Part shown: positions 1 through 64,000 of the stretch, piece after piece
Position numbering within the stretch: the first letter of the stretch is position 1
Layout of the letters: each line of letters starts with the position of its first letter
Virus record (IMG/VR): IMGVR_UViG_3300021959_006010
Location: 186,001 to 250,000 of that record
Direction: 5' to 3' (one strand)
Length of the DNA stretch: 64,000 bases
Program-made: the position numbers and the translations under genes
Notes under the pieces: model-generated
Seen by the model: only the letters and a program-made list of their open reading frames with translations
Database searches by the model: none
What the model was told of the DNA's origin: nothing

Positions 1-205
1 TGCCTCCCGACTACCAAATGCGCTATGTGTATAACATAGCACAACACTACATCTATGTCAACAGTTTATTTGTCAAGTTTTTTCTTTATCCAAAGAACAC
101 TTGCATAAACAGCAAGAGCCCACACTGTTGCGAGTAATATATCGCTCCAGTGTTCTCGCATATTGTAGATAAACTCTATGCCTACTCTTGCTGTATCTGC
201 GTCCA

Positions 206-1945
206 TTAGTGTATACTTGGCAATTTATTATAGTCTACTTGATAGTAGCCTGACTCGTGTATACTCACTGCGTCAGCGTACTCAGTGTCTAATAGCTCTT
301 GTGCCATTACACCCGTATGCTGCTCGTTGCTCCATACATAATTGTATGTGTAAGTGTTAAGTCCTGCAACTACACCTGCAAACTCTACATTCTCTTTTAG
401 ACGCACATCTGAAAACCATTTCTTAGGATTGCTAATGGTTTTCCAGGCTTTGTTAGCCGCGTCTTCAATTGCCTTTTCAGCACTGTTGATTGCATTGTTG
501 CATTGATTAATTGCTGAGTTACAAGCATTGATAGTTGAATTAGCTGCGTTCATCATATTTTGTGCAGACAATGCTTGTTTTGTCCAATTAGCAGCTTCAC
601 TGCCCCAATGTGCTACTGAGTTAGCTGCATTGGTTACTGCGCTAGTTGCATCGTTTACTGCTTTCTCTGTCGCATTTACTGCACTGTTAGCACCTGCTAG
701 TGCTTTTTGTGCGCCTACTTGTGCTTCTTGTGCAACGCCTAGGCTGTAGTTTGCAACTTTAACTGCTTCGTCTTGTGCTGCATCAAGTTGATCAGTCATA
801 TACTTCTGTGCTTTGTCAACTGTGCCGCCTGCATCTAGGATTGCTTGTGCGCCGTCAATGATAGGATTCATATCAATGTCTAGATCAAAGTCTGCGTCTA
901 GTCCAATTAGACAAGCAACCTTACCGTCTACACCAATTGATAGTTTGTTGTCTTCGTATGTTGCGTGAGCACCACCACTTACACCAATTTGTGCACCAGC
1001 ACTTACACCTGCTGAACCACCTGCTTCTACATTACCTACGTGAGCTGAACCACTTGCATCTGCACTAACACTTGCGCCTGCAATGGCACCACCTTCAACA
1101 CTTGCACCGTGTTCGCCAACACTTGCACTTCCGCCTGCTTGTGCATATGCTTCTGCGTGTACACCTGCTTCGCCTTCTGCGCCTGCGTCAACGCTTACAT
1201 CACCAATAGGCGTATCTAGTCCAATGCTTGCATCTGCACTTCCACCTACTGTTGCATCAGCACTTGCACTTGCACCTACTTCTGCGGCTGCACTTGCATC
1301 ACTACCATCCCAGCCGCCACTTGCGTTTGCGTGGGCTTCTACTTCTGCACCTGCTTGAGCGTTTGCTTCTGCACTTGCATCTTCGTGTAGTGTACCAATG
1401 TTACCTAGGTCTTGTTGTGCGTGTGCTTCTGCGCCTGCTTCTGCATCAGCACTAACACCTGCGTGAGCTTCTGCACCTGCTGCAAACGAACTGTCTGTAG
1501 TTTCTACACCAGCACTTGCTCCCGCTTCTGCACTTGCGTGAGCACCTGCACTTGCACTTGCTCCAGCATTTTCGTTGCCTACACTTGTGCTTGTGTCAAC
1601 ACCTGCACTTGCATCTACAACTACTGCGTATTGCGGTTCGCTTACTTTGTCAACATTAGCTTGTGCATCTAGTACAGCAGCGTGAGCAGCATCATATTCT
1701 TCTTGTTTTTTCTTTTGATCTTCAACAGCCGCATCGTGATCTTTTTGCGCTTGATCCAACTGTGCCTGAGCATCTTTTTGTTGTTGCTCTGCTTTTGCTT
1801 TTTCTTGATCAGCGTGTGCTTTATTTGAATCAGCAGTGTTTTTTTGTTGTGTAGCACTGCTTAGTTGATTCTGTGCCTGAGATTTTTCTGCTTCTTTTTG
1901 GTTCTTTTCGTTCTGCGCATTGCGCTTGTCGTCTTCTGCACTCAT
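206..1945 (-). CDS. Putative trimeric fibre-like protein: coiled coil, Ala/Gly-rich repeat region, coiled coil, C-terminal peptidase S74-type chaperone domain
   Basis: 579 aa. C-terminus SDVRLKENV...YTYNY...GVMAQEL...GYYQVDY matches the S74 intramolecular chaperone pattern. Heptad-like A/N/Q-rich segments flank AGASASAG repeats. AGGAGA RBS upstream. Confidence 0.65.
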   Translation of the reverse strand: MSAEDDKRNAQNEKNQKEAEKSQAQNQLSSATQQKNTADSNKAHADQEKAKAEQQQKDAQAQLDQAQKDHDAAVEDQKKKQEEYDAAHAAVLDAQANVDKVSEPQYAVVVDASAGVDTSTSVGNENAGASASAGAHASAEAGASAGVETTDSSFAAGAEAHAGVSADAEAGAEAHAQQDLGNIGTLHEDASAEANAQAGAEVEAHANASGGWDGSDASAAAEVGASASADATVGGSADASIGLDTPIGDVSVDAGAEGEAGVHAEAYAQAGGSASVGEHGASVEGGAIAGASVSADASGSAHVGNVEAGGSAGVSAGAQIGVSGGAHATYEDNKLSIGVDGKVACLIGLDADFDLDIDMNPIIDGAQAILDAGGTVDKAQKYMTDQLDAAQDEAVKVANYSLGVAQEAQVGAQKALAGANSAVNATEKAVNDATSAVTNAANSVAHWGSEAANWTKQALSAQNMMNAANSTINACNSAINQCNNAINSAEKAIEDAANKAWKTISNPKKWFSDVRLKENVEFAGVVAGLNTYTYNYVWSNEQHTGVMAQELLDTEYADAVSIHESGYYQVDYNKLPSIH

Positions 1946-2010
1946 TGAGTATCTCCTATTGGTTACATAATAGTTATTAAAAAAGGACCCTTTCGGATCC
2001 TTTTAATGGT

Positions 2011-2496
2011 TTATTTGCCTTCCATTAGTGCAACAGCTTCGTCATATTCTTCTTGACTTACTACACCTTCGCGAAGTAGCTTCATTCTGTTGGCCATATG
2101 TTTAGTTTGGATTTCTTCTTTTGATCCACCAAAGTATGCAACACAATGTCCTTCTTCAATCATTATGTCTGTTACCTTTTCACGCTTGCCTTCGTAACGC
2201 TCTACCCAAAAGTCGCCTAGGATACGTCCGAACTTGCCTTTCATATCTTCACCGTCTTTATTTTCAGTAGTGATTAGTTTGCCGCCTTCTGCTAGAAGCT
2301 CTTTTAATCTATTCTTTGCTGCTGTGCCAAAGACTTTTTCTACTTTGTCGCTAGTGCGTGACTCTGGTGTGTCAATGCCCATAATGCGTACACGTTCGTC
2401 TTTTAACCATACGCCAAATCCTAAGTCAATGTCTACATCAACTGTATCGCCGTCTACACATTTCAGTAGAACTACGTCATATTCGTTTTGTTGCAT
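2011..2496 (-). CDS. Thermonuclease (SNase-like) family nuclease
   Basis: VDGDTVDV...VRIMGIDTPES...GKFGRILG motifs. Confidence 0.85.
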   Translation of the reverse strand: MQQNEYDVVLLKCVDGDTVDVDIDLGFGVWLKDERVRIMGIDTPESRTSDKVEKVFGTAAKNRLKELLAEGGKLITTENKDGEDMKGKFGRILGDFWVERYEGKREKVTDIMIEEGHCVAYFGGSKEEIQTKHMANRMKLLREGVVSQEEYDEAVALMEGK

Positions 2497-2518
2497 TTTT
2501 ACCCTCTCCTGTTAATGC

Positions 2519-2860
2519 TTATTGTTGTGGGTTTTTTGTCCCCCATTTGCGTTCGTATGTGTCATCTGTTCCATACGTGTCTGCCCATTTGTTTTCTGTA
2601 AACTTTGCGAAATCAATTAACATTAAAATTTCTGTATAGTTTTCTTCAATCCATTGTTCGTGATCTTGTAGACGTGCTTTCATTTCTGTTATATCACGTG
2701 CCATATTAACTTCGTTCTCTAAAGCCATACGACTTGTTAGTTCACTTACTTCGCCCTTGAGTGTTTCTATTGTTTGTGCTTGTTGTGCTGTCCACCAAAC
2801 AAATGCACTTACTTGCATAACGATTGCTATAACAACACCTATTCCAAATTTTGCGTTCAT
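2519..2860 (-). CDS. Hypothetical membrane-anchored coiled-coil protein
   Basis: N-terminal hydrophobic helix followed by a heptad region; AGGA RBS. Confidence 0.6.
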   Translation of the reverse strand: MNAKFGIGVVIAIVMQVSAFVWWTAQQAQTIETLKGEVSELTSRMALENEVNMARDITEMKARLQDHEQWIEENYTEILMLIDFAKFTENKWADTYGTDDTYERKWGTKNPQQ

Positions 2861-2956
2861 AGGAATTCCTTTAAAGTTATATACTATGTTTATTTAGTCA
2901 CAAAAAAGGGCAATGTTGCCACTGCCCTTTTATACTGTTTCTTCTATATGTTTTTA

Positions 2957-3757
2957 TTAGAATGAGAAGCTGATGCCTGCTGTTGGAGCAAAATCTTCTG
3001 CGTCGATGTTGTAGTTAGCACCTGCTGTAAGTTCTGCACCACCGATGTTGTATGTGTACTCGCCACCAATGTTTTGGAACGTATCGTCTGTATCACCATT
3101 TAGATATGCTGTTACGCCCATTACAGATGCAACACCTTCGAAGCCTAATCTTTCAGCATCTACGTCATAAGTAACTGTCTTTGATAGACCAACGCCTGCA
3201 ATTTCAATTCCTCCAGCAGTTGCGCCAAGAACAAAGTTTTCACTGTCCATGTTATAGTCGCCTGCTAGTGTAATGTTTGCTAGACCTGCAACGTTACCCA
3301 TTGTGTAAGCACCTTGAATGTTGCTGATGTCTGTTACGTCTGCTGTCCAGTCAGTAAAACCAACTGCTACGGCTGCATCACCTACAGTTACTTTAATTGA
3401 TTCAGTCATTGCTGGTGCTGCAAGTGTTTGCTCGCCTTCTGCTCCAACAAATACACCATTGTCGTTGCCTAGTGCTACGCCAAGGCTGCCAATTGCTGTT
3501 CCGACAGTCCAAGTATCAAGTTCAATTTGATCAGTGTCGTTTGCAATAAAACCTAAGTCAACAGTTCCAAGTGTTCCTGCTGAAAGTCCTAGGTCTAAGC
3601 CAAGTTCTCCGCCCCAGTCGCCTGATGCTTGTTCGCTGAATGTTAGTTCAACCTCACCAGAAAGAACAGGAGTTGGAACTGCTACGTTTTCCGAGTCAGC
3701 AAATGCTGTTGTACCAACAAGCATTGTTGCTGCAAAAACAGATAATAGTTTACGCAT
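2957..3757 (-). CDS. Outer-membrane porin-like beta-barrel protein
   Basis: Signal peptide MRKLL...TTAFA, alternating amphipathic beta-strands, acidic composition, C-terminal ...GISFSF (terminal Phe, BAM-type signal). Confidence 0.7.
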   Translation of the reverse strand: MRKLLSVFAATMLVGTTAFADSENVAVPTPVLSGEVELTFSEQASGDWGGELGLDLGLSAGTLGTVDLGFIANDTDQIELDTWTVGTAIGSLGVALGNDNGVFVGAEGEQTLAAPAMTESIKVTVGDAAVAVGFTDWTADVTDISNIQGAYTMGNVAGLANITLAGDYNMDSENFVLGATAGGIEIAGVGLSKTVTYDVDAERLGFEGVASVMGVTAYLNGDTDDTFQNIGGEYTYNIGGAELTAGANYNIDAEDFAPTAGISFSF

Positions 3758-3901
3758 TAATAGTTTCCTTTTTTATTTCATTAATTAATAGTAAAGACAA
3801 AGTAACGGGACTACCTTATCACGATTATATTTATAATTGTTTTTCGCTGCATTGCAATATCTGGATGCTGAAAGTAAAGATGTGTTGCAAGAAAAGCACA
3901 G

Positions 3902-4786
3902 TTATTTGGTTGCTCTATCTCTAGCAAAACTAATAATTTCTTTTGCTACATTTATTCCTGTATACTTTTCAAATCCTTTAAAACCAGGAGCACTGTTTGC
4001 TTCGCATACTTTAAAGTCATCACCATCAAACAACAAATCAATACCGCCAATGTCAAGGCCAAGTGCAGATGTTGTTGCTAGTGCAATTTCTTCTATGCGT
4101 TCGTTCATAGGAAAATTTTCTCCTACTCCTCCCCTAGTAATATTTGCTTTAAAACTTCCGTCTTTGCTACTGCGTTTCATAGCACCTAAAACTTTATCGC
4201 CAACTACATATACTCTAATATCTTCGCCAGGCTTACTATCAATGTATTCTTGTACAATAATTGCTTCGTCGCTTTTGATACCGTGTGCAAACTCTATAAA
4301 GTCTTGTAGTTCTTGTTTGTTGTGTACTAGATAAACACCTTTACCATACGAACCTGCAAAAATTTTAACTACACAAGGAAATCCTAACTCGCTTGCGATT
4401 AGTTTTGGATTCACTGGATCTTTTACTAGTACTGTTTTAGGCGCAGGTAATCCTTTTTCGGCAAACACTTGGGTTGCCCAGAGTTTGTCTTTGGTTACTT
4501 CAATAGCATGTGCATTATTAAGTAACGGAACATTCAACTTTTCTAAATGTCTTAAAACACTAAGACCAAAATATCCTGTGCCGCTGCCTGTTCTAGGAAT
4601 AACAACATCAGGTAAACTTACAATTTTATTTTTATATCTTATACTACGTCTATCATCTCGAGAAACACATATATCTAAATCAGGATGCATTACCAATTCA
4701 AAGTTGCCATTACCTTCTTCAATAAGTCTTTTGTTTTCGTAATTAGTTGTAGGTTGTTTCTTTTGTAAAACTATCCATCCCTTCAC
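3902..4786 (-). CDS. rimK: RimK-family ATP-grasp ligase
   Basis: KDKLWATQ, VVKIFAGSYGKGV, IVQEYI...DIRVYVVG, FKANITRGG, GGIDLL, VCEANSAPG motifs; GTG start. Confidence 0.85.
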   Translation of the reverse strand: MKGWIVLQKKQPTTNYENKRLIEEGNGNFELVMHPDLDICVSRDDRRSIRYKNKIVSLPDVVIPRTGSGTGYFGLSVLRHLEKLNVPLLNNAHAIEVTKDKLWATQVFAEKGLPAPKTVLVKDPVNPKLIASELGFPCVVKIFAGSYGKGVYLVHNKQELQDFIEFAHGIKSDEAIIVQEYIDSKPGEDIRVYVVGDKVLGAMKRSSKDGSFKANITRGGVGENFPMNERIEEIALATTSALGLDIGGIDLLFDGDDFKVCEANSAPGFKGFEKYTGINVAKEIISFARDRATK

Positions 4787-4807
4787 CTGGGTGCCCTCTC
4801 AATAAAA

Positions 4808-5128
4808 AGTGGAGAGCATTCTGTTGCCCGGGGCTCTCCATAACCGCGAAGGTGCAGATGTTTAGGCTGCGATTGCTACCTCGTCAAAGTTAGCAAAAAC
4901 TTCAGGTTTAAAATTGCTGTTTGCAATTATTGAATTTGGCTGAATAACGTAGGCCAACACGGTTAACTCCACTTCACTTTCACACCTGTCGATCCTATTT
5001 CGACCCCATCAAAAGCATACCCATATATTATATATTGACCTAGGCTATCTGCCTAGCGGGATATGCTTTTGGTGGAGTCGCCGGGTACCGCCCCCGGGTC
5101 CAGAATGTGTCTACGTTGCTTCAACGCT
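4808..5128 (-). ncRNA. ssrA: Circularly permuted (two-piece) tmRNA
   Basis: Acceptor piece ...GACCCGGGGGCGGTACCCGGCGACTCCACCA ends at 5070. A hairpin-forming intervening segment follows. The coding piece starts GGGGTCGAAATAGGATCGAC at 5007. The tag ORF 4924-4862 reads ANSNFKPEVFANFDEVAIAA*. The 3' end has GGCAACAGAA. The 5' and 3' limits are approximate. Confidence 0.92.
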
Positions 5129-5159
5129 AACAGTATTATTTATACACTATATTTGTGCA

Positions 5160-5744
5160 TTAGTCAACTTGTTTTGTAATAATTTCGTAAATCTTTTTCC
5201 AATTCCAAACACAGATTGCATTTCCTGTATAATCTTGGTTATGGTCATGATTAATTAGAATACCGTTAAGGCCTAACTCAATACCAGTATCTACGTTTTG
5301 CGGTTTATCTTCAACCCAATAGCATCCGGTACCTTTATACTCTAACAAAACTTCGTCTTTGTCGGCTCCAGTATCTAAATAAACATATTTTTCAAACACG
5401 GTATCGCCAAACATTTCTCTTAAGTTTTTAGTACGCAAATGCTGTGCATACTGATCGTTGCTTAGGCTTGTAATAGCATGGAAAATATAACCGTGTTCGG
5501 TATGTAACTTTTTAACATAATGCATTGCATCACGTAGTGGAGGTAGTTTGCGGATCCAAGCACTCTCATTAAACATACGTACTAAACGCATTGTTTCGTT
5601 TTTTTCTAATCCGTACTTGATATCCATTTTATAATCACCAGTTACTTTAATTGTGTAACCATGGCGTTTCATCCACTGATCAAAGGCGTACTCCCAATCT
5701 AAAAGTACACCATCGCAATCTGTTAAAATAACTTTATTCTTCAT
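5160..5744 (-). CDS. HAD-family 5'(3')-deoxyribonucleotidase
   Basis: LTDCDGVLLDW (DxDG) and WVEDKP motifs. Confidence 0.8.
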   Translation of the reverse strand: MKNKVILTDCDGVLLDWEYAFDQWMKRHGYTIKVTGDYKMDIKYGLEKNETMRLVRMFNESAWIRKLPPLRDAMHYVKKLHTEHGYIFHAITSLSNDQYAQHLRTKNLREMFGDTVFEKYVYLDTGADKDEVLLEYKGTGCYWVEDKPQNVDTGIELGLNGILINHDHNQDYTGNAICVWNWKKIYEIITKQVD

Positions 5745-5805
5745 TTGAGCCTCTTGTTGCCTATTGTGTTAGTATAATAACATATAGTAAAGAGGCTGTC
5801 AACCT

Positions 5806-6600
5806 TTAAGTTCTATAACCTGCACTTGCCATTGTTGATGTTGCCCAACTAGGATGAGGAACATTCCATGTACGCTTTGGTCCAAGATCTATGTGCATAA
5901 AACTATTATACAGTCCTATACCTTGAGCACCGCTTTCGATTGCAGCAACTAACATACGTTGTCTATCAGCAGTATTTGAACCGATATACGCTAAATCCAT
6001 TGCTTTTCCGTACATATGTTTGCTTGAAGAGGCGCCACCTACACTAGCATTGTAGTTTCTATCTCTATATCCGCTATTTACTGTAATTGTAGTTCCTAGA
6101 CTGCGAGCCATTCTATCTGCAATAGTTTTAATAGCAGGATCAACTCTAGTCCTGTCACTTGGAACTCCCCAGTTTAAAAGTTCGTTGCTTTCGTTCACAG
6201 GATAGTTATTAAAGTCCGGACCTGCTCCTGTACCTCCATTCGGTGGAGCAGCAATTTCTCCTATAGGAGGAGCAGTAGATGATCCAGAACCTCCTGTTGT
6301 ACTTGGTGTTCCTCCGGGAGTATAACTGTATCCTTGGTTTTCTATATATTCGTTTTGTTCTACTTGTTGACCAGCAAGTCTTTCTTGTGTAATCAAAGCA
6401 GTAACGGCTGCTGGGTCAGGTCCCTGAAGTCCTGTAAATCCAGTTACTGCATCTACTTGCACTGCGGCAACTGCACCTGATGCTCCGTCAATCCAAACAG
6501 TTGCATCGTTTTCAATCATTGCGTTTGGTCCTGGATCAGGCCCGTGTAGTCCATGAGACTGATCACTATCTAAATCACCAACACGAATTGCTCTAGGCAT
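5806..6600 (-). CDS. PAAR-like N-terminus fused to a peptidase M15 domain (virion-associated cell-wall hydrolase)
   Basis: MPRAIRVGDLD..SH start. C-terminus SGYRD..YNASVGGASSSKHMYGKAMDL...GIGLYNSFMHIDLG carries the M15 Zn-ligand pattern. Confidence 0.7.
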   Translation of the reverse strand: MPRAIRVGDLDSDQSHGLHGPDPGPNAMIENDATVWIDGASGAVAAVQVDAVTGFTGLQGPDPAAVTALITQERLAGQQVEQNEYIENQGYSYTPGGTPSTTGGSGSSTAPPIGEIAAPPNGGTGAGPDFNNYPVNESNELLNWGVPSDRTRVDPAIKTIADRMARSLGTTITVNSGYRDRNYNASVGGASSSKHMYGKAMDLAYIGSNTADRQRMLVAAIESGAQGIGLYNSFMHIDLGPKRTWNVPHPSWATSTMASAGYRT

Positions 6601-6609
6601 ATTTTCTCC

Positions 6610-8589
6610 TTAGTTGTCACCGTAGCCGTCACCTAAGTTCCTTCTTAAGGAAGTTAGATAAGCATTTATTCTATTCAAACTTCTAGCTCTAATCTGTGAT
6701 TGTATTGCAGGATCTATATCAACATTATCATTATCAATTACTTTTTGTAAATAATCATCGCTAATGTTTGTATTGAGTATTCCGCCTTGTTCGATATATA
6801 ACTGCCACAAAATTGCACTTTCAACATCTCTATATTTGTCAGTCATGCGTATTCCGGCACCGTCTCGTTCACCGTCGCCAAGGTCTCGAAGTCTTGCAAT
6901 ATTTTCTCTTATTAGTTTAATATCGCCCTTGATTACTTTAAGTGTTTCGTCCATGCTATTTAGGCTTTCTGCCATCTGCCCAGTATGTCCTGCAATCTTA
7001 GATTGGTTTATAGCAATAGTGTCTAATGCCTCGATTGCTCTATTGAAATGCTCACTGTAATCATATGCAATGTTTTGAGTCTGTGACGTTAATGCTGCGG
7101 CTCCGATGCCGTATGACGAAAGATTAGTTGTACCTATCGCAGAACTTACACTTAAAGGTAAGTCTGTAGTTATGCCATAACCAATAGGCGATGCAACACT
7201 GTCAGGATTTGGGTCAGGTTCGTTTGGATCAATCCTTGACGGTCTTCTATAGTTGTCACTTTCTAAAACAAACACAGTAGTTGACAAGGTGCCTGCTTGA
7301 ACTGTTAACGTACTATCTACTGTTATATCATCGATAATTGAAGCTGTAATAGTTGCAGTGTTACTATAAAGCTGAAAATCGTCTACATCAAACTCTATTA
7401 AATTTGAAGCAATGCCGCTAAAAGTATACGGTTGTACTGTTCCGTCTGGAAATCCTTGCGAAGTAAGTGTAAATGTAACTTGTGACTTACCGCCGCTACG
7501 TCTGTCATTACGTGCTTCTGAAATTATATTAGTACTACTTTCTAAACTAACTAGTTGCTGTTGAGCAGCTAACACATCAGTTACTTCAAATAAGAATCTC
7601 TTGGCTTCAAGTTTTCTGTAAACTGAAAAATTATCTTGCTTGCCTGAAAGATTCCCTGCATCTTTTGCAGCATCTGCGGTTCGCTCGTTATAAAACAATA
7701 CAGGTGTAACTCTAATAAAATTGTCTTCTTGATTAAACAATAAATCAACATCATCATTATATTCTGAAGACGGTGCTCCGTTATTAAAATTGACATTTTG
7801 GAAAAAAGTATCAAGATTTAAAGTTGCTCTAATAGGTTTATAATAATATCCATCAGGATATTCTATTTTAAGAGCTCCAGTTTCGGCAAAGTCAACTGCA
7901 TTTGTAACATTTATTGTTGTTGTATATCTACTTAATGTTTCAGCAGTTGGTATATTAACTTGTACTGAATTTCCTAGTCCTTCTAATATTGTAACACCAT
8001 TTATATCAATAGTGTCTTGCACTTCTGGAAAATCAAGAGTTTCAACATCTAAATTATAAAAGTATGTTTCGTTTTCTACAATCGAAGTTGCTTCGATATT
8101 GTCAATATCTGAAACATCAATAGTAACAGATCCGTAAGTACCTGTAACTCGTATATCACCAAACGATTGTTTGTATCCATCAGGATTACTTAATATTAGA
8201 TCTCTTGTTGCATTGTCTGGAAATTCAAGTATCTCTGCACGGAGTCTTCCTGTTAATAATTCTGCGCCCGACAATACCATAGAATATTCGCCTGCATTTT
8301 CTAAAGCTAGGTAGTAATATTGTTTTACAAATGACGTTCCAGCTGAATTTAGAGGATATACTCGTAGTGCAAATCTATCTGTTGTATAAGATTTTACTAT
8401 ATTAATTTTAAGGACAAATAATTTAGATGACTGATTTAAAATATCAAAAGGATAATAAACTACAGGAACAGGGTCGCCGTCTATAACATCTTGTTCAGTT
8501 ATAAGTGGTACTGGTGATGATACATACTTTTCAAATTCATTAGGTGTTGCGTATTCAAGTGTTGGTATACCGCTTATACTGTAGCTCAT
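6610..8589 (-). CDS. Probable virion structural (tail/baseplate) protein
   Basis: 659-aa beta-rich ORF co-oriented with the PAAR-like gene; no catalytic motif recognised. Confidence 0.5.
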   Translation of the reverse strand: MSYSISGIPTLEYATPNEFEKYVSSPVPLITEQDVIDGDPVPVVYYPFDILNQSSKLFVLKINIVKSYTTDRFALRVYPLNSAGTSFVKQYYYLALENAGEYSMVLSGAELLTGRLRAEILEFPDNATRDLILSNPDGYKQSFGDIRVTGTYGSVTIDVSDIDNIEATSIVENETYFYNLDVETLDFPEVQDTIDINGVTILEGLGNSVQVNIPTAETLSRYTTTINVTNAVDFAETGALKIEYPDGYYYKPIRATLNLDTFFQNVNFNNGAPSSEYNDDVDLLFNQEDNFIRVTPVLFYNERTADAAKDAGNLSGKQDNFSVYRKLEAKRFLFEVTDVLAAQQQLVSLESSTNIISEARNDRRSGGKSQVTFTLTSQGFPDGTVQPYTFSGIASNLIEFDVDDFQLYSNTATITASIIDDITVDSTLTVQAGTLSTTVFVLESDNYRRPSRIDPNEPDPNPDSVASPIGYGITTDLPLSVSSAIGTTNLSSYGIGAAALTSQTQNIAYDYSEHFNRAIEALDTIAINQSKIAGHTGQMAESLNSMDETLKVIKGDIKLIRENIARLRDLGDGERDGAGIRMTDKYRDVESAILWQLYIEQGGILNTNISDDYLQKVIDNDNVDIDPAIQSQIRARSLNRINAYLTSLRRNLGDGYGDN

Positions 8590-8598
8590 TTATATTCC

Positions 8599-8892
8599 TT
8601 ACATAGTCATCTGTATCCCTGTTGTGCTTGACATATACTGCTTTGCCATCTCACTGTCTGTTTTATGCACAAAAAGGACTGCACTTTTATTTATTGGAAT
8701 TTCACTATCAGGATGTACAGTTACAGCAAACGGTCCTAGTCCGACACCTTGTTGACTCATCATAAGTGCCATTGGTTTCTTAAGAGTAATTGCTTTGTCA
8801 TCTTCTTTTACAAACCGACCAATTACTTCTTCTCCTGCTGTAGTTTTTAATGTAACTACGTCTTGTGCTTTGTATGGGGTTTCAATCAACAT
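8599..8892 (-). CDS. Small Sm-like fold phage protein
   Basis: VVTLKTTAGEEVIGRF...ITLKKPM pattern; overlaps the grx stop codon. Confidence 0.5.
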   Translation of the reverse strand: MLIETPYKAQDVVTLKTTAGEEVIGRFVKEDDKAITLKKPMALMMSQQGVGLGPFAVTVHPDSEIPINKSAVLFVHKTDSEMAKQYMSSTTGIQMTM

Positions 8893-9149
8893 TATAGTGT
8901 ATGTCCTGTTCCAGTATAACCAGTATCTTCTAAGTATGATGTAAACTGCTCATAGCCGCCTACTTTCAATCCATTAACAACAATCTGCGGTACAGATCTT
9001 GCACCCGGGAATGTTTCTAATAGCTCTTCCTTTGTATAGTCAACGTCTAATGTTTTGTATTCGAAGTTAAAACCTCTTTGTTCGCAGAGTGCCTTTGCTC
9101 GATCGCAAAAAGGACACATAGGCTTTCCATAAATTGTAATCATTGGCAT
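8892..9149 (-). CDS. grx: Glutaredoxin
   Basis: CPFC active site, SVPQI and VGGY motifs; adjacent to nrdB. Confidence 0.9.
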   Translation of the reverse strand: MPMITIYGKPMCPFCDRAKALCEQRGFNFEYKTLDVDYTKEELLETFPGARSVPQIVVNGLKVGGYEQFTSYLEDTGYTGTGHTL

Positions 9150-9240
9150 AAATCCTCATATTTTGTTGTGTGTGCTCTGTGTAATACGCCATTTGGCACA
9201 TCCTGAGACATGCCAAACAACTTTTTTAAAAAGTTAATAA

Positions 9241-10374
9241 TCATAAACTGAATCCTTTGAATGTATCTTCAGACACATCTTGTTTAGTGCCGCCAATTAC
9301 ATAACTACTTATTTCAGTTTCTTGCGGAGCAACTTGAACGTCTGCTCCACTAATCCATTTCTGTGTCCAAGGCAAAGGATTATTTTTTACATTGTAAGGA
9401 CTCTTTAAATTTACATTTGTCATACGACGAGTTGCAATCCATTCAATGTAATCGCTCAATAGTTGTGTATTAAGACCGATCATTGATCCGTCTTTAAACA
9501 AATAGTCTGCCCAAACTTTTTCTTGATCAACTGCATCAACAAACATTTGAATACATTCTGCTTCTGTTTCTTCTGCAATCTTAGCAAAGTCTGGATCGTC
9601 TTTTTTAAGAATTTTTAATAGCATTTGTGTACTTGCTAGATGCAAGTTTTCGTCACGGGCAATAAGTTTAATAATCTTAGCATTACCTTCCATCTTTTTA
9701 AGTTCTGCGAATGCCCACGAGCAAGCAAAACTCACATAGAAACGGACACCTTCAAGAATATTAACACTCATAAGAGTTAACCATAATTTTTTCTTAAGCT
9801 CGTACAAATCAACAGTTACGTTTTTCTCACCATTGATTTGGTGTTTGCCTTCTCCTAGTAAATTATACCACGCAGACAATTCAATTAGCTCATCGTAATA
9901 TTTTGAAATGTCTTCTGCACAATCAATAATTTCTGCAATGTCCATTAATTCGTCAAACACTTTGCTAGGATTGCTATACACATTTCTAATGATGTGTGTA
10001 TAACTACGACTATGGATTGTTTCAGAGAACGTCCAAGTTTGAATCCAGTTTTCAATTTCTGGCAAACTTACAATAGGTGCAAATGCTTCTACTGGAGCAC
10101 GGCCTTGTACACTATCAAGCAGAATTTGACGCTTTAGATTACTTGTAAAAATATGACGCTCGTGCTCTGTTAGACTCTTAAAGTCTTTTGCATCTTGATA
10201 GATATCTACTTCTTCAGGACGCCAAAAGAATCCTAATTGTTTGTCAGTTAGCCCATCAAACTGTTTATATTTCAACGTATCATAACGCTGAATAGTTGGT
10301 CCACCGGTTGGATCAAGAAAAGCCTTTACAGATGTATGATCGGCACGGTTGTTAATGTCAAAAACGCTTGTCAT
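9241..10374 (-). CDS. nrdB: Ribonucleotide reductase class Ia beta subunit
   Basis: FFWRPEE, ETIHSRSY, EGVRFYVSF, RDENLH motifs; C-terminal QVAPQETEISSY. Confidence 0.97.
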   Translation of the reverse strand: MTSVFDINNRADHTSVKAFLDPTGGPTIQRYDTLKYKQFDGLTDKQLGFFWRPEEVDIYQDAKDFKSLTEHERHIFTSNLKRQILLDSVQGRAPVEAFAPIVSLPEIENWIQTWTFSETIHSRSYTHIIRNVYSNPSKVFDELMDIAEIIDCAEDISKYYDELIELSAWYNLLGEGKHQINGEKNVTVDLYELKKKLWLTLMSVNILEGVRFYVSFACSWAFAELKKMEGNAKIIKLIARDENLHLASTQMLLKILKKDDPDFAKIAEETEAECIQMFVDAVDQEKVWADYLFKDGSMIGLNTQLLSDYIEWIATRRMTNVNLKSPYNVKNNPLPWTQKWISGADVQVAPQETEISSYVIGGTKQDVSEDTFKGFSL

Positions 10375-10434
10375 TTATAATCCTCTATTATATTACTTAG
10401 ATGAGTATAACACACTCTTTCGAGTGTGTCAACT

Positions 10435-12744
10435 TTATATTGTGCAACTTTCGCAAGCTTCGTCGTCTATTGGAGGTAACTCTTCAAGAGGTTCTTTGTC
10501 TTCGCCGACCATCTTGCTTACATCTAACTCGCCTTGACCGTCATAGGTATTGAAATAGTACAACTGCTTACCACCGTATTTATAAAACATCACAAGGTGT
10601 TGCATCATTACGCTCATCGGAATCTTTTCGTCATCAAAGAACTGAGGATTGTAACTTGTGTTTACACTTATACCTTGATCGATATACTTTTGTAACACTG
10701 CCATAATTTTGATATAGCCTTCTGGACTACGCTGGTCCCAAAGCAAATCATATTTGTTTTTTAATCTACGATATTCTGGAACTACTTGTTTTAGAACACC
10801 GTGCTTTGATTGTTTTACGCTGATATAAGCACGAGGTGGCTCAATACCATTTGTTGCGTTAGCAATCTGTGCTGAAGTTTCGCTTGGCATAAGTGCCATT
10901 AGTGTTGAGTTACGGATACCTGTAGTCTTTAATTGCTCACGCAAACCTTTCCAGTCCATACGCTCTTGATGTGGAACTAATTCGTCTAAGTCCTTTTTGT
11001 ATGTTTGGTTAGGTGTAATGCCGTGTCCGTATTTTGTTTCCATAAGACCTGGAATAGCACCTTGCTCTGCTGCTAGGTCGGCACTTGCTTTGATTAGATA
11101 GTAGCTCCACGCTTCTGCATATTCGTCAACAATAGCAAGTCCGTCAGCATCAATATTTTGATAAGAAAGGCCATGTTTTGCCATCCAGTAAGCAAAGTTA
11201 ATAATACCAACACCAATAGGACGGCGTTTTTCTGTAGACAATTGCGCTGCTAAGATTGGATAATTTTGATAACTTAGTAGAGCATCAAGTCCTCTTACTG
11301 CTAACATGCAGATTCTTTCAAAATCTGCAGGAGTTCTTACATTGCCCCAATTGATTGCGCTTAGAGTACATAAACTAATCTCGCCTTCGGGATCGTTAAT
11401 ATCCTTTAATGGTTTAGTTGGCAAATCGATTTCTGCACAAAGATTAGACTGACGAATTGGAGCAACTTCTGGAAGGAATGCACCGTGATCGTTTGCATTG
11501 TCTACGTTCTGTAGGTAGATGCGTCCTGTGTTCTTACGTTCTTCCATAAAGCTAGAAAATAACTCTAGTGCTTTTACAGTTTTTTTACGTAGTCGTGTAT
11601 TGCGTTCTGCTGTTTCGTATAGTTCTTTAAACTTGTCTTGATCTGCATAAAACGCATCGTAAAGTCCTGGCACATCACTAGGCGAGAAAAGAGTTATATC
11701 TCCGCCTGTAATTAGACGCTCGTACATCAATTTATTAAACTGCACACCGTAGTCCATATGACGAACACGATTCTCTTCTGTGCCTTTGTTGTTCTTTAGC
11801 ACTAGCATTTCTTCTGCTTCTAAGTGCCAAATCGGATAGTAGATTGTTGCAGCACCGCCGCGTACACCACCTTGAGAACAAGATTTAGTAGCAGCTTGGA
11901 ACATTTTGTAGAACGGAATAATGCCTGTGTGATATGCATCGCCCTTGCGGATTGGAGATCCGATAGCACGGATATTTCCTCCGCCAATACCAATACCGGC
12001 TTTCTGACTTACATATTTTACTATAGATGAGCTAGTAGCGTTAATGCTGTCAAGGCTGTCGTCAGACTCAATAAGAACACAAGAACTAAACTGTCTTTGC
12101 GGTGTTCGTACACCAGCCATAACAGGAGTAGGTAAGCTAATGTCATGTAAAGATATTGCATCGTAGTATTCCTTTACCCAGCGTAGTCTTTCTTCTTTTG
12201 GGTACTCGGAAAATAATGTAGCGGCAATAAGAACATAACACATTTGCGGTGTTTCAAAAATCTCACCAGTAACTCTGTTCTGTACAAGATACTTGCCACG
12301 TAATTGTTCCATAGCAACATAAGTAAGATTCTCATCTCTTTCATGTTTTACAAAACTATTAATTCTTTCCCACTCTTCGTCGTCGTAACAATTAATTAGT
12401 TCTGGATCATAAAACCCAGCTTCGGTGTTTCGTTCTACTAATTCTCTAACAGTTAAAGGATGATAGTCACCATAAACTTCCTTTCTTAAACCGTAATTGA
12501 TTAGCCTACCGCCTACATACTGATAATTTGGAGTCTCTTCAGTAATTAGATCACTTGCTGCTTTAATAAGTGTTTCTTGAATTTCTTTAGTTGTCATACC
12601 ATTGTAAAACTGGATCTGACTTTTGATTTCTACTTCGCTAGGTGATACACCGGTAATACCTTCACATGCATAAAACACTACTTTGTGCAGTTTATCAATA
12701 TCTAAGGCTTCCTTAGACCCGTTTCTTTTGGTGACTTGAATCAT
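10435..12744 (-). CDS. nrdA: Ribonucleotide reductase class Ia alpha subunit with ATP cone
   Basis: VTKRNG ATP cone, PTPVMAG, FSSC, SNLCAEI, MPSETS, NGIEP, C-terminal CESC. Confidence 0.97.
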   Translation of the reverse strand: MIQVTKRNGSKEALDIDKLHKVVFYACEGITGVSPSEVEIKSQIQFYNGMTTKEIQETLIKAASDLITEETPNYQYVGGRLINYGLRKEVYGDYHPLTVRELVERNTEAGFYDPELINCYDDEEWERINSFVKHERDENLTYVAMEQLRGKYLVQNRVTGEIFETPQMCYVLIAATLFSEYPKEERLRWVKEYYDAISLHDISLPTPVMAGVRTPQRQFSSCVLIESDDSLDSINATSSSIVKYVSQKAGIGIGGGNIRAIGSPIRKGDAYHTGIIPFYKMFQAATKSCSQGGVRGGAATIYYPIWHLEAEEMLVLKNNKGTEENRVRHMDYGVQFNKLMYERLITGGDITLFSPSDVPGLYDAFYADQDKFKELYETAERNTRLRKKTVKALELFSSFMEERKNTGRIYLQNVDNANDHGAFLPEVAPIRQSNLCAEIDLPTKPLKDINDPEGEISLCTLSAINWGNVRTPADFERICMLAVRGLDALLSYQNYPILAAQLSTEKRRPIGVGIINFAYWMAKHGLSYQNIDADGLAIVDEYAEAWSYYLIKASADLAAEQGAIPGLMETKYGHGITPNQTYKKDLDELVPHQERMDWKGLREQLKTTGIRNSTLMALMPSETSAQIANATNGIEPPRAYISVKQSKHGVLKQVVPEYRRLKNKYDLLWDQRSPEGYIKIMAVLQKYIDQGISVNTSYNPQFFDDEKIPMSVMMQHLVMFYKYGGKQLYYFNTYDGQGELDVSKMVGEDKEPLEELPPIDDEACESCTI

Positions 12745-12784
12745 TATCTTTTCCTTATTTCTCTTCTTATCAGTAATAGAATAT

Positions 12785-13210
12785 TTATTGAAGGCTATTC
12801 ATAGTATAAGCTTTTTCGACTGTTACAGAATTAGGTAAGTCTTTTCGAAAAATAGGTTTATCTATGTCGTAGCCTAAACACCATTCGTTAACGAACAGCA
12901 AGTAATTTGTTTGTGATTTTTCTCTATCCTGTGTAATATATATTTCAAAATCTTGACCAGAAAAGCGATCAGTTAATTGCAAAGAATAACACATTCCTAA
13001 CAATATACAAAAATCACAATAGATATTTTCGTTGATTAATTCCCAAGGATCCGGCCAAGTTTCTCTATCGTACGGATCTGTTTGTATCAAAACTCTTGGA
13101 ATTTCTTTGTAAAAATTAAAGACATCAAAAATAGGATCGCTAGAATGTTCTAACGATTCTCTAAAGTCATGCCAATTTTTGAGTCTCTCTTCGTAAGAAC
13201 AGTTACGCAT
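12785..13210 (-). CDS. Hypothetical protein
   Basis: 141-aa ORF with AGAGGA RBS, packed between co-oriented genes. Confidence 0.7.
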   Translation of the reverse strand: MRNCSYEERLKNWHDFRESLEHSSDPIFDVFNFYKEIPRVLIQTDPYDRETWPDPWELINENIYCDFCILLGMCYSLQLTDRFSGQDFEIYITQDREKSQTNYLLFVNEWCLGYDIDKPIFRKDLPNSVTVEKAYTMNSLQ

Positions 13211-13218
13211 GTTTCCTC

Positions 13219-14862
13219 TTATGATTTAACATTAGATGTAAACATGAGTGTTCCTGTGTCTCCCGGATTGGTACTAGATATAACAACAGTGTCATTATTT
13301 GCAAAACTAGATGCCCATACAATATTTTCAGCATAGTTTGAATCGCCAGTAATGTCATAGTCATCGATAATATTCACTTGTTGTGTTGTCGGTTGTATAC
13401 TAATTGTTAATTTACCAAATCTGTAAAACGTTCTTGTTTGCGACTTATAAGAATATTCGATCTCATATGTCTTATCAGTATCAGCAGCAAATCTAAGAAT
13501 GTTAACTGGCGATGTTGTATCCTGTATAGTTAGTGAGTTCGTAAATCCTTCTTTGTACATAACCGGACCTTCGATACTAGGAATAAACACTGTGCTAGTT
13601 AAACTTACTTGTTCTAGGTTATCTCTGCTTCTACCTGTACTTAAAATATACTGTCTTTCTATCCAATCGTCAACCGAAAAGTTTCCAGTATAGTCAAATC
13701 TAATATTAGAAAAGAAGTCTGGAGTATTAACTGCTGTCCATGCTGCTGGACCTGCATATCTATTTCCTACATTATAAAACTTATTGTGTTTTGAAATGTT
13801 GTCAACACCATAGAGCACTGCTAATCCATTAGCATAAATTTCATCAAACTTGTTATCGAGTATAGTGTTATTGTTAGGATAAGGGTTAGATGCTTCGTAA
13901 GAAGGAACGTTTAATCCAAAACCTATTCCGTAAATGCAGTTTTCAAAATTATTTGATTCTATTAAATTGTTCAGTGTAAATGCATCACTATAAACACCAG
14001 CAAAAAGATTTTCAAATACACAGTTTGAAATAGTGTTAGATGATGTGTAAACTACTCTACTATCGCTTGATATTTGTATTCCGAATACTTCTGATACAAT
14101 TGGATCATTGAATCCGTCAACGTTTGAAAATAATTTATCAGTATTATAATTTCCACTAAATTTAATAGAATCAAATACACTGTCTTTACAGTTCCAAAGA
14201 TGTATCATTGGTCTATCGTTTTCTGTTTCGATATTTTCAATAGTCATTCCACTCATGTAAATATTACTTGGTTGGTTTGATGTTGAAACTGTTGTAGTCC
14301 AAACAGGTACTTCGGCTGTTGATAAATCACTAACTGTAATAAATCCTATCGTAGTTCCTTGTATCTTAATAACAGTTTTATCTATGCCTGCTCCTACAAT
14401 TCTTGTATTTTTCGGAAGGTATATTGTTCCTGTTATAAGGTATTCACCAGGCTCTATGTAAAGTATAGCACGATCTTGTACTGTAGTATTAAGGAAAAGC
14501 TGATAAATGGCAGTCTGTAATGCTACAGTGTCGTCTGTAACCCCGTCTCCTACTACACCGAACGCTCTTACACTTACTCTGTCATCTAGTCTGTCTTGTA
14601 AATTACGAGTTACTGTGCCTGCAATACTTGAGCCGGTTCTATAAGTATAAATGTTAGGTAAATCAAATAGGTTATCGTTTTCTGTTAAAATCTTTGTGTT
14701 ACCTACTGCCGGTGCACCTTCTGATACACTACCATTACCTATGTACAAGTTCTGTGTGTCAATTGCCCATCCTAGCTCACCTGAAGCTAATTGGGGCAAG
14801 CCACTTCCTGACTGTTCTTTACCTCTTCGGATTTGTATTCTTGATATCGATACGACTGCCAC
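13219..14862 (-). CDS. Tail fibre/spike-like protein with a pectin-lyase-like beta-helix
   Basis: N-terminal RIQIRRG...LPQLASGELGW..DT..LYIGNG anchor motif, VSVRAFGVVGDGVTDDT, then repeated N/I-rich beta-helix rungs. Confidence 0.75.
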   Translation of the reverse strand: MAVVSISRIQIRRGKEQSGSGLPQLASGELGWAIDTQNLYIGNGSVSEGAPAVGNTKILTENDNLFDLPNIYTYRTGSSIAGTVTRNLQDRLDDRVSVRAFGVVGDGVTDDTVALQTAIYQLFLNTTVQDRAILYIEPGEYLITGTIYLPKNTRIVGAGIDKTVIKIQGTTIGFITVSDLSTAEVPVWTTTVSTSNQPSNIYMSGMTIENIETENDRPMIHLWNCKDSVFDSIKFSGNYNTDKLFSNVDGFNDPIVSEVFGIQISSDSRVVYTSSNTISNCVFENLFAGVYSDAFTLNNLIESNNFENCIYGIGFGLNVPSYEASNPYPNNNTILDNKFDEIYANGLAVLYGVDNISKHNKFYNVGNRYAGPAAWTAVNTPDFFSNIRFDYTGNFSVDDWIERQYILSTGRSRDNLEQVSLTSTVFIPSIEGPVMYKEGFTNSLTIQDTTSPVNILRFAADTDKTYEIEYSYKSQTRTFYRFGKLTISIQPTTQQVNIIDDYDITGDSNYAENIVWASSFANNDTVVISSTNPGDTGTLMFTSNVKS

Positions 14863-14893
14863 GTCATTCTCCTACGCATTTAATTTATAGTAT

Positions 14894-15598
14894 TTATGCG
14901 TAGTTCTCGTAATAGTTGTAGACACGTTCCCACCATTCGTTTTCCCAATCAGCAAACTCATCAGGCCAAATATCAAACTGTTGATATTCTCCTGCACGAC
15001 TACACATAAACACATGTCCTTCGCGGATGTTTGTGCCGTGTACTTCGTTGTGTGCTATTGCATATGCTGTTAATTGTAGGAAATAATCATAAACCCATTC
15101 TTCTTTTTTAGGCTTATTAGTTTGCTTGAAATCCATAATACAGGGTTGACCTTTGTAGGTACCAACTAAGTCAGTAGTACCTGCATAAATGTTAGGAACA
15201 TACAAAGGTACTTCGCTCCCCCAAATTTCATCAACATCTACCATGGCTTGCTCTTTAATTTGTGTAGCCATCATATGTGCTTGTTGAGCATAAGGGTTGC
15301 TGCCTGGTTCTGGCCATTCACCTGTTTCAATGTAGTCTTCTAGATACTTGTGCATACGGGTACCTACACCAGCAGCTTCAGTTACAATTTCTTGTGCTTT
15401 CTTTTCGCCTACACGTTTCTTCCAGGCAATAAGATGTGATTTATCTTTAGTAGCGTCAAGGATAGTTGTTACACTAGCAACAGGAGCGCCGCCGGGAGCA
15501 GCGTATCTACGCTTGCCTTCAACTTCTACTCTAGTAAGTTTTTCGTATTTAAATTTAGGAGTTATCAGAGTCAAAATCTGCTTCCTCGTAAGTGTCAA
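14894..15598 (-). CDS. PD-(D/E)XK-family exonuclease
   Basis: SVTTIL, GTRMHKYLE, EVPL..YAGTTDLVG, IMDFKQT, QLTAYA motifs; start codon uncertain. Confidence 0.8.
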   Translation of the reverse strand: MTLTRKQILTLITPKFKYEKLTRVEVEGKRRYAAPGGAPVASVTTILDATKDKSHLIAWKKRVGEKKAQEIVTEAAGVGTRMHKYLEDYIETGEWPEPGSNPYAQQAHMMATQIKEQAMVDVDEIWGSEVPLYVPNIYAGTTDLVGTYKGQPCIMDFKQTNKPKKEEWVYDYFLQLTAYAIAHNEVHGTNIREGHVFMCSRAGEYQQFDIWPDEFADWENEWWERVYNYYENYA

Positions 15599-15902
15599 TC
15601 ATATCCCAGTCATGGAATGGTTGTGTATAAAAAGGATTTACAGAACTAAATGGATCGTCAAAACCTTCTACTACTTGTACTTCGGGAATCATTTGGGTTA
15701 GTAAATTCTCTACTCCCATTTTCAACGTCATGGTACTGCCAGCACATCCAGAACAGGCGCCGCTCATTTCTAGCATTACAACACCATCTGAGTAACTGTG
15801 GAAGTTAACTTCGCCACCATGTGCTGCCACTGACGGTGCAACATGTGTTTCTAATAATTCTTTAATTTCTTTTTCAATTGTTTCTTGAGATCGATTAGTC
15901 AT
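15555..15902 (-). CDS. NifU C-terminal (NfuA-like) Fe-S cluster carrier
   Basis: VAPSVAAHGG...MSGACSGCAGSTMTLKMGVE (CxxC). Confidence 0.85.
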   Translation of the reverse strand: MTNRSQETIEKEIKELLETHVAPSVAAHGGEVNFHSYSDGVVMLEMSGACSGCAGSTMTLKMGVENLLTQMIPEVQVVEGFDDPFSSVNPFYTQPFHDWDMIDTYEEADFDSDNS

Positions 15903-15960
15903 AAAAACTCCTATAATTTATTATATGTTAGCAGACTTTTCTGTATTTGTCAAGAAAAAA

Positions 15961-16293
15961 TTATAAATCAGATAGATCAGTAGCACGTTTTGCCATGTCA
16001 CCGACTGTATCTTTTTTACTTGGATTAGGAGAATCTACTTTGTCTTTTGATTCTATTCCTACAGTAACGCCGTCAGGATCAAACTGAACTAGATTCTGTA
16101 AATCAATACTAGAATCGTAAGACACTTTGAAACTGTCGTAATCAAACTGAGGGACTCCAGCCTTCTTCATATAAGAATTTAGCTTATCCCAAGAGACTTT
16201 TGTTTTTTTAGGAAGAGTTTTTAAAATTTGAAGAAGTAAGGCAGTTTCTTCTACTGCCTCACTTACTTTTTTTTTGAACTGCGTTCGATTGAC
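15961..16293 (-). CDS. Start-less open frame, probably translated as a -1 frameshift extension of the upstream gene (or from an internal ATG at 16170)
   Basis: Frame is open 16293-15961 with no ATG until 16170; it overlaps the A AAA AAG heptamer at 16272-16266. Confidence 0.55.
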   Translation of the reverse strand, partial: VNRTQFKKKVSEAVEETALLLQILKTLPKKTKVSWDKLNSYMKKAGVPQFDYDSFKVSYDSSIDLQNLVQFDPDGVTVGIESKDKVDSPNPSKKDTVGDMAKRATDLSDL

Positions 16294-16988
16294 TCACGCT
16301 TTTCGCGACCAGCTTCTTCTTCGCCGCCTGCTGCTGCATCATCTGCACCAAAGTCATCCCCGGCGTCTACATCCATATCCATTGCTGCATCATCTTCTGC
16401 GTCAACGGTAGGCTCCATCCCCATGTCGTCATCGCCCATTGGCTCTTCCATGCCGTCGCCTTCCCCAGTTAGCATCCCTACTCCGTTTGTAAGTGTTGCT
16501 CGTGTGCTTTCCATTGCAGCATACATACTATCCAATGCTGGTTTAATAGTATTAACAAATGCTTCTGACTGCTCTGAGCCCATCTCATCGCGGATAGCAT
16601 CTGCTAGTTCTAACATAGAATCGGACTGCATTTCTGCTGTGTCTTCCATCCAACCAGTAACACGGTCAACCATGTCTTTAGCTGCCATAACTAATTCTGC
16701 TTCGTCTTCTTTGCCTTCACGAACACTTACACGTTCTTCCTCACGCTCAATAATAGCGGCATTTAGAACATCTAAGAACAATTTATCTTTGTTATACTTT
16801 TCAGAATGCACTGAACTAAAACTCTCATTTGTTTCTACTTGCGATAGTTTTGTACGTAGTTTATTGCGAGCATCTTCTAATTGCTCAAACGTAAACTTGT
16901 CTAGGTTAATTCTAGAACCAAACTTTTTAGCTAGGCTTTCGTTAAGTGCCTTAGCTGTAATCGGTTTTGATATCTCTCTAATGTTCAT
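16263..16988 (-). CDS. Probable head-assembly/scaffold-like acidic protein ending in SKKK
   Basis: 241 aa, helical and acidic, MNIREI N-terminus, GGAAGAGA RBS, late-type promoter upstream. Confidence 0.6.
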   Translation of the reverse strand: MNIREISKPITAKALNESLAKKFGSRINLDKFTFEQLEDARNKLRTKLSQVETNESFSSVHSEKYNKDKLFLDVLNAAIIEREEERVSVREGKEDEAELVMAAKDMVDRVTGWMEDTAEMQSDSMLELADAIRDEMGSEQSEAFVNTIKPALDSMYAAMESTRATLTNGVGMLTGEGDGMEEPMGDDDMGMEPTVDAEDDAAMDMDVDAGDDFGADDAAAGGEEEAGREKRESIERSSKKK

Positions 16989-17032
16989 TTATCTCTTCCC
17001 TTAACGGTTATGCTTTAAGTTATTTATCATTA

Positions 17033-17446
17033 TTACGAAAAGATTATTGTATCTAGATTTTGTTTAGCATATTCAGTCCGATACTTAGCGTCTTCGAATC
17101 TAACTTCAATTATATCTTTTTTAAATTCGTCTTTGGTTTTCTTCATTGTATTTTTATAAAAGATACTATCGTTATAATTCTTTTCAATTATTTGATCCCA
17201 AATCATAACTTGATCTATTACATCAAATCCTTTAGCCATACTTTTTGCAATAGCAACTGCACTTGATTTGCAAAAAGTTTTTGCTACTTGCTTATTTTCT
17301 TTTGTATCATAAACTAGATAACCATTACGTGATTTACGTATAACCATATTTTTGATGCGAATACTATTTCCCTTAACATAAGGAAAATCAATTTCGTTTA
17401 CATTTTGGTTGATTATATCTTCTAATACTTTAACAATATCTTTCAT
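17033..17446 (-). CDS. Hypothetical protein
   Basis: 137-aa ORF overlapping the upstream gene in a tight operon. Confidence 0.65.
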   Translation of the reverse strand: MKDIVKVLEDIINQNVNEIDFPYVKGNSIRIKNMVIRKSRNGYLVYDTKENKQVAKTFCKSSAVAIAKSMAKGFDVIDQVMIWDQIIEKNYNDSIFYKNTMKKTKDEFKKDIIEVRFEDAKYRTEYAKQNLDTIIFS

Positions 17447-17639
17447 TCTTAACTACCCAAGTTTGATGATTGCGTTGTACTTTACTTACTAAACTTTTCC
17501 GTATTAGGTTGTCTAATGTGGTTTGATCTCTTTCAGTAAAATTGTCGTATGGTGCTACTCCTTGCATTCTTTCTAGCAGGTCTTTTTCTTCGTTTGAAGT
17601 TGCAATTTCAAAACTTGTTATTAATTCGTTAAGCTTCAT
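17430..17639 (-). CDS. Small protein with an MKLNEL N-terminal motif
   Basis: ATGA overlap with the upstream gene. Confidence 0.65.
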   Translation of the reverse strand: MKLNELITSFEIATSNEEKDLLERMQGVAPYDNFTERDQTTLDNLIRKSLVSKVQRNHQTWVVKNERYC

Positions 17640-17893
17640 TTCTTTGGCATTGTTAATGTAATATTAGAATTTGGTTTAATTTTATTTGGTCCTGCGGGTG
17701 TCTTAGCAGTTAGGTCTACGTTAGTATTTCCTTTATCATCAGTACTTACGTTTGCTTTTTTAAGATCAACTTTAGTAGTTACACCTGGTTTCTTAGGATC
17801 TTCTATTTCAATTTCGGCTCCGGACACACGTTTTACTTTACCTGTTTGCTGTATAGCATTTGGATTAGGTTTTACTATCTCATTAATCTTCAT
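17636..17893 (-). CDS. Small Lys-rich protein with an MKINEI N-terminal motif
   Basis: ATGA overlap; basic composition. Confidence 0.65.
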   Translation of the reverse strand: MKINEIVKPNPNAIQQTGKVKRVSGAEIEIEDPKKPGVTTKVDLKKANVSTDDKGNTNVDLTAKTPAGPNKIKPNSNITLTMPKK

Positions 17894-18204
17894 ATTCTTT
17901 TCGCCTTGCTCGATCTTTTTCTAATTCTAGAACCAGTATTAATTTTTCCTAGTCTACGTGACGCTGGATTATTTGACTTTGTGCGTTTTGTTTTTATTTT
18001 AATTGCACTGCGTTTCCTTGCTTTTGTTTGTTGAAACGCTTTTCTTTTCTTTGCACTTAAAGGAGCAGTACAGGTACTTGCTTTAGCAACAATACGTCCT
18101 TTTCGCGGTCCGCTATTACAACGATACTTTCGAACGTTAGTGTTTCCCTTACGTCCATAAATACTTTGTGCGCCTTCTTCTATCTCAAATTCAGACGCTC
18201 TCAT
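17890..18204 (-). CDS. Highly basic protein, paralog of 18201-18503
   Basis: VRKYRC.SG.RK.R.V...C.AP...KKR and NPASRR shared with the neighbouring ORF. Confidence 0.7.
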   Translation of the reverse strand: MRASEFEIEEGAQSIYGRKGNTNVRKYRCNSGPRKGRIVAKASTCTAPLSAKKRKAFQQTKARKRSAIKIKTKRTKSNNPASRRLGKINTGSRIRKRSSKAKRI

Positions 18205-18503
18205 CTTCTCATTCCTTTTTTACTACTGATACGATTAAGTGATTGTACTCTTCTACTTGCTGGATTTACTCTTTTAGTTCTTTTTGCTTTTCTTGCCATT
18301 TTTGCACCTAGACGAGCTCTTGTTCTTTTAAATTGAACTCTCTTTTTTATATCTGGTGCAGCAAAACATTGTCCAATATTAGAAACTATTCTATTTTTTC
18401 TAATACCGCTAGAACATCTGTACTTCCGTACGACTTTTTTACCTGAACGAGCCCAGGTTTGTTTTTCGATTAAAAGGTCATTAAAAAACTCACGTAGTAA
18501 CAT
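18201..18503 (-). CDS. Highly basic protein, paralog of 17890-18204
   Basis: Same shared motifs; MLLREFF N-terminus; ATAAATA promoter just upstream. Confidence 0.7.
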   Translation of the reverse strand: MLLREFFNDLLIEKQTWARSGKKVVRKYRCSSGIRKNRIVSNIGQCFAAPDIKKRVQFKRTRARLGAKMARKAKRTKRVNPASRRVQSLNRISSKKGMRR

Positions 18504-18508
18504 ATAGT

Positions 18509-18515
18509 TATTTAT
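18509..18515 (-). promoter_or_regulatory. T4-type late promoter core (ATAAATA), representative copy
   Basis: TAAATA cores sit just upstream of many structural genes (near 2890, 12782, 14891, 17021, 18851, 19676, 21537, 31234, 32023, 62334 on minus). A perfect TATAAATA lies at 24689-24696 on plus. Confidence 0.65.
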
Positions 18516-18525
18516 CGCGAGTGAT

Positions 18526-18765
18526 TTATAAGTTCATTAAAATTACAATAATGGTCGATAACAAGCCTGCTACAATAGTTCCTGCGGAACCGATCAAAAC
18601 CTTTGTCATTGATTTCTGGCCATCAACTACGTCTGTATGGAGTTTATCAACTTTTTCTTCAAGTCCGGTTAAACGACGATCAAGCTGCTCATAACGAAGA
18701 GCGCATAGATCTACGTGTGCTTCTAAACTTTCTTTTTCTAACGCTGTTGACGGTAATGTCGACAT
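18526..18765 (-). CDS. Coiled-coil protein with a C-terminal transmembrane helix (holin/haemolysin-like topology)
   Basis: Heptad region followed by VLIGSAGTIVAGLLSTIIVILM. Confidence 0.55.
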   Translation of the reverse strand: MSTLPSTALEKESLEAHVDLCALRYEQLDRRLTGLEEKVDKLHTDVVDGQKSMTKVLIGSAGTIVAGLLSTIIVILMNL

Positions 18766-18853
18766 ACAATAATCTCCAATTGATAAAGTAAACTCGTAGT
18801 TGGCCTTTTGTGTGGTTTTTTGTATGCCTTAATAAATGTTGTTATAGTATTAT

Positions 18854-19246
18854 TTATTCGATTTCTTTTAAAAATATGTTTTTATGTTTGCTATTGGTTG
18901 ATAAAAATGTATTATTTTTAAATGTTGCCGTCTCTTCTAAGCCTACTATTATAGGAACAAAATCAAAATCTTTTTCTAATGTTGCTAATGGTACAGCTAT
19001 CTCTCTTTCTATTTCAAAATCGACAATCCATACATTTTGTTCTCCAGTAAATGACGATCCAAACTCTAAATTATCAATGTGTATAGATTTCTTTTGCGGA
19101 GGTTTAGGAATTATTGGATTATATCTTAAACTTAAAGTTTGTAAAAAACTCATATAATTTTGATGCTGACGGTATAGCTTGCTATCGTCTTCTCTTCTAG
19201 CATTTGTTTCTGTTATATCTACTAAAGAATAAAATTTATAATTCAT
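18854..19246 (-). CDS. Hypothetical protein
   Basis: 130-aa ORF immediately after a TAAATA promoter. Confidence 0.65.
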   Translation of the reverse strand: MNYKFYSLVDITETNARREDDSKLYRQHQNYMSFLQTLSLRYNPIIPKPPQKKSIHIDNLEFGSSFTGEQNVWIVDFEIEREIAVPLATLEKDFDFVPIIVGLEETATFKNNTFLSTNSKHKNIFLKEIE

Positions 19247-19265
19247 ACTGTATTTACAGAGATAA

Positions 19266-19293
19266 AAAAAGCGTCACTTAAAAAGTGACGCTT
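19266..19293 (-). terminator. Intrinsic terminator
   Basis: AAGCGTCACT-TTTT-AGTGACGCTT hairpin followed by a T-run on the minus strand. Confidence 0.75.
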
Positions 19294-19340
19294 CTGTGTG
19301 ACACCTTCCGTATCACGGTCCCTAAGGTAGTTAGGAATTA

Positions 19341-19616
19341 TTACTCAGTAAAGTCTGCTACTAGTGATACAGCTTGACCGATTGTTTCGCCGTCTGCATC
19401 GTCACCGCCTTGTAGAGCAACGTGCATTACTCCGCCGATTGCGCCTGCAATACCTGCGATTGTCCAACCGCCTGCGCCGGCTGCTGTTACAAGTGCTTGT
19501 AGAGCTGCTTCGTCAGCTACAACTGCGTCTGTAGCTACGATTTGTGTACGTGGACCTAAGCCAGAACCTGCGCGAGCTAGGTGGTTTTGTCCGATTGTTG
19601 CATATAAGTCTGCCAT
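19341..19616 (-). CDS. Small Ala/Gly-rich protein, probably an abundant virion component
   Basis: Strong AGGAGA RBS, own late-type promoter and terminator, biased codon use. Confidence 0.55.
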   Translation of the reverse strand: MADLYATIGQNHLARAGSGLGPRTQIVATDAVVADEAALQALVTAAGAGGWTIAGIAGAIGGVMHVALQGGDDADGETIGQAVSLVADFTE

Positions 19617-19710
19617 TTTCTTTCTCCTGTTTCTCTAATGACTAAGTTTACTACTCTGTAAACTGTTATACTATTATTTATATAAAAATATAAAAAAACT
19701 TTCTAATAGA

Positions 19711-20064
19711 TTATTTTTTGGCTCTTTTTCTTAAAGCCTTTAAAAGTTGTACAAACCCAGGTCCTGCTGTAACTATATCGTCAATTAATTCTATAACAGG
19801 CTGATATGCTTTAACCATAGAACTAGGAATACTTTTGCCTTCTTGTGCTAGATCTAGAAACTTTTTAATTAGCATTAGGTCTTTGCTGCCAGTAAGTAAT
19901 CTATAAAGTGCTAGATCTCTTGCTTCAACACGTTTAATTACCCTGTCAAGAGCTGCTTCGTCTAGTTGATCAATGTCAACTGACTCTAGCTCTTCTAAGA
20001 ACTGATCCATATCGTGATCAGTAATTAAATCCTCATCGTTAACAATAGATCTAATAAAGTCCAT
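19711..20064 (-). CDS. Hypothetical protein
   Basis: 117-aa ORF in an operon. Confidence 0.65.
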   Translation of the reverse strand: MDFIRSIVNDEDLITDHDMDQFLEELESVDIDQLDEAALDRVIKRVEARDLALYRLLTGSKDLMLIKKFLDLAQEGKSIPSSMVKAYQPVIELIDDIVTAGPGFVQLLKALRKRAKK

Positions 20065-20065
20065 A

Positions 20066-20455
20066 TTAGTTGCGTCTTGCTCTCATGTCTGCTTGACGTG
20101 CAATATCGTCATCGCTTGGTGCTCTATCCATATCGTCATCGTCATCTTCTGGTTCAGGATCTGCTACGCCAGCGCCTACTTCAGCATTTTGTACTTTGCC
20201 AATCAGTGCTTTAAATTCTTCTACGTCATAACCTGCATTTTTAAGTGCTTCTGCAGGACTTTTAGGTCCAAAGTTTGCACCTAGTCTCACAAGCTGGGTT
20301 GTAAGTTCGGCTGCTTTATTAAACTCTTCGTCATCCCATTTAATGCCACTCTTAGGTTCTAATGCTGAACGAATTTTGTGTGCCATTTGGATAAACGGAC
20401 GATGTTTTGGATCGATCTCCATTGATGCTTCAACGATTACTTCATTAATTTTCAT
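20066..20455 (-). CDS. Hypothetical protein with an MKINEV N-terminal motif
   Basis: ATGA overlap; acidic C-terminus. Confidence 0.65.
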   Translation of the reverse strand: MKINEVIVEASMEIDPKHRPFIQMAHKIRSALEPKSGIKWDDEEFNKAAELTTQLVRLGANFGPKSPAEALKNAGYDVEEFKALIGKVQNAEVGAGVADPEPEDDDDDMDRAPSDDDIARQADMRARRN

Positions 20456-21267
20456 TGTACTATCCTTTGTGTAAGTTCTTTAATTCTGTTTAAGTGTTTG
20501 TCTGCTAAACTTTCATTAGGTAGGCCTTTGCCTTCTTTTTCCATAGTGTCTAACCAAGGTTGGATTAATTCTTTGAAGTTAGGATCTTTCCTAAGTATTG
20601 CAATCATACTTTCTACTGTGTGCGTATCTGATTCTTTTGCATTTGGATCGCCTAATAAAATTTTAGCAATTTCATTCCAGTCTTTGGTAACTACAGCATC
20701 ACCATTATTAGGATCAACAAGTCCAAACTTAGGACTCATTTTATATCCTCTACCTCTTGCTAAACTAGAAAGCAATACTGCTCTGTCTGCGCCACTATAG
20801 TTTTTTGTACCTCCACGCTTTGCACCACGTTGGTAATCAGGATCATCTGTAAGCATAAAGTCTACTTGTACGTAACCGTCATAGCCAACAATAGGCATGC
20901 GGAAGTGTACTTGATCACCGGCACTATGTATCCAGCCCCCTTTAAACTTACGACCTACATTCATTATTTCGTTATCTGGGATGCCTTGTTTTTTGCACCA
21001 TGCAGTAAGTTTTGCAATCAACTCGTCTTTACTTATTTTGTTTAGATCAGTGTTTAAATCTAAGTCGCCGGACGAGTTTAGTTCAAATGATCCGTCTGGA
21101 TCTACCTTCTTGCCTGTTGTACCTAGCATGTCATCGTCAACAAATTCTAAACCTATAATCTTTTCAATCGCAGCGACCGTAGGTCTTACCTTTGGAGTAG
21201 CAATGCGAGTAGTTAAAGGATTTGCATCTTTGTCCTTAAAAACATTTCCACCTTCTTTAAGAATCAT
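20452..21267 (-). CDS. Nucleotidyltransferase-like fold protein
   Basis: LGTTGKK...SSGDLDLNTD (G-x-DxD) and VQVDFM resemble the pol-beta NTase pattern. Confidence 0.5.
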   Translation of the reverse strand: MILKEGGNVFKDKDANPLTTRIATPKVRPTVAAIEKIIGLEFVDDDMLGTTGKKVDPDGSFELNSSGDLDLNTDLNKISKDELIAKLTAWCKKQGIPDNEIMNVGRKFKGGWIHSAGDQVHFRMPIVGYDGYVQVDFMLTDDPDYQRGAKRGGTKNYSGADRAVLLSSLARGRGYKMSPKFGLVDPNNGDAVVTKDWNEIAKILLGDPNAKESDTHTVESMIAILRKDPNFKELIQPWLDTMEKEGKGLPNESLADKHLNRIKELTQRIVQ

Positions 21268-21517
21268 TTTTCTTACTCTCTATTACTTTTTGCATCGAAC
21301 GGCGGAATTTTTTAGGGTCGCCGTTTTTAATTGAATTAATAAATCTTCTTTCGAGTTCAAGAGCAGTTGTATCATCATAAACATCATTGATACGATTGAG
21401 TAGATTTATTGCACTCTCAATAATATTATTAGCTGTTGCTTCGATTAATAAATCGTTGTCGCGAGCTTTGTTCAGACTGTTTAGTTCTTCTAAAATACTT
21501 CTTGTACGTTTTCTCAT
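21257..21517 (-). CDS. Hypothetical protein
   Basis: 86-aa ORF after a late-type promoter. Confidence 0.65.
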   Translation of the reverse strand: MRKRTRSILEELNSLNKARDNDLLIEATANNIIESAINLLNRINDVYDDTTALELERRFINSIKNGDPKKFRRSMQKVIESKKNDS

Positions 21518-21634
21518 GGTTTAATTTCCTTACATGTATTTAGTGTAGAAAAACCAAAGGTGGGATAAAAAAATAGGAGGCTAACCGTGGCCTCCTGCGT
21601 GTGTGTTACGGCACAACCCGGTAGTATCTACTTC

Positions 21635-22183
21635 TTAATCTATCATTACTTCTTCTTTATCAAGATAAGCGATACAATTTTCTGGAGTTGATTCGATATA
21701 GGGATCTTCATCTAGTCCGTCGTTGTTGATGCCAGGTTCCTGCCACCACTTCTCCACAACACCGTCGTTGATGATAGCCATAAAGCGCCAACTTCGATTT
21801 CCAAACCCTAAATGGTTCTTACCGATCAACATGCCCAAGTAACGAGTCATGTTTCCCGAACCGTCTGGAATAACTTTAACACGTTCGATACACTGTGCTT
21901 TAGCCCATGCATTCATAACAAACGCATCGTTAACACTCATGCAGTAAACTTCGTCAATATTAAAGCCTTTAATCTTATTATAATTTTCTTCAAAGCCTGG
22001 AAGTTGATAAGTTGAACAAGTAGGCGTAAATGCACCTGGCAAGCTAAACAATACAACTCTTTTACCTTTAAAGTAATCATCAGTAGTCTTGTCTTCCCAA
22101 CGGAAAGGATTTGGACCTTCGATACTATCGTCACGTACTCGTGTTTTAAATGTTACCTGAGGTAACTTAAATCCTTCAATCAT
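21635..22183 (-). CDS. Peroxiredoxin (PRX5-like/Redoxin)
   Basis: FSLPGAFTPTCS, SVNDAFVMNAW and RSWR motifs. Confidence 0.92.
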   Translation of the reverse strand: MIEGFKLPQVTFKTRVRDDSIEGPNPFRWEDKTTDDYFKGKRVVLFSLPGAFTPTCSTYQLPGFEENYNKIKGFNIDEVYCMSVNDAFVMNAWAKAQCIERVKVIPDGSGNMTRYLGMLIGKNHLGFGNRSWRFMAIINDGVVEKWWQEPGINNDGLDEDPYIESTPENCIAYLDKEEVMID

Positions 22184-22221
22184 AAATTTCTCCTGTGTCT
22201 GACTGTGTTTTAGATTTTTAT

Positions 22222-23181
22222 TTATACAAACAAACTGCTAACAGATTCTTCGTTTGTAATTCTTCGTATTGCTTCTCCAACTAAAGGAGCAATACTAACT
22301 TGTCTTGTCTTCTTGCAATTCTTAGGACAACGATCGGCAATACTGTCTGTTACTACAAGTTCGTCAAGAACACTTTTTTCTACTTTTTGACATGCTTCTC
22401 CTGACAATACACCGTGTGTAATATAAGCACGAACACTAAGAGCACCTGCATCCATAATTGCTTGTGCTGCCTTACATAGTGTACCTCCAGAGTCAACAAT
22501 ATCATCAACTAGAATTGCATGTTTTCCTTTGACATCTCCGATAAGATTCATTACTTCTGATTTACCTGCTTCAGGACGCATTTTATCTACGATAGCAATG
22601 TCTCCGTTGAACATATCTGCAAACTTTCTAGCACGTACTGCGCCACCTGCATCGGGTGATACAAATACTGTACTTTGTTGATTGATATCTGGATCGTCAA
22701 GAATACCAATTGATCGCTTGATGTCTTTTGCAAACACCACACGACTTGTTAAATCGTCTACTGGTATGTCAAAGAAACCTTGTATCTGACCTGCGTGTAG
22801 ATCCATTGTAAGAATCCTATCAGCGCCTGCTGTTGTGATTAAGTTAGCAACCAACTTTGCTGTAATAGGTGTACGACTTGCACTTTTGCGGTCTTGTCGT
22901 GCATATCCAAAGTATGGGATTACTGCTGTAATACGACTTGCACTGCTGCGTTTAGCAGCGTCGATCATAATCATTAGTTCCATTAGACTATCATTAACAG
23001 GAGTAGCCGTTGGCTGTATAATAAAAACATCTTCGCCGCGGATGTTTTCTAAAAACTCAACACTAGTTTCGCCGTCAGCAAATGTACTTACTTTTGCCGG
23101 AACTAGAGATGCAAAAGTGTGTTCTGCAATACTCTCTGCTAATTTCGGGTTAGCATTGCCCGCGATAATCTTCATTTTCAA
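22222..23181 (-). CDS. prs: Ribose-phosphate pyrophosphokinase
   Basis: [43 protein letters not shown] motifs. Confidence 0.95.
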
Positions 23182-23278
23182 TTGGTTTCCTCTCTGTCAG
23201 ATATCAAGTGTTTATATTAAAACATACTTTAGTTTAAAAGTCAAGAAAAAAGGGGCTCGTCGTTGCCCCTTTAGCTTA

Positions 23279-24235
23279 TTAAAGTCCGTTAGGAACAATA
23301 ATCCAATGTATTGCTAGAACCAGTGCAACTGATGCACCCAAGCCTACCATCATTTTACCAAAGTCTTTTGCTACTAGCGGAAACACTGCTTTTGTTTTCT
23401 TCTTGCCTGAGAACTGTGCAATAGCAAGTTCGCGTCCTGCAAGTAAACCTACGAACACCCAAGTTGTACTCATTGGAATGTCGTTTAGTTCTTTGAAGAA
23501 ATAAAGTGTTAACCAATAGAACAAGTCAATCAGTGTAGCACTTCTTACATAACGAGTGTTGTGTTTTTCAAGAACAATCTTTTGTATCTTGCCACCGTTC
23601 TCTCTAAACATAAAGAACAAACCTGCCACAAACACGACACTAATAAACAGCATCAAGTCTATGCTAAGTTCTCTTGGAAGGAACACTGCAATGTTTGCCA
23701 TATCGTGACTCAACCAAGTCCACCATAGTCCGGCAGTTGCTACCCATTGTGCTATTCGCCAATACGATTTATGTTCTTCCTTTACAGGCTTTGCTTCGTC
23801 TAGCCATTTGCTAACAAAGTACCATACTCCGTAAGCAAATAATGCCGCAATGCCGTAACCCATGATAGATTTCATCAACATCTTTTCCAGCACAAAGGTA
23901 CTTGCAAAAGCACTAAGCACTAGGAACGATGTCGATACCGGCACACCTACCCTTGTAAGTATAACAAGTATAAGTGGTGCCATTGCGTGATACCATTGCA
24001 CTTCTACAAACGGAATACGATTTAACCGTCCGTAAGAAATGTCACCATAGACAAAGTAGCCATACCACAATGCCCATAATAAAACCGCACTAGCTGCGGC
24101 CCAAAGTATTTTATAGTTGAATCTCTCATTGTTTGATGCAATCCAAGTACCGAGAGTTTGTACTGAATCGTTTGCTATAACCGCATAGGCGGCCAGTAAG
24201 AAGCCAACAAGACTCCATAGTGTAAAAGCGTCCAT
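23279..24235 (-). CDS. PiT-like (phosphate/anion) inner-membrane transporter
   Basis: About 8-10 TM helices; two PiT-like signatures (IANDSVQTLG and SHDMANIA); PVSTS and PMSTT repeats. Confidence 0.65.
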   Translation of the reverse strand: MDAFTLWSLVGFLLAAYAVIANDSVQTLGTWIASNNERFNYKILWAAASAVLLWALWYGYFVYGDISYGRLNRIPFVEVQWYHAMAPLILVILTRVGVPVSTSFLVLSAFASTFVLEKMLMKSIMGYGIAALFAYGVWYFVSKWLDEAKPVKEEHKSYWRIAQWVATAGLWWTWLSHDMANIAVFLPRELSIDLMLFISVVFVAGLFFMFRENGGKIQKIVLEKHNTRYVRSATLIDLFYWLTLYFFKELNDIPMSTTWVFVGLLAGRELAIAQFSGKKKTKAVFPLVAKDFGKMMVGLGASVALVLAIHWIIVPNGL

Positions 24236-24444
24236 TTTTTATCTCCTCGCTTGACGGCTTTACCCCGTCGCTCACTATTAAGACCGAGCTCGACGTCTGC
24301 TCGGCATTGTTATTTACATAATAATTTATAAATTAGTAGTTGTCAAGAACTAAATACTCTCGGCAAGATAAGTTCTCGACCTGAGTAGTTGGTAGCACAA
24401 CTCGCGCTCGCGTCACAAAGCATCATTACATTACGGAGAAAACA

Positions 24445-24618
24445 ATGACTAATTTAGCAAACCTAATAGGTCGTGTAATGATGACTGCGGTCAATATTCC
24501 ACGATCAAAAAAAGAAACAGTATCTGAACTACGCAAGTGGGCAGAAACAGAATACCGCAACGACAAGAGCTATGCTCTTGAATGTTTATTATCGGGTAAA
24601 AAAGTAGATATACAATAA
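24445..24618 (+). CDS. Hypothetical 57-aa protein
   Basis: GGAGA RBS, ATG at 24445 (MTNLANLIGRVMM...); below the ORF-track size cutoff. Confidence 0.6.
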   Translation: MTNLANLIGRVMMTAVNIPRSKKETVSELRKWAETEYRNDKSYALECLLSGKKVDIQ

Positions 24619-24865
24619 ATGCATAACGGCAATGCACAAATTAGTTGACTAAAATGGTTGATTTTTGTGCATTGCAATGCTACTTTAGTATAAATACTTT
24701 CGAAATAGGACAGTGATCCTGCACTATTTCAAATCTCCAAGAGCGTCTTCAGCTCTATAAAAATGACGAAGGGCATTTCCTATGCCTTAAAAAGGTAGCG
24801 CCGGGAGAGACCGGGGTCGTAACACCTACATTACACATACACATATAGAAACAGGAGAATGTAGC

Positions 24866-25114
24866 ATGACTACACTAATAATGACGGCTGACAAAATCGG
24901 CTTACACTCACTTGCAGAGTGGTTCAAAGACTTGCAAGAAAATCTAAGACGTGCAAAACTTGCTCGTCAAACAATCAAAGAACTTTCAGCTCTAAACGAT
25001 CGCGAACTAAAAGACATTGGTATTGCTCGTGGAGAGATTTGGAGTATTGCTCACGACTTTAGACATCTTAAAGATGCTGCTGAAGCAAATGTTAATCTAA
25101 GGGGGTGGGTATAA
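24866..25114 (+). CDS. DUF1127 (YjiS-like) small protein
   Basis: RQTIKELSALNDRELKDIGIARGEI matches the DUF1127 L..L.D..L.DIG..R pattern; AGGAGA RBS. Confidence 0.85.
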   Translation: MTTLIMTADKIGLHSLAEWFKDLQENLRRAKLARQTIKELSALNDRELKDIGIARGEIWSIAHDFRHLKDAAEANVNLRGWV

Positions 25115-25323
25115 TGGCTGTAGCATATAGACAACCAACTTTTAAAAATCCTCTTCCGTACATCTTCAAATGGATTAGTTCAGTTGCAATAGGTATCTTT
25201 GTAGGTATGATTGCAATAGGCGAAAATGCTGGTCGTGCAAGAGCGGCTGCTGAACTTGCTCGTTTAGGTTATATGGAAGAAGCAAAGCGTATTATGTTAA
25301 GACAGGACCAAGACAATGTCTAA
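25114..25323 (+). CDS. Small membrane protein
   Basis: TAATG overlap with the DUF1127 gene; one TM helix then RARAAAEL. Confidence 0.6.
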   Translation: MAVAYRQPTFKNPLPYIFKWISSVAIGIFVGMIAIGENAGRARAAAELARLGYMEEAKRIMLRQDQDNV

Positions 25324-25417
25324 TTTTATCAGAGGCACACTAACAATGTTAGGCGTATTCAGTATCCTTGCAGCATTACTTCTCGTAAACGGATTACATT
25401 ACGCAGGTGTATTATAA
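25316..25417 (+). CDS. 33-aa hydrophobic peptide
   Basis: AGGA RBS; MSNFIRGTLTMLGVFSILAALLLVNGLHYAGVL*. Confidence 0.45.
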   Translation: MSNFIRGTLTMLGVFSILAALLLVNGLHYAGVL

Positions 25418-25425
25418 GTATTGCT

Positions 25426-25608
25426 ATGGCAAAACCTAATACAAAATTTAATCTAAACGTAAGAGACTTAGAGCTGATTGAGTCAGCTCTATTCCTATTT
25501 CAAACAAATGCAGATGATGCGAGCAAACGTGAGATACAAGAACTTCGAGCAAAACTGCATCATCAAAAAGTTTGGTATAGACCAAAAAAAGATTATGTTA
25601 GTGGTTGA
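25426..25608 (+). CDS. Hypothetical protein
   Basis: 60-aa ORF continuing the operon. Confidence 0.6.
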   Translation: MAKPNTKFNLNVRDLELIESALFLFQTNADDASKREIQELRAKLHHQKVWYRPKKDYVSG

Positions 25609-25675
25609 CAAACACTAAATAATACGTTACATTAATAATGTAGCCAACTACACACATACACAGAAGGAGAATATT

Positions 25676-25990
25676 ATGAGCGTAGAAACAAAGTACGGCG
25701 AAACTATCTTGAAACAAACACAAGAGATTGCAGATATGTTCAAGCAAGCAATGCCAAAAGTCACAACAAATAAAAATGGATACGAAATCCGCACCAAGGT
25801 GCTAGAAATGGCACAAAACAATGTATGGCAAGATTACCACGCCAAACTAGGTGCGTTTGAAACTGCTGTTACTAAGGAAGGTGACGAAGTTGTAACTAAA
25901 GTGTCAATGCCAGAAGTACCAGGCGTTGATGCTGTAATGGAAGCAGCTGAGAAGTTTTACGATTTTGTAAACGGCAAAACTAATAAATAA
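25676..25990 (+). CDS. Hypothetical phage protein
   Basis: AAGGAGA RBS after a CA-rich leader; TAAATA promoter at ~25617. Confidence 0.7.
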   Translation: MSVETKYGETILKQTQEIADMFKQAMPKVTTNKNGYEIRTKVLEMAQNNVWQDYHAKLGAFETAVTKEGDEVVTKVSMPEVPGVDAVMEAAEKFYDFVNGKTNK

Positions 25991-26093
25991 AAGTACAATA
26001 ATAACTATTACCTTTTTAGGGCATAGCCCTTTATTATAATAATTTACAACAAGCAGCCCCTCGTTTAGTTCTACTAGGCGGGGGGTTAATCTT

Positions 26094-26855
26094 TTAAGGG
26101 CCGAGATTGTTAAGTTGGGTTTGATTGTCTTTTTCGTGTAGGATGCCTTCACAAAACACACCAATAAACTGTGTGCCTGCTGATCCTTTTAGTTGGAACT
26201 CAATGTCTGTGCATTCATCATATACAAACGGTAACTGTCTGTCAATGATCATCTGCTCAAGGAACTCTGTTTGAGCAACACGAAGGACAACACCAGTCTT
26301 TAGTCTAGCAACATTGCGGAAGGCCAGTGTTCTATTGTTGAGTGAGGCGCTGGCACAGAACGCTGATATACGAAGCAGAGCAAACTGATAGCCTCTTGGC
26401 ACGGTGTAGATACTTGCTTGATTCTTGCCTGTGCCTGCTAACATTTTAGCATAGGTAACAGTGTTGCCTGCGTTGGTTAATGTAATGTCATTGTTTGGAT
26501 CACCAAACGCTCCTCCTGGTGTAGCAATCGTAACCAAGTCATTTATTCTCAAGTATTGATTAGTTGTTGTCTGTGTCACAGGAGTTGCTGTTAGTGTGAT
26601 AGTTTCTTGTATCTCATCATAGTTCTCATCCAACCCTTTGATGAGGACGGTGTAGCCTGCGTCTGCTGTGTTCCAGCGTAGCGTCATTGTTTCAGCGGCT
26701 GTGGGATAGGTGTAGGCTGTTGCGTTCTCCCAGGCTGGGATAAAGGTTGTGCCTATAGAAGCATTGTAACCAAAGATGTTGCGTACTGAATTACCTTTGC
26801 TTTTGCCTAATGCAACAGCACTGTGCCAATCTATATAATTACGATTACTTGCCAA
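26094..26855 (-). CDS. Probable virion structural protein
   Basis: 253-aa Thr/Asn-rich beta protein in a minus-strand structural block. Confidence 0.55.
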   Translation of the reverse strand: MASNRNYIDWHSAVALGKSKGNSVRNIFGYNASIGTTFIPAWENATAYTYPTAAETMTLRWNTADAGYTVLIKGLDENYDEIQETITLTATPVTQTTTNQYLRINDLVTIATPGGAFGDPNNDITLTNAGNTVTYAKMLAGTGKNQASIYTVPRGYQFALLRISAFCASASLNNRTLAFRNVARLKTGVVLRVAQTEFLEQMIIDRQLPFVYDECTDIEFQLKGSAGTQFIGVFCEGILHEKDNQTQLNNLGP

Positions 26856-26858
26856 AGG

Positions 26859-27848
26859 TTATAGCCCCCATTTGTTTGATAGATAGTTTTCAACGTTAGC
26901 ATATTCTGTTGCACCAAGTACCCTACTAAACATGATAACTTCACCTACAAATCCTGTTAAGTTGCTTGTGCTTGGATCTCTTGCACCAATATAATAAGTG
27001 TCTGCTGTTGCTTGAGTTGATCCGCCTGCTACTGCTGTTGCTTCTTGCGTTTTATCTAATCTATAAGTTAAACTAGTATTAGCACCGTCGTATACTAGAG
27101 TATGGATGTGCCAGTTAGTATCAATCGGTGTCGTACCTGTAGCAGTGCCACCTGATACGTTTGCTGCAAAGTTAGTACCATTAGAGTAAATGCTTAACCC
27201 GCCTTCGTTAGTTGATCCAAAGTATTGTGTTCCTGTGGTTGTTACAAGAGCGCCTACAATAAAGATTGTAAATGCGTCAGCACTTGTTATTGCTGTAAAT
27301 GGATTGATGCTTAGATTGTCGTTGCCGTCAAACTCTAAATAGCCGTAGCCATTTTGCAGTACTGTATTTTCGTAACTAGGTTTGGCACTGCCGCCATTAG
27401 GATTGGCATTGTGGGCAAAGTTTGATTTATCAGTCCATTGTGTAATCTGTCCTTCGTCTGTAGCATTAGGTATATAGGTACTTAGGTCAGCACCGTCATA
27501 CCAAATCTGTAGGTCAGCAATACTTCCACCGTCAACTGATTCTTCAATACTTGTAGGCTCTGCAATAGCACCAACTGCAATCCAAGGACGCTTAGGTAGT
27601 AGTCCGCCTGTGTTTGGATTGTCATCTGCACCTGGAACATTTACATTATAGATATCCGGTAAACTTGTTATATCATATGTATTGTTTGGACGATATGCAA
27701 TAGCAGTATCATCATCAATTCCATTGTCACTCCAAGTGCCGCCACCTTCAGTAATAACTCTGCCTTTGCGTTTTGCCGCAGCAAGATCGAGTTTAGCAAG
27801 TTGTCTTGCATCTTTAGTTGGGATTGTTGATATACCGTTGGCTGCCAT
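26859..27848 (-). CDS. LamG/concanavalin-A-like domain virion protein
   Basis: LQIWYDGAD, QWTDKS, WHIHTLVYDG, GFVGEVIMFSRVL...VENYLSNKWG. Confidence 0.7.
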   Translation of the reverse strand: MAANGISTIPTKDARQLAKLDLAAAKRKGRVITEGGGTWSDNGIDDDTAIAYRPNNTYDITSLPDIYNVNVPGADDNPNTGGLLPKRPWIAVGAIAEPTSIEESVDGGSIADLQIWYDGADLSTYIPNATDEGQITQWTDKSNFAHNANPNGGSAKPSYENTVLQNGYGYLEFDGNDNLSINPFTAITSADAFTIFIVGALVTTTGTQYFGSTNEGGLSIYSNGTNFAANVSGGTATGTTPIDTNWHIHTLVYDGANTSLTYRLDKTQEATAVAGGSTQATADTYYIGARDPSTSNLTGFVGEVIMFSRVLGATEYANVENYLSNKWGL

Positions 27849-27923
27849 TGTCTATTCCTTAGCACTTGCAGTTTGAACCGCAGTTGCAATTTTCACATTT
27901 ACAATTTGTGTTATTACATTTCA

Positions 27924-28205
27924 TTATTCATATCCTCTCGGGTCTTTAATTCTAATATCTGCAGGGTCCTTAGGACCGTTTACTCCGCCGCCTGCAAGTG
28001 TTGTAACTGCGTCAACTGGAGCAACAACCTCATTTGGTGTGTTTGAATACTCGCCAAAACTATTTGCATCTAGCATTGCTAAGATTTGACGGAATCTATC
28101 GTTTGGTTCGTCATTTTGATGTATATGGACATCTGCCTTTACCTTTTGCTCATCTTCAGCATCAAGTATATCTAGAACAGCTCTTAATAGGTCTCTTGCA
28201 CTCAT
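27924..28205 (-). CDS. Hypothetical protein
   Basis: 93-aa ORF with GGAG RBS, divergent from hemA. Confidence 0.65.
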   Translation of the reverse strand: MSARDLLRAVLDILDAEDEQKVKADVHIHQNDEPNDRFRQILAMLDANSFGEYSNTPNEVVAPVDAVTTLAGGGVNGPKDPADIRIKDPRGYE

Positions 28206-28245
28206 ATGTTAAACTCCATTGTTACGTATTTAGTTAAATAGGATT

Positions 28246-29445
28246 ATGATAGATAAAGAACCTTTTGAACAAGTAATAGAAACTCTAAAACAAGAAGGCA
28301 AATATCGAGTGTTTAACGATATACTTCGAGAAAGAGGAGATTTTCCAAAAAGTATATGGTATGGTCCGTATGCTATTAAAAATATTACTAATTGGTGTTC
28401 AAATGACTATCTCGGCATGGGTCAAAACAAAGTTGTTATTGATGCTATGCACACTGCACTTGACCAAACAGGAAGTGGGTCAGGTGGAACTAGAAACATT
28501 GGCGGCACATCACATTATCATGTAGCGTTGGAAAGAGAACTAGCGTCTTTGCATAGCAAGGATGGTGCGCTTTTATACTCGTCAGCGTATGTTGCCAATG
28601 AGTGGTCACTAATCGCTTTAAGCAAGATCATTCCCAACATTGTGTTCTTGAGTGATTCAAAAAATCACGCAAGCCTCATACAGGGTATCCGGCACAGTGG
28701 TGCTGACAAGTTAATTTGGCAGCACAATGATATGAGCGATTTAGAGGAGAAATTGGTACAGGTTGCCGCCAGGAATCAAGTCCCCTGCATTGTATTCGAG
28801 TCCGTATATAGTATGGATGGCGATGTGAGTCCAATTTCTTCGATCTGCGATCTAGCAGACGCTTATGGTGCTATAACCTATATTGACGAAGTCCACGCTG
28901 TAGGGTTGTATGGAACAGGTGGAGCAGGGTATCTAGAACATCTAGGTATTCAATCAAGAGTTGATATAGTTAATGGTACATTAGGTAAGGCCTTTGGTGT
29001 TCAGGGCGGTTATATTGCAAGTAACGGGACCGTCGTAGACGCAATTCGCAGTATAGCAAGTGGATTTATTTTTACTACCAGTATGAGTCCTGTGATTTGT
29101 GCTGGCGCCCTAGCATCAATTAAATATTTACGAGACCATAACGAACTAAGAGAACAACACCAAGAAAGAGCAGCTACACTAACACGTATGTTAAAAGAAG
29201 CTGATATCGAAATACATGCAGATGCATGTACCCATATTGTTCCTGTTATGGTGCGTGATGCTGTACGTTGTAAAGCCATGAGTGACTCGTTGCTTAACGA
29301 CTATGGTATATACATACAACCGATCAACTATCCGACAGTTGCGGTTGGAGAAGAGCGTCTTCGCATCGCGCCTACTCCGTTACATACTGATGCGATGATG
29401 AGCGACCTAGTTGTCGCACTAAGAAAGGTCTTTAATGCAAATTAA
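28246..29445 (+). CDS. hemA: 5-aminolevulinate synthase
   Basis: [57 protein letters not shown] (PLP Lys), IQPINYPTV. Confidence 0.95.
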
Positions 29446-29851
29446 AAAATACGCTTACATTGCACTCGGTTTATTTTGTGTAGGGATGGCTTACGTAGGA
29501 TTCGTAGTGCCTGGCATACCTTTTAGTATTTTCCTTGTTATTGCTGCTTGGGCATTTGCAAAGAGTTCTCCGAGACTACACGCATGGTTGTACAACCATC
29601 CTTGGTTTGGAGAGTTCCTTACAAACTGGACACACAAAAAAGTATTTCCTACCAAAGGAAAATACCTAATGCTGTTAGTAATGAGTAGCAGTTTAGCATT
29701 TCTTTGGTTCTCTACAGGCAACATCAAGGCTGTAGCATGGAGCGGCGGGTTTATGGTATTAGTTGCTATATGGGCTTGGCGTTACCCGGGTTCAGTTGAA
29801 GAACAAGAACGCAGAGTCAAAGAAGGTAAAAAAATTGCATGGCTCAAGTAA
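29435..29851 (+). CDS. DUF454/YbaN-family inner-membrane protein
   Basis: [38 protein letters not shown] motif. Confidence 0.85.
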
Positions 29852-30356
29852 GCCATGTACTCCAACTAGGATGTCTTATCTCAAATTCAATCTGCTTACG
29901 ATTATTTGCTAATTCGTAATAGGTTGGACGATAAGGCATCATTTTTGGTCTTATGTTTGTTTTGTTACCTTTTCGTGAGTTACAAGGGTTACAAGCACTG
30001 ACAATATTTTCCCATGCAGTTTTTCCTCCCTTTGAAATAGGGTGTACATGATCAAGTGTTAGTTCTTTTTGGGAAAATTTAGAGTTGCAGTATTGGCAGA
30101 CGAACATATCTCTTAGGTGGACGTTGTATTTGGAAAAACGTGGATTCCGTCGCCGCTTGTACATGTCTTTCAACATAATTACTGCGGGAACCCGTGTCTC
30201 CCAACTGCTACTTCGTACTATCCAATCATCGTACCATTCTAGTACGTGTACTTTCTCTAGCCAAAGATATGTGATTGCTTCTTTCCACTGAATAGTGGAG
30301 GGTGGTAGTAGTGATACAGGCTGTCCGTCTGCATTGAGTACAAGTGTGTCTGCCAT
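29844..30356 (-). CDS. HNH endonuclease (McrA-like)
   Basis: TLVLNAD, RDMFVCQYC, LTLDHVHP..GG, WENIVSACNPCNSRKG. Confidence 0.9.
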   Translation of the reverse strand: MADTLVLNADGQPVSLLPPSTIQWKEAITYLWLEKVHVLEWYDDWIVRSSSWETRVPAVIMLKDMYKRRRNPRFSKYNVHLRDMFVCQYCNSKFSQKELTLDHVHPISKGGKTAWENIVSACNPCNSRKGNKTNIRPKMMPYRPTYYELANNRKQIEFEIRHPSWSTWLT

Positions 30357-30385
30357 TGTGATCCTCTTGCGCTTTATACTATTAT

Positions 30386-30592
30386 TTATAAATCAATCGA
30401 ATCGACTGGTATGCAAACGGCCTGTTGATTGGTGTGGAAGTATCCGTCGCCTCGTCCGACTTGTAATGAAAGAGCTTCTCGTGCAGAAAAGCATTCGTAC
30501 ATATCTACAAAGGTAACTCCAGGACCCATAGCATTGATTGCTAGCGGTTCGTTTCCACTCACTATTATATAAACCAACATCCATTTGATCAT
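30386..30592 (-). CDS. Small exported Cys-containing protein
   Basis: Hydrophobic N-terminus; C..AR...AVC pattern; ATGA overlap. Confidence 0.55.
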   Translation of the reverse strand: MIKWMLVYIIVSGNEPLAINAMGPGVTFVDMYECFSAREALSLQVGRGDGYFHTNQQAVCIPVDSIDL

Positions 30593-30843
30593 GTTTCTTG
30601 CGCTCCGTCATTGAGCAACAAGAAACGTTTGAGTTTGTCTTCTCTCATGCAGTACACACGGTCAATGGACTTTCCGCCAAATTGCACCATCATGTCACGA
30701 CGAATTCCACTTGCATTAGATTGTACCCACGACTGACAAGTTTCTAAACTTTCGTGTGAGGGTTCAGTGTAAAGATAAGTGTCTTGTGTTCCGTCTGCAT
30801 ACAAACCTATGAGCAGTACAAACACATACCAGCTGCCTGTCAT
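30589..30843 (-). CDS. Small exported Cys-containing protein
   Basis: ATG overlaps the upstream TGA; hydrophobic N-terminus; two Cys. Confidence 0.55.
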   Translation of the reverse strand: MTGSWYVFVLLIGLYADGTQDTYLYTEPSHESLETCQSWVQSNASGIRRDMMVQFGGKSIDRVYCMREDKLKRFLLLNDGAQET

Positions 30844-31211
30844 CTTTCCGGCTCCCACAGCATTGGACCTGAGTAGGGTTCAAAACGATTTCCTACTGCT
30901 TGCATGCATGCTGTTCCGTCTGGGTATAGCACAACAAAACTAAAAGTGCCTGTGTCCGGATTAACAAACATCATACCACGTCCTTGAAACCATTCTCCAC
31001 TCACATGCTGACTTATTACTGTGCTTTCGAACAAAGGATTTTCTGTGTACTTTGCAATGTTAGTCATCAGTTGTTGAACACTGTCACACTGCTGTTGTAC
31101 ATAAAACAATCTAGGACCAGTCAAGGGCTGTTGGGGTTGTGGTTCTTCTTGGGCTGAGGCGGGCGCAACAATGCTGAGCAACACCAGACCAAGTGCAAGT
31201 TGCTTCCACAT
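30840..31211 (-). CDS. Exported protein with a signal peptide
   Basis: AGGAGA RBS; MWKQLALGLVLLSIVAPASA signal peptide; two Cys. Confidence 0.65.
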   Translation of the reverse strand: MWKQLALGLVLLSIVAPASAQEEPQPQQPLTGPRLFYVQQQCDSVQQLMTNIAKYTENPLFESTVISQHVSGEWFQGRGMMFVNPDTGTFSFVVLYPDGTACMQAVGNRFEPYSGPMLWEPER

Positions 31212-31242
31212 TGTAATCTCCTGTTGTAACAAGTATTTATGT

Positions 31243-31800
31243 TTAGGCTAGATAATTGTCAAACACTCTTGAGCTGTGAGTTTGTACTGCTGCGCTCCAT
31301 TGACTGAGACTGTTGGTTTCAAACACTATACTGTCTGTGGCAGCTGTGGGCAACCAAAGTCCCATGTCTATTTCTTGTTCAAGTTGTCCTGGGCGCCAAG
31401 TTGCACAACCTATGATCATTTTCCAATACACAGGTTCTACTTGTGTGGCCATGCGTTCCAACATCCAACGATCCGAAGTTATCGAATAGTGTTCGCCAAC
31501 TCGGCGTGTGTTTGCGCTTGACCATTCTGATGAGTGCAGTAGAAATGCTGCTCTAGGATTTGTTGGACCTCCGCGATAGACCGATCGATTCTCCAGTAGA
31601 TCAACAAACTCTCCTGGAAAGCCTTCGTGCAGTGTAGCATTAGGCAATGGTGCGTTTACTATGAGTCCTTGGGTGACATTTGGTGCGTGTTCGAATACGT
31701 ATACACATGTTCTCGCAAACTCACTGCCGTCCAGTCGGGGTGTTGCAATAAGTGCAGTGTCAGCCCAGTCATTAACTCCAATCGGGAAGTGGTCCGCCAT
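31243..31800 (-). CDS. YqgE/AlgH (DUF179) family protein
   Basis: LIATP..D..F.R.CVYVFEH...QGLIVN, YRGGP, GCATWRPGQLEQEI..G.W. Confidence 0.85.
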   Translation of the reverse strand: MADHFPIGVNDWADTALIATPRLDGSEFARTCVYVFEHAPNVTQGLIVNAPLPNATLHEGFPGEFVDLLENRSVYRGGPTNPRAAFLLHSSEWSSANTRRVGEHYSITSDRWMLERMATQVEPVYWKMIIGCATWRPGQLEQEIDMGLWLPTAATDSIVFETNSLSQWSAAVQTHSSRVFDNYLA

Positions 31801-32017
31801 ACTTCTTTCCCTTGATTTTCTTACCACCTACTTTGACACGTTTTTTGCCCAGTTTGTGACTTTTGTTTCCGTCACGTCGACGATAGCCTTGCGATTTGCA
31901 TGATGCGAGTGCGCTGGCACCCAGCGCCGAGTCCGGCTTTGATGATGTGCAAAGGCTGCGGCTAGCTTGCCAATCCTCTAGATCTTGTTCGCTTGTGAAT
32001 ACTTCTTCTACTCTCAT
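31772..32017 (-). CDS. Small basic protein with an MRVEEV N-terminal motif
   Basis: Follows a TAAATA promoter; Lys/Gly-rich C-terminus. Confidence 0.65.
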   Translation of the reverse strand: MRVEEVFTSEQDLEDWQASRSLCTSSKPDSALGASALASCKSQGYRRRDGNKSHKLGKKRVKVGGKKIKGKKYGGPLPDWS

Positions 32018-32031
32018 ACAGTTATTTAGTC

Positions 32032-32247
32032 TCAGCGATAGCGATCCGCAGGATTTTCCAACTGGTGATCATCATCCGAACTGAGACAGAATGTGAGTGC
32101 CTTTCTCGGACCCCTTGTGGTATTGATATTGATCTCCCCTGAACGCTCGTGAAATTCTATTTTGGTTATTTCTGCGGGCTCTCGATTCTTGCCTACAAGA
32201 ATGGTTTGGCCTAGTTCTAGATTTAGGCTGATATTGCGTAATGTCAT
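32032..32247 (-). CDS. Hypothetical protein
   Basis: AGGAGA RBS; 71 aa. Confidence 0.65.
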   Translation of the reverse strand: MTLRNISLNLELGQTILVGKNREPAEITKIEFHERSGEININTTRGPRKALTFCLSSDDDHQLENPADRYR

Positions 32248-32299
32248 GGGAGTTCTCCTTGATCAGTTTTTGAAACGTGTACAAATATTTATACTAAGT

Positions 32300-32617
32300 A
32301 TGAGTATGAATATGAAAAGCGAACCCACTGTGGGCAAACTAGAAACAGTCAACAAATACACACCCGAAACCATCACCTCAGGGCAATCATACGCATGTCT
32401 CTACTCAACACGCATACAGTTAACTGAAGATGGTCGCATACCAGAACCAGGCGAAGCTGCACCAAGATCAGAACCTCTAACTGGCTTTGCTGTGATACAT
32501 CAGAGAGATTTAAACAATCGTCGTCTTACAGTAGTAGATGTTAACCTTGCTATTGAACTAGTGGTAGATTTTGATGATGTGTGGGACATTGACGAAGCTG
32601 TATTCCAAGACGCCTGA
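32300..32617 (+). CDS. Hypothetical protein
   Basis: Open frame; start chosen among clustered ATGs at 32300-32312. Confidence 0.5.
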   Translation: MSMNMKSEPTVGKLETVNKYTPETITSGQSYACLYSTRIQLTEDGRIPEPGEAAPRSEPLTGFAVIHQRDLNNRRLTVVDVNLAIELVVDFDDVWDIDEAVFQDA

Positions 32618-32666
32618 AAGGCTTTAGCCCAAAACAAAAGACCCCGCTGTACGTGTAAATACTAGT

Positions 32667-32873
32667 ATGAAACTACTACTACACAGAGAACTCACATGGC
32701 GAGAAGAATGCTTTGTACACGCTCTTACAGGCGGTGACTATGACATCACACCTAGAGTTACTCATGACGAAATCTCACAGTACGAAATGCACATACCAAG
32801 TGATGCGCTTAATAGTAGAGACACTACACTACTGTTATTAGCACTAAGTGAATGTGTTACACGTGGCGAGTAG
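32667..32873 (+). CDS. Hypothetical protein
   Basis: ATG just after a TAAATA promoter at ~32657. Confidence 0.55.
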   Translation: MKLLLHRELTWREECFVHALTGGDYDITPRVTHDEISQYEMHIPSDALNSRDTTLLLLALSECVTRGE

Positions 32874-33189
32874 TAGAGGCCCCGCTGCTAATGCACGTAT
32901 AAAGGAAGAAAGCTCAAACCAACCTGAGTCTTATAGTAGTAGTATAGCTATAGAGGCAGGTTGAACACTGTGTAGTAACCCGTTGATGTGTATAGAGAAT
33001 ATAGTAGAGAAATATGAAAAAGTATTTGAACTATGCCTCCATCGTCCTCAGCCAACGGTTTAGAAATCCTATATAAATTCTTGAAAAAAGTGAAGAAAAA
33101 CCATGAACTACCACAATAGGCCCCGCTGCTATGCGTGTGTAAGCGGTCTAAGACGCCATTTTACCAGGATGGGACTGATTCTGCCCAAA

Positions 33190-33398
33190 GATCAATGACT
33201 TATATAGAGAACCTCAACCAGCCCCGCAGGGGCCCCTACACTACTACTACGCATAGACTCTACTACTACACTACTAACACTATAGATATCAATGACTTAG
33301 ACTACTACACTACTATAGTAGTTCAACACTACACTATAAGTCATTGATATTACTACACTACTATACACTACACTACTACTATACAAATCAATCGCTTA
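33190..33398. promoter_or_regulatory. Cluster of four IHF-consensus sites within ACTAC-rich repeats
   Basis: WATCAANNNNTTR matches at 33287-33299 (+), 33337-33349 (-), 33386-33398 (+); one-mismatch copy at 33190-33202; 14-bp palindrome ACTACTATAGTAGT at 33309-33322. Confidence 0.7.
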
Positions 33399-33514
33399 GT
33401 GTAGGGTGTTCAAGTTCTGGCGTCTTTTGGTTTCTTTTAAAAAAATGGTTGACAGGTTGTGGTTTTGATCATATACTATAAAGACAGTTAGGGTAACACA
33501 CAGAGGGAAATCAC

Positions 33515-33799
33515 ATGTTGAAATATCAGAATCTTGCACAGGTAGGCGACCGTATCAGAGCGTATGACTTCCGCGGTGGTCGTGACTACTACATAGAAGG
33601 GGTCGTTACTGCCAAAGGTCGTATTGAAACTCCTCGAGGGGTGTTGATGTATACAGGCTACACCGTTGACATAGATGTGGACACAATGCCTGGTGCTGGC
33701 CGTGTGGGAGATGTTGGTTATGTGCCGTTTGAAACAAGCTTGGACTACGATGAGAGAATTGAACTGGTGGACACGGAGTTTGCATACTGGGGCAGCTGA
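33515..33799 (+). CDS. Early hypothetical protein
   Basis: Own promoter and GAGGGA RBS. Confidence 0.75.
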   Translation: MLKYQNLAQVGDRIRAYDFRGGRDYYIEGVVTAKGRIETPRGVLMYTGYTVDIDVDTMPGAGRVGDVGYVPFETSLDYDERIELVDTEFAYWGS

Positions 33800-33896
33800 T
33801 GAAAAGAACACGCGAACACGAGAACAAAAAAACGGTTGACAGGCGTGTGTGTTGAGGCTATACTGTGTGTATAGTTAAAAACATAGAGGGCACACT

Positions 33897-34064
33897 ATGC
33901 AAACGAACACAAACGAATGGACAACACAGCAGAAGCGCAGGTTAGCGGATGCAGTATTTGAAGCAATTGCACTAGCAGAAGCACTGCGTTTAGACTACAG
34001 GGTGGATGCTGTAGCAGAATTTGCAGAGGACTTGTATGCTGCTGTAGAAGAAGACGCAGTATAA
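33897..34064 (+). CDS. Early hypothetical protein (55 aa)
   Basis: Promoter and GAGGGC RBS; MQTNTNEW... Confidence 0.7.
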   Translation: MQTNTNEWTTQQKRRLADAVFEAIALAEALRLDYRVDAVAEFAEDLYAAVEEDAV

Positions 34065-34148
34065 AAAGTTTAAAAAAACACTTGACAGTGTGCGTGTACT
34101 GTGTTATAGTATACGCATACTAAACATTGCAACAAAAGTGAGGGCTTT

Positions 34149-34598
34149 ATGCAAACAATTAACTACAGCACTACAGTAGCGGACTACTACGAGCACTTAA
34201 CAAATGAGTGTGCGGATGAGACACGTTTTACTATGGATGAACAGTGCTTTGTGCTTGAGTTTTTAGCAGACACACTAAACGCACTTACACAGCTAAACAG
34301 TGAAACACTACGTGAGGAGGGCAACTTTGCACGTATGCAAGACTGTGCGGAAGTAGCGGACAACTACGTAATGCTATTAAACAAGTGCAACAGTGAGTAT
34401 GATGGCGAGGACTGCTATACGTTTACGCTAGAAGATGCGGGTGCTGCTATTTGCAGTTATGACACAGAGTACAGGGAGTGCATATGCGAGCAGTTTGAAG
34501 ATGCGCTAAACGAGTACTTTGCACTTGTACAGCAAAACAAACTGCAAAAACTTGACATTGCAAACTGTTTAGCATGGCGTGTGTTTAACAGTTACTAG
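34149..34598 (+). CDS. Early acidic hypothetical protein
   Basis: Promoter and GAGGGC RBS; no Pro; no TC or CC in the coding strand. Confidence 0.75.
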   Translation: MQTINYSTTVADYYEHLTNECADETRFTMDEQCFVLEFLADTLNALTQLNSETLREEGNFARMQDCAEVADNYVMLLNKCNSEYDGEDCYTFTLEDAGAAICSYDTEYRECICEQFEDALNEYFALVQQNKLQKLDIANCLAWRVFNSY

Positions 34599-34672
34599 AA
34601 ACAAAACACTTGACAAGTACTGTAGCACATGCTATAGTACTTGTACACATTAAATGCATTAGAGGGCAAACT

Positions 34673-34885
34673 ATGCAAGTACACATACTACAACTACAAG
34701 GCACTGGCGACGACGAGTACGCATGGGAAAACGCAAGCGTTTTTGCAAGCTGGGAAGAAGCACAGGAACGTGCTGCGCAAATGAGCAAAGAAGACATAGC
34801 GGAGTACGGCGAAGCGTTTTGGATAATGGGCGAGAACATGCGCATTGAAACGCACGACTTAGTAGACAACAACTGGGGCTACTAA
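34673..34885 (+). CDS. Early acidic hypothetical protein
   Basis: Promoter and GAGGGC RBS; start revised to MQVHIL. Confidence 0.75.
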   Translation: MQVHILQLQGTGDDEYAWENASVFASWEEAQERAAQMSKEDIAEYGEAFWIMGENMRIETHDLVDNNWGY

Positions 34886-35009
34886 TACGCAGGCCCCGCT
34901 GCTATAAGGGCTGCTATACTACAGTATAGGCAAACTATACACAGTTGCACTTGCATTTTGGTGCAACTGTGTTATATTGTTAGCATAACGCATATAGGAG
35001 GGCAAACAT

Positions 35010-35324
35010 ATGCAAGCAACTGTAATTAAAACACTAGACAGTGCAGTGCGTGTAACACTAGTAGAAGATGACGCGGAGTGGCGTGCAGAGTTTGAAGAAT
35101 ACGGATACGACACAGACATGTGGGCTGCATACGGAGACGGAGATGTGTGGCGAGACAACGTACAAGTTACGCATACACTAAACGATGAAGAGTACGGCTT
35201 TATTTGCGGCAATAGTAGTGACAGACGTGTGTACGGCTTTACAGTAGATGTACACAGAGCAGAAGAAGCAGATGGCAACTTTAGCTTTTGGGTAACAGAA
35301 GAACAATACGAACAAATAGGATAA
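35010..35324 (+). CDS. Early acidic hypothetical protein
   Basis: GGAGGGC RBS; no Pro. Confidence 0.75.
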   Translation: MQATVIKTLDSAVRVTLVEDDAEWRAEFEEYGYDTDMWAAYGDGDVWRDNVQVTHTLNDEEYGFICGNSSDRRVYGFTVDVHRAEEADGNFSFWVTEEQYEQIG

Positions 35325-35395
35325 AAAGAGGTTGACAACGTGTGTATGCTATGCTATAGTGTACACACACTAACACAGCATAGAGAGGGCTTTTT

Positions 35396-35665
35396 ATGCA
35401 AAACACAAATACAAAAACTGCACGTAGTATTGTACGCAACATCCTAAAGCAAAACAATGTTATGTATTCCTCGCAAAGTTATACCGACAAATGTGCTAAT
35501 CCTGCATTACGTAACTTGTGCTTCCTAACAAAAAACTTAACGCCTGCAGTTGTGCAACAAATTTCCTCTGCGCTTAACGTTACAAAAGTGCATGCAACAA
35601 AGCCTATGTTTTACAATGTGCATCCGGATGCACGTTATTTGCGCATAGTGCATTGCGCAAAATAA
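35396..35665 (+). CDS. Early basic hypothetical protein
   Basis: Promoter and GAGGGC RBS; no Gly, Glu or Trp. Confidence 0.7.
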   Translation: MQNTNTKTARSIVRNILKQNNVMYSSQSYTDKCANPALRNLCFLTKNLTPAVVQQISSALNVTKVHATKPMFYNVHPDARYLRIVHCAK

Positions 35666-35672
35666 AACTCAA

Positions 35673-35716
35673 TAAAAACAAGCACTTAGCAGAAAAATTA
35701 TAAGTGCTTGTTTTTA
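35673..35716. repeat. 16-bp perfect inverted repeat with a 12-bp spacer
   Basis: TAAAAACAAGCACTTA (35673-35688) / TAAGTGCTTGTTTTTA (35701-35716); an 18-bp direct copy of the left arm lies at 45042-45059. Confidence 0.85.
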
Positions 35717-35801
35717 AACAAAACTTTTTGCTTTACAAATGCATAAACTTGTAGTATATTGTTTGTATAAGTTAACAAGCATACATGCAGAGGAGCACAT
35801 T

Positions 35802-36050
35802 ATGCAAAACACAAACTACGTATTTTTAAACGCACAAAACGCTGCAATTGTTGTAACAGTAAACAATGTAGTTGTTGCTACAGACGTACAAACAGCAGAC
35901 GCACTTGTACAAGTGTTTTTAACACACAACATTAATGTGCTTACAGACACTATTATGTGCAGCAGCAGCATAGATTTTGCTGAAGAGGAGGGCTTTGCTA
36001 CAGACGCTTGTGCGCATAATATTATAGAGGACGCTTTAGCACAGTTGTAA
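35802..36050 (+). CDS. Early hypothetical protein
   Basis: GAGGAG RBS; start revised to MQNTNY. Confidence 0.7.
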   Translation: MQNTNYVFLNAQNAAIVVTVNNVVVATDVQTADALVQVFLTHNINVLTDTIMCSSSIDFAEEEGFATDACAHNIIEDALAQL

Positions 36051-36152
36051 TATACTAAAGTATTGCAAGCACTATACTACGTAGTGCTTGCTTTTTTTGT
36101 AACTTGTGTTATATTGTTTGTATAACGTAACAGCAAATGCGAGGGCCGCAAC

Positions 36153-36503
36153 ATGCAAAACAACATTAAGCGTAACAGCGTAGTAGTAGTAAACTATAAA
36201 AACACACAGCGTTTAGCACTTGTTAAAAGTGTACGTGCTAACAACATGCTAAACGTAACTATGTATTTGTTTGCTAATGCAAGCATAGCTAGCGACTACT
36301 TAGTGCATGCAAGTACAGTAACGCTAACAAGTGTTAGTGCTAAACAGTTTACGCATTTAGCTAAAAGCTATCCCAACTATGCGTGTACTAGTGCTAACAG
36401 CAAACTATTGTTTAAGCTACAGCAACAAGCAGACGCAGCTTATCCGCAGTATGCAGCACTACGCAACAACTATGCAAAGTATACTAGTGCGTTTGCTGCA
36501 TAG
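36153..36503 (+). CDS. Early basic hypothetical protein
   Basis: GAGGGC RBS; 116 aa with no Gly, Glu or Trp. Confidence 0.7.
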   Translation: MQNNIKRNSVVVVNYKNTQRLALVKSVRANNMLNVTMYLFANASIASDYLVHASTVTLTSVSAKQFTHLAKSYPNYACTSANSKLLFKLQQQADAAYPQYAALRNNYAKYTSAFAA

Positions 36504-36583
36504 TACGCTTAAAAAACACTTGACAACTGTGTGTATGTGTGCTACTATGTACACATACACTAAAGCATAACGGAGGGCAGTTT

Positions 36584-36832
36584 ATGCAAAACACACAGTA
36601 CGAAAACGCAGTTATTGCTGCAATTGAAAATTTTGCAAACAGCATTGCAAATTGTGCGCACGACAGCGTAGTAGAAAACAACGACTACGCAATTACAGAC
36701 AGCATAGACAGCATTAACTTTTTGTTTAGCAACTACACAAAATACGACAGTGTACAAGCACTTGCAAACGCTGCACTAGACAGCACACTAGACACTGTAG
36801 TACGTGAAAGCATACATGCACAATTAACGTAA
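36584..36832 (+). CDS. Early hypothetical protein
   Basis: Promoter and GGAGGGC RBS; start revised to MQNTQY. Confidence 0.7.
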   Translation: MQNTQYENAVIAAIENFANSIANCAHDSVVENNDYAITDSIDSINFLFSNYTKYDSVQALANAALDSTLDTVVRESIHAQLT

Positions 36833-36903
36833 AAAAGTAGTTGACAACTGCGTGTACATATGCTATAGTGTATGTACACGTTAACAATGTAAGAGGGCAT
36901 CTT

Positions 36904-37236
36904 ATGTATTACATTTACGAGAACAGCACAACCTACATTATTGGCAAGCCGGACCGCAATGGTGTAGCCCGTCCGGATCATCGCCAGTCGTATAAGACTA
37001 TGGCCGCAGCGAAAGCAGCACTCACACGCATCTGCAAGGCAGAAGGCTTGTTGCCAACCGATCCCAACTATGCACTGTATCGCTATTCGATTGCAGAGGC
37101 CAGCTACTTCCACAGCATGATTGAAAAGAAAGTACTGCGTAAAGTACTAGAAGGCTTTGGTGGCAAGGAGTATTACGAACCTGTTAACACTCCTGCCTAT
37201 ATGTCACCTGCAAGCGAAACCTACTGGAGCATGTAA
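36904..37236 (+). CDS. Early hypothetical protein
   Basis: Promoter and GAGGGC RBS; start revised to MYYIYE. Confidence 0.7.
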   Translation: MYYIYENSTTYIIGKPDRNGVARPDHRQSYKTMAAAKAALTRICKAEGLLPTDPNYALYRYSIAEASYFHSMIEKKVLRKVLEGFGGKEYYEPVNTPAYMSPASETYWSM

Positions 37237-37364
37237 GATGGATCTACTCCAACGATACCCGAACGCACTCGAGCAGCTAGAAATCCTCAAAAAAGATTAT
37301 TTAGGGGTTGACAATTCTGTAGAGGAGTGCTATATTAGTAGTATAACAAATGGAGGGCAATCCA

Positions 37365-37529
37365 ATGCAAGTAGACCGCGAAAGACTGGAACGCATCGTC
37401 AAGATGGCAGAGAATCTCTACTCTGACGGTGAGTACCGCGATATGGTGTTCGATATACTGCGCACAGAACCTGAGCGTAGTGACAGCGACATTGCAAATG
37501 AATTAGCTATGCGTTGGTACGCTCCGTAA
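37365..37529 (+). CDS. Early hypothetical protein (54 aa)
   Basis: Promoter and GGAGGGC RBS; MQVDRERL... Confidence 0.7.
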   Translation: MQVDRERLERIVKMAENLYSDGEYRDMVFDILRTEPERSDSDIANELAMRWYAP

Positions 37530-37597
37530 AAAAGAGGTTGACACTGTAGCACTTCGGTGCTATAGTGTATGTATAAGTTAACAAAGAGGGCTACACA

Positions 37598-37810
37598 ATG
37601 ACAGATTATTTGTACAACACTGCTTACAAGCTAGGCTGTTACCAAGCTATTGCAGATATGATGCGCCGCGAGATCCGCAACCTTGACGCTGCACAAGCAG
37701 CAGACGACGAGTTTATGGCTGACTGGGCTATGCGCAACCTGCGCTCGCTTGCTACACAGCTTGACGAAGCAGAAGAAAAAATGAAAAAAGAGGTTGACAC
37801 TGTAGCATAG
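37598..37810 (+). CDS. Early hypothetical protein
   Basis: Promoter and GAGGGC RBS. Confidence 0.7.
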   Translation: MTDYLYNTAYKLGCYQAIADMMRREIRNLDAAQAADDEFMADWAMRNLRSLATQLDEAEEKMKKEVDTVA

Positions 37811-37859
37811 TGGTGCTATAGTATATACATAACGTAACAAAAGCAAGAGGGCTTACAAA

Positions 37860-38303
37860 ATGGGTACACGTTCAGCAATCGGTTACAAAACACCAGAAGG
37901 CAAAGTTCGCGCAAAATACAGCCACTACGATGGCTACCCTGCCTACACTGGCAAGATGCTGCAAGAGCACTACCAGGAGGCACGTAAGATTGCACAGATG
38001 GTAGAGCTAGGCGACCAGTCGTTTATCGCTCCAAACGTATTTCCAACAGACAAGTCGCACAGTTTTAACACGCCGCAAGAAGATGTGATTGTGTTTTACG
38101 GACGCGACAGAGGCGAGTCTAATGTAGACGCAAAAGACTTTGACACTGTGCAGGAGTTTGTAGACTACTACGAAGGCGCAGGCTGCGAGTACTTCTACTT
38201 GCACACAGCAAACGGTTGGATCGTACACGACCGCTATGGCGTAGGCAACGATGCTAACGGCTATCCTGTGTTTGACATGCTAGAAAATAAATTGCCTGCA
38301 TAG
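37860..38303 (+). CDS. Early conserved phage protein
   Basis: MGTRSAIG...YSHYDGYP..TGKMLQEHY...FYGRDRGE; promoter and GAGGGC RBS. Confidence 0.75.
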   Translation: MGTRSAIGYKTPEGKVRAKYSHYDGYPAYTGKMLQEHYQEARKIAQMVELGDQSFIAPNVFPTDKSHSFNTPQEDVIVFYGRDRGESNVDAKDFDTVQEFVDYYEGAGCEYFYLHTANGWIVHDRYGVGNDANGYPVFDMLENKLPA

Positions 38304-38371
38304 GAAAAAAGATGTTGACAGTATGCGCTTTTGAGTGCATACTGTTTATATAAGTTAGCAAAGAGGGAACA

Positions 38372-38545
38372 ATGAACGAACTGCTAGAAATGATTGAGGA
38401 CTTGGAAACAATCCAAACACTCACTATGCACCCGGCGCTAGACGAGACTGTTGAGCGCATCCTTGCAAAATACGAAGAGCGCCGCGAAGCATGGGAAGCA
38501 GAGCTTGAGCGCCAATACGAAATGTTCAAAGAGGAACTTGTATAA
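38372..38545 (+). CDS. Early acidic helical protein (57 aa)
   Basis: Promoter and GAGGGA RBS. Confidence 0.65.
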   Translation: MNELLEMIEDLETIQTLTMHPALDETVERILAKYEERREAWEAELERQYEMFKEELV

Positions 38546-38552
38546 ATGAATA

Positions 38553-38629
38553 GGGCCTTTAGCTCAATCGGTTAGAGCACCGGACTCATAATCCGTAGGT
38601 TGCGAGTTCGAGTCTCGCAGGGCCCACCA
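38553..38629 (+). tRNA. tRNA-Ile2 (CAU, lysidine type), reads AUA
   Basis: Cloverleaf with CAT anticodon, paired G1-C72, encoded CCA; resembles ileX-type rather than initiator tRNA. Confidence 0.8.
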
Positions 38630-38634
38630 AGTAA

Positions 38635-38711
38635 CTGCCCTTAGCTCAGCTGGATAGAGCAACAGCCTTCTAAGCTGTGGGTCGTAGGTTCGAATCCTAC
38701 AGGGCAGGCCA
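38635..38711 (+). tRNA. tRNA-Arg (UCU)
   Basis: Cloverleaf with TCT anticodon, GTTCGAATC T-loop, encoded CCA. Confidence 0.93.
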
Positions 38712-38715
38712 ATTA

Positions 38716-38799
38716 GCCCGCGTGGTGGAATAGGTAGACACAAGGGACTTAAAATCCCTCGCTTATGGCGTGCCAGTTCGAGTCTGGCCGCGGGCACCA
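38716..38799 (+). tRNA. tRNA-Leu (UAA)
   Basis: Class II cloverleaf with a long variable arm, TAA anticodon, encoded CCA. Confidence 0.93.
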
Positions 38800-38818
38800 A
38801 ACAAAGAGGAACAGGACA

Positions 38819-38974
38819 ATGATGTGTCCAGAATGTAACATGTCGAAACCTTGGACAAGCTCACGCTGTCCTAACTGCAACCAGAGTGTTGGCATTGTGT
38901 TCGGACTATGGTGGAACACACTTCGAGTGGTACTGACTCTTGCACTGTTCGTTTTTATTGTAAGTTTATTTTAA
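38819..38974 (+). CDS. Zinc-ribbon plus TM small protein
   Basis: CPEC...CPNC followed by a hydrophobic helix; GAGGA RBS. Confidence 0.6.
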   Translation: MMCPECNMSKPWTSSRCPNCNQSVGIVFGLWWNTLRVVLTLALFVFIVSLF

Positions 38975-39046
38975 AAAAGTGGTTGACAAAGGCAACAAAG
39001 GCTGTATACTGTACACAGTTAGATAGAAAACACAGAGGGCAACTAG

Positions 39047-40045
39047 ATGAATATCACTATCGTAGAAGGCACATATAAAATTCGAGGCAACGACACTTCA
39101 GTAGCAGGTCAAACGTTTCCTCTAGTAGAAGAGTTTAGAATGGGTAAGAATGGCGGGTACGTAACTGTTGATGGATCAGCAGTAGCAGGCTTCCCGGATC
39201 GTAATATCAAGATCAAGGTTGTAAGCGCCGACAGTTACGTACCCGCGGGGGAAGGCCCCGCTGATAGACAGCGCGAAGAAAGCGATGAAGAGATCATCGA
39301 ACGAATTCGCACTCGCTTTGACATGCTAAAAGAAATGACCAAGGCTGTCAAGAAGCAAGATGTCAAAGCAATGATCGTAAGTGGCCCTCCAGGTGTTGGT
39401 AAGAGCCACGGCGTAGAAGAAGTACTTGATCGCTATAACACTATGCAGATGTTAGGCGGAGGCAAGCAGTTCGAAGTTATCAAAGGTGCTATGTCGCCCA
39501 TTGGTTTGTACTGCAAGCTTTTCAAGATGGCAGACAAAGGTAAGGTTGTAGTGTTTGACGACTGTGACTCGATCTTCCAGGACGAGCTAAGCCTTAACAT
39601 CCTAAAGGCTGCTCTGGATTCAAAGAAAGATCGTTGGATCCACTGGAACACTGATTCGTTCAAGTTGCGCAACGAAGGTGTGCCAGACAAGTTCAAGTTC
39701 GAAGCAAGTGCGATCTTTATCACGAACCTAAAGTTTGACAAAGTCAAAGGTAAGATGCGTGAGCACTTGGAAGCACTAGAGTCACGCTGTCACTACATGG
39801 ACCTTACCATTGACACAGAACGAGACAAGATGCTCAGAATCAAGCAGGTCATTCGTGACGGTATGCTAGATAGCTATAAGCTGAGTGATGAGATCAAAGA
39901 AGAGATTGTAGACTTCTGCGATATTAATAAGAAGCGACTACGTGAATTGTCCCTAAGAACAGTTTTGAAAGTCGCCGATTTGGCACTTGCCTTTCCAGAT
40001 CGTTGGGAAGCATTTGCCGAAAATACCGTGATGCGTCGAGCCTAG
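39047..40045 (+). CDS. AAA+ family ATPase (early)
   Basis: Walker A GPPGVGKS, Walker B VVFDDCD, IFITN, ALESRC; promoter and GAGGGC RBS. Confidence 0.85.
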   Translation: MNITIVEGTYKIRGNDTSVAGQTFPLVEEFRMGKNGGYVTVDGSAVAGFPDRNIKIKVVSADSYVPAGEGPADRQREESDEEIIERIRTRFDMLKEMTKAVKKQDVKAMIVSGPPGVGKSHGVEEVLDRYNTMQMLGGGKQFEVIKGAMSPIGLYCKLFKMADKGKVVVFDDCDSIFQDELSLNILKAALDSKKDRWIHWNTDSFKLRNEGVPDKFKFEASAIFITNLKFDKVKGKMREHLEALESRCHYMDLTIDTERDKMLRIKQVIRDGMLDSYKLSDEIKEEIVDFCDINKKRLRELSLRTVLKVADLALAFPDRWEAFAENTVMRRA

Positions 40046-40063
40046 CTCCGCTGATTGGTAGAC

Positions 40064-40212
40064 ACTGTGAGCGGGTCCGCCCTCAACTTGCTCACAGTAC
40101 ATTGTGGTTGGACCGCCCTCATCCAACTACAGTAGAGTAGACGAACGCCCTCACGCTCTACTCTAATAGTGCCCTCGCAGTGTATGCCCTCACACTGCGG
40201 GGGCTTTTTTTT
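40064..40212 (+). ncRNA. Four-hairpin RNA with GCCCUC loops, ending in an intrinsic terminator
   Basis: Stems 40064-72/40090-98, 40103-12/40122-31, 40133-41/40157-65 and 40171-83/40192-204. Each loop carries GCCCTC. T8 run at 40205-40212. Confidence 0.8.
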
Positions 40213-40289
40213 GAAAAAAATGGTTGACAAGCTATAGGTTCGGTGTTATATTATTAGTATAAGTTGAAACACTGTAAGAGGGCAAACAG

Positions 40290-40484
40290 ATGATTAAGGT
40301 ACACAACAGAGGTTACGGAACTGGCGAAGCACGTTACATTCCGTTGAGCGAAGTAAACATCCACACACAAAAGATCTGTGAGTTTACAGGCGCTCCGTAC
40401 ATTATCTTCGAGCACAAAGACTATCCGTTGGGTTCTTTGAGTGCTACATTTGATGGCACCTACTGGGACTGTGATTTAGACTAA
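40290..40484 (+). CDS. Early hypothetical protein
   Basis: Promoter and GAGGGC RBS. Confidence 0.7.
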   Translation: MIKVHNRGYGTGEARYIPLSEVNIHTQKICEFTGAPYIIFEHKDYPLGSLSATFDGTYWDCDLD

Positions 40485-40495
40485 GGGAGAATACG

Positions 40496-40666
40496 ATGTA
40501 CGAAGATGAGAACGAAGATTTGATCATTGCTGTACTGGAGCAGATCCGCGAGGATGTCAGCAACGGAGACCTCACAGCAATCGAACAGTTGATTGAAATG
40601 CAGGCACCTTACGCACTGCTGAACTTCCTACCTGAAGAGAAACAGAAACAATTTATGGAAGATTAG
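40496..40666 (+). CDS. Early acidic hypothetical protein (56 aa)
   Basis: GGGAGA RBS; MYEDENEDL... Confidence 0.65.
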   Translation: MYEDENEDLIIAVLEQIREDVSNGDLTAIEQLIEMQAPYALLNFLPEEKQKQFMED

Positions 40667-40671
40667 GAGAC

Positions 40672-40805
40672 TATTTTCCGGATGCGTCCGTGTAGAGGAC
40701 CCGGCCGGCTAAAAGCACCATTGTTAGTTTCAGTCAAGCTAGAGCGGCAACGTCAATAAGGCCGTGCGGTGCGATTGGAGATACTAGGGGCGTATTCGGA
40801 AAATA
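40672..40805 (+). ncRNA. Unidentified structured RNA candidate
   Basis: 18-bp closing stem 40672-89/40788-805 with 3 G:U pairs; internal crossing pairings CGGCC/GGCCG and GCACC/GGTGC. Confidence 0.6.
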
Positions 40806-40885
40806 GTTTCAAATTAGGGGTTGACAAATCCCACAGTAGATCATATACTGTATATAACAGTTAGGAAATAGCAAGAGGGCAAATC

Positions 40886-41194
40886 ATGCAATTCGTAATT
40901 ACTACACAGTTCCTGGAAAACTACGGCGCACACTGCGAGGACGGTAAGTTCAAGTCCGGCAATGCATATTGGAAGATGAAGGGAGGCACAGACTACTGTG
41001 TGTCAGGTCTTGATCGCATCCAAGATGCGGTTGCGTTCGTGGCAGCCAAGGAGATGCATAATAGCATCGGCGCTAAGGAGTTTCCAGTAGAGTGGAAGAC
41101 CTATGCAGAGTGGGAGCGTGATCTTCCGGAAGACGAGGACTACAGAGAGTTCTTGCTCGAGCAACTGAAACACGTAGACCCGAGGGAGGTGTAA
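40886..41194 (+). CDS. Early hypothetical protein
   Basis: Promoter and GAGGGC RBS. Confidence 0.75.
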   Translation: MQFVITTQFLENYGAHCEDGKFKSGNAYWKMKGGTDYCVSGLDRIQDAVAFVAAKEMHNSIGAKEFPVEWKTYAEWERDLPEDEDYREFLLEQLKHVDPREV

Positions 41195-41195
41195 T

Positions 41196-41357
41196 ATGTT
41201 TCGTCAATATTTCGTATACTACGATGGTCGGTTCCAAGGAACTGTAATGGCACTTTCAGAACAGAGTGCGCTGGACAAAGGTTGCCAGATGGTAGGTGTG
41301 AGTGCTAGTGCCTACTCGGGTCGAGCACGCCGTTTGGTAGAAGTAATTCGCAAATAG
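41196..41357 (+). CDS. Early hypothetical protein (53 aa)
   Basis: GGAGGT RBS; MFRQYFVYYDG... Confidence 0.6.
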   Translation: MFRQYFVYYDGRFQGTVMALSEQSALDKGCQMVGVSASAYSGRARRLVEVIRK

Positions 41358-41422
41358 AGGTTGACAAACCGTCAATCCTTTGTTATAGTGTATGTATAAG
41401 TTAAACAAACGAGGGCAAAGAT

Positions 41423-41650
41423 ATGTTTAATGCACGAGACGAAGCACTAGAATTGGTAGAGAACGGCGTAGTGTCAGCAGAGTATTTGCTAACAGCCTGC
41501 CTCAAGTATATGTCAACAGACGATGTTGCAGACATGCTAGATGCTAACGAACTTTCCGATCGCTTCCTAGAAGATGACGAGCCAGACGTAGACGAGGCTC
41601 AGGAGTGGGAAGACTTTGGCGAAGTTGGTTACGAACCGGAGTATATCTAA
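41423..41650 (+). CDS. Early acidic hypothetical protein
   Basis: Promoter and GAGGGC RBS. Confidence 0.7.
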   Translation: MFNARDEALELVENGVVSAEYLLTACLKYMSTDDVADMLDANELSDRFLEDDEPDVDEAQEWEDFGEVGYEPEYI

Positions 41651-41811
41651 TGGCAGGAGCAGACAACACTCGTCGCATTTACATCACAGTCGCGCTGGAG
41701 ATACTGCGTGACGCAAACGAACAGGAAGTAATCGCAGAGTGCGATTACACCTTTGAACATCCCGACATTGTCGATACGGAAATTATGGGAGAGGACGAAT
41801 ACTATGCCTAA
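41650..41811 (+). CDS. Early acidic hypothetical protein (53 aa)
   Basis: TAATG overlap; MAGADNTRR... Confidence 0.55.
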   Translation: MAGADNTRRIYITVALEILRDANEQEVIAECDYTFEHPDIVDTEIMGEDEYYA

Positions 41812-42355
41812 TTGGTGCAATAACTCATTTTCAATCACCGGCTCTACTGAGTCAATCAAAGAACTGTGGGACACAGCACAGACTGCCGACAACGGTGAAT
41901 TCGGCTTGCTCAATGCTATTATGCCAATGCCCAAAGAGCTAGAAGGCACAACGGCTCCTAGCGAAGGTGGCGACAACTGGTATAACTGGCGAGTAGAGAA
42001 CTGGGGCACCAAGTGGGAGGTCTCAGACGAAGGACTCGAGTATACGGATCACGGAGATGGCACTGCATCAATCGATGGTTGGTTTGACAGTGCATGGGCT
42101 CCACCCATTGGTGTGTATGAGCAATTGGCTGCCGACTTTGACTCGTGTGTGATCGAGTGCTCTTACTACGAGCCCGGCATGGACTTCGGAGGCTTTTGGT
42201 CAAGTGAGAAAGGAGACATCTACTTTGAAAGCCTAGACGATATGCTAAAAGAAGATCCGGACACTTGGAGCGACGAGTTCCGAGAATTTGAAGCAGAGTA
42301 TGATCTGCTGTCAGAAGAGTGGCGCTTCGAAGACGAAGAAGTAGAATTAGATTAA
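41804..42355 (+). CDS. DUF1281/YubB ferredoxin-like-domain protein
   Basis: MPNWCNN start, WYNWRVENWGTKW, FDSAWAPP, YYEPGMDFGG. Confidence 0.75.
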   Translation: MPNWCNNSFSITGSTESIKELWDTAQTADNGEFGLLNAIMPMPKELEGTTAPSEGGDNWYNWRVENWGTKWEVSDEGLEYTDHGDGTASIDGWFDSAWAPPIGVYEQLAADFDSCVIECSYYEPGMDFGGFWSSEKGDIYFESLDDMLKEDPDTWSDEFREFEAEYDLLSEEWRFEDEEVELD

Positions 42356-42418
42356 AAAAAGAGGTTGACACAGTGAGCCATTGGTGCTATAGTATAGATA
42401 ACAGTTAGGAGGGCACCT

Positions 42419-42679
42419 ATGGCTTACTGGACACACACCGTCAAACCAATTGGTTGTTTCGTAGAGAAAGAGGTAGGCAACTACTTCGAGTATAGCGTCA
42501 ACGACGATCCACTCACAGGCTTCAACGAAGACTTCCCACACAAGATTTGGGTAGGAGACGGCTACCGTTATGGAAATGTCAAGAAGACGGTTGCTGTGAT
42601 CTGTGTAGACGAAGACGAATACGGCTTGCCTGTAGTAGAGAAGTGGTTCTTGAAAAAGAATACAGCTTATGCAAATTAG
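42419..42679 (+). CDS. Early hypothetical protein
   Basis: Promoter and GGAGGGC RBS. Confidence 0.75.
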   Translation: MAYWTHTVKPIGCFVEKEVGNYFEYSVNDDPLTGFNEDFPHKIWVGDGYRYGNVKKTVAVICVDEDEYGLPVVEKWFLKKNTAYAN

Positions 42680-42745
42680 GGGTTGACAAAACACTAGACT
42701 GAGTGCATACTGTATATATAGTTAGAAATTAGGAGGGCTCCTACA

Positions 42746-42961
42746 ATGGCAACAGAATTAAAAAGCACAACAGAAGATGTTAGCTTGACACGCTTTTGGG
42801 GCGGCGAAGCTCGCGGCACTTGTGTACAGGTTACAACAACCTACACAGCAGATCCAAAAGACTTCTTTAAGCATATAAGTTTGACACGCGAAGAGGCTGC
42901 AAGTGTAGCAGCCGACTTGATGAAGTTTGCACAAGGCACAGAAGAGGAGCACTGGGCATGA
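42746..42961 (+). CDS. Early hypothetical protein
   Basis: Promoter and GGAGGGC RBS. Confidence 0.75.
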   Translation: MATELKSTTEDVSLTRFWGGEARGTCVQVTTTYTADPKDFFKHISLTREEAASVAADLMKFAQGTEEEHWA

Positions 42962-43164
42962 TTAAGTCACTATTGGTTGGATTGTTTGTAGGCGGCGCAT
43001 TGTTTGTTCTTGCAGACTATGCGCTTTCGATTCCAGACGTAAAGATGAGCTATGCTACAAACACCTGCGTAGAAGTTATCAATTATCCTAGTACGCTGTT
43101 TGGCACTACCAACTTCAGCTGTGAGTTGATGCCAACAAAATTTAATCACATTTGGGTAAAATAG
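42958..43164 (+). CDS. Small membrane-anchored Cys-containing protein
   Basis: ATGA overlap; N-terminal TM helix; two Cys. Confidence 0.6.
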   Translation: MIKSLLVGLFVGGALFVLADYALSIPDVKMSYATNTCVEVINYPSTLFGTTNFSCELMPTKFNHIWVK

Positions 43165-43228
43165 GGGTTGACAAAACCCCTAGCTGGTGGTATACTGTAT
43201 ATAACAGTTAGGAAACGAGGGTTAGAAA

Positions 43229-43579
43229 ATGAAAAAATTCGCAATCAACACAGCAAGCAATCTAATGTCAGCAGCCGTAATTGGCGGCGTATTGTTGTTC
43301 GCGGCGGCACCAGCACACGCTTGGGGCGAACGTGAGCAAGGCATTCTTACTGGAGTGATTGGCACACTGATCATCCAAGACATCAATCGTGGCAACAACG
43401 GTCACACCACACACGGTCATCAGCATCCGCAACAGCCTGTAGTCATCCAGCACACCACTCGCAACTGCGGCGTTGAAGTTCGCACAGTATACACAGACGG
43501 TGGCACACGTTCGATTACCGATACTGTTGATGCGTGTACTGGTCGATTGATTCAACGTGTAGAACGCAAGAGCTGGTAA
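43229..43579 (+). CDS. Exported early protein
   Basis: Signal-like N-terminus ...APAHA-WGEREQG; promoter and GAGGGT RBS. Confidence 0.7.
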   Translation: MKKFAINTASNLMSAAVIGGVLLFAAAPAHAWGEREQGILTGVIGTLIIQDINRGNNGHTTHGHQHPQQPVVIQHTTRNCGVEVRTVYTDGGTRSITDTVDACTGRLIQRVERKSW

Positions 43580-43699
43580 TATGTATATAGTCGAAGACAA
43601 CGACGGTCGTACGATTGCAATATGCAGTCGGCTAGAAGATGCTCGTGCATACACGGCAACCAACCTTGATAATGTAACCTATACCATAAAGGAAAACAC

Positions 43700-43969
43700 A
43701 TGCAATTCTTCGAAGCAACAGAACAGCAACGAAAGCTCGCAGACATCGGCCGACAAATGATGGACTGGAGCGAGAACTACGGTCGCACCCAAGGCCTACG
43801 AGACGTAACGGACAACGGCCTGCGAACACTGAACGAAATGAGTCACGTGGGCAACATGCTCACTCACTACGGTGCTCCTTATGGAACTAGTTCCAAAGAC
43901 TTCTCAGAAGCAGACCGCAAATTAATTGCTCAGTTCCTACAGAAAGAGGTTGACATCGAGCGCAAGTGA
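43700..43969 (+). CDS. Early hypothetical protein
   Basis: AAGGA RBS; MQFFEA... Confidence 0.65.
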   Translation: MQFFEATEQQRKLADIGRQMMDWSENYGRTQGLRDVTDNGLRTLNEMSHVGNMLTHYGAPYGTSSKDFSEADRKLIAQFLQKEVDIERK

Positions 43970-44011
43970 TGGTATACTGTATATAACAGTTAAGCAATAG
44001 AGGGCAAAACT

Positions 44012-44287
44012 ATGCGTAAACTACAGCAATTCGTCGACGATCAGAACGTGTGGAGATCACTCTTCAACACTGCAGAGATCACTTTCCCACTAAGCCAAGC
44101 ACATGTAAACGACTTAGGCAAGAGCATTGACTCAAAGCTTTCGCCAGAAAACCTACATCAAGACGGAGAGCGCGACTACAAAGAAGCGATCCGCATTGGC
44201 AACTACCTTAACGATGTACTGGACGAGCTGAATGCATACTGCAAACAGAACAGTCTAGTAGAACCAACTGTATGGGAGGCATGGTAA
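44012..44287 (+). CDS. Early hypothetical protein
   Basis: Promoter and GAGGGC RBS. Confidence 0.7.
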   Translation: MRKLQQFVDDQNVWRSLFNTAEITFPLSQAHVNDLGKSIDSKLSPENLHQDGERDYKEAIRIGNYLNDVLDELNAYCKQNSLVEPTVWEAW

Positions 44288-44532
44288 TGAACCTAGCACA
44301 AACATTCTTCCAGGCTGTTAACAAACCTGAGAACTGGTACAAAGAAGACGGCATGAGCCGCATCAATTGGAACTTCGTAGACGCTGACTGCTACATGGCA
44401 TGCGGCAGAGAGTATCCAACAACAGATGCATTCTACGACGAGTGGAACGCATTGTGCGACATCTATGTTGCAAGCTATAACAGCCACAGTCTACAAATGA
44501 ACCAAATACTGGTTGACACAGTACCGGCTTGA
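44287..44532 (+). CDS. Early hypothetical protein
   Basis: TAATG overlap; GGAGG RBS. Confidence 0.65.
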   Translation: MNLAQTFFQAVNKPENWYKEDGMSRINWNFVDADCYMACGREYPTTDAFYDEWNALCDIYVASYNSHSLQMNQILVDTVPA

Positions 44533-44577
44533 AGCTATACTGTAAGAGTAAGTTAAACAAAGCAAGAGGGCATTGCA

Positions 44578-44922
44578 ATGAACTACACTGTAAACGAAAT
44601 CCAAAACATCCTAGCAGAAGCAACTGAAGCAGCCTACACTGCCGCGGACGCATTTGAACAGGAATACTTTCCGGACAACGGCTGGGGAGCATGTGGCTTT
44701 GCTTGGGTAGACATATTCGGCATTAAAGGCAACACCAAGCTGGGCCGTGCGCTTAAGGCAGCAGGCATTACTAAGAGCTACAACGGCGCACACCAAATAT
44801 GGAACCCGTCAAAGTATCCTACACAGAATGTAGACACACTAGAAGCAGGTGCACGAGCGGCAGCAGATGTGTTCCGCAAGTATGGCTTTGACAAAACATA
44901 CGCAGGCAGTCGACTAGACTAA
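44578..44922 (+). CDS. Early conserved phage protein
   Basis: GACGFAWV motif; promoter and GAGGGC RBS; last gene of the cassette. Confidence 0.75.
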   Translation: MNYTVNEIQNILAEATEAAYTAADAFEQEYFPDNGWGACGFAWVDIFGIKGNTKLGRALKAAGITKSYNGAHQIWNPSKYPTQNVDTLEAGARAAADVFRKYGFDKTYAGSRLD

Positions 44923-44946
44923 TACGATCAAACAGTAGAGAGACTA

Positions 44947-44980
44947 GGGGCAAGTTCTAACGCTTGCCTTTTTTCTTTTC
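44947..44980 (+). terminator. Intrinsic terminator closing the early cassette
   Basis: GGGGCAAG-TTCTAACG-CTTGCCTT hairpin followed by a T-run. Confidence 0.7.
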
Positions 44981-45192
44981 AAAATAAAAAAATAAAAAAA
45001 TTTTTTCTCGAGGGGGGCCGGGGCTTATATAAAAAGTCTTGTAAAAACAAGCACTTAGCTTAATGAGCAGTTTTAAAAATGGTGTGATGCAAAATCACCA
45101 CCTCACTTCTATAAGTACTCCACCACAATTTTTTGCGCAGCAGATTTTTTTACCCTGTAGACCCATTTCGGACAATGTATATAAAAGCCTCT

Positions 45193-45802
45193 ACACAATA
45201 AGCGTATACTCGCGCAACACAATAAGCGTAGGGAGCTCTTGTGTAACAAAGCGAGCTCTGCGTAACACACACGTGAGTGCAAGAGTCGCTTCCTGAAAGG
45301 AAAGACTCTCCAACGAGCGTGTTAGTTGTCGCTTTGCGAAGCAAAAGACGACTTTGAGTTTGCTCATATATAGCGTGTACTACAGAACCTCTACAGTGTG
45401 CGCTATACAGTGATAAGTAATATGGACATTATGTACGAAATAAAACTTATATATACTCCTGAGCCATACTCGCTAACTCTAAAAGAGTCAATCACATACT
45501 GTGCTACAGTAGAGTTATTCTTGCGCGGCATACACACATCACAGTGCAGTGCCAGTAGAATAGCTTTTGAGTCAGATAGAGATCGCATGCTAGGTTTGCT
45601 TATACTATCAGAGAGTACAAGCTTTACTCCTGTAATTATATAGGTGTCTGTGCGCTAATATAAGCGTCATACAGCAGGTTTAGGATTGTTTGGCATCGTG
45701 TGCAACTAAACGCTGATTTTCTTGCGCAAAAGCGTTTACCGCTTCGCGGCTTGTAGGTTTACCGCAGCGGCTTCGCCGTTTTTTGGGCTTAAACGCTTCG
45801 CG
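45193..45802. repeat. Non-coding block with direct repeats and GCGAAGC mini-hairpins
   Basis: ACACAATAAGCGTA x2 (45193, 45217); TTTGCGAAGCAAA at 45333-45345 (+); three GCGAAGC-core hairpins on minus at 45739-49, 45768-78 and 45794-802. Confidence 0.7.
45421..45643 (+). CDS. Possible hypothetical protein
   Basis: Open frame with FESDRDRMLGLLILSE, similar to the C-terminus of 32667-32873; start uncertain. Confidence 0.4.
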
Positions 45803-45807
45803 CTTGT

Positions 45808-46245
45808 TTAGAACTTGTACTCGAAGTTTTGGCAGGTCTTGCCCTTGCGTAGCAACTGTGCTCCGTTGCGTGTGTGGAAACGTTCTGCCATTTCTGTTAG
45901 GGGACTCAGTGTGCAGTAGCGTTGTATGTGTGGATGATCACGCTGTATAACTTCTGCTGTAGAGAATATGATGTCTCGTCCTGCGCCTCGCGCATAACTC
46001 CATACTGTATAGAACATTGCAGTGTCGGGCCGGGTGTTGTGCGCAAGTTCTTCTTCAGTTAGTGCCGTGCCCTGTGTATATGCTACACACAGTACAGCAG
46101 CTACCACACCGTCCCATTCCAGCGCATATACTTCTCTGCCGTCTCGAAGTCTCCATTCTAGATCAATGTGTGGACGAACAGGATCGTCCAGTATATAACT
46201 CTTTTTCCAATCTCTAGTGTCAAACTGTACCAGTTGCGTTTCCAT
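45808..46245 (-). CDS. Hypothetical protein, possibly GNAT-like fold
   Basis: AGGAGA RBS; FYTVWSYARGAGRDII resembles an acetyl-CoA-binding loop. Confidence 0.5.
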   Translation of the reverse strand: METQLVQFDTRDWKKSYILDDPVRPHIDLEWRLRDGREVYALEWDGVVAAVLCVAYTQGTALTEEELAHNTRPDTAMFYTVWSYARGAGRDIIFSTAEVIQRDHPHIQRYCTLSPLTEMAERFHTRNGAQLLRKGKTCQNFEYKF

Positions 46246-47658
46246 TTATTCTCCTAGGTTATTAAGAAATGCTTTGAGTTTTGAACTGTCTGTTTCAGCT
46301 CGTATCTTTCCTACACTTGCGCCTTCGCTTGGATCTTCCTGCGGCTGTGCTTGTGTGCGTTTGATGTTTGCTACAATTGAACTTGCAGTTGTGTTGCCTG
46401 TGCTGGTAGCAGCTTCGTCATCTTCTCCAATGTCAAATATGCGCAGTGTGTCTACATCAAAACCTAGATCTACTTTTTGTCCTACGCCCGAACTTGATCG
46501 TGTCTTCATCAGCTGTATTTGATAGCGTCCACGCTCACGCATTGCTCTACTAGTAAAGATACCAATTAGATTGTCTGCTGTGTTAATCTTTGAAATACCA
46601 CCCGAGATGTGGCTGTGATCAAACTCAATCTCTTCAACACTAGAACGATTCAACTGACTTGCTGTTACAAAGATACAGTTTAGTTCCATTGCCAAGTTGC
46701 GTAGTTCTTCTGACACATACTTGTCTTTAACAAACAAGTTCTCTGCTGAAATCTTTTGTCCAATTGGATGCATAAGATCTAGATAGTCTATGAGCAGTAC
46801 ATCCACTTTGCGTCCTGTCTTGATCTCATACTCCTTGAGGTACGCTCTAACATCGTTTGCGTTCTTGCCTGTGGGCATGTACTTGACTTGAAACGCACCA
46901 CTCTTCTTGCCAATCATCTTGACTTTCATTTCAACATCATCAAGACTCTTAAAGATATCACGACTTGGAATCTCTGAAGTCATAGCATCAAGACGCATGC
47001 TCACTAGATTCTCTGAAAGCTCAAATGTCAAGTACATCACGTTCATGCCTGCAAGACACCAGTTAACACCTAGGTTAGCCATAAACAAACTCTTGCCCGA
47101 ACCCGAACCACCTGCAAAGATGTTAAGCTCGCCTCTGTTGAATCCGCCAAACAGTTTCTTGTCTAGTGCGGGCCAGCCTGTGCTTACTTGTCCGTTCTTG
47201 TCTTTGATTGCTTCTAGTCGACTGCGCGGATCAGCAAAGTAGTCTGTGCCTAGATCCTTTTGCAGTCCAATCTGTACTGCTCGCTTAACCAAATCCTCAA
47301 CCGGGCCGTACTCGCCTTTCTCAAGCAAGTCTGCTGAGTCAAGTATTGCTTTCTCAAGTGCCTTGTGTCTACTGAACGTTTCGAACTCCTGTAGCAGCCA
47401 GTCATAGTGATTCTCCTGTAGGTCACCTGGATCTTTTAGTTGTGCGTCTGTAGCTGCATTGATCATATCAAATGTAGGCAATGCATTATGTTCTTCTACA
47501 TAGTCCTTTAAAAACTTTGCTGGTTCTACCAAACGTCTGTCAAATGTCTTTGGATCAAACACACCCTGACAGCGTACAAAGCTCTCAGCGTCTGTCATAA
47601 ACATTTCTAAATATACTTTTTGGATATCATATCCATAGTCGGTGTTTTGTCTTGTCAT
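46246..47658 (-). CDS. Replicative DnaB/gp41-like helicase
   Basis: TGWPALDKKLFGG, Walker A GGSGSGKS, LLIDYLDLM, TASQLNR, SKINTADN. Confidence 0.92.
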   Translation of the reverse strand: MTRQNTDYGYDIQKVYLEMFMTDAESFVRCQGVFDPKTFDRRLVEPAKFLKDYVEEHNALPTFDMINAATDAQLKDPGDLQENHYDWLLQEFETFSRHKALEKAILDSADLLEKGEYGPVEDLVKRAVQIGLQKDLGTDYFADPRSRLEAIKDKNGQVSTGWPALDKKLFGGFNRGELNIFAGGSGSGKSLFMANLGVNWCLAGMNVMYLTFELSENLVSMRLDAMTSEIPSRDIFKSLDDVEMKVKMIGKKSGAFQVKYMPTGKNANDVRAYLKEYEIKTGRKVDVLLIDYLDLMHPIGQKISAENLFVKDKYVSEELRNLAMELNCIFVTASQLNRSSVEEIEFDHSHISGGISKINTADNLIGIFTSRAMRERGRYQIQLMKTRSSSGVGQKVDLGFDVDTLRIFDIGEDDEAATSTGNTTASSIVANIKRTQAQPQEDPSEGASVGKIRAETDSSKLKAFLNNLGE

Positions 47659-47776
47659 TCTTTTGTGTGCCTTACGTTAGTTCTTGCTTTTACACTACCA
47701 CAGTTTTTACAATAAACTATTGTAACATAAAATTTATGTTTGTCAACTTCAAGAGTCTGATTGTGTTCTGTTATTT

Positions 47777-49246
47777 CTACTTGTTTGCAGCAGCCGTCCA
47801 AACCTTAACTCCATATTGTTTTTCAAATGCTTGTGCATCTTCTACAGTGTTAACAATGGGTTTACCCTTGATGTTAAGTGAGGTATTTAGTAGCACAGGA
47901 CAGCCTGTAGCTTCGTACCAACGTTCTAGCAGTTTTCTAAAGCCCACGCTTTGCGTTGAAGAAACTGTCTGTACCCGAGAGGTGCCGTCCCTGTGCGTGA
48001 TTGCAGGTAGTCCAGGATCCTTGCAAGTTGCAGTGTATTGCATGTAGGGGTTTGCATATCCGTCGAAATAGGTAGACGCATGTTCCTCCAATACTGCTGG
48101 CGCAAAAGGTCTAAACTTCTGTCGTTGTTTGATTTCGTTAACTCTATCTTTAATGTCTGGCCTTCTGGGGTCTGCAAGGAGGGAGCGGTGTCCAAAAGCT
48201 CTGGGCCCGAACTCTGCCCTGCCGTTGGCCACGCCAACAATACCAGTAGTAAGCAACTCGTTAAGTACTTCTTCAACAGGATAATCTCCTTCTATGTTAT
48301 AACCTGTGTACACATGATCCATTTCCATGTGTTGTTTTTTATGGGCTAGTACACAACCTATTGCACTGCCTGCATCACCCGGGTTAGGCATGATCCATAC
48401 GTTATCGAAAAACTTGTATGCTAAATGGTTAGCACTGCAATTTAACGCACATCCTCCCATTAACACAAGGTTTTTGCTAGGCGCCATTATGCGGGCTACA
48501 TTCAAAATACCTTGAAAAATCTTTTCATACAGGTTCTGGGCTGCTGCCGCTATGTCAAAATAGTCTTGTTCAGTGGTCAAATCCTTGCGCCAGTCTAAGC
48601 ACCCTCTATGTAAATTGCGTTTAAAAGTAATAGGGTGTCCATAAGGGTCAACAAAATCTTCAACCATAGCTTGGTACAAACGATCTGGGTCACCGTATGC
48701 AGCCATACCCATAAGAATGTATTCGTCTTCTTGAGGTTTTAATCCAACCCTTTGCGTGATTGCCGAGTACCATAGTCCCACGGAATGTGGATATTTTTGG
48801 GAATAGACCTTTTTGAGTCTTCCTTCTTTACCATGCCAGATAGTAAGTGTATCAAACTCTCCAATGCTGTCGATACTAATAACGCAGGCTTCTGTAAAAG
48901 GACTAGTATAATAACCGGCAGCAGCATGGGAAAGATGATGATCAGTATACCTAATAGGAGCATGTATCCCATAAGATCCAAGATACTTACGAATATTGTT
49001 TTCACCCAACCGTATTCCTTGCCCTGCTCTAAATTGTCTAACAGTTTTGACAAGGGGTCTTTCATACCAAATAATTTCATCTGGTTCTCCCCATTTCCTT
49101 GCATATTCAATTAACTCGTTATTTAAGTCGGGGTCGTTTTTTATACCGCTAAAACGTTCGCTATGACTCGCAAACTCTAGTCCGTCTTCTGAAAAAACAG
49201 CTAGAGCAGCATCATGACTGTTAGCACTTATACCCCATGTAATCAT
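47777..49246 (-). CDS. Carbamoyltransferase (NodU/CmcH/TobZ family)
   Basis: SHDAALA, HHLSHAAAGY, GGCALNC, GDAGSAIG, GRAEFGPRAFGHRS, RQKFRPFAP, LNTSLN. Confidence 0.92.
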   Translation of the reverse strand: MITWGISANSHDAALAVFSEDGLEFASHSERFSGIKNDPDLNNELIEYARKWGEPDEIIWYERPLVKTVRQFRAGQGIRLGENNIRKYLGSYGIHAPIRYTDHHLSHAAAGYYTSPFTEACVISIDSIGEFDTLTIWHGKEGRLKKVYSQKYPHSVGLWYSAITQRVGLKPQEDEYILMGMAAYGDPDRLYQAMVEDFVDPYGHPITFKRNLHRGCLDWRKDLTTEQDYFDIAAAAQNLYEKIFQGILNVARIMAPSKNLVLMGGCALNCSANHLAYKFFDNVWIMPNPGDAGSAIGCVLAHKKQHMEMDHVYTGYNIEGDYPVEEVLNELLTTGIVGVANGRAEFGPRAFGHRSLLADPRRPDIKDRVNEIKQRQKFRPFAPAVLEEHASTYFDGYANPYMQYTATCKDPGLPAITHRDGTSRVQTVSSTQSVGFRKLLERWYEATGCPVLLNTSLNIKGKPIVNTVEDAQAFEKQYGVKVWTAAANK

Positions 49247-49455
49247 ACAGTTATATCTACTTTACTTCCTTGCTGTACAGGATACACAACTTCTCCTTTT
49301 GCATTATAAGTTGTATAAACTACTTCGGATATTTTTGACGAGCCGCCGTCTTTTTGTGTATGTTGAACGTGCGTTACAGTTTCAACAGGTCCAGATGTTT
49401 GAACTCTAGTATAAGCACTTATTACGTTAATTGGGCTAATAGGATCGATACTCAT
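49243..49455 (-). CDS. Hypothetical protein
   Basis: ATGA overlaps on both sides. Confidence 0.6.
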   Translation of the reverse strand: MSIDPISPINVISAYTRVQTSGPVETVTHVQHTQKDGGSSKISEVVYTTYNAKGEVVYPVQQGSKVDITV

Positions 49456-49574
49456 TTGTAAATAAAAGGGTCCTTTTCTCTAAGTTCTTTTAATCGTTTC
49501 CTTATTTTAATTTCTTCTTTAATTTTATCATATGGCCAGCGTATCCAAGACCAAATCGTTTTTAACCAAACCAT
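49452..49574 (-). CDS. 40-aa basic peptide
   Basis: MVWLKTIW...KRLKELREKDPFIYK*; bridges primase and the next gene by overlaps. Confidence 0.55.
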   Translation of the reverse strand: MVWLKTIWSWIRWPYDKIKEEIKIRKRLKELREKDPFIYK

Positions 49575-50545
49575 TTTTTTGCTCCTAGTCTAATTTTAAG
49601 AGGTGACTCTTCTGCACTTGTTGCAATACTATGCAATGTGTATAGTCTACCGTACTTATCTACTGCATCACCTATGTCATTAATGTCTTGTGTCCAGTTT
49701 GGCATACTAACGCTAAATCCTAGTTCAATTGCACGTTCAACAAGTTTGCTACCAGCCTTGTCTCTATCTGGTACAACAATAATCTGCTTCTGCAATCTAT
49801 TCAACAGCATTGCTTGTTGATCGCTTATTTCTGATCCGCCTAATGCACAACCTTCTACATGTATAGCATCAATCTGTCCTTCGCACACAATAGCAAATAC
49901 TTTGTTATAACCTTGTTCGTCTAATCCGTATACAAAGCCAGGCTGTACTTCTGTAAGGTATTTTGGCTTTTTATCTGGTACAACACTTCGAGCAGTCCAG
50001 CCTACGATGCGTCCTTCAAAGTAGAAGGGAATAATAAGACGATCACGATAACCTAAACTAGGTGACCAGTAGTAGTCTGTATCATCTACGTTTAGATTAC
50101 GTGACGCCATATATTCAAGTACAGACATACTAAACTTGTTAAAATCTGTAATGTCTGTAATTTTAACAGCATCATCTGGTAACGGAACAGTATTGAAGGT
50201 AGGCAACTCTGCTATGCGAGTTTTAGCCTCAACACCCTCGTTTTCTCTCATTACTTCTAGTGCTACCTTGTTGATTATATCGTCAGGTGCTCCTGTCCAC
50301 TGTAAGAGCTTACGCAGTTTATGAGAAAAGTTTCTGCCCGGTTGCCAGGATGCTTTGAAGCCGCAGTTAAAGCAATGATAACTTACGCCTCCATCGGGGT
50401 TGCTTATTAAGCCACCGCGTCCACGAGTGTCTGCCGTATGTCCATTATGATGGCAACACGGCGCATTAAAGGATAGCCAGCCACTAGGAGTTTGTTTCCT
50501 TTTAGCAGGCAAGTATGTCAGAACTGTATCGTTAACTACACTCAT
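49562..50545 (-). CDS. DNA primase (gp61-like)
   Basis: Zn finger CCHH...YHCFNCG, IIPF..EG.IVGWTAR, TOPRIM VCEGQIDA and VPDRD. Confidence 0.9.
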   Translation of the reverse strand: MSVVNDTVLTYLPAKRKQTPSGWLSFNAPCCHHNGHTADTRGRGGLISNPDGGVSYHCFNCGFKASWQPGRNFSHKLRKLLQWTGAPDDIINKVALEVMRENEGVEAKTRIAELPTFNTVPLPDDAVKITDITDFNKFSMSVLEYMASRNLNVDDTDYYWSPSLGYRDRLIIPFYFEGRIVGWTARSVVPDKKPKYLTEVQPGFVYGLDEQGYNKVFAIVCEGQIDAIHVEGCALGGSEISDQQAMLLNRLQKQIIVVPDRDKAGSKLVERAIELGFSVSMPNWTQDINDIGDAVDKYGRLYTLHSIATSAEESPLKIRLGAKKWFG

Positions 50546-50580
50546 ACTATTATTATAGCGTGGTTAGTTTAAAATGTCAA

Positions 50581-51357
50581 TCAGTTTCTAACTAAAATTT
50601 TCTCAATTGTGTTAACAGGAGTTACACTTGTTCTAAATCTCAAGTAACTAAAAACACCATTAAAGTTTACAGCAACTGGTTCAGTTTCTGCACCAGTAAA
50701 TGTTACAGTACTAATGTCAGTCCAAATGTCTGTATTATTTCCTGTTATTTGATTTTGTAACGTTGCTTGTACTGTAACCGTTCCTGCGTAACCACTAGAA
50801 TAAATGGCAGCAGTATGTAGTGCTTCGTTTCCATTAATACCGGGCTGTGCTTCAAGTGTTTCTGAAATAAATTCAGGTTCGTTAATTGTTTCTCTTTGAA
50901 ATTGCGATACTTGATATGTATCTCTAGGTCCAGGAAATGCTTCGCTGCTAACAAATATCGATCCTGAATTTCCATAATGTACATCTGTGTATGTTAACTT
51001 TTTATCATTGTTACTGTCAACTAGATAAATGTTATAACTAAGATACTGTTGTTTTACATTTAGTAAATCATTATCTCCAACAATTACTTTACAAAGACCT
51101 TTATTAGAAATAAGAACTTCAGCGTCCTTTTCTAAAATAAGATTTTTATCTTCGTCGAACGCAATAAACTTAATTTCGTATCCACTAAGACTTACAGGTT
51201 TTTGATCTCTATTTAATATTTGAAATTCAAGGTCATTATCAATGCCTTTATAAACGGAAATTGTTCTTTTATACACAGGTCTATACTCCACGGCGAAACC
51301 AACATCATTAGCAATGATGGCAGTTCTGTTTGAGACTAAATATCTAGCAGTTAACAT
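50581..51357 (-). CDS. Probable virion/baseplate-type beta protein
   Basis: VYKGIDNDLEFQILNRDQKPV; late-type promoter upstream. Confidence 0.5.
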   Translation of the reverse strand: MLTARYLVSNRTAIIANDVGFAVEYRPVYKRTISVYKGIDNDLEFQILNRDQKPVSLSGYEIKFIAFDEDKNLILEKDAEVLISNKGLCKVIVGDNDLLNVKQQYLSYNIYLVDSNNDKKLTYTDVHYGNSGSIFVSSEAFPGPRDTYQVSQFQRETINEPEFISETLEAQPGINGNEALHTAAIYSSGYAGTVTVQATLQNQITGNNTDIWTDISTVTFTGAETEPVAVNFNGVFSYLRFRTSVTPVNTIEKILVRN

Positions 51358-51391
51358 AGTAATTGTATTTATTGGATTTATTAAATAAAAA

Positions 51392-51763
51392 ATGTTATTA
51401 AAAGATATACAAGAGAACTTTCCTTTTATTAGTGTTATAAGTTACGGCGGCGCAGAGTATGTCGGGATTATAATTAATCAAGACCAATGGGTAACTTCTA
51501 TGTACATCTATACAGATTTGAGATCCGAAATCGATAAGATCGAATTTTTAGAACTAGGAGATGTATGGTGGTGGGAGTCAAATAGGATGTTACCTATTAA
51601 TATTTTTCTTAAAGAAGAAATGGAAAAATTTGTTTATGCAATTACAACAATGAACTCAAAAAACGTAGTTGTAAAAGCAGGGCCGTGTGTTAATTTAAAC
51701 AATCTTAACATTAAGAGAGTTAAAAGAAAAAATGTACAACTTGTAAGAAAGCCTAAGGACTAA
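51392..51763 (+). CDS. Hypothetical protein
   Basis: Lone plus-strand ORF with a divergent TAAATA promoter. Confidence 0.65.
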   Translation: MLLKDIQENFPFISVISYGGAEYVGIIINQDQWVTSMYIYTDLRSEIDKIEFLELGDVWWWESNRMLPINIFLKEEMEKFVYAITTMNSKNVVVKAGPCVNLNNLNIKRVKRKNVQLVRKPKD

Positions 51764-52313
51764 ACTGTTCGCATAGTAAGTTTATATGTACTACTACTGC
51801 GAAAGCATAACTCATAGCATGTGCTTTTTTAAAGTAGTACTCATCACCTTCGGGTTTTAACCAAACTTCTTTTTCTATCGTTTGCCAAGTTTCGTTGACA
51901 AGATGCCTCTTTGCAGGCCGTATTATCGCCAGTACTGCTGCTAACTGCTCCACTGACTTTGGCTGCAACTTCCGCAATATGTCTCCATGTCCGCTGACGT
52001 GGAATAGTAAGTTGCTGAAGTCTTCGTGCTCCAATAGTTCCCATTGTGGTTCCCTTTCCATTAGTTGTTGTAGGTGAGCTTCGTCTTTAACATCTTTATA
52101 GATACTTACATTAAGAAAATCTAATTTAAAATATCCTCTGTCTTCTGCTGTTTTGTGATCAATAGTAGATAGGTTATCTATTGGGTTATGAGGTATTTCA
52201 GTTGTGTAAACTCCAGTATTATGTTTTTTGCCCGTTTCGAGTTTAGCTACACGATGCCGTAACTTTGACAAAAGAATATCTCGATCTGCAAAATCTATAT
52301 CAATATCAGGCAT
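51753..52313 (-). CDS. Short DNA polymerase III alpha (DnaE)-like catalytic fragment
   Basis: MPDIDIDF, KHNTGVY, YFKLDFLN, LAAVLAIIRP, YYFKKAHA. Confidence 0.8.
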   Translation of the reverse strand: MPDIDIDFADRDILLSKLRHRVAKLETGKKHNTGVYTTEIPHNPIDNLSTIDHKTAEDRGYFKLDFLNVSIYKDVKDEAHLQQLMEREPQWELLEHEDFSNLLFHVSGHGDILRKLQPKSVEQLAAVLAIIRPAKRHLVNETWQTIEKEVWLKPEGDEYYFKKAHAMSYAFAVVVHINLLCEQFSP

Positions 52314-52711
52314 TACAGTTTACCTTCTTCTCTCATTTTTGCTCTAATCTTAGTTGCACTAATGTCGTGTACATCTTCGCCTAGGTCATGCTCAGTAAAA
52401 GTATACCCGACACCCCTACCATAACTAATGTCCACAATGTTAGGCACTTCCAAAATAATATATTTCTCGCCATATAAAAATCCCTCTCTAAACAGTGCTA
52501 CTCTAATATTCTTCTTTACTTCGTATACATCAAACGGATTATCATTATTGCCCATGCCTGCGTCAACACCCTGAACGTCACGTATCATTATACATACTTG
52601 TCCAGTTTCTGCAAGTGCCTTTTTAAATAATGCAGTGTGGCCATCATGCCACGGTTGCCACCGTCCTAGCATTTGTGCTGTAGGTTTTTTTGAATCAAAC
52701 TTTATTTCCAT
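52313..52711 (-). CDS. Cytidylyltransferase-like (HxGH) protein
   Basis: LGRWQPWHDGH and ISATKIR motifs. Confidence 0.75.
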   Translation of the reverse strand: MEIKFDSKKPTAQMLGRWQPWHDGHTALFKKALAETGQVCIMIRDVQGVDAGMGNNDNPFDVYEVKKNIRVALFREGFLYGEKYIILEVPNIVDISYGRGVGYTFTEHDLGEDVHDISATKIRAKMREEGKL

Positions 52712-52968
52712 TATTCGAATCCTAATGATGATAAAAACAAAATAACTAATACTACTATTATTTTTGTTAATAACATTTTTCCTGCTTCTTTGCCAACTTC
52801 TTTAGGTGCAGGTTTCCAAGTTTCCCACTTACCTAGTTTGGCCCATTCTTCTTTACTTGTCCACAAACTGCCAACATGTTTTAACCATTCTTTAAAAGAT
52901 TTGTCACTATGACGTTTACGTTCTCTTCGCCATTCTGATAATATATCAAATATATCTTTAAACGTCAT
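52711..52968 (-). CDS. Hypothetical Trp/Lys-rich protein with a C-terminal TM helix
   Basis: Start revised to MTFKDIF, overlapping the upstream stop. Confidence 0.55.
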   Translation of the reverse strand: MTFKDIFDILSEWRRERKRHSDKSFKEWLKHVGSLWTSKEEWAKLGKWETWKPAPKEVGKEAGKMLLTKIIVVLVILFLSSLGFE

Positions 52969-53392
52969 CTTTAAATTCCATATAGCGTTGTACAACTTTA
53001 AACAATTGCTGGTGTGTATCATCAAACCACTGTGCTACATGATAATTAACATATGCCTTATAAGGACGTTCAAATATTTTATTTGTATCATCATACTCGC
53101 TTTTGTTAACAGTATCCATCCAGATAGCAAAATCAGCATCAAATACTTTGCGTATTTCGTCCGTTGGTGCTACAAAGTCTGCTATGGCAATTTTGCCTGC
53201 CATAGTAACACCGTCGGCTAAATGCCGCATTCGTTCTGCTTGACGCATTCGCCCGGACGGGCTAAAATCCCAATCGTTATATTGTTCTCTTATATTGTCA
53301 GCATTAAGATGCACTCCGCCAAGTAACTCTGCAAACGGTTTAGCAAGAGTTGTTTTTCCTGATCCTGGCAATCCAAAAATTAATATTCTCAT
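52958..53392 (-). CDS. Adenylylsulfate-kinase-like P-loop kinase
   Basis: IFGLPGSGKTT, LNADNIR, DWDFS..GR.RQAERM, IADFVAP. Confidence 0.75.
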   Translation of the reverse strand: MRILIFGLPGSGKTTLAKPFAELLGGVHLNADNIREQYNDWDFSPSGRMRQAERMRHLADGVTMAGKIAIADFVAPTDEIRKVFDADFAIWMDTVNKSEYDDTNKIFERPYKAYVNYHVAQWFDDTHQQLFKVVQRYMEFKDDV

Positions 53393-54087
53393 AGTTTAGA
53401 TTCCTTTGCAACTTCTTTAACTAGTTGCACATCGCTCGTTTGTCTATTAAAACGCATTGCCCAGTGTTGAGGATTAATAACATGATACACCATACTCAAC
53501 TGCTCGTCGTTAAACTTGCCTAACATTTCTTTACCAGACTTACAATTAAGAATGAGCCAAGGACTAATCTTTCCATCTTTAATATCCCATACTGCTCGAT
53601 TAAGACTTACATAAAGAAAGTAATGATTCCACGGAGCACTTTTATCTTCTGCCCAACTAACCATATTATTAATACTACGTTCTAATGCTGTATGCACATC
53701 TTCTTTAAGAATTAATTCTAATGCATACTTTTCGTACAATTCTTCTTTGCACCAGTGGTCTAGTTTAACTCCGCTAGTAACTACATAGTCGATATATTTT
53801 TCTGGGTATAAAGGTTTAACATTGCTAAGAAAACTACCAAACTTTACAAAAGCATTATAATATTGACTGTTACAAAAATCTTCGTAGGTCTTTTCCTTTT
53901 TAGTGCCTGCACTTAATTTGTAAAATCTTTGGAATGCATAAAAGCCATGCCGTACACGTTTTTCGTCTTTTTGTAATGCTCTACGTTTTTTCTCACACAT
54001 ATGAGCAGCAAGAGTTTTTTCTCTTACATAACCACTACCACAGTATTCGCAAACATATGGTTTATTAGAGTTTGACGTCGACGCCAT
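53389..54087 (-). CDS. Zn-finger-containing conserved phage protein
   Basis: YVCEYCG...LAAHMCE; start revised to MASTS. Confidence 0.65.
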   Translation of the reverse strand: MASTSNSNKPYVCEYCGSGYVREKTLAAHMCEKKRRALQKDEKRVRHGFYAFQRFYKLSAGTKKEKTYEDFCNSQYYNAFVKFGSFLSNVKPLYPEKYIDYVVTSGVKLDHWCKEELYEKYALELILKEDVHTALERSINNMVSWAEDKSAPWNHYFLYVSLNRAVWDIKDGKISPWLILNCKSGKEMLGKFNDEQLSMVYHVINPQHWAMRFNRQTSDVQLVKEVAKESKL

Positions 54088-54529
54088 GTTCTTCAGCCAA
54101 TTCTCTGAGTTCTTTTTTTGTAGATAATCTAGCAAGTAACTCTACCTCGTCTTGTTTCATATTCGGATAAACTTCTTGTAAAAGCTTAATTGCTTTTGAA
54201 TTAGAATCACCTTTTTTCTTAAATCCTATATATGGGTGGAATTCTATTTTACCTGTATTACTACTCATACATAAAAGTTGCCACATCAGTTCTTGATGTC
54301 CGTTTTCTTTGCCGACACCAATAGTATTGAAATGTTTATTGTAATATTCGTTAGTTTTAAAAACAGCAAGTTCTTGTTTTTCTCTCGATCCTTGAACATT
54401 ACTAACATACCTATTTAGTAACCAAAAGCCGACTTGCTTTTTTTGGTCAGAACTAAGTTCTTTCCAAACACTCTTTGCTCCCATATCTACAGCAGCTAAT
54501 ATATCTTTAAGTGGAATTTTATCTGTCAT
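54065..54529 (-). CDS. Probable clamp-loader small subunit (gp62-like)
   Basis: LKDILAAVD...FWLLNRYVS...YPNMKQDEVELL; replication-module context. Confidence 0.55.
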   Translation of the reverse strand: MTDKIPLKDILAAVDMGAKSVWKELSSDQKKQVGFWLLNRYVSNVQGSREKQELAVFKTNEYYNKHFNTIGVGKENGHQELMWQLLCMSSNTGKIEFHPYIGFKKKGDSNSKAIKLLQEVYPNMKQDEVELLARLSTKKELRELAEEHGVDVKL

Positions 54530-54794
54530 CTTTAATAATATAATATGTTTGAACTAATCTGTCAAGTTGTTTTTTAAGAGTAGAGTTAACTTGTGCAAGT
54601 TCGCATAATGTCTTCCACTCTCCGTAATCGAGTAATTCGCCTTGTGCTCTTGCTACACTAGCCGGGTCCCCGCCTATTATCCATCTTGGTTTACTACTAT
54701 GCGGAGGATCTCGATAACGAGCATAAACAACACCATCGCTACGTTCGTATATTAATGCTTCGCCTGGAATAAGTTTATCTTGCATCTGTTTCAT
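54519..54794 (-). CDS. Hypothetical protein
   Basis: 91-aa ORF in an operon. Confidence 0.65.
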   Translation of the reverse strand: MKQMQDKLIPGEALIYERSDGVVYARYRDPPHSSKPRWIIGGDPASVARAQGELLDYGEWKTLCELAQVNSTLKKQLDRLVQTYYIIKDDR

Positions 54795-55406
54795 TTAGAT
54801 TACCTTTAAATTTCCTGATACCGACAAACGTGTAGTATCTGTTTTGAATGGATTAGTGTAATGATCTAAATTAGCTGGAAAAATTATAAAATCTCTATTA
54901 GACGGATAATATGCTAGATAATCTGTTGACTTAAAAATATCCTTGTGTTGGTCTGTACTAAAATATCTAAACACAATATTTCCCGGACAATATTGCATGT
55001 CTACATCTTTTAAATTATTAATTTCTTTAGATAGATCAGGAATGTCAAGATAAAGTACAAACGAAGCATCGCAATCACTATGATAGTGGGGCGGTCTCCA
55101 TTCGTTTTGTTTTTGTATATTAATCCATGCATTAACTAATGTTAATTTTTTGTTGCCGATATTATTAGAACTCCAGTTTCTTTCGTATACATTAACATAC
55201 ATATCAAAATAAGGCTGAAGTGCAGTTTTTAAAAAATTTACACTGTCGTCATCAAAATTATACTCTTCTTCAAGATTTGATAATCTATGATCTAACGGTT
55301 GATTAAGACCTTTAGATCTTTCTAATATATTCAATCTTAAATCTTCCGTTATTTCTGTTTTTAACAGCAACGGTCCCCATTGGGCAAGTGTATAATTTAA
55401 ATTCAT
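54795..55406 (-). CDS. 2OG-Fe(II) oxygenase-family protein
   Basis: AWINIQ...PPHYH, SFVLYL, IIFPANLDHY, RLSVSGN. Confidence 0.75.
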   Translation of the reverse strand: MNLNYTLAQWGPLLLKTEITEDLRLNILERSKGLNQPLDHRLSNLEEEYNFDDDSVNFLKTALQPYFDMYVNVYERNWSSNNIGNKKLTLVNAWINIQKQNEWRPPHYHSDCDASFVLYLDIPDLSKEINNLKDVDMQYCPGNIVFRYFSTDQHKDIFKSTDYLAYYPSNRDFIIFPANLDHYTNPFKTDTTRLSVSGNLKVI

Positions 55407-55913
55407 TTACAACAACTTATCATATTCTATAACTTCGCATTGTCTGCTGATATCTTTTACAAAGTAAGCACACAACGGTTTTTCACCTTCTGTAATAGGA
55501 ACACTTAACAACTGTCCGTTTTTCATTTTAGGAAAATACCATTTGACATCATTGTAAAAATTAACAATCTCAATATCAGCAAATTCAGTCTTATAACTAC
55601 TCAAAGGATTAAACAAAAATGCTTCGAAGCCTCTATTGTTTAAACTTGTAAGTGGAAGTATTTCTAAGTCGTTTCCGCTTTCAGAACAACCTACTGCAAT
55701 ACTCCAATCAACCGGCATTGTAATCTCATGCCCACCTATTCTTAAAACCATTGCCGGAGCACTAAAGGATTCTAAAAAAATTAAAGGTATAAAAAAGAAA
55801 TCTGGTTCTTTTGGGTCACTATTGTCTAATACGCTAAATCGTATATCTTCGTCTATTTCTTCAGGCAATTTATCTAATAAAAAGCACTCATTATCTAATG
55901 TTAATATTCTCAT
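55407..55913 (-). CDS. Conserved hypothetical protein
   Basis: 168-aa ORF directly after the UvsW-like gene. Confidence 0.65.
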   Translation of the reverse strand: MRILTLDNECFLLDKLPEEIDEDIRFSVLDNSDPKEPDFFFIPLIFLESFSAPAMVLRIGGHEITMPVDWSIAVGCSESGNDLEILPLTSLNNRGFEAFLFNPLSSYKTEFADIEIVNFYNDVKWYFPKMKNGQLLSVPITEGEKPLCAYFVKDISRQCEVIEYDKLL

Positions 55914-57377
55914 TTATTTCCAATCCACTTTTTCTATTGTAAAGGGATATTGGGCTTCCTTGTAAAATTTCTTTCTTTGGGTAAGGTGCCGCTTCGCAAA
56001 CTTACAAGTACTTGTAAGATCCCATATTTGAACGAAGTCTTTGTCCTTTGCCTTTCTTACGCCTCTACCAATACTTTGAATAACCCTAACAAAAGACTTG
56101 CCAGGCTCAATAAGAACAAGATTAAAGATACGCGGTATATTAATCCCAACGGCTGCGACTCCATAGGTTGCGATAACAACATGATTAGTCCCTTCATTAA
56201 TTTCATCGTAAGCTTCCTTCCTGTCTTTTAATTTAACATCGCCTTTGACAAAGGTCGATCCTGGTATAAGTTCTTGTAGCATTTCGCCTGCACTAATACG
56301 GTCTACAAGTATTAGAGTATTGCCTGATTCTTTTACATTGTTTAATATTTTGCCTAAGTATTCTACTCGTTCTTTATTTGTAACTAGATATTTTAATTCT
56401 TCTTGATAATTAGTATGTGCTACTGTATCCATTAACTGTACAATATTAACATGGCATTGAGATAACACACCTTTGTCTTGTAATTCCTTAGCACTAATCT
56501 GTCCTATAACAGGACCTAAACTAGCATGTATACTTTCAAATTCAAACTTTTCTTTAGGTACTGTGCCAGTTAGTCCCCAACGTATAGGAGCGTTGCGTAG
56601 GTTGCGTGTAAGCAGATTCTTTAGCACCTCTGCCTTTGCTTGGTGTACTTCGTCGACAATAATAGTGCTGACACCGTCTAAGAACTCTGCGAGACTTAGT
56701 ACTGCACTGCCGTCTTTGAACTTCTTGTCTAGAATGTTCAAGCTCTGCCATGTACAGATAGTGTGAGTCTTACCTAACTCTTTTCTGTCTCCGAAGTACA
56801 CCCCTACGTCTAACCCACAATTGATGTAGTCTTCTTCTGTTTGTGTAACAAGTGACTTGTTAGGCACAATTACAAGACTACGTCCGTACGGCTCACTTAT
56901 GTGTGACAGTGTGGCTGTGGTAATTGTTTTACCTGCACCTGTTGCAATCTCTTGCAAGCTCTGTGGGTTTTGTAAAAAGTTGTTGATTGCTGTAACTTGA
57001 TAGTCACGCAACATGATCAGTTCACCCTCTGCCGGGTGTCCTTTGGGCCAACGCACATCCATGTCAGCCCAATAGCTTTCTGTAATAGGCTGAAAGTCTA
57101 ATTTAATAGGATGTCGTCTGTCTTCAATGTCTACAATATTTACTTTGTTCTTTTCAAGAACATCAACAATGACATCAAGATGATTAACGTAGCCTGTGCC
57201 GCCAATACCAAAGAAAGCAACTTTACCGTCCCATCTTCCCAATTTATACTGGGGCATGTATCGAGCATAAGGCACTTCAAACTTAAGAGCATTGGAGAGT
57301 TTTCGTCTGACATCTACATCTAATCCTTCTAGTTTGATGTTTACTTCATCTTCGATTATTAGTTTGCAACTACTCAT
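55914..57377 (-). CDS. uvsW: UvsW-like SF2 DNA helicase
   Basis: LRDYQ, IATGAGKT, IVDEVH, GLTGT, IATYGVAAVGINIP, QSIGRGVR. Confidence 0.88.
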   Translation of the reverse strand: MSSCKLIIEDEVNIKLEGLDVDVRRKLSNALKFEVPYARYMPQYKLGRWDGKVAFFGIGGTGYVNHLDVIVDVLEKNKVNIVDIEDRRHPIKLDFQPITESYWADMDVRWPKGHPAEGELIMLRDYQVTAINNFLQNPQSLQEIATGAGKTITTATLSHISEPYGRSLVIVPNKSLVTQTEEDYINCGLDVGVYFGDRKELGKTHTICTWQSLNILDKKFKDGSAVLSLAEFLDGVSTIIVDEVHQAKAEVLKNLLTRNLRNAPIRWGLTGTVPKEKFEFESIHASLGPVIGQISAKELQDKGVLSQCHVNIVQLMDTVAHTNYQEELKYLVTNKERVEYLGKILNNVKESGNTLILVDRISAGEMLQELIPGSTFVKGDVKLKDRKEAYDEINEGTNHVVIATYGVAAVGINIPRIFNLVLIEPGKSFVRVIQSIGRGVRKAKDKDFVQIWDLTSTCKFAKRHLTQRKKFYKEAQYPFTIEKVDWK

Positions 57378-58648
57378 ACAATTTTATCCATTGAATAATA
57401 TGGCTTTCTTAAAAAAGAAAAATTTGATTCTTTTTCGTCGTGTATCAAAACTAAGTCAGTTCCTTCTAGCCAAGATTCAAATTTCGAACTAGTTCTATAA
57501 CTCGAAAGTAATAATACAGACTTAAAATTCCAGTCTGCTTTTAAAAGAGGCTTTGACATTTTACTTTTACTAGTATAAACTACTTTAGTATTTTTGTCAA
57601 CATAATTGTTTAATTGCTTGTCTTTAACATAATAATTAAAATCGGTTTCGCCGTCTAATCTAAACATTACGCTTATTTCTTGAGACATTAGTCTATTACG
57701 TAATATCTCGTAAGTGTTTAATAATTGAGATTCTGCTTGATACTCATCGCATACTATTAAAAGAGGAAACCGTTCTAATTCAAAAAACGAATCTAATACT
57801 GATTGTAAATTTCTAGAATTACGATCAACAAACACAGAACCTGTTGATCTATTTGCGATTCTAACTGAAAGGTCACTAAACTTTTTAGAACTTTTGTTTA
57901 AGGCGTCTTCGTCAAAATATCGAAGTCCATACATTAAACTCCTGTCTTTATAAAGTAGTAAATTATCTTCGTCTGGTTTTCCTAATTCAGAATTTAATGT
58001 GTTATTTGCATTTTCTGAAATGTTACATAAATTATAATTATAAACTCCGGGTATGTACGAATCTCTATTATCGTTAAAAGTTTCTATTTCTTTGTAAATG
58101 TCTAATACTTCTTGAGAAATTACAAAGTTAGAATTAGAAAATAGTTTAACTAAATTATAAAGATTATTTTCTTTTAATAAAAAGAAATGTTCATGAGATC
58201 CTTTTTCGTGATGATAGGACCTATCCATTCTTGCTTTATTCACTATGATTTGTAATTTAGATATATCCTTTTTCGAGAACGGAAAACGAACTTTAATCCA
58301 TTTCCAATTTTGCTTGTATGATTCGTATACGTTGTTAGGACCTACCATTTCTGCATGACTAACAATTTTAATATATTTGCTACGATCTATTTCTCGCAAT
58401 GGCTGTCTTAGATTATCGATTGCTGAATCAAAATCATAACCGTTTTCGATAAATTGATCGCGATAATCTAAAAGCTTTGATTGCATTAACGCATGTTGTC
58501 TATCAGTTAATGCTGTGCCTCTAAACGATTGCCTTGCTATGCTTTGCATAATAGTTGCATCGTTTTGATTAAGTTTTAGATTGTTGCTTCTATGCAATCC
58601 AGCAATTAATTCTAAGAGATCTTCAATTGTAGTAATATCATTTTTCAT
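57374..58648 (-). CDS. Hypothetical protein
   Basis: 424-aa ORF after a sigma70-like promoter (~58680). Confidence 0.7.
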   Translation of the reverse strand: MKNDITTIEDLLELIAGLHRSNNLKLNQNDATIMQSIARQSFRGTALTDRQHALMQSKLLDYRDQFIENGYDFDSAIDNLRQPLREIDRSKYIKIVSHAEMVGPNNVYESYKQNWKWIKVRFPFSKKDISKLQIIVNKARMDRSYHHEKGSHEHFFLLKENNLYNLVKLFSNSNFVISQEVLDIYKEIETFNDNRDSYIPGVYNYNLCNISENANNTLNSELGKPDEDNLLLYKDRSLMYGLRYFDEDALNKSSKKFSDLSVRIANRSTGSVFVDRNSRNLQSVLDSFFELERFPLLIVCDEYQAESQLLNTYEILRNRLMSQEISVMFRLDGETDFNYYVKDKQLNNYVDKNTKVVYTSKSKMSKPLLKADWNFKSVLLLSSYRTSSKFESWLEGTDLVLIHDEKESNFSFLRKPYYSMDKIV

Positions 58649-58679
58649 AAGTTAATTATAACTTAAGATTAAGAAAAAG

Positions 58680-59438
58680 TCAAGATCTTTCTATATCTTC
58701 TTCAGTGCAGTCAGTACCATATTGAATTTCTACTAACTTTAAAGGTTCAGAAGATTCGTTAGCAAGCTGATGCCATGTGTTTGCAGGAATATGCAAATTT
58801 TGGTGCTTTGTGTAAACGCCGTAAAGTTCTACATCAGTTGCAGTATTTAAAGTATAAACTGTTGCAGTTCCTTGATCAACAAACCAGTGCTCGCTTCGTT
58901 TTTGATGGCGTTGCATTGATAGATGTTGTCCTGGTTCTACTGTTAATTCTTTCACTTTTACTTCCTTTCCTGATCTATGCAAGACTCGATAATATCCCCA
59001 CGGCCTTTCAGTCTTGTCAGTTTTCCAGTCTTCTAATAACCAACTGCTTGAATTCTTTTTATTTTCGCCGCCGACGCCAAACACAAACTCTACATCTGTA
59101 AATTTCATTTCCGGTATATTAGAGCGTGATCGATCACCGCCATTTGCGAATACAACTTTTGTCCGACTGCCCTTTGTAGATAGTACTTGAAATATTGCAT
59201 TATTAGCAGTATCATCTTCGTCTCGAAAACCAATAACTTCGTCTACACATGCAAGTTCTTTTATAATTGCACAACGTTCTTCAAAGGGCATAAAAGGCCT
59301 GCCTTTTTTACGAGCAAGCCATTCGTCTGAATTAACACCTACCACAAGATGATCGCCTAATTCTTTTGCTGATTTAAAATATTCTATATGTCCACTATGC
59401 AGTGGATCAAAACCACCAGTAACTAAAACTACCTTCAT
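58680..59438 (-). CDS. Cytidylyltransferase (RfaE/TagD-like) fused to a type II mannose-6-phosphate isomerase cupin
   Basis: GGFDPLHSGH, VFANGGDR, NSSSW; ERPWGYY, LSMQRH..RSEHW, LVEIQYG..C.EEDIER. Confidence 0.85.
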   Translation of the reverse strand: MKVVLVTGGFDPLHSGHIEYFKSAKELGDHLVVGVNSDEWLARKKGRPFMPFEERCAIIKELACVDEVIGFRDEDDTANNAIFQVLSTKGSRTKVVFANGGDRSRSNIPEMKFTDVEFVFGVGGENKKNSSSWLLEDWKTDKTERPWGYYRVLHRSGKEVKVKELTVEPGQHLSMQRHQKRSEHWFVDQGTATVYTLNTATDVELYGVYTKHQNLHIPANTWHQLANESSEPLKLVEIQYGTDCTEEDIERS

Positions 59439-59893
59439 TATAGAGTTGCATCTTCCATTCCTGCTACACGTAGTTTAACTACGTTAGTAATTTGCCATTG
59501 TTTTTGATCAAGTGCTTTGAGTACACCTAACCATTTGTTACGCATTAGTGCAAATTCGTTGATAATCTTTTCATAGTCAACAACGTCTGCCTCACCGTCG
59601 ACATATTTTTCAACGTCACGGCTTGACAGAGCTCGTTGATAATTTTCAAGATATTTTTTGAAATACGAGCTACGCAATCTACGTAGCTCGATATTTAGAT
59701 AATTTAGGATTGCTTCAATTTCTTGAAGCTGATTAAATCGATGTTCGACAATACCAGGCATAGCGGCTGCACTTTTTTCAACATTGCCCACAAGTTTGCA
59801 TTCTGCTTTAGCTTGTGTAAGTTCAGTTTCGTAATATGCAACAGCTTGTGGTATTTTACTAACATCACGAGAAATCTCGCTATACCAGCCCAT
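59438..59893 (-). CDS. uvsY: UvsY-like recombination mediator
   Basis: Helical protein with ...SSRDVEKYVDGE... and KALDQKQWQI; adjacent to RecA/UvsX. Confidence 0.7.
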   Translation of the reverse strand: MGWYSEISRDVSKIPQAVAYYETELTQAKAECKLVGNVEKSAAAMPGIVEHRFNQLQEIEAILNYLNIELRRLRSSYFKKYLENYQRALSSRDVEKYVDGEADVVDYEKIINEFALMRNKWLGVLKALDQKQWQITNVVKLRVAGMEDATL

Positions 59894-60135
59894 TACTCAT
59901 CCCATTCGTTATAATCATCGTCGCTTTCGTCATCCATATAAGATCCAACATCTAGATAATAATTAATTGCTACATCTAAAAATGCATCGTGACCGAGTAA
60001 ACTTAAAAATGTTTCGTCGTCAACACCATAGTCAGCAAGCAAATCAATATATTTTTCAGTAATTATATCAATTTGCTTTTTATCTAAATATTCTTTAAAA
60101 AGACTCCATACATCCAGGATTTGTTCTTCATTCAT
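59893..60135 (-). CDS. Acidic hypothetical protein
   Basis: 80-aa ORF with overlaps on both sides. Confidence 0.65.
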   Translation of the reverse strand: MNEEQILDVWSLFKEYLDKKQIDIITEKYIDLLADYGVDDETFLSLLGHDAFLDVAINYYLDVGSYMDDESDDDYNEWDE

Positions 60136-61219
60136 TAGTTAGTGCTTCCTCAACAAAGGTATCAGTTGCTTCTTCGTCAACTTCAGGGGTATTTACCACA
60201 GAAGCTTCTCTAATTAAGTAATCTGACATTACCTTGTCAAGTAAATCACCATTCCAATTTTTACGGTATTCAAGTAGTTCTTCGCCTTCTACAGTTTCAT
60301 ACTTTAGACGATTGCCTTGCTTAACAATAACGCCTTTTGCTTCAAACAGTTCGAGCAAGCCGCTATATGGATTCATACCTGTTTCATATGGAATCTTAAC
60401 TTGTACACCTTCAAACGGTTTAGCATAACGTGTTTTCATAACCTTACAGGCTGCACGAATACCACGTACTTCACTAATCTTGTTACCGTCTTCATCTTCT
60501 TTTAGTTTCAACTTCTTCATTGCAACTACAATAGATGATGCATAGATAAAGCCTTGACCGCCGCTAATCTTATCGTCTGGGTCAAACATATCTTGCGATG
60601 CATAAGTGTGGTTAGTTGCTACAAGTCCTACATTATGCGAACCAAACATATTAACAGTGTTACGAACAAGTGATGTTAGTGCTTTAGGCTTACGACCCAT
60701 ATCACCTTTCATATCACCCTTGTTAAACTGGTCTACGTCTGTAGGTGTTAGTAACATACCTAGTGAGTCAACTACAAACAGTACCTTAGGGCGATCTTCT
60801 TCCGCCATTACTTTGTAGTCTGCCATAAACGTACTAATAGTCTTAGCAACATCATCAATCATTGACATATTAAGTTTTAGTAGTTTATCTTCTGATGTAT
60901 CTACATCAAGTGCTTGTAGCCAAGCTTCGTCAAGTGCGTTCTCTGAGTCAATAAGAACTACAAAGATACCTTGGTCTTGTGCTGACTTTACAATGTTACC
61001 AGAACAGATATATGATTTACCTGCACCTGATTCGCCAGCAAACACACTAACTTTACCTAGTGGAATACCTTTATTCCAATCACCTGAAATAAGATAGTTG
61101 AGTGCATAATTGCCTGTACTAATCCAATCAGTGGGATCATTAAATCCTGCACTCATACCTGAAATAGATTTAGTTAAAGAAGTTCGAAACTTAGTAGGAT
61201 CGAATGCTTTATTAGCCAT
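60128..61219 (-). CDS. uvsX: RecA/UvsX recombinase
   Basis: ISTGNYALN, GESGAGKS, IDSENA, VVDSLG, TNHTY, ISGG, KTRY. Confidence 0.92.
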   Translation of the reverse strand: MANKAFDPTKFRTSLTKSISGMSAGFNDPTDWISTGNYALNYLISGDWNKGIPLGKVSVFAGESGAGKSYICSGNIVKSAQDQGIFVVLIDSENALDEAWLQALDVDTSEDKLLKLNMSMIDDVAKTISTFMADYKVMAEEDRPKVLFVVDSLGMLLTPTDVDQFNKGDMKGDMGRKPKALTSLVRNTVNMFGSHNVGLVATNHTYASQDMFDPDDKISGGQGFIYASSIVVAMKKLKLKEDEDGNKISEVRGIRAACKVMKTRYAKPFEGVQVKIPYETGMNPYSGLLELFEAKGVIVKQGNRLKYETVEGEELLEYRKNWNGDLLDKVMSDYLIREASVVNTPEVDEEATDTFVEEALTNE

Positions 61220-61242
61220 ATTAATCTCCTAATCTAAAAAGC

Positions 61243-61279
61243 AAAATGGGTTGCAATCTTCAGACTGCAACCCTTTTAG
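61243..61279 (-). terminator. Intrinsic terminator after the SSB gene
   Basis: AAAAGGGTTGCAG-TCTGAAGA-TTGCAACCCATTTT hairpin on the minus strand. Confidence 0.65.
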
Positions 61280-61281
61280 TA

Positions 61282-62259
61282 TTACTGTCCTTGACGAGCA
61301 CGGATCATTGCAAGAATGTCTTGTGCGCCGCCTGCATCACCTGCTGGTGCAGATTCTTGCGCAGGCGCTGCTACTGGAGCAGGTTCTTGCGCAACTTCCT
61401 GCGCAGGTGCGCTCTGGCTAGTAGCAGTTGCTTGTGCGCTAGGTGCTGTGTTTGGATCACCTGTACGTGCTTGCATACCTGCTGGACGGAAGTAATTACT
61501 CCAACGATCTGCATCATATGCTTCGCCGTCTACTGACGCTTCAAACATTTCCTGCATCACCTTAACAGCCGTTTCGTCTGGCTTTTTAGGTAGGAAGTCA
61601 TTTAGATTAAACAATCCATGTGTGTTGACTGCATTCATCTCTGCATCACCGAGTGGACGATCTCTACGTGCCCAGTTAGATGTTGAATAGTCTGCATATC
61701 CGCCTTTTGAAGTTTTATTAAGACGGAAGTCTACACCTGCTGTGTAATCTGTTGGCAATTCTTCCATATCGGGATCCATAAGAGCCTGTTTAATGATCTG
61801 GAAGATTTGAGGACCAATAATAAATCTACGGATTGGATTTTCCGGAGTAGTGTCCTCTGCTAGTGGATTATCCACAACAAAGCCTTGGAAGATATACGAA
61901 CGCTTTTTCCAATACTTACGACCCATATCTTCTAGACTTGGATCTTTAAACCAGCCACGTACTTCGTTAAGAATGTTACATGTCTCGCCGTACATTTCCA
62001 TACACGGAATTTGTACTTGTACTGGACGTGAGTCAGTTTCACCTTTGATGCCAGCAAATGGAAGTTTAATAACAAGACGCTCTGTCCAGAAAAAAGTATT
62101 GTCTGGATTGCCGTCAGGAAGGAAACGAAGTGTTGCACTTTCGCCTTCTTTCATATTCCAAAATGGGTAAATTCCGTTATCGCCACCGCCGCTATTGTTG
62201 CCGCTTGTACGATTTTCTTGTTCTTTGAGCTTTGCTCGGATTTCTGCTAATGATGCCAT
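61282..62259 (-). CDS. Single-stranded DNA-binding protein (gp32-like)
   Basis: LRFLPDG, Zn-type C..C...C segment, YWKKRSY, KTSKGGYADYSTS; GGAGG RBS. Confidence 0.85.
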   Translation of the reverse strand: MASLAEIRAKLKEQENRTSGNNSGGGDNGIYPFWNMKEGESATLRFLPDGNPDNTFFWTERLVIKLPFAGIKGETDSRPVQVQIPCMEMYGETCNILNEVRGWFKDPSLEDMGRKYWKKRSYIFQGFVVDNPLAEDTTPENPIRRFIIGPQIFQIIKQALMDPDMEELPTDYTAGVDFRLNKTSKGGYADYSTSNWARRDRPLGDAEMNAVNTHGLFNLNDFLPKKPDETAVKVMQEMFEASVDGEAYDADRWSNYFRPAGMQARTGDPNTAPSAQATATSQSAPAQEVAQEPAPVAAPAQESAPAGDAGGAQDILAMIRARQGQ

Positions 62260-62386
62260 AGTTAGTGCCTCCTAAATGTTATGCCTATGTGCTTGTGCCT
62301 AATTCGTATAGCACAGTTAATACTATACGATAGTATTTATCAAAAGTCAACCACTTTTTAATAAATTTTTTCAAAGAATTAGCGGA

Positions 62387-64000
62387 TTATCTTAAACCCG
62401 CTAACTCTCTCATTCTGTTGTATTCAAAGTCTTGTTCTGGTTCTTTATAACCAAATTTTTCTGAGACTAGGTTATTAATTTGTTCAATAAACGCCTTAGC
62501 TGGTTCTATAAACTCTTCGCCATAATCTTTCTCTACCATGGTAAGAACTGCTGTTTCTCCCTTAGGGAATTGTCCGGTGTGCCTATCAAAGTAACTTAGT
62601 ATAAACTCGCCTAATGGAGTCTTTTGATCCTTTTCTAGTGTAATTTCATCACCGTCTGGACCTTGTACCTTGTCGCCTTTTTTCTTGCCATCCATTTTAG
62701 CCTTGCGTATTGCGTGTGCATATGCATTGCCTTCACCCATGCCGTAATCGTCTATAATGTGGTCGTGCATACGTTGTTCGATTTCGTCGTGATCATCATC
62801 TGGATGCCATCCATTATCAACGGCTACATCATCATACATATCTTGTAGATAGTTTTGTATGTCCGGACCCATTTTGCCTCTTAATGCATCTGATAGAAGC
62901 TCTCCACTGTCATCAGCTGCAATCTTTTCCATTGCTTGGATAAGCTGATCTTTCATTGAGCCTTCAGCAAACTGTCCTAATGATTGATCAAATAGCTCTT
63001 CTAAATCATCTTCTTCTTTTACACATGAGCCTTTTTCGCCACGCTTTTTACCAGGAACTTTTTTGTATCCATCCCAGCACTTGTCATACATTTTATCGTT
63101 ACCGTGACGTTCGCCTTCGTCTACTAAATCCTCTGGACCTAGTTCTTTTGCTTTATTTGCTTCGCCTACTAGATTGTAAATGTATGGAAATACATCTTTT
63201 AATTCTTCGTTAAACTGACGAATTGTAAGTTGGTCAACCCAAGAATCTTGTATGTCTTGTGGTACGTCTTCAAATACTGGAGATTCAAAATTTGCAATAG
63301 CATCTTCATAAAAACTTTTCTTTTGGAGACTTTCAATAGTTTTCTTTACAGTGCTAATGCGTTCTTTAACTACATCCATATATTCGCTTAGACTTTCTGC
63401 CATTACAGCAGAACGACCCATATAAGTTTTAAACTTACGTAGTTTGCTCATTTCTTCTGACATGCTTACAATATGTTTGCCAAAATCATCGTAAGCATTT
63501 CCGCCTTCGCTTACATGACGAGCCATTGCTCTTGCACCACTTAAATGTTTAAACGGATATTTAAAACGTTCACCTTCGGCACTTTCGATGTAAATAGCGC
63601 CTACTTTTTGTGTACGTCCAGTAGCACTTTCTTGGTTAATATTTTCTGTGTGCTTAATAATTAAACGTGCATTGTCTATATCTTGATAACTTACACGGCC
63701 TGTTCCGTATAGCTTCGACTCGTTCATTTGTTCGTCTCCAAAAGTATTTTTTGCAAGGTATTGATAATCTCTTTTTTCTAAATTTGATTTATTAATATTT
63801 CTTGTATTAAAATTTAACATACGTTTTTTACTAAATTTACGCAATTCTTTTAAGAAGTTATACCAATCTTTTTTTGATAATTCAGTTTCTCCTTCAACAA
63901 CGTCGGTGGAGTACATAACTGTAATACCATTTTTTTCATCTAAACTTACACTAATTTTTCCTAAGTCAGCATCTTTGCCTTTATAAGGAAATTCAAAAAA
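62387..64000 (-). CDS. Large modular protein (5' truncated by the window edge), probably a head/core protein
   Basis: Frame is open to the window end; acidic modules; CWDGYKKV...GSCVK and EGNAYAHA segments. Confidence 0.6.
   Translation of the reverse strand, partial: FFEFPYKGKDADLGKISVSLDEKNGITVMYSTDVVEGETELSKKDWYNFLKELRKFSKKRMLNFNTRNINKSNLEKRDYQYLAKNTFGDEQMNESKLYGTGRVSYQDIDNARLIIKHTENINQESATGRTQKVGAIYIESAEGERFKYPFKHLSGARAMARHVSEGGNAYDDFGKHIVSMSEEMSKLRKFKTYMGRSAVMAESLSEYMDVVKERISTVKKTIESLQKKSFYEDAIANFESPVFEDVPQDIQDSWVDQLTIRQFNEELKDVFPYIYNLVGEANKAKELGPEDLVDEGERHGNDKMYDKCWDGYKKVPGKKRGEKGSCVKEEDDLEELFDQSLGQFAEGSMKDQLIQAMEKIAADDSGELLSDALRGKMGPDIQNYLQDMYDDVAVDNGWHPDDDHDEIEQRMHDHIIDDYGMGEGNAYAHAIRKAKMDGKKKGDKVQGPDGDEITLEKDQKTPLGEFILSYFDRHTGQFPKGETAVLTMVEKDYGEEFIEPAKAFIEQINNLVSEKFGYKEPEQDFEYNRMRELAGLR

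What the first reader, a model, noticed from the sequence alone, without database searches (positions are those of the whole stretch)
15961..16293. Programmed -1 frameshift signal (A AAA AAG plus hairpin) fusing a scaffold-like protein to a start-less ORF
Seen on the minus strand: ...TCA AAA AAA AAG TAA, with the heptamer at 16272-16266. A 12-bp hairpin follows (AAGTGAGGCAGT-AGAAGAA-ACTGCCTTACTT, 16264-16234). The -1 frame continues ~100 codons (VSEAVEETALL...DLSDL) and has no nearby start codon. Established: A AAA AAG with a 3' stem-loop drives dnaX frameshifting, and phages use -1 shifts for assembly proteins. Inference: two products of 241 aa and ~340 aa.
Basis: partly seen in the sequence, partly recalled or inferred. 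Interest (0 to 1): 0.62.

Follow-up and report, generated by a model that had tools for sequence, protein, structure and literature searches.

The report
Conserved -1 recoding site, marine jumbo phage
A run of nine A's at the end of a gene in an uncultured marine jumbo phage is a real, strongly conserved switch that lets some molecules continue into the -1 frame and gain an extra 101-residue domain; it is a new example of a known trick, and whether the ribosome or the RNA polymerase does the slipping is still open.

Summary
On the minus strand a 241-codon ORF ends TCA AAA AAA AAG TAA. A 12-bp hairpin starts 1 nt after the heptamer. A 101-codon ORF follows in the -1 frame, open only 6 codons upstream, with its first start codon 32 codons in.

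The signal is conserved. The window lies in a 275-kb IMG/VR jumbo-phage record. In 56 distinct IMG/VR loci and 31 further metagenome loci (54-79% protein identity), every homologue has an A8-A10 run, a nearby 0-frame stop, and a 98-128-codon -1 ORF wherever the contig reaches that far. That ORF's product is conserved from its first residues. Only 4 of about 4,500 database relatives are in-frame fusions, and each has exactly one extra A.

Programmed -1 recoding giving 241-aa and 342-aa products is well supported (about 0.9). The mechanism is unresolved. A position-specific excess of 3' hairpins and the conserved G after the run favour ribosomal frameshifting. A run kept at 8-10 A's, longer than a heptamer needs, favours RNA-polymerase slippage. 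So does one metatranscriptome contig with A10 where near-identical DNA contigs have A9.

"Scaffold-like" is not supported; the function is unknown. This is a new member of a known kind.

The parts
16263..16988 (-). Gene A: 241-codon ORF plus TAA. All-alpha protein with long helices at 63-136 and 138-174, then a disordered acidic tail (about 180-241) ending SSKKK.
   Evidence: AF2 model, pLDDT 74. No Pfam family; PHROG 14154 'virion structural protein', E 4e-13. 4,687 unnamed relatives.
16267..16275 (-). A9 homopolymer run, the slip site for either mechanism.
   Evidence: One of only two A9 runs in the 275-kb record. A8-A10 in all 87 homologous loci.
16266..16272 (-). Slippery heptamer A_AAA_AAG, in phase with the 0 frame.
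   Evidence: Same phase in about 50 of 57 loci; the rest have A_AAA_AAA in phase.
16263..16265 (-). 0-frame stop codon TAA, directly after the heptamer.
   Evidence: In homologues the stop lies 0-13 nt after the run.
16231..16268 (-). 3' hairpin. Core is a 12-bp stem with a 7-nt loop (16264-16234), extendable by 3 bp. The G+C-rich core GGCAG/CUGCC starts 7 nt after the heptamer. Read on the + strand, the same hairpin followed by T9 looks like an intrinsic terminator.
   Evidence: -19 kcal/mol, z -4.45. Family-wide excess of structure at this position only. Terminator-like hit on the + strand.
15961..16266 (-). ORF B in the -1 frame: 101 sense codons (15964-16266) plus TAA. It encodes a winged-helix-like domain (residues 1-70), a disordered linker and a conserved C-terminal MAKRATDL peptide. 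It is reachable only through the shift.
16168..16170 (-). First in-frame start codon of ORF B (ATG, Met33, invariant in 38 aligned homologues). It lies inside the predicted domain, after helix 1 and strand 1.

Best explanation
This is a programmed -1 recoding site at the 3' end of gene A of an uncultured marine jumbo phage.

Most decoding events stop at TAA and give the 241-aa protein A, a coiled-coil with an acidic tail. A fraction enter the -1 frame at the A run and give a 342-aa A-B fusion. The fusion carries an extra winged-helix-like domain and a conserved C-terminal peptide.

I take the main route to be -1 ribosomal frameshifting. Two tRNA-Lys re-pair from AAA-AAG to AAA-AAA on the heptamer A_AAA_AAG while the ribosome is held up by the hairpin just downstream. 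This is as in E. coli dnaX and the orfAB fusions of IS3-family elements. RNA-polymerase slippage on the same A9 run (adding one A to the mRNA) probably contributes as well and gives the same protein.

Shown: the signals, their conservation, and that the stretch before Met33 is coding in the -1 frame.
Inferred: that both proteins are made, their ratio, and which machine slips.

My confidence that recoding of some kind occurs is about 0.9. The figure given in this field (0.5) is for ribosomal frameshifting being a major route.
For: 1. Anatomy: heptamer, adjacent stop and stable hairpin.

2. Conservation. 56 distinct IMG/VR loci (56-79% identity to A) and 31 further metagenome loci (54-71%) all have an A8-A10 run and a 0-frame stop 0-13 nt later. 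Wherever the contig reaches that far, a 98-128-codon -1 ORF follows.

3. The -1 frame is coding from the slip site. There are no stops in its first 32 codons in 57 of 57 loci, against a mean of 3.8 and 3.5 stops in the other two frames. Codon-position diversity follows the order pos2 < pos1 < pos3, as in the rest of B. E3 is invariant and L15 and L29 are at least 90% conserved, all upstream of any start codon.

4. No start codon at or before the conserved N-terminus in 54 of 56 loci. Helix 1 and strand 1 of the predicted domain are encoded before Met33.

5. Run-length changes keep the frame relation. In A8 loci the preceding Ser codon is TCT instead of TCA. In A10 loci the G has become A. All still need a -1 shift.

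6. Points favouring the ribosome. Excess RNA structure is found only in the 50 nt after the heptamer: mean z -1.79 and 42% of loci below -2, against -0.07 to -0.67 and 4-14% at seven control positions. Different clades use different stems. A hairpin 3' of the run cannot act on a polymerase that has not yet transcribed it. The base after the run is G in 54 of 57 loci, although the first residue of B varies among V, D, A, G and E, all encoded by GNN codons.

7. In distant relatives (about 30% identity, L082-L084) A and B are separate, adjacent or overlapping genes and B has its own ATG. B is therefore a real protein module.
Against: - No direct evidence of either product.
- The run is kept at 8-10 A's, although a heptamer needs only six A's plus G. 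Synonymous positions (TCA, AAA) are held as A. That points to polymerase slippage, known to be efficient on runs of 9 A/T (PMC5009743).
- One metatranscriptome contig has A10 where 98.5-99.2% identical DNA contigs of the same sampling series have A9.
- The hairpin is not universal: 58% of loci have z above -2. Covariation on 12 sequences is weak.
- Its base starts only 0-7 nt after the heptamer (1 nt in the window), tighter than the usual 5-9 nt.
- There is no upstream Shine-Dalgarno-like stimulator as in dnaX (read).
- No Rfam frameshift family matches.
- The alpha-type tmRNA in the window hints at an alphaproteobacterial host. If that host has a tRNA-Lys(CUU), AAG would be less shift-prone (argument from PMC5009743).
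Confidence: 0.5

Rival explanations
1. Programmed transcriptional slippage is the main or only route. RNA polymerase stutters on the T9 template run and makes a share of mRNAs with A10. Ordinary translation of those mRNAs gives the same 342-aa A-B fusion, as in Thermus thermophilus dnaX. The 3' hairpin would then serve another purpose.
For: - A run of 9 is the classic length for efficient slippage by bacterial RNA polymerase (PMC5009743).
- The run is held at 8-10 A's in all 87 loci, beyond what a heptamer needs.
- L086, a contig of the Monterey Bay metatranscriptome Ga0256411, has A10. DNA contigs L148 and L131 from metagenomes of the same series have A9. The extra A is the only indel in 1,612 nt against L148.
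- No phage RNA polymerase family was found in the 275-kb record, so host polymerase is likely used.
- No phage tRNA-Lys.
- A second A9 run in the same genome shows the same geometry.
Against: - The RNA evidence is a single contig that differs from the DNA contigs at 12-18 other positions.
- A10 also occurs in a contig labelled as a metagenome (L088), so it may be a strain variant, or RT, PCR or sequencing stutter.
- Slippage does not explain the position-specific excess of hairpins 3' of the run.
- It does not explain the conserved G after the run.
Confidence: 0.35
2. There is no recoding. B is made on its own from the invariant Met33 (ATG at 16170) as a 69-aa protein. The A run simply encodes a lysine tail.
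For: - Met33 is invariant in 38 aligned homologues.
- In distant relatives B is an independent gene.
Against: - The 32 codons before Met33 are stop-free in 57 of 57 loci.
- They show a coding pattern of variation and contain invariant and near-invariant residues.
- They encode helix 1 and strand 1 of the predicted domain.
- No clear ribosome-binding site precedes the ATG (read).
- It does not explain why the A run, the adjacent stop and the -1 relation are always kept.
Confidence: 0.05
3. It is a sequencing or assembly error in a homopolymer, or a decaying gene. The true gene would be a single in-frame ORF with A10.
For: Four database relatives are in-frame fusions with one extra A.
Against: - Only about 4 in-frame versions among about 4,500 relatives, from many independent assemblies and sources.
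- All 87 loci inspected need the -1 shift.
- Run-length variants (A8, A10) compensate so that the shift is still needed.
Confidence: 0.02
4. The hairpin plus T9 is an intrinsic terminator for antisense (+ strand) transcription, not a frameshift stimulator. This concerns the hairpin only, not the recoding.
For: The consensus scan flags a terminator-like site on the + strand at 16239-16259, followed by the T run.
Against: - All neighbouring genes are on the minus strand.
- In most homologues the stem lies 1-8 nt from the run and has varied shape.
- The window shows 3 terminator-like hits against 1.1 expected, so the scan is weak evidence.
Confidence: 0.1

Closest known systems
E. coli dnaX tau/gamma -1 frameshift (A_AAA_AAG plus 3' stem-loop)
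   Same: Identical heptamer. A stable 3' hairpin. Two products that share an N-terminus.
   Different: In dnaX the shift shortens the protein; here it lengthens it by a whole domain. No upstream Shine-Dalgarno-like stimulator. The hairpin is closer to the heptamer. The run is A9 rather than A6. No match to any Rfam frameshift family, dnaX element included.
IS3-family (IS911, IS150) orfA-orfAB -1 frameshift
   Same: This is the closest geometry. A_AAA_AAG lies near the end of orfA. The 0-frame stop follows shortly. The downstream ORF has no start of its own. A 3' structure is present. The fusion adds a functional domain.
   Different: This is not a transposable element. The proteins are unrelated. 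The run is longer.
Thermus thermophilus dnaX (transcriptional slippage on a run of 9)
   Same: The same run length of A's in the mRNA. One extra A changes the C-terminus. The host polymerase would do the work.
   Different: In Thermus the long form is the unedited one, and slippage truncates it. Here editing would extend the protein. RNA heterogeneity here rests on a single environmental contig.
Phage lambda gpG/gpGT and T7 gene 10A/10B
   Same: Phage genes in which a minority -1 shift appends a C-terminal extension, fixing the ratio of two forms.
   Different: There is no tape-measure gene or capsid gene in the context. The slippery sequences differ (G_GGA_AAG in lambda). There is no homology.
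Homologues in more distant phages (loci L082-L084)
   Same: The same two protein modules in the same gene order and neighbourhood. The end of A (..ILSGR) lines up with ..ILSKKK of the L011 clade.
   Different: A and B are separate genes lying side by side. In L083 the stop and start overlap as ATGA. B has its own ATG, and there is no A run.

Membership tests
-1 programmed ribosomal frameshift site (X_XXY_YYZ plus 3' stimulator) | Slippery heptamer in phase with the 0 frame | tested here: met
   A_AAA_AAG at 16272-16266. In phase in all loci, as A_AAA_AAG or A_AAA_AAA.
-1 programmed ribosomal frameshift site (X_XXY_YYZ plus 3' stimulator) | Downstream ORF in the -1 frame, overlapping, without its own initiation site, and coding from the shift site | tested here: met
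-1 programmed ribosomal frameshift site (X_XXY_YYZ plus 3' stimulator) | Stable RNA structure about 5-9 nt 3' of the heptamer, conserved among relatives | tested here: inconclusive
   The window hairpin is -19 kcal/mol, but its base starts 1 nt after the heptamer. There is a family-wide excess of structure at this position only. It is absent in more than half the loci, and covariation is weak.
-1 programmed ribosomal frameshift site (X_XXY_YYZ plus 3' stimulator) | Both products made from one mRNA species | not testable with these tools
No proteomics available.
dnaX-type frameshift element (Rfam) | Match to the curated covariance model; upstream Shine-Dalgarno-like stimulator | tested here: not met
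   No frameshift family on the coding (minus) strand up to E = 10. The one frameshift family listed, HIV_FE, is on the opposite strand at 18.6 bits against a gathering score of 45. No SD-like motif in the 20 nt upstream.
Programmed transcriptional slippage | Homopolymer run of about 9 A/T, conserved | tested here: met
   A9 in the window. A8-A10 in 87 loci, with synonymous sites held as A.
Programmed transcriptional slippage | mRNA run length heterogeneous and longer than in the DNA | tested here: inconclusive
   One metatranscriptome contig has A10 against A9 in near-identical DNA contigs. This is a single case, not the same genotype, and there are no read counts.
Phage scaffolding protein | Homology to a scaffold family, or position beside portal, protease or major capsid genes | tested here: not met
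   No Pfam family, no PDB sequence match, no significant fold match. The neighbours are NifU-like, exonuclease, RNR and small unknown genes.
Phage scaffolding protein | Elongated helical protein with a flexible tail | tested here: met
   AF2 model: helices 63-136 and 138-174, with a disordered acidic tail. This is a resemblance only.
Tail assembly chaperone G/GT frameshift | Two overlapping ORFs immediately upstream of the tape-measure gene | tested here: not met
   The downstream genes are NifU-like and an exonuclease.
Winged-helix domain (ORF B residues 1-70) | H-S-H-H-S-S topology with significant structural matches | tested here: inconclusive
   The topology fits. The top matches are almost all winged-helix domains. 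But Foldseek E is 0.26 or worse, and VIA Z is 5.5-7.3, which the tool itself rates as borderline.

The most novel reading that the evidence does not exclude
An abundant, uncultured lineage of marine jumbo phages uses a reusable 'TCA-A8-G' cassette at more than one gene to attach optional C-terminal modules to a fraction of the protein molecules.

Both A9 runs of this genome sit at ORF ends with a conserved -1 extension. The switch would work at two levels at once: host RNA-polymerase slippage on the A9 run, and ribosomal -1 frameshifting helped by a 3' hairpin. In this lineage the cassette has replaced the start codon that more distant relatives use for a separate gene B.
Probability: 0.3. Interest if true: 0.65.

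Novelty: new member of a known kind. Interest (0 to 1): 0.55.

Why it matters
The family is very common in ocean metagenomes: 4,687 relatives at E <= 1e-5, none with a functional name. Gene callers stop protein A at KKK. They either miss ORF B or would start it at Met33, inside its predicted domain. The 342-aa form and its winged-helix-like domain are therefore absent from current annotations.

The site is a clean natural case for separating ribosomal from polymerase slippage. It has the same heptamer as dnaX, the same run length as Thermus dnaX, and hundreds of natural variants (A8, A9, A10; with and without a hairpin).

Relatives with two separate genes show how a start codon can be exchanged for a recoding signal.

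It is not a new principle. Specialists would see it as a well-supported new example.

Tried and rejected
- Cultured phages. tblastn of A and B against the GenBank phage collection found nothing.
- Function. Pfam gave no family for A or B. PDB sequence profiles gave nothing for A and only chance-level hits for B. Foldseek against PDB gave nothing significant for either. BFVD matched only uncharacterised proteins of uncultured phages, Agrobacterium phage Atu_ph07, RaK2 and PaBG. The ESM Atlas returned only unnamed viral clusters, plus a DUF3008 cluster that reflects an inserted module absent from this protein.
- Paralogy. A and the protein at the second A9 site showed no significant similarity in BLASTP.
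- Covariation. RNAalifold on 12 sequences of one sub-clade found only one pair with compensatory change. That sub-clade uses at least two alternative stems, so a single consensus fits poorly.
- RNA versus DNA census. It returned only two Monterey Bay DNA contigs and no further RNA contigs. Many of its hits were unrelated. One was a contig of a human-gut metagenome (L100), which I left out of all analyses.
- Sample types. The library type of two of the four in-frame fusion contigs (JGI 3300066314 and Logan SRR24908301) could not be established.
- Rfam. No frameshift-element family matched.
- A first positional folding script did not return and a second was killed. I re-ran them in smaller form.

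Full report
**1. What is in the sequence**

Read on the minus strand, an ORF of 241 codons (16988..16263) ends ...AGT TCA AAA AAA AAG TAA.

- The A run is nine long (16275-16267) and is followed by G at 16266.
- The classical heptamer A_AAA_AAG (16272-16266) is therefore in phase with the 0 frame. The stop codon follows directly.
- One nucleotide after the heptamer a hairpin begins: a 12-bp stem with one G.U pair and a 7-nt loop (16264-16234). Three more pairs can extend it.
- Its MFE is -19 kcal/mol, z = -4.45, and none of 200 shuffles folds as well.
- Its G+C-rich core starts 7 nt after the heptamer.
- The -1 frame is closed until 6 codons before the heptamer. It then stays open for 101 codons after the slip point, to a stop at 15963-15961. 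Its first ATG, GTG or TTG is codon 33, at 16170.

A -1 shift on the heptamer, or one extra A in the mRNA, gives the same 342-aa protein with junction SSKKK-VSEAVEE.

**2. Where the window comes from**

- The window is positions 186001-250000 of a 275,366-bp IMG/VR virus record, estimated 77% complete. That makes it a jumbo phage of roughly 350 kb.
- The protein is also recorded on a 346,714-bp contig. A relative sits on a 357,559-bp contig.
- G+C content is 37%.
- The window carries ribonucleotide reductase, a DnaB-like helicase, PRPP synthetase, a carbamoyltransferase, three tRNAs and an alphaproteobacterial-type permuted tmRNA.
- No cultured phage in the GenBank collection has a detectable homologue of either ORF.

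**3. Comparative evidence for recoding**

IMG/VR holds at least 507 relatives of protein A. The best 80 loci reduce to 56 distinct sequences at 56-79% identity. A pattern scan of metagenome contigs added 31 more loci, at 54-71% identity. In every one of these 87 loci:

- (a) gene A carries an A8, A9 (about 85% of loci) or A10 run at its very end;
- (b) the 0-frame stop lies 0-13 nt after the run;
- (c) an ORF of 98-128 codons follows in the -1 frame, unless the contig ends first;
- (d) in most loci the -1 frame is open for only 2-16 codons upstream of the run. In several a TAA sits immediately before the run, so the shift can only happen on the run itself.

Run-length variants are compensated. 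A8 occurs where the preceding Ser codon is TCT instead of TCA. A10 occurs where the G has become A. The -1 relation is always kept.

The product of the -1 ORF is conserved from its first residues: E3 is invariant and L15 and L29 are at least 90% conserved. In 54 of 56 loci the first possible start codon lies 9-52 codons further on.

In the first 32 codons the -1 frame has no stop in 57 of 57 loci. The other two frames average 3.8 and 3.5 stops, and none of them is open in any locus. Nucleotide diversity by codon position is 0.54 / 0.38 / 0.62, the same order as in the rest of B. The stretch before Met33 is therefore translated in the -1 frame.

**4. Is it a homopolymer error?**

No.

- The word-index protein search found 4,687 relatives of A. 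Of the best 120, 116 end in KK or KKK within the last eight residues, and 3 are in-frame A-B fusions.
- Searching again with a fused protein, which would rank fusions first, found only four fusions among about 4,500 relatives.
- All four have exactly one more A than their nearest relatives: A10 against A9, or A9 against A8.
- The interrupted arrangement is the rule across thousands of independent assemblies.

The whole 275-kb record has only two A9 runs.

**5. Which machine slips?**

The two candidate mechanisms give the same protein, and the evidence is divided.

For the ribosome:

- The 50 nt after the heptamer fold more stably than shuffled controls: mean z -1.79, with 42% of loci below -2.
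- Seven control positions in the same genes give mean z -0.07 to -0.67, with 4-14% below -2. Raw MFE is lowest there among windows of equal G+C.
- Different clades build the hairpin from different sequences.
- A hairpin downstream of the run cannot influence a polymerase that has not yet made it.
- The base after the run is G in 54 of 57 loci, while the first residue of B varies among V, D, A, G and E. All of these have GNN codons. This suggests selection on the nucleotide.

For the polymerase:

- A heptamer needs only six A's and a G. The run is nevertheless kept at 8-10 A's by holding synonymous positions as A.
- Nine is the length at which bacterial RNA polymerase is known to slip efficiently. 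This is the basis of dnaX expression in Thermus thermophilus (PMC5009743).
- No phage RNA polymerase family was found in the record, so the host enzyme probably transcribes the gene.
- Contig Ga0256411_1012033 (L086) carries A10. Ga0256411 is listed among the metatranscriptomes of the Monterey Bay 2016 series (PMC6646334).
- Two DNA contigs from metagenomes of the same series, L148 (Ga0228623) and L131 (Ga0228627), are 99.2% and 98.5% identical and carry A9. The extra A is the only indel in 1,612 nt against L148.

Cautions on that last point:

- It is a single contig.
- It is not the same genotype (12-18 substitutions).
- A10 also occurs in one contig labelled as a metagenome (L088).

Other weaknesses of the ribosomal case:

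- The hairpin is missing in more than half of the loci.
- Covariation is weak.
- The stem starts closer to the heptamer than usual.
- There is no upstream Shine-Dalgarno-like element.
- No Rfam frameshift family matches.

My estimate:

- Recoding of some kind: about 0.9.
- Ribosomal frameshifting as a major route: about 0.5.
- Polymerase slippage as the main route: about 0.35.
- The two may well act together.

**6. What the proteins are**

Protein A:

- It has no Pfam family. Its only family hit is PHROG 14154, 'virion structural protein', whose 771-position profile equals the length of an Atu_ph07 protein that the fold search also matched.
- AlphaFold with 38 homologues (pLDDT 74) gives long helices at 63-136 and 138-174, followed by a disordered acidic tail.
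- Fold searches return only uncharacterised phage proteins and generic coiled coils.

ORF B:

- Its model (pLDDT 74) has H-S-H-H-S-S topology in residues 1-70, then a disordered linker, then a conserved C-terminal MAKRATDL peptide.
- The best structural matches are almost all winged-helix domains, but at borderline scores: Foldseek E of 0.26 or worse, and VIA Z of 5.5-7.3.
- Helix 1 and strand 1 lie before Met33. A protein started at Met33 would therefore lack part of the domain.

Gene context:

- The neighbours are small unknown ORFs upstream. Downstream lie a NifU-like gene, a PD-(D/E)XK exonuclease, a tail-fibre-like protein and ribonucleotide reductase.
- There are no capsid, portal or protease genes nearby.
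- 'Scaffold-like' is therefore only a resemblance in composition and shape. The function is unknown.

By analogy with lambda G/GT, T7 10A/10B and IS3 orfAB, the likely purpose is to set a fixed ratio. A minority of the oligomer-forming A molecules would then carry the B module. This is inference.

**7. Evolution**

In three more distant loci (about 30% identity to A, same gene order) A and B are separate genes.

- B has its own ATG. It overlaps the stop of A as ATGA in L083, and follows it within a few bases in L082. There is no A run.
- The end of A in those loci (..ILSGR) lines up with ..ILSKKK in the L011 clade.
- In the window's clade a recoding signal therefore stands where relatives have a start codon.
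- Other relatives carry extra modules between the acidic tail and the terminal KKK, but still end in KKK.

**8. Comparison with known systems, and novelty**

- It works like E. coli dnaX and IS3-family orfAB if the ribosome slips. It works like Thermus dnaX if the polymerase slips.
- It is not a member of the dnaX Rfam family, nor of the G/GT chaperone system, nor of any scaffold family (see the membership table).
- I found no paper describing this family or its recoding in the library searched. That is absence of evidence only.
- Verdict: a new, unusually well conserved member of a known kind of recoding, in an abundant uncultured phage lineage.

**9. Limits**

- There were no raw reads and no proteomics.
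- The loci are related to each other, so counts of loci overstate independent events.
- Structure predictions are of moderate confidence.
- One scan hit from a human-gut metagenome (L100) was left out of all analyses.

Noticed in passing
Outside the window: G000 minus strand, A9 run at 92349-92341 (locus L207, about 2233-2861): This is the only other A9 run in the 275-kb record, and it has the same geometry. An ORF of about 180 aa reads TCA AAA AAA AAG and stops 7 codons later. The -1 frame, open only 3 codons upstream, adds 36 residues ending ..AVMYATATKMAKE. Four distinct relatives keep A9 plus this extension (L209, L213, L225, L229). In two others (L215, L219) the same peptide is encoded in frame. 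This is probably a second recoding site.
   Followed up: partly
Loci L086, L148 and L131 (relatives, not the window): A contig from a Monterey Bay 2016 metatranscriptome carries A10 and an in-frame A-B fusion. DNA contigs from metagenomes of the same series, 98.5-99.2% identical, carry A9. This is a lead for RNA-level insertion of one A.
   Followed up: partly
window 4808-5171 (-): A phage-encoded, permuted (two-piece) tmRNA of the alphaproteobacterial type: Rfam alpha_tmRNA at 127.8 bits. ARAGORN gives the tag peptide ANSNFKPEVFANFDEVAIAA. It hints that the host is an alphaproteobacterium.
   Followed up: no
window 38553-38799 (+); also G000 157737-159245: A tRNA cluster (Met-CAT, Arg-TCT, Leu-TAA) lies in the window. 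Seven more tRNAs lie elsewhere in the record. None is tRNA-Lys.
   Followed up: no
window 17890-18204 and 18201-18503 (-): Two tandem, overlapping ORFs (104 and 100 aa) encode very basic paralogous proteins. Both share a 'KYRC..G.RK.RIV' stretch and Lys/Arg-rich tails. Neither has a PHROG family.
   Followed up: no
window 16239-16275 (+): Read on the opposite strand, the frameshift hairpin followed by T9 matches the consensus of an intrinsic terminator, although no + strand gene is nearby.
   Followed up: partly
Loci L027, L062 and L124; L002, L029 and L031: Some relatives carry two A9 runs. In L027 and L062 the extra run lies 48 nt upstream of the terminal run, inside gene A, and in L124 further upstream; a slip at the extra run would truncate the protein. 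In L002, L029 and L031 the 'TCA-A8-G-AT' cassette is duplicated, so that the -1 frame itself contains a second run.
   Followed up: no
Proteins P0047, P0005, P0112 and P0115 (relatives): Relatives of A carry 50-90-residue modules, one of them DUF3008, inserted between the acidic tail and the terminal KKK. The KKK end is kept in all of them.
   Followed up: no
window 15925-15953 (-): A good sigma-70-like promoter match (TTGACA, 17-nt spacer, TAACAT, with a TG extension) lies directly after the stop of ORF B and before the NifU-like gene.
   Followed up: no
window 13219-14862 (-): A 547-aa protein has an Mtd_N domain and a pectate-lyase-like beta-helix, resembling a tail fibre or spike. It sits among nucleotide-metabolism genes rather than in a structural module.
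   Followed up: no

What the first reader, a model, noticed from the sequence alone, without database searches (positions are those of the whole stretch)
33190..33398. IHF-consensus cluster within ACTAC iterons at the left edge of the early cassette: candidate origin, packaging site or genome end
Seen: three perfect and one near-perfect WATCAANNNNTTR sites. Two form a 14-bp inverted repeat (33286-99/33337-50) around the palindrome ACTACTATAGTAGT. Many (ACT)n/ACTACAC units follow, and the complementary TAGTAGTAG tract lies to the left (~32935). The block sits near the strand-switch region. Established: IHF sites cluster at lambda cos, att sites and replication origins. The functional assignment is inference.
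Basis: partly seen in the sequence, partly recalled or inferred. Interest (0 to 1): 0.62.

Follow-up and report, generated by a model that had tools for sequence, protein, structure and literature searches.

The report
Jumbo-phage terminal-repeat boundary control region
The IHF-like sites and ACTAC repeats are real and form one arm of a noncoding control element, shared by over a hundred uncultured marine giant phages, that sits where read depth doubles, so it is most likely the start of a long terminal repeat (the physical genome end), with a layout that also resembles a replication origin.

Summary
The window is part of a 275-kb marine or estuarine jumbo-phage contig. Its helicase and large terminase are about 54% identical to those of Pseudomonas phage PA5oct.

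The 12-mer ATCAATGACTTA occurs three times in the whole contig, all within 33191-33348, and a fourth IHF-consensus site lies at 33386. ACTAC-type units and their inverted copies flank the sites.

The block is the right arm of a larger element (about 32925-33420). That element is built around a ~30-nt core (33018-33049) whose 20-mer is exact in more than 120 metagenome contigs. Across 83 lineages, IHF-consensus sites are about 12-fold enriched downstream of the core, and 12 lineages carry phased arrays of perfect DnaA boxes there. The repeat units recur inverted on the other side of the core.

In three metagenomes contig depth doubles at about 33140-33216 without a graph branch. The block is followed by a cassette of about 20 strong sigma-70 early promoters. 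PA5oct has a 39-kb terminal repeat holding early genes, which was also found by double coverage.

Best reading (0.45): this is the left boundary of a long direct terminal repeat, a nucleoprotein site for making genome ends. Main rival (0.3): an oriC-like lytic origin. IHF binding, exact termini and the right boundary remain untested.

The parts
32925..33015 (.). Left arm: inverted copies of the repeat units (TAGTAGTAGTATAG at 32934-32947, ATAGTAGAGA at 33001-33010).
   Evidence: I2, I4, I5, I9, I15. In 41 of 52 informative lineages the units repeated downstream of the core recur upstream mainly in inverted orientation.
33018..33049 (+). Conserved core AAAAGTATTTGAACTATGCCTC plus about 10 nt. 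There is one copy per genome.
   Evidence: The 20-mer is exact in 20 IMG/VR contigs and in at least 120 metagenome contigs. nhmmer finds a single copy in the 275-kb contig. It is absent from PA5oct and from cultured phages, and occurs in only 2 MAG contigs among bacterial genomes.
33050..33118 (+). Semi-conserved A+T-rich spacer with a TATATAAA motif at 33070-33077.
   Evidence: Alignments. The averaged A+T profile peaks at +25 to +100 from the core and then drops. It is not a good copy of this phage's TATAAATA late promoter.
33119..33135 (+). G+C-rich motif GGCCCCGCTGCTATGCG. A further copy lies at 32878 and others lie in the cassette.
   Evidence: In the relative L031 the same motif forms a terminator-like hairpin.
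33139..33216 (.). Interval holding the two-fold depth step, taken as the left boundary of a collapsed long direct terminal repeat.
   Evidence: table 8. In X1, contig depth is 17 up to 33531 and 34.8 to 37.8 beyond. In X3 it is 3.0-3.5 up to 33138 and 6.8-7.4 from 33216. In X4 it is 2.3 on the left and 3.2-5.0 from 33194. The X3 and X4 contigs start there with no other left context, and the X1 contig is unbroken across the interval.
33190..33202 (+). Site S1, GATCAATGACTTA (near-perfect IHF consensus).
   Evidence: AAAGATCAATGACTTA is conserved in L002 and L031.
33222..33234 (+). G+C hairpin GCCCC-GCA-GGGGC.
   Evidence: Relatives L002 and L031 have a hairpin of different sequence at the same place.
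33236..33385 (+). Array of ACTAC, ACTACACTACTA and CTATAG units.
   Evidence: (D1, D2, D7). CTACTAC-type 7-mers are the commonest repeated unit in many related lineages.
33286..33299 (+). Site S2, ATATCAATGACTTA, left arm of the perfect inverted repeat.
   Evidence: Conserved in L002 with one change.
33309..33322 (.). Palindrome ACTACTATAGTAGT between S2 and S3.
33337..33350 (-). Site S3, the inverted copy of S2.
   Evidence: TAAGTCATTG recurs in this orientation in many lineages.
33386..33398 (+). Site S4, AATCAATCGCTTA (perfect IHF consensus, of the AAATCAANNNNTTAG class).
   Evidence: The same class is seen in L024, L026, L028 and L033.
33439..33477 (+). First early promoter: A-tract, TTGACA, 17 nt, TATACT.
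   Evidence: It is the first of about 20 such promoters on the + strand up to about 44540.
33515..33799 (+). First gene of the early cassette (94 aa, no known family).
   Evidence: It has 12 relatives in IMG/VR, the closest at 76% identity.

Best explanation
The block 33190-33398 is the right arm of a noncoding element of about 500 bp (32925-33420). The element marks the left boundary of a long direct terminal repeat (DTR), so its right arm would be the first couple of hundred bases of the packaged genome. Directly behind it lies the early-gene cassette with its host-type promoters.

**Layout (shown).** A 30-nt core conserved across the clade sits between inverted arrays of short repeat units. 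IHF-type sites are embedded in the right arm.

**Proposed mechanism (inferred).** A phage protein, most plausibly the small terminase or another end-recognition factor, binds the repeat units on both sides. A bending protein binds the ATCAA-N4-TTA sites: host IHF, or a factor with IHF-like specificity. The folded complex directs the large terminase to cut between the arms, at about 33140-33194. It may also prime copying of the repeat, so that every packaged genome carries the repeat at both ends.

**What is shown and what is not.** The sequence features, their conservation and the depth step are shown. Protein binding, the cutting site and the right end of the repeat are inferred.
For: - **Depth step.** Contig depth doubles at the block in three metagenomes: 17 to 34.8-37.8, about 3.3 to about 7, and 2.3 to about 4. 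The deepest run shows no graph branch at 33139-33216, and the contigs that start at 33194 and 33216 carry no other left context. G+C content is the same on both sides.
- **Kinship with PA5oct.** The nearest characterised relative by DnaB helicase (55%) and large terminase (54% over full length) is PA5oct. PA5oct has a 39,080-bp DTR with 105 genes, many of them early. That repeat is annotated from double coverage, and the paper cites a PhageTerm report of the termini.
- **Repeat arrays at PA5oct's boundaries.** Arrays of short repeats lie just outside both DTR boundaries in PA5oct.
- **T5 precedent.** In T5-like phages a conserved untranslated repeat region straddles the terminal-repeat boundary, next to hypervariable genes transcribed away from it.
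- **Uniqueness and position.** The element occurs once in the contig. It sits exactly between a syntenic conserved module and the hypervariable early cassette in 11 loci.
- **Layout like known pac sites.** The core lies between inverted arrays, and bending sites are enriched about 12-fold. From my own knowledge, this is the layout of SPP1 pacL-pacC-pacR, P1 pac and lambda cosB with its IHF site.
Against: - Only assembled contigs were available, not raw reads. There are therefore no read-start pile-ups, and depth is one mean figure per contig. Two of the three runs are shallow.
- The right boundary of the doubled region was not found. Depth was seen only up to 36.5 kb, and the candidate gap 44923-45807 is not conserved in relatives.
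- A co-occurring strain that shares the cassette but not the left flank cannot be fully excluded. One run (X5) does hold cassette sequence without the left flank.
- Contig ends in other assemblies pile up near the core, but not at one nucleotide. G+C-rich hairpins or strain mosaicism could explain them.
- Phased arrays of perfect DnaA boxes in 12 related lineages look more like an origin than a packaging site.
- PA5oct's boundary arrays have no IHF consensus and no core, so homology with them is weak.
Confidence: 0.45

Rival explanations
1. The element is the phage's lytic replication origin, built like oriC or an iteron origin. Initiator-binding repeats (ACTAC units) and IHF bends open the DNA near the conserved core, and in some lineages host DnaA oligomerises on phased boxes. 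The phage DnaB-type helicase is then loaded there. The depth step would reflect extra copies made by rightward replication, or be unrelated.
For: - IHF-consensus sites occur in 52 of 83 lineages.
- 12 lineages carry 2 to 10 perfect DnaA boxes, nearly all in one orientation, many at an exact 11-bp spacing. All lie between the core and the first promoter, against 7 boxes in 354 kb of background.
- The element occurs once per genome.
- The phage encodes a DnaB-like helicase and an AAA+ loader-like protein nearby.
Against: - The window's own element has no DnaA box.
- There is no marked AT-rich unwinding element: the A+T peak is only 0.66.
- The repeat units are 5 to 17 nt at 39- and 48-nt spacings, not helically phased iterons.
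- No initiator gene lies next to the element.
- T5 shows that DnaA-box and repeat regions inside terminal repeats need not be origins.
- A ratio near 2 in three separate samples fits a repeat better than replication intermediates.
Confidence: 0.3
2. The element is a T5-like injection-pause or tethering region. Host DNA-binding proteins (IHF, and DnaA in some lineages) hold the entering DNA so that only the early cassette is expressed at first.
For: T5-like phages have conserved untranslated repeats, palindromes and 8 DnaA boxes in the terminal repeat, next to the pre-early genes. These have been proposed as the injection stop signal.
Against: - The element lies upstream of the cassette, at the putative entering end, not behind it. 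A stop there would leave the early genes outside the cell unless the other end enters first.
- Two-step injection is not known in this clade.
- The T5 proposal is itself untested.
Confidence: 0.07
3. The element is an upstream enhancer or regulator of early transcription. IHF bends at about -90 and further upstream would activate or time the first early promoter. From my own knowledge, IHF does this at lambda pL and Mu Pe.
For: S4 lies about 50 nt upstream of the -35 hexamer of the first strong promoter.
Against: - About 20 equally strong promoters in the cassette work without such a block.
- In relatives the distance from the sites to the first promoter varies from under 100 to over 700 nt.
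- The core and the inverted left arm have no role in this model.
Confidence: 0.08
4. The element is an attP site. The core would be the crossover sequence and the repeats would be arm-type integrase, Xis and IHF sites.
For: A core flanked by repeated arm sites and IHF sites is the lambda attP layout (my own knowledge).
Against: - No tyrosine integrase was found in the contig, which is 77% complete.
- Among 185,579 bacterial and archaeal species genomes the core 20-mer occurs in only 2 MAG contigs.
- The genome is a lytic-type jumbo phage of about 350 kb.
Confidence: 0.01

Closest known systems
Untranslated Repeat Region 3 (proposed injection stop signal) at the terminal-repeat boundary of T5-like phages
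   Same: - A noncoding region dense in direct repeats, inverted repeats and palindromes.
- More conserved than the neighbouring genes.
- Straddles a long terminal-repeat boundary.
- Lies next to hypervariable small genes transcribed away from it.
- Carries host-factor sites, with DnaA boxes in T5 and in 12 lineages of this clade.
   Different: - There is no sequence similarity.
- The window's element has IHF-type sites and no DnaA box.
- It has a 30-nt invariant core between inverted arrays.
- The phages are unrelated jumbo myovirus-type genomes.
- The function of the T5 region is itself unproven.
Long direct terminal repeat of Pseudomonas jumbo phage PA5oct (39,080 bp)
   Same: - Nearest characterised relative, with DnaB 55% and large terminase 54% identical.
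- The repeat holds many small early genes read by host RNA polymerase.
- The repeat is annotated from double read depth.
- Short-repeat arrays lie at both boundaries.
   Different: - PA5oct lacks the core and lacks IHF-consensus clusters at its boundaries.
- It has several other arrays inside its repeat.
- Only an 11-nt string (TAGATATCAAT) is shared with the window's block.
Phage packaging sites with bipartite protein-binding repeats and a bending factor: SPP1 pacL-pacC-pacR, P1 pac, lambda cosB with IHF site I1
   Same: Repeated short binding sites lie on both sides of a central region where cutting would occur, together with IHF-type sites. This comparison rests on my own knowledge of these systems.
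   Different: - Those phages use headful packaging (SPP1, P1) or cohesive ends (lambda), not long exact terminal repeats.
- No cutting or binding was tested here.
- The repeat units differ.
oriC and iteron-type origins (E. coli oriC, pSC101, R6K gamma, P1 oriR)
   Same: The combination of IHF site(s), repeated protein-binding units and, in 12 related lineages, same-orientation DnaA boxes at 11-bp phasing.
   Different: - The window has no DnaA box, no clear unwinding element and no adjacent initiator gene.
- The repeat units are shorter than iterons and are not phased.
Promoter-early stem-loop (PeSL) cassettes of T4-type hyperplastic regions
   Same: This applies to the neighbouring cassette, not to the block. 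Small genes each sit behind a near-identical strong early promoter, with gene-sized gains and losses between strains. The comparison is from my own knowledge.
   Different: The block itself is not a PeSL. It is unique in the genome and lies outside the repeated promoter units.

Membership tests
IHF binding-site cluster | Match to WATCAANNNNTTR | tested here: met
   Three perfect sites and one near-perfect site lie in 33190-33398. The consensus is about 12-fold enriched at the same relative place in 83 lineages.
IHF binding-site cluster | A/T-rich stretch 5' of the consensus | tested here: inconclusive
   A position matrix of 174 sites shows an A/T-rich 5' flank. S1 to S3 in the window have no A-tract. 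The unrelated contigs L014 and L015 have an A6 tract 8 nt upstream, which from my memory of the lambda H' site is the same arrangement.
IHF binding-site cluster | Bound and bent by IHF | not testable with these tools
   The conserved TGAC in the 'free' positions may point to another or a more specific protein. No HU/IHF gene was found in the phage contig.
Long direct terminal repeat boundary (T5, SPO1 or PA5oct type) | Two-fold read depth over the repeat with a sharp edge | tested here: met
   The left edge lies at about 33139-33216 in three runs. This is contig-level depth only.
Long direct terminal repeat boundary (T5, SPO1 or PA5oct type) | A second (right) edge where depth returns to single copy | not tested
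   The single read-laying run covered 30600-36500 only. Sequence comparison did not reveal the right edge.
Long direct terminal repeat boundary (T5, SPO1 or PA5oct type) | Pile-ups of read starts at fixed termini | not testable with these tools
   All holder runs are kept as contigs.
Long direct terminal repeat boundary (T5, SPO1 or PA5oct type) | Large terminase related to that of a phage with proven long terminal repeats | tested here: met
   The best match is the PA5oct type at 54% over 98% of the length. T4-type terminases match at about 30%.
Iteron or oriC-type replication origin | Three or more phased direct repeats of about 17-22 bp | tested here: not met
   The units are 5 to 17 nt long, and the longer repeat families are spaced 39 and 48 nt apart.
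Iteron or oriC-type replication origin | DnaA boxes | tested here: not met
   There are none within -300 to +1000 of the core in the window. They are present, and phased, in 12 of 83 related lineages.
Iteron or oriC-type replication origin | AT-rich unwinding element | tested here: inconclusive
   The only A+T rise is modest (0.64-0.66) at +25 to +100 from the core. The A-tract at 33439-33445 belongs to the promoter.
Iteron or oriC-type replication origin | Adjacent initiator gene | tested here: not met
   The flanking small proteins match no family, and no conserved gene follows the element.
attP | Integrase gene, and the core shared with a host attB | tested here: not met
   No tyrosine integrase was found. 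The core is absent from bacterial genomes except two MAG contigs.
Known RNA family | Match to an Rfam model | tested here: not met
   Nothing reaches threshold in 32600-33560. The best match is 20 bits against an 80-bit cut-off.

The most novel reading that the evidence does not exclude
The element is a combined origin and terminus. An oriC-like initiation site would sit at the outer edge of the long terminal repeat and fire into it. It would use a phage initiator on the ACTAC units with IHF, or host DnaA on phased boxes in some lineages. This would make the second copy of the repeat that each packaged genome needs, and the terminase would cut at the same complex. It would explain how long terminal repeats are regenerated from concatemers. 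The 30-nt core would be the clade-wide site for priming or cutting.
Probability: 0.2. Interest if true: 0.8.

Novelty: new variant of a known kind. Interest (0 to 1): 0.6.

Why it matters
Long terminal repeats carrying the host-takeover genes are typical of T5, SPO1 and several jumbo phages. The DNA signals that define their ends are still poorly known, and so is the way the repeat is duplicated.

This element gives a sequence-defined candidate for that signal. It has an invariant core, inverted arrays, and IHF-type sites or DnaA boxes. It recurs in over a hundred uncultured marine and estuarine giant-phage lineages.

It could serve as a marker for orienting and completing jumbo-phage assemblies. 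It points to dependence on host factors (IHF, DnaA) in a clade with no cultured member. It also offers a testable system for how ends and origins are organised in large linear phage genomes.

Tried and rejected
- **DNA similarity to cultured phages.** Near and distant searches of the region found no match. The core alone gave only chance-level matches.
- **Rfam.** No family matched.
- **attP.** Rejected, because there is no integrase and no host copy of the core.
- **Phage-encoded IHF or HU.** None was found.
- **Core in PA5oct.** Absent. There are also no IHF clusters at PA5oct's boundaries.
- **Second copy of the core or of the array, as a marker of the right boundary.** None was found.
- **Right edge of the cassette compared across 48 relatives of gene 45808-46245.** The context is not conserved, so this was uninformative.
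- **Contig ends as a proxy for physical ends.** Ends are enriched near the core: 5 of 18 IMG/VR contigs, and 9 metagenome contigs ending at +78 to +112. They do not fall at one nucleotide. They coincide with the start of a G+C-rich stretch, so the result is ambiguous.
- **A T4-type late promoter near the core.** The phage does use TATAAATA, but the copy near the core is poor.
- **Another strain with the same first cassette gene and a different left flank in IMG/VR.** None was found.
- **GC skew.** It follows transcription direction and gives no origin signal.
- **Pairs of GATCAATGACTTA in three unrelated viral contigs.** Given how many phages carry paired IHF-like sites, I judged these likely to be unrelated cases.

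Full report
**What the window is.** The window is bases 186001-250000 of a single 275,366-bp virus record with 37% G+C. CheckV rates the record 77% complete. It occurs in marine and estuarine metagenomes. It encodes ribonucleotide reductase, helicases, structural proteins, three tRNAs and a two-piece alphaproteobacterial-type tmRNA. Its DnaB-like helicase and its large terminase are most like those of Pseudomonas jumbo phage PA5oct (55% and 54% identity). Rak2-like phages and Atu_ph07 come next, and T4-type terminases match at about 30%. No cultured phage matches the region at the DNA level.

**The observation.**
- There are three perfect IHF-consensus sites and one near-perfect site.
- S2 and S3 form a perfect 14-nt inverted repeat round the palindrome at 33309-33322.
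- ACTAC-type units fill 33236-33385, and a complementary TAGTAG tract lies near 32935.

The loose IHF consensus is not enriched in the window as a whole (8 matches against 5.8 expected). The exact 12-mer ATCAATGACTTA, however, occurs three times in the whole contig, all within 158 nt. All five copies of ACTACACTACT lie within 555 nt. In an 8-mer redundancy scan the block ranks third in the contig. The other high-scoring windows I inspected look like coding repeats, and the second-ranked window lies inside a long ORF. The S2-S3 stretch could form a branched hairpin (-13.5 kcal/mol, z = -5.0).

**Setting.** The block lies in a 640-nt gap without credible genes (32874-33514). To its right, the first of about 20 near-consensus sigma-70 promoters (A-tract, GGTTGACA, 17 nt, TATACT or TATAGT) starts at 33449. 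These promoters drive a + strand cassette of small genes up to about 44.9 kb. To the left lies a module that is syntenic in 11 related loci. It holds:
- an aminotransferase;
- a DUF454 protein;
- an HNH endonuclease;
- an AlgH-like protein;
- two small - strand genes;
- one or two small + strand genes.

The genes to the right of the element differ from lineage to lineage.

**The block is one arm of a larger conserved element.**
- *Closest relative.* L002, a 236-kb IMG/VR contig, keeps S1, a G+C hairpin of different sequence at the same place, the ACTAC array, S2 and a degenerate S3.
- *The core.* About 170 nt to the left of the block is a ~30-nt core (33018-33049). The flanks of these contigs are otherwise unalignable. 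The core occurs once per genome. It is absent from PA5oct and from cultured phages. Among 185,579 bacterial and archaeal species genomes it is found only in two MAG contigs.
- *Enriched motifs.* After removing redundancy there are 116 lineages, 83 of them with at least 700 nt downstream of the core. In that downstream stretch:
  - IHF-consensus sites occur in 52 lineages (1.9 per kb against 0.155 per kb in the rest of the loci);
  - the exact 10-mer CAATGACTTA occurs in 42 lineages (72 sites against 23 in 354 kb);
  - two or more perfect DnaA boxes occur in 12 lineages (the background has 7 boxes in 354 kb).
- *DnaA boxes.* They are almost all in one orientation, often at an exact 11-bp spacing, and all lie between the core and the first promoter.
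- *Site consensus.* A matrix of 174 sites reads: A/T-rich flank, ATCAA, [T/G][A/G][A/G][C/G], TTA, G. The 'free' positions are therefore constrained, which is more than the classical IHF consensus requires.
- *Inverted arms.* The 7-mers repeated downstream of the core recur upstream mainly in inverted orientation (637 inverted against 333 direct copies; 41 lineages against 11).

**Depth step.** One call of read laying (5,901 bases, within the operators' limit) laid Logan contigs of four runs on 30600-36500.

| Run | Depth to the left | Depth to the right | Where the change falls |
|---|---|---|---|
| X1 (may be the source sample) | 17 (one contig, 30600-33531) | 34.8 and 37.8 | at 33505-33531, or unseen within the left contig, whose depth is a single mean |
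| X3 | 3.0-3.5 (up to 33138) | 6.8-7.4 (one later contig 4.6) | right-hand contig starts at 33216 |
| X4 | 2.3 | 3.2-5.0 | right-hand contig starts at 33194 |

- In X4 about 20% of the left side is assembled and about 60% of the right side.
- The X3 and X4 contigs that start at 33216 and 33194 carry no other sequence on their left.
- The X1 contig is unbroken across that interval.
- The only branch, at 33505, is explained by a co-occurring L002-type phage whose sequence is the 'loose end' seen there.
- G+C content is equal on both sides.

A step of about two without a branch, in three samples, is what a collapsed long terminal repeat gives. The same evidence underlies the 39,080-bp repeat annotated in PA5oct, which holds 105 genes, many of them early. 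I therefore place the left boundary of a long terminal repeat at about 33140-33194, between the two arms of the element.

*Caveats on the depth step:*
- depth is a single mean per contig;
- two of the runs are shallow;
- the right boundary was not seen;
- run X5 holds cassette sequence without the left flank, so cassette sharing between strains does occur.

**Comparison with known systems.**
- *PA5oct.* Short-repeat arrays lie just outside both repeat boundaries. It also has other arrays elsewhere, has no IHF cluster and has no core.
- *T5-like phages.* They have conserved untranslated repeat regions in the terminal repeat. One straddles the repeat boundary, carries eight DnaA boxes, and adjoins hypervariable genes transcribed away from it. 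T5 origins map elsewhere.
- *Packaging sites.* Binding repeats on both sides of a central region, plus bending sites, also describes SPP1 pac, P1 pac and lambda cosB (my own knowledge).
- *Origins.* The combination of IHF sites, repeats and phased DnaA boxes is the hallmark of oriC and iteron origins. The window's element, however, lacks DnaA boxes, a clear unwinding element, phased iterons and an adjacent initiator gene.

**Verdict.**
- *Most likely (0.45):* it organises the genome end at the left boundary of a long terminal repeat.
- *Main rival (0.3):* an oriC-like lytic origin.
- *Both together (about 0.2):* the two functions may coincide, for example an origin that fires into the repeat to duplicate it.
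- *Unlikely:* a T5-like injection pause (0.07), an enhancer of early transcription (0.08) and attP (0.01).

IHF binding remains an inference from sequence.

Noticed in passing
window 4771-5171 (-): The jumbo-phage contig carries a full-length two-piece (permuted) alphaproteobacterial-type tmRNA gene (Rfam alpha_tmRNA, 127.8 bits). ARAGORN gives the tag peptide as ANSNFKPEVFANFDEVAIAA. It hints at an alphaproteobacterial host.
   Followed up: no
window 33449-44540 (+): A cassette of small genes sits behind about 20 near-identical strong sigma-70 promoters (A-tract, GGTTGACA, 17 nt, TATACT or TATAGT), often followed by TGTATATAACAGTTAGG. Related contigs in the metagenomes show gene-sized skips between these units (table 5). 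This resembles the promoter-early stem-loop cassettes of T4-type hyperplastic regions.
   Followed up: partly
window 38553-38799 (+): A tRNA-Met(CAT), tRNA-Arg(TCT), tRNA-Leu(TAA) cluster lies inside the early cassette. The same three anticodons are among the tRNAs listed for PA5oct.
   Followed up: no
window 28246-31827: Host-like genes lie next to the element: a class I/II aminotransferase, a DUF454 protein, an HNH endonuclease and an AlgH-like DUF179 protein. They are syntenic in up to 11 related phage loci. An HNH endonuclease near a possible packaging site recalls the HNH helpers of HK97-type terminases (my own knowledge).
   Followed up: partly
window about 24000-46000 (contig 210-232 kb): This stretch has higher G+C (0.40-0.47) than the rest of the contig (0.31-0.39). 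It covers the element, the early cassette and the host-like genes.
   Followed up: no
whole contig (G000): The T4-type late promoter motif TATAAATA occurs 22 times. 13 copies lie within 60 nt upstream of a gene in the sense orientation, against 1 in antisense. The phage therefore probably uses a gp55-like late transcription system.
   Followed up: partly
G000:C1 ends (1-200 and 275167-275366): Strand skew and the unbroken end sequences suggest that both contig ends fall inside genes pointing in opposite directions. The right end would encode a glycine-rich stretch on the - strand. The assembly probably broke in repeated fibre-like genes, and about 23% of the genome is missing.
   Followed up: no
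L014:7986-8082, L015:4635-4730, L016 (oriented 4894-5012): Three unrelated IMG/VR contigs carry pairs of GATCAATGACTTA about 85-105 nt apart in noncoding DNA. In L014 and L015 an A6 tract lies 8 nt upstream, which from my memory matches the lambda H' IHF site.
   Followed up: partly
L035 (oriented, +312 to +405 from the core); L126 (+476 to +651): Relatives carry 7 to 10 perfect DnaA boxes (TGTGGATAA) in one orientation, many at an exact 11-bp spacing, between the core and the first early promoter.
   Followed up: yes
window 44923-45807: An 880-nt noncoding gap lies between the end of the early cassette and the convergent replication genes. It has a long A/T run, a G+C-rich stretch and a 14-nt direct repeat (ACACAATAAGCGTA, two copies). 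It is a candidate for the right boundary of the terminal repeat, but it is not conserved in relatives.
   Followed up: partly
window 32878, 33119, 34893, 39254: The motif GGCCCCGC(TGC) recurs only on the + strand, in and around the cassette. In relatives it forms terminator-like hairpins and is frequent throughout their cassettes.
   Followed up: no

What the first reader, a model, noticed from the sequence alone, without database searches (positions are those of the whole stretch)
33727..36900. ~3.2-kb island almost free of TC and CC dinucleotides on the coding strand
Seen by manual scan: 33727-35441 (~1.7 kb) has no TC, and CC occurs only inside the conserved AGGCCCCGC repeat. 35671-36899 has only two TC (both at Tyr-Pro junctions) and a few CC. 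Consequences: five ORFs have no Pro, Ser is encoded by AGY, and eight consecutive ORFs start ATG CAA (MQ...). Normal composition resumes at ~36900. Hypotheses (inference): (a) it removes all palindromic sites containing GA/TC/GG/CC (GATC, GANTC, GGCC, CCGG, CCWGG, TCGA) from first-entering DNA; (b) it keeps mRNA or ssDNA unable to pair with GAGG, leaving the RBS exposed to ribosomes and to the GCCCUC RNA; (c) it avoids YC-specific damage or enzymes (UV C>T signature, TC-preferring deaminases, DarT TNTC); (d) it avoids context-specific base modification.
Basis: partly seen in the sequence, partly recalled or inferred. Interest (0 to 1): 0.87.

Follow-up and report, generated by a model that had tools for sequence, protein, structure and literature searches.

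The report
Early phage genes purged of TC/CC
In a clade of marine/estuarine jumbo phages, a block of small early genes has been rewritten so that the coding strand contains almost no C preceded by T or C, which even removes proline from the proteins. This looks like evasion of something that reads that dinucleotide, and nothing like it turned up in my searches of open-access papers and preprints.

Summary
TC is absent from 33635-35441 (1808 nt) and CC from 33726-34893. In 35670-36899 only 2 TC and 4 CC remain. The longest YC-free run (Y = T or C) elsewhere in the window is 150 nt, and 224 nt in about 1 Mb of unrelated viral DNA.

The island is an array of eight ORFan genes. Each has a near-consensus sigma-70 promoter, a GAGGGC ribosome-binding site and an ATG-CAA start.

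The avoidance acts on dinucleotides, not codons: 46 Y|C codon junctions are expected and 2 are observed. It follows the coding strand and recurs in at least nine related phage genomes. It persists through 45-90% protein divergence: 118 of 120 homologs of one island gene have no proline. About 30 natural variants avoid creating YC.

General restriction-site avoidance and a first-entering position are poorly supported.

A new twist is that YC and its complement GR (GA/GG) are mutually exclusive gene by gene. Gene 35396-35665 is the mirror type: YC normal, GR nearly absent.

My best reading (0.4) is selected target-site loss against a YC-reading enzyme that acts on single-stranded sense nucleic acid. 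Rho evasion (0.2) and DNA-level models remain as rivals. I found no published precedent.

The parts
33449..33477 (+). First early promoter of the + strand array (TTGACA-17-TATACT). It drives g0.
33515..33799 (+). g0 (94 aa). Normal composition (17 YC, 3 Pro). The left edge of the island lies inside its 3' part: last TC at 33634, last CC at 33725.
33836..34064 (+). Cassette 1: promoter 33836-33864, GAGGGC 33886, g1 33897-34064 (55 aa, MQ start). 0 YC, 0 Pro. Class A (GA/GG normal).
34082..34598 (+). Cassette 2: promoter 34082-34110, GAGGGC 34140, g2 34149-34598 (149 aa). 0 YC. The family has 120 listed metagenomic homologs, 118 of them without Pro.
34610..34885 (+). Cassette 3: promoter 34610-34638, GAGGGC 34662, g3 34673-34885 (70 aa). 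0 YC.
34891..34901 (+). Conserved oriented 11-mer AGGCCCCGCTG. It holds the only CC dinucleotides retained in 33726-35441.
34939..35324 (+). Cassette 4: 13-bp hairpin 34939-34972 overlapping a TTGCAT-16-TATATT promoter (34951-34978), GAGGGC 34998, g4 35010-35324 (104 aa). 0 YC.
35332..35715 (+). Cassette 5: promoter 35332-35360, GAGGGC 35385, g5 35396-35665 (89 aa), then hairpin plus T-run 35680-35715. Mirror type (class C): 17 YC and 4 Pro but only 3 GA/GG. Four homologs in relatives are YC-free.
35732..36098 (+). Cassette 6: promoter TTTACA-17-TATATT 35732-35760, g6 35802-36050 (82 aa), terminator 36065-36098. 0 YC, GA/GG reduced. Class B.
36097..36503 (+). Cassette 7: weak promoter-like site around 36097-36126 (read by eye), GAGGGCC 36141, g7 36153-36503 (116 aa). 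5 YC inside the gene (both Pro codons follow Tyr); GA/GG 0.6 per 100 nt; 2 Asp/Glu/Gly residues in all. Class B.
36520..36832 (+). Cassette 8: promoter 36520-36548, GAGGGC 36573, g8 36584-36832 (82 aa). 0 YC. Class B.
36841..37236 (+). Right boundary: promoter 36841-36869 and leader are still YC-free; the first TC is at 36900. g9 36904-37236 (110 aa) has normal composition. It is a conserved gene that flanks the island in relatives.

Best explanation
What it is. The island is an array of hypervariable early gene cassettes, each with its own promoter. All the genes are ORFans, and I infer they serve host takeover or counter-defence.

What acts on it. Gene-by-gene purifying selection has removed every 5'-YC-3' (TC and CC) from the sense strand. 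The cost is proline, the TCN serine codons and otherwise preferred codons such as TTC and ATC.

Proposed mechanism (inferred, not shown). The transcripts, or the non-template DNA strand displaced while they are made, offer no substrate to a single-strand-specific activity that reads pyrimidine-C and inactivates in one hit. Candidates are an endoribonuclease or an RNA/ssDNA base-modifying effector, from the host or from the phage's own shut-off machinery. These genes would therefore be expressed whatever that activity does. The rest of the genome would rely on protection that comes later.

The subset also purged of GA/GG (class B) reflects either a second constraint of the same kind or the same constraint acting on the other strand.

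Shown: the avoidance, its selection, its strand, its conservation and its cassette organisation.
Inferred: the existence and nature of the YC-reading activity, and the early timing.
For: Extent.
- Depletion is near-absolute: 9 YC in 2945 nt of the window island and 40 in 13.3 kb pooled from six phages, against about 1000 expected.
- 37 of 52 island genes have zero YC. This fits a one-hit target better than a multi-site one.

Level of action.
- It crosses codon boundaries (46 junctions expected, 2 observed) and overrides codon preference: TTT 28 against TTC 0, while AAC 46 against AAT 8.

Strand.
- It follows the coding strand, including two genes on the opposite strand in L005 5998-6657.

Persistence.
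- Islands are present in L002, L005, L009, L010, L013, L133, L134, L135, and a leaky one in L136.
- 118 of 120 g2 homologs (45-90% identity) have no Pro.
- About 30 natural variant sites in four metagenomes create no YC, although 23% of random substitutions would. Linked double changes at 34930/34931 and 35699/35700 avoid a YC that either single change would create.

Selection rather than mutation.
- C is kept after purines, and TT (o/e 1.22) and CT (1.07) are barely raised.
- A YC-bearing g5 allele persists inside the island.

Rarity.
- No comparable run exists in about 1 Mb of other viral DNA, in T7, in T5 or in PA5oct. This points to a clade-specific agent rather than a universal one.

Precedent.
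- A dinucleotide-specific single-strand RNA-targeting defence is known: CmdT acts on GA (bioRxiv 10.1101/2024.02.24.581662).

Motif hint.
- Residual YC are followed by A at 0.3x and by G at 2x expectation. The motif may be YCH, especially YCA.
Against: - No YC-specific nuclease or modifier is identified in the window or known to me. The agent is hypothetical.
- Non-island early genes carry the same promoter and ribosome-binding site but have normal YC (7.1 per 100 nt). Early timing or a special need must therefore be assumed.
- In L133 and L010 the island is not first in the array.
- Gene g5 sits inside the island with 17 YC.
- YC residuals concentrate in GA/GG-poor genes (7 of 10 against 4 of 42, p = 2e-4). 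A simple single-strand target model explains this only with an extra assumption, such as weaker expression of class B genes or R-loop exposure limited to G-rich transcripts.
- Gaps between cassettes are also depleted (0.63 per 100 nt). That fits read-through transcription but equally fits a DNA-level constraint.
Confidence: 0.4

Rival explanations
1. Rho evasion. Each of the six clefts of Rho's primary binding site binds one YC dinucleotide on nascent RNA. Transcripts with no YC cannot load Rho, so early transcription from the strong promoters is immune to premature termination even when ribosomes lag.
For: - Rho is the only bacterial factor known to read exactly YC, and single YC mutations lower termination (PMC5314796; PMC13323073).
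- Coding-strand purine bias as Rho avoidance is documented (PMC13323073).
- All 48 long ORFs of the window are purine-rich on the sense strand (56%). Sense YC is half of antisense YC (5.9 against 11.5 per 100 nt), so the island could be the extreme of a genome-wide trend.
- Island RNAs are predicted to be structured, and class A is G-rich; both disfavour Rho loading.
- In phage T4, Rho restricts in vitro transcription to immediate-early RNA (PMC2988021).
- The host is probably an alphaproteobacterium, inferred from a phage-borne alpha-type tmRNA. From general knowledge, that group has Rho.
Against: - Rho needs several YC within 60-90 nt, so near-total removal is more than required.
- The genes are short, each has its own promoter, and their ribosome-binding sites are strong.
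- YC is tolerated precisely in the G-poor genes, and g5 (YC-rich, GA/GG-free) would be an ideal Rho loading site. This is the opposite of the expected gradient.
- Early regions of T7 and T5 are transcribed by the polymerase of a host where Rho matters, yet they show nothing similar.
Confidence: 0.2
2. A DNA-level constraint that needs YC on both strands (equivalently, YC and GA/GG on one strand). Candidates are blanket removal of all palindromic restriction sites containing GA/TC/GG/CC (the reader's (a)), or avoidance of double-strand breaks from closely opposed nicks or deaminated cytosines. Keeping one strand YC-free is then enough.
For: - It explains all three gene classes and the gene-scale exclusion of YC and GA/GG (Spearman -0.52, p = 9e-5). 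It also explains the mirror gene g5, and residual YC lying far from GA/GG (median 22.5 against 6 nt).
- Promoters and gaps between cassettes are depleted too.
- GATC, TCGA and CCGG are absent from 13.3 kb of pooled islands.
Against: - Protecting about 1% of a 275-kb genome is pointless unless that DNA is alone in the cell. The island is internal to the array in L133 and L010, and no termini could be mapped.
- The same palindromes are at expected frequency elsewhere in the genome.
- Other palindromes are abundant in the island.
- GGCC survives in the conserved 11-mer and in GAGGGCCG.
- All 37 zero-YC genes chose the coding strand. Coding cost could explain this.
- A 111-nt gap in L005 carries 14 YC and 13 GR, but it may be an inserted element.
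Confidence: 0.15
3. Avoidance of the phage's own context-specific DNA modification (the reader's (d)). If virion DNA carries a bulky modification on G in 5'-GR-3' or on a base in YC, a YC-free coding strand leaves the template strand of these genes free of GR and so unmodified. The unmodified host polymerase could then read it at once.
For: - From memory, not checked here: preQ0-type 7-deazaguanine in phage CAjan was reported at GA and GGC, close to GR.
- The window encodes a P-loop kinase, a 2OG-Fe(II) oxygenase, a carbamoyltransferase and a PLP aminotransferase. These could belong to a base-hypermodification pathway.
Against: - No transglycosylase or deazaguanine synthesis genes are seen in the 64-kb window. 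The other roughly 210 kb were not examined.
- Known phage modifications do not generally block host polymerase.
- Gene g5 has a GR-rich template strand.
- Non-island early genes would be equally affected.
Confidence: 0.1
4. Non-adaptive burn-out. A YC-preferring ssDNA cytosine deaminase repeatedly hits the displaced non-template strand of these heavily transcribed genes and has simply mutated every YC away.
For: - YC is the classic APOBEC3 target context, and TC depletion is a known footprint in human viruses (PMC7449416, abstract seen).
- Pooled islands are about 9 points lower in G+C than the rest of the early region.
Against: - TT and CT are barely raised, C content stays at 17.5-19%, and Leu and Phe are not enriched.
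- g5 keeps 17 YC under the same kind of promoter, and a related YC-bearing allele is shared with L009.
- Neighbouring early genes with the same promoters are unaffected.
- Variant spectra show no C>T excess.
Confidence: 0.07
5. RNA-pairing design (the reader's (b)). Without UC/CC nothing in the mRNA can pair with the GAGG of the ribosome-binding site. The site therefore stays open to ribosomes and to the conserved GCCCUC-loop RNA.
For: - All early genes share GAGGGC.
- A conserved RNA with 2-5 GCCCUC loops lies downstream.
- g5, the one YC-rich gene, contains two CCUC motifs and has the least accessible site (0.24).
Against: - Island RNAs are more structured than shuffles.
- Mean accessibility of the site is 0.53 in island genes against 0.58 in non-island early genes.
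- Removing every YC is far more than needed.
- Eleven or more early genes with the same site keep normal YC.
Confidence: 0.03

Closest known systems
Coding-strand purine bias as Rho avoidance (PMC13323073) and Rho utilization sites made of YC dinucleotides (PMC5314796, PMC6144790)
   Same: Sequence-encoded removal of pyrimidine-C from sense transcripts, strand-specific, constraining codon and amino-acid use. The whole phage shows the mild form: 56% purine and a two-fold sense/antisense YC asymmetry.
   Different: Here the removal is near-absolute, confined to 1-3.5 kb of short early genes that each have a promoter, and relaxed in G-poor genes, the opposite of what Rho predicts. Nothing comparable is present in T7 or T5 early regions.
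Restriction-site avoidance in first-entering or early DNA (T5 first-step-transfer DNA lacking EcoRI sites; single-orientation EcoP15I sites in T7). Cited from general knowledge, not checked here.
   Same: Cis-encoded immunity of an early region by loss of target sequence, while the rest of the genome relies on later protection. Strand-biased site loss is a known trick.
   Different: The lost unit is a class of dinucleotides, not a 4-8 bp site. Other palindromes are abundant. The leading-end position is not supported. The loss reaches into protein composition.
APOBEC3 footprint (TC depletion) in human viruses (PMC7449416)
   Same: Depletion of the YC target context of a single-strand cytosine deaminase in viral genomes.
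   Different: The footprint in those viruses is partial. Here depletion is about 25-fold to total, without the matching excess of TT/CT products, and no bacterial YC-specific anti-phage deaminase is known to me.
Site-less mRNAs that escape sequence-specific mRNA interferases (ACA-less mRNAs and MazF; general knowledge), and dinucleotide-specific RNA ADP-ribosylation by CmdT (bioRxiv 10.1101/2024.02.24.581662)
   Same: Transcripts without the enzyme's motif stay functional. CmdT shows that defences can read a dinucleotide on single-stranded RNA.
   Different: No enzyme for YC is known. The CmdT authors considered escape by losing a dinucleotide implausible. This island shows such a loss is achievable over kilobases, and class B genes also lose GA/GG.
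Promoter-early stem-loop (PeSL) mobile regulatory cassettes in hyperplastic regions of T4-type phages (PMC2839356, PMC4122927); SPO1 host-takeover module (general knowledge)
   Same: Arrays of small ORFan early genes, each with its own strong early promoter, shuffled by recombination at the shared regulatory motif. Many cassette-to-cassette joints are seen in metagenomes, and gene content differs between relatives.
   Different: Those systems are not reported to carry a dinucleotide exclusion. Only two cassettes here have a terminator hairpin, and one has a hairpin overlapping its promoter.

Membership tests
Rho-evading (rut-free) transcripts | Depletion of YC dinucleotides on the nascent sense RNA | tested here: met
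   0.2-0.36 YC per 100 nt in island transcript bodies, against 5.9-7.1 in other genes.
Rho-evading (rut-free) transcripts | Constraint strongest where RNA is C-rich and G-poor, relaxed where G-rich or structured | tested here: not met
   YC is tolerated in GA/GG-poor genes and is essentially zero (mean 0.10 per 100 nt) in GR-rich genes (7 of 10 against 4 of 42, p = 2e-4). g5 is YC-rich and GR-free.
Rho-evading (rut-free) transcripts | Host possesses Rho, and termination of YC-restored transcripts depends on Rho | not testable with these tools
   Host is inferred only from a phage-borne alpha-type permuted tmRNA.
Restriction-site avoidance in first-entering DNA | Under-representation of palindromic recognition sites in general | tested here: not met
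   Only YC/GR-containing palindromes are missing. TGCA, GTAC, ACGT, TTAA and GCGC are at or near expectation in the islands.
Restriction-site avoidance in first-entering DNA | Region lies at the leading end of the injected genome | tested here: inconclusive
   Only assembled contigs were available, and no molecule ends were seen. In L133 and L010 the island is preceded by 3.7-6.6 kb of + strand small genes of normal composition. Two contigs do end within 1 kb of the array start (L002, L010).
Deaminase (APOBEC-like) mutational footprint | Loss of the target context with a matching gain of the product context (TT, CT) and of T | tested here: not met
   TT o/e is 1.22 and CT 1.07. T is 25% and C is still 17.5%, relocated behind purines.
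PeSL-type mobile early-promoter cassettes | Small ORFan genes, each preceded by an early promoter, with mosaic content between relatives and recombination at the regulatory motif | tested here: met
   Eight near-consensus + strand promoters. No Pfam or PHROG matches. 25 protein clusters, 15 of them singletons, among 49 island proteins clustered from 9 genomes. Multiple joints between cassettes in four metagenomes.
PeSL-type mobile early-promoter cassettes | Composite terminator stem-loop directly joined to the promoter | tested here: inconclusive
   Hairpins at 34939-34972 (overlapping a promoter), 35680-35715 and 36065-36098. The other cassettes have none.
Site-less mRNAs escaping a sequence-specific RNA-targeting enzyme | Transcripts lack the motif | tested here: met
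   37 of 52 island genes have no YC at all.
Site-less mRNAs escaping a sequence-specific RNA-targeting enzyme | A matching enzyme with that specificity exists in the host or the phage | not testable with these tools
   None was recognised among window proteins. The staphylococcal-nuclease homolog at 2011-2496 is not known to be YC-specific.

The most novel reading that the evidence does not exclude
The island is the genomic shadow of an undiscovered activity that attacks single-stranded RNA or DNA at 5'-YC-3', perhaps YCA. It could be a host anti-phage effector or a phage host-shut-off enzyme. This phage clade has answered it by deleting a whole dinucleotide class from its first-line genes, and with it proline. 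This is an escape route that was judged implausible for dinucleotide-reading defences. The mirror classes (GA/GG-free genes) may mark a second, complementary activity.
Probability: 0.4. Interest if true: 0.9.

Novelty: new variant of a known kind. Interest (0 to 1): 0.8.

Why it matters
Target-site avoidance is well known for 4-8 bp restriction sites, and in a mild form for deaminase or Rho contexts. Here a dinucleotide class is removed almost completely over kilobases. The removal holds through deep divergence and constant cassette shuffling, and it is strong enough to ban an amino acid.

Three things follow.
- It shows that escape from a dinucleotide-reading factor by sequence loss is evolutionarily attainable.
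- It gives a simple sequence signature for a special class of early genes in uncultured jumbo phages: YC-free runs of 400 nt or more, and Pro-free ORFans starting MQ.
- It points to an unidentified reader of YC that can be looked for directly with wild-type and YC-restored gene pairs.

Tried and rejected
- Chance or composition: rejected by the run-length comparison, the codon-resampling null and the codon-order null.
- Codon or tRNA-level bias: rejected, because Y|C is also avoided across codon junctions and C-ending codons are preferred after purines.
- Unstructured mRNA or an exposed ribosome-binding site: rejected by folding.
- General restriction-site avoidance: not supported.
- First-entering or first-in-array position: not supported in L133 and L010. 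Read-level terminus mapping was impossible because only assembled contigs were served.
- RNA evidence: no RNA run holds this DNA.
- Function of island proteins: no Pfam or PHROG hits. The g2 model (pLDDT 76) is a helical protein with no PDB neighbour.
- A comparable island in the distant relative PA5oct, in T7 and in T5: absent.
- A collection-wide DNA-pattern scan for the cassette start gave mostly random hits. It served only as a null set.
- A hairpin around the AGGCCCCGCTG motif: flanks do not covary consistently, so it looks like a sequence motif rather than a structure.
- Transcript body against inter-cassette gap: gaps are only about 2-3 fold less depleted. This does not separate RNA-level from DNA-level models.
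- Literature: none of the six full-text searches turned up a report of YC-free phage genes.

Full report
**1.

On the + strand there is no TC from 33635 to 35441 (1808 nt) and no CC from 33726 to 34893. The only CC up to 35441 are the three inside AGGCCCCGC at 34894-34896.

From 35670 to 36899 there are two TC, both at TAT|CCN Tyr-Pro junctions, and four CC. Ordinary composition resumes at 36900.

For comparison:
- The longest run free of both dinucleotides anywhere else in the window, on either strand, is 150 nt.
- In about 116 unrelated viral loci (~1 Mb) the median longest run is 97 nt and the maximum 224 nt.
- In T7 and the first 50 kb of T5 the maximum is 118 nt.

I write YC for TC plus CC, and GR for the complementary GA plus GG.

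Two nulls confirm the signal. Resampling synonymous codons for the actual proteins predicts 5-14 YC per gene, and six genes have none. Shuffling codon order predicts 46 Y|C junctions across codon boundaries, and two are observed.

The avoidance therefore acts on the dinucleotide, not on codons or tRNAs. It also overrides codon preference: TTT 28 against TTC 0 and ATT/ATA against no ATC, while AAC is preferred 46:8 and GAC 36:13.

Six of the eight genes have no proline, and all 34 serines in the seven YC-depleted genes counted (g1-g4, g6-g8) are AGY.

**2. What the region is.**

The window comes from a 275-kb viral contig. It is distantly related to Pseudomonas jumbo phage PA5oct: 49% identity for one marker protein.

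It carries ribonucleotide reductase, a replication module, three tRNAs and an alpha-proteobacterial-type permuted tmRNA. That suggests an alphaproteobacterial host. The DNA is found in marine and estuarine metagenomes.

From 33449 to about 44600 the + strand carries at least 17 near-consensus TTGACA-17-TATA(G/C)T promoters. It also carries 19 ribosome-binding sites of the unusual form GAGGGC. Neither occurs in that form on the other strand.

The island is the first eight cassettes of this early array. Each cassette has a promoter, a leader of about 30 nt, GAGGGC, ATG CAA and a 55-149 aa ORF. There are hairpin terminators after the fifth and sixth genes.

None of the proteins matches Pfam or PHROGs. 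A confident model of the most conserved one (g2) is helical and has no PDB neighbour.

**3. It is conserved and actively maintained.**

YC-free blocks of 0.8-3.5 kb occur in related phage contigs:
- L013 (6248-9745)
- L002 (485-2933)
- L005 (4102-7577)
- L010 (4586-5448)
- L009 (9241-10022)
- L133 (8561-12030)
- L134 (664-2312)
- L135 (3955-5008)
- L136 (a leaky version)

Relatives L008 and L011 lack one near the conserved flanking gene g9. L012 has a low-YC stretch elsewhere.

Pooled over 13.3 kb from six phages there are 17 TC and 23 CC, where base composition predicts about 590 and 400.

Gene content differs between relatives. Among the 49 island proteins clustered from nine genomes there are 25 clusters, 15 of them singletons.

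Contigs from four metagenomes show many joints between cassettes at the shared promoter and ribosome-binding-site region. This is the behaviour described for promoter-early stem-loop cassettes of T4-type phages (PMC2839356, PMC4122927).

Despite this turnover:
- 37 of 52 island genes have no YC at all.
- Of 120 metagenomic homologs of g2 (45-90% identity), 118 have no proline and 94 start MQ.
- About 30 variant positions inside the island create no YC, although 23% of random substitutions would.
- Two linked double substitutions (34930/34931 and 35699/35700) avoid a YC that one of the two changes (G>C at 34930, A>C at 35700) would create if made alone. Variants just outside the island create YC freely.

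**4. Strand and transcript relations.**

In L005 two island genes lie on the opposite strand, and there the opposite strand is the YC-free one. The clean strand is therefore always the coding strand.

Residual YC are about three times denser in stop-to-start gaps than in transcript bodies once the two YC-bearing genes are set aside. Gaps are still ten-fold depleted.

Residual YC cluster in three places:
- the conserved motif AGGCCCCGCTG;
- terminator tails;
- just upstream of -35 boxes.

They are followed by A at 0.3x and by G at 2x expectation.

**5.

The genes fall into three types.
- Class A (for example g1-g4) has no YC and normal GR. The proteins are acidic.
- Class B (g6-g8, and many genes in relatives) lacks YC and is also poor in GR. 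The proteins have almost no Asp, Glu or Gly.
- Class C is gene g5 (35396-35665), the apparent hole in the island. It has normal YC (17) but only 3 GR.

Four homologs of g5 in other phages have YC = 0 with GR of 22-40. The L009 homolog has 6 YC and 4 GR.

Across the 52 genes, YC and GR densities are negatively correlated (Spearman -0.52, p = 9e-5). Genes with 0.6 or more YC per 100 nt are 7 of the 10 GR-poor genes but only 4 of the other 42 (p = 2e-4). Residual YC lie a median of 22.5 nt from the nearest GR, against 6 nt for random positions.

**6.

(b) is not supported. Island RNAs are predicted to fold more stably than mononucleotide shuffles (z = -1.2 and -2.8). The ribosome-binding site is no more accessible than in the non-island early genes (0.53 against 0.58).

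(a) is weak as stated.
- Palindromes without YC/GR are abundant in the islands.
- GATC, GANTC, CCGG and TCGA occur at expected frequency in the rest of the genome.
- In L133 and L010 the island is preceded by 3.7-6.6 kb of + strand small genes of normal composition.
- Termini could not be mapped, because only assembled contigs were available.
- However, the YC/GR exclusion is what any mechanism needing both partners predicts. A DNA-level variant (palindromes, opposed nicks, or opposed deaminations) cannot be dismissed.

(c) and (d) cannot be tested here. A purely mutational C>T decay is disfavoured.
- C is retained behind purines.
- TT and CT are barely raised, and Leu and Phe are not enriched.
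- A YC-bearing g5 allele persists under the same kind of promoter.

**7. Rho.**

The one bacterial factor known to read exactly YC is the primary binding site of Rho: six clefts, one YC each, and single YC mutations reduce termination (PMC5314796). Purine bias of coding strands has been shown to be Rho avoidance (PMC13323073).

All 48 long ORFs of the window are purine-rich (56%), with half as many YC on the sense strand as on the antisense strand. The island could therefore be the extreme of a genome-wide trend.

Several things argue against Rho as the sole driver.
- Total removal is more than Rho evasion requires.
- The genes are short, each has a promoter, and they should be well translated.
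- YC is tolerated in the G-poor genes, and g5 looks like an ideal Rho loading site.
- T7 and T5 early regions show nothing comparable (sense YC 7.6-9.1 per 100 nt).

**8. Verdict.**

Three things are shown:
- a strongly selected, coding-strand, dinucleotide-level exclusion;
- it affects a class of shuffling early ORFan cassettes;
- it is conserved in a clade of marine/estuarine jumbo phages.

The rest is inferred. I commit, at 0.4, to target-site loss against a one-hit, single-strand-specific activity that reads YC. A dinucleotide-reading RNA-targeting defence, CmdT on GA, is a precedent, and its authors thought escape by site loss implausible.

The rivals and their weights are:
- Rho evasion, 0.2;
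- a both-strand DNA-level constraint, 0.15;
- avoidance of the phage's own context-specific DNA modification, 0.1;
- mutational burn-out, 0.07;
- RNA pairing with the ribosome-binding site, 0.03.

All models share one unexplained point. Neighbouring early genes with the same promoters and ribosome-binding sites are not purged.

None of the six full-text searches turned up a prior description.

Noticed in passing
window 40060-40205 (+); L002 8560-8700; L003 733-790; L004 658-720; L005 11032-11090; also L009, L010, L011, L013, L134, L135: Downstream of the conserved AAA-like gene (39047-40045) lies a series of 2-5 hairpins. Each shows GCCCUC in or beside its loop, and the series ends in a terminator. 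GCCCUC is the exact complement of the early-gene ribosome-binding site GAGGGC. Loops are conserved while stem sequences differ between relatives. It is a candidate small RNA that titrates or shuts off early translation.
   Followed up: partly
window 32877, 33118, 34891, 39253 (+); 15 or more further copies in L002, L005, L008, L009, L010, L013, L133: An oriented 11-mer, AGGCCCCGCTG, is invariant in 17 aligned copies. It is always on the strand of early transcription and often sits just after a stop codon. Its flanks do not form a consistent hairpin. It is the only CC-rich sequence tolerated inside the islands. Its function is unknown; a protein site, a processing site or a Chi-like site are possibilities.
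   Followed up: partly
window 4808-5171 (-): A phage-encoded two-piece (permuted) tmRNA of the alphaproteobacterial type (Rfam RF01849, 128 bits). ARAGORN predicts the tag ANSNFKPEVFANFDEVAIAA.
   Followed up: partly
window 206-3757 (-): Three genes show intermediate depletion on their coding strand: CC o/e 0.24-0.34, YC 3.0-4.6 per 100 nt, Pro 0.6-1.5%. They are a 579-aa protein with an endosialidase-chaperone domain, a staphylococcal-nuclease homolog (2011-2496) and a 266-aa ORF.
   Followed up: partly
window 38553-38799 (+): A tRNA cluster of Met(CAT), Arg(TCT) and Leu(TAA) lies just downstream of the island. TTA and AGA are codons that begin without C. Island genes use both TTR and CTN for Leu, so no clear link was seen.
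   Followed up: no
window 33230-33385 (+); L002 195-250: ACTAC-rich short repeats lie directly upstream of the first early promoter. In L002 the equivalent position holds four copies of TGTGGATAA, the complement of the DnaA-box consensus.
   Followed up: no
whole window outside 33400-37000: TCNGA is strongly under-represented (97 against 178 expected, z = -5.7). AGCT and CATG are also low (z about -4). GATC and GANTC are not.
   Followed up: no
L005 6725-6835: A 111-nt segment between divergent island promoters has normal YC (14) and GR (13). It is flanked by a direct repeat, ACTTAACATGTTAA, so it is possibly a small inserted element.
   Followed up: no
window 28246-29445 (+), 47777-49246 (-), 52958-53392 (-), 54795-55406 (-): A PLP aminotransferase, a NodU/TobZ-type carbamoyltransferase, a small P-loop kinase and a 2OG-Fe(II) oxygenase are encoded here. 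Together they could belong to a DNA base-hypermodification pathway.
   Followed up: no
window 34885-37581 (joints seen in runs X3, X4, X6, X7): Metagenome contigs join different cassettes at the promoter and ribosome-binding-site region (for example 34885>36511, 35721/35739>37557, 36132>36583, 37581>37840). This shows ongoing cassette shuffling in natural populations.
   Followed up: partly
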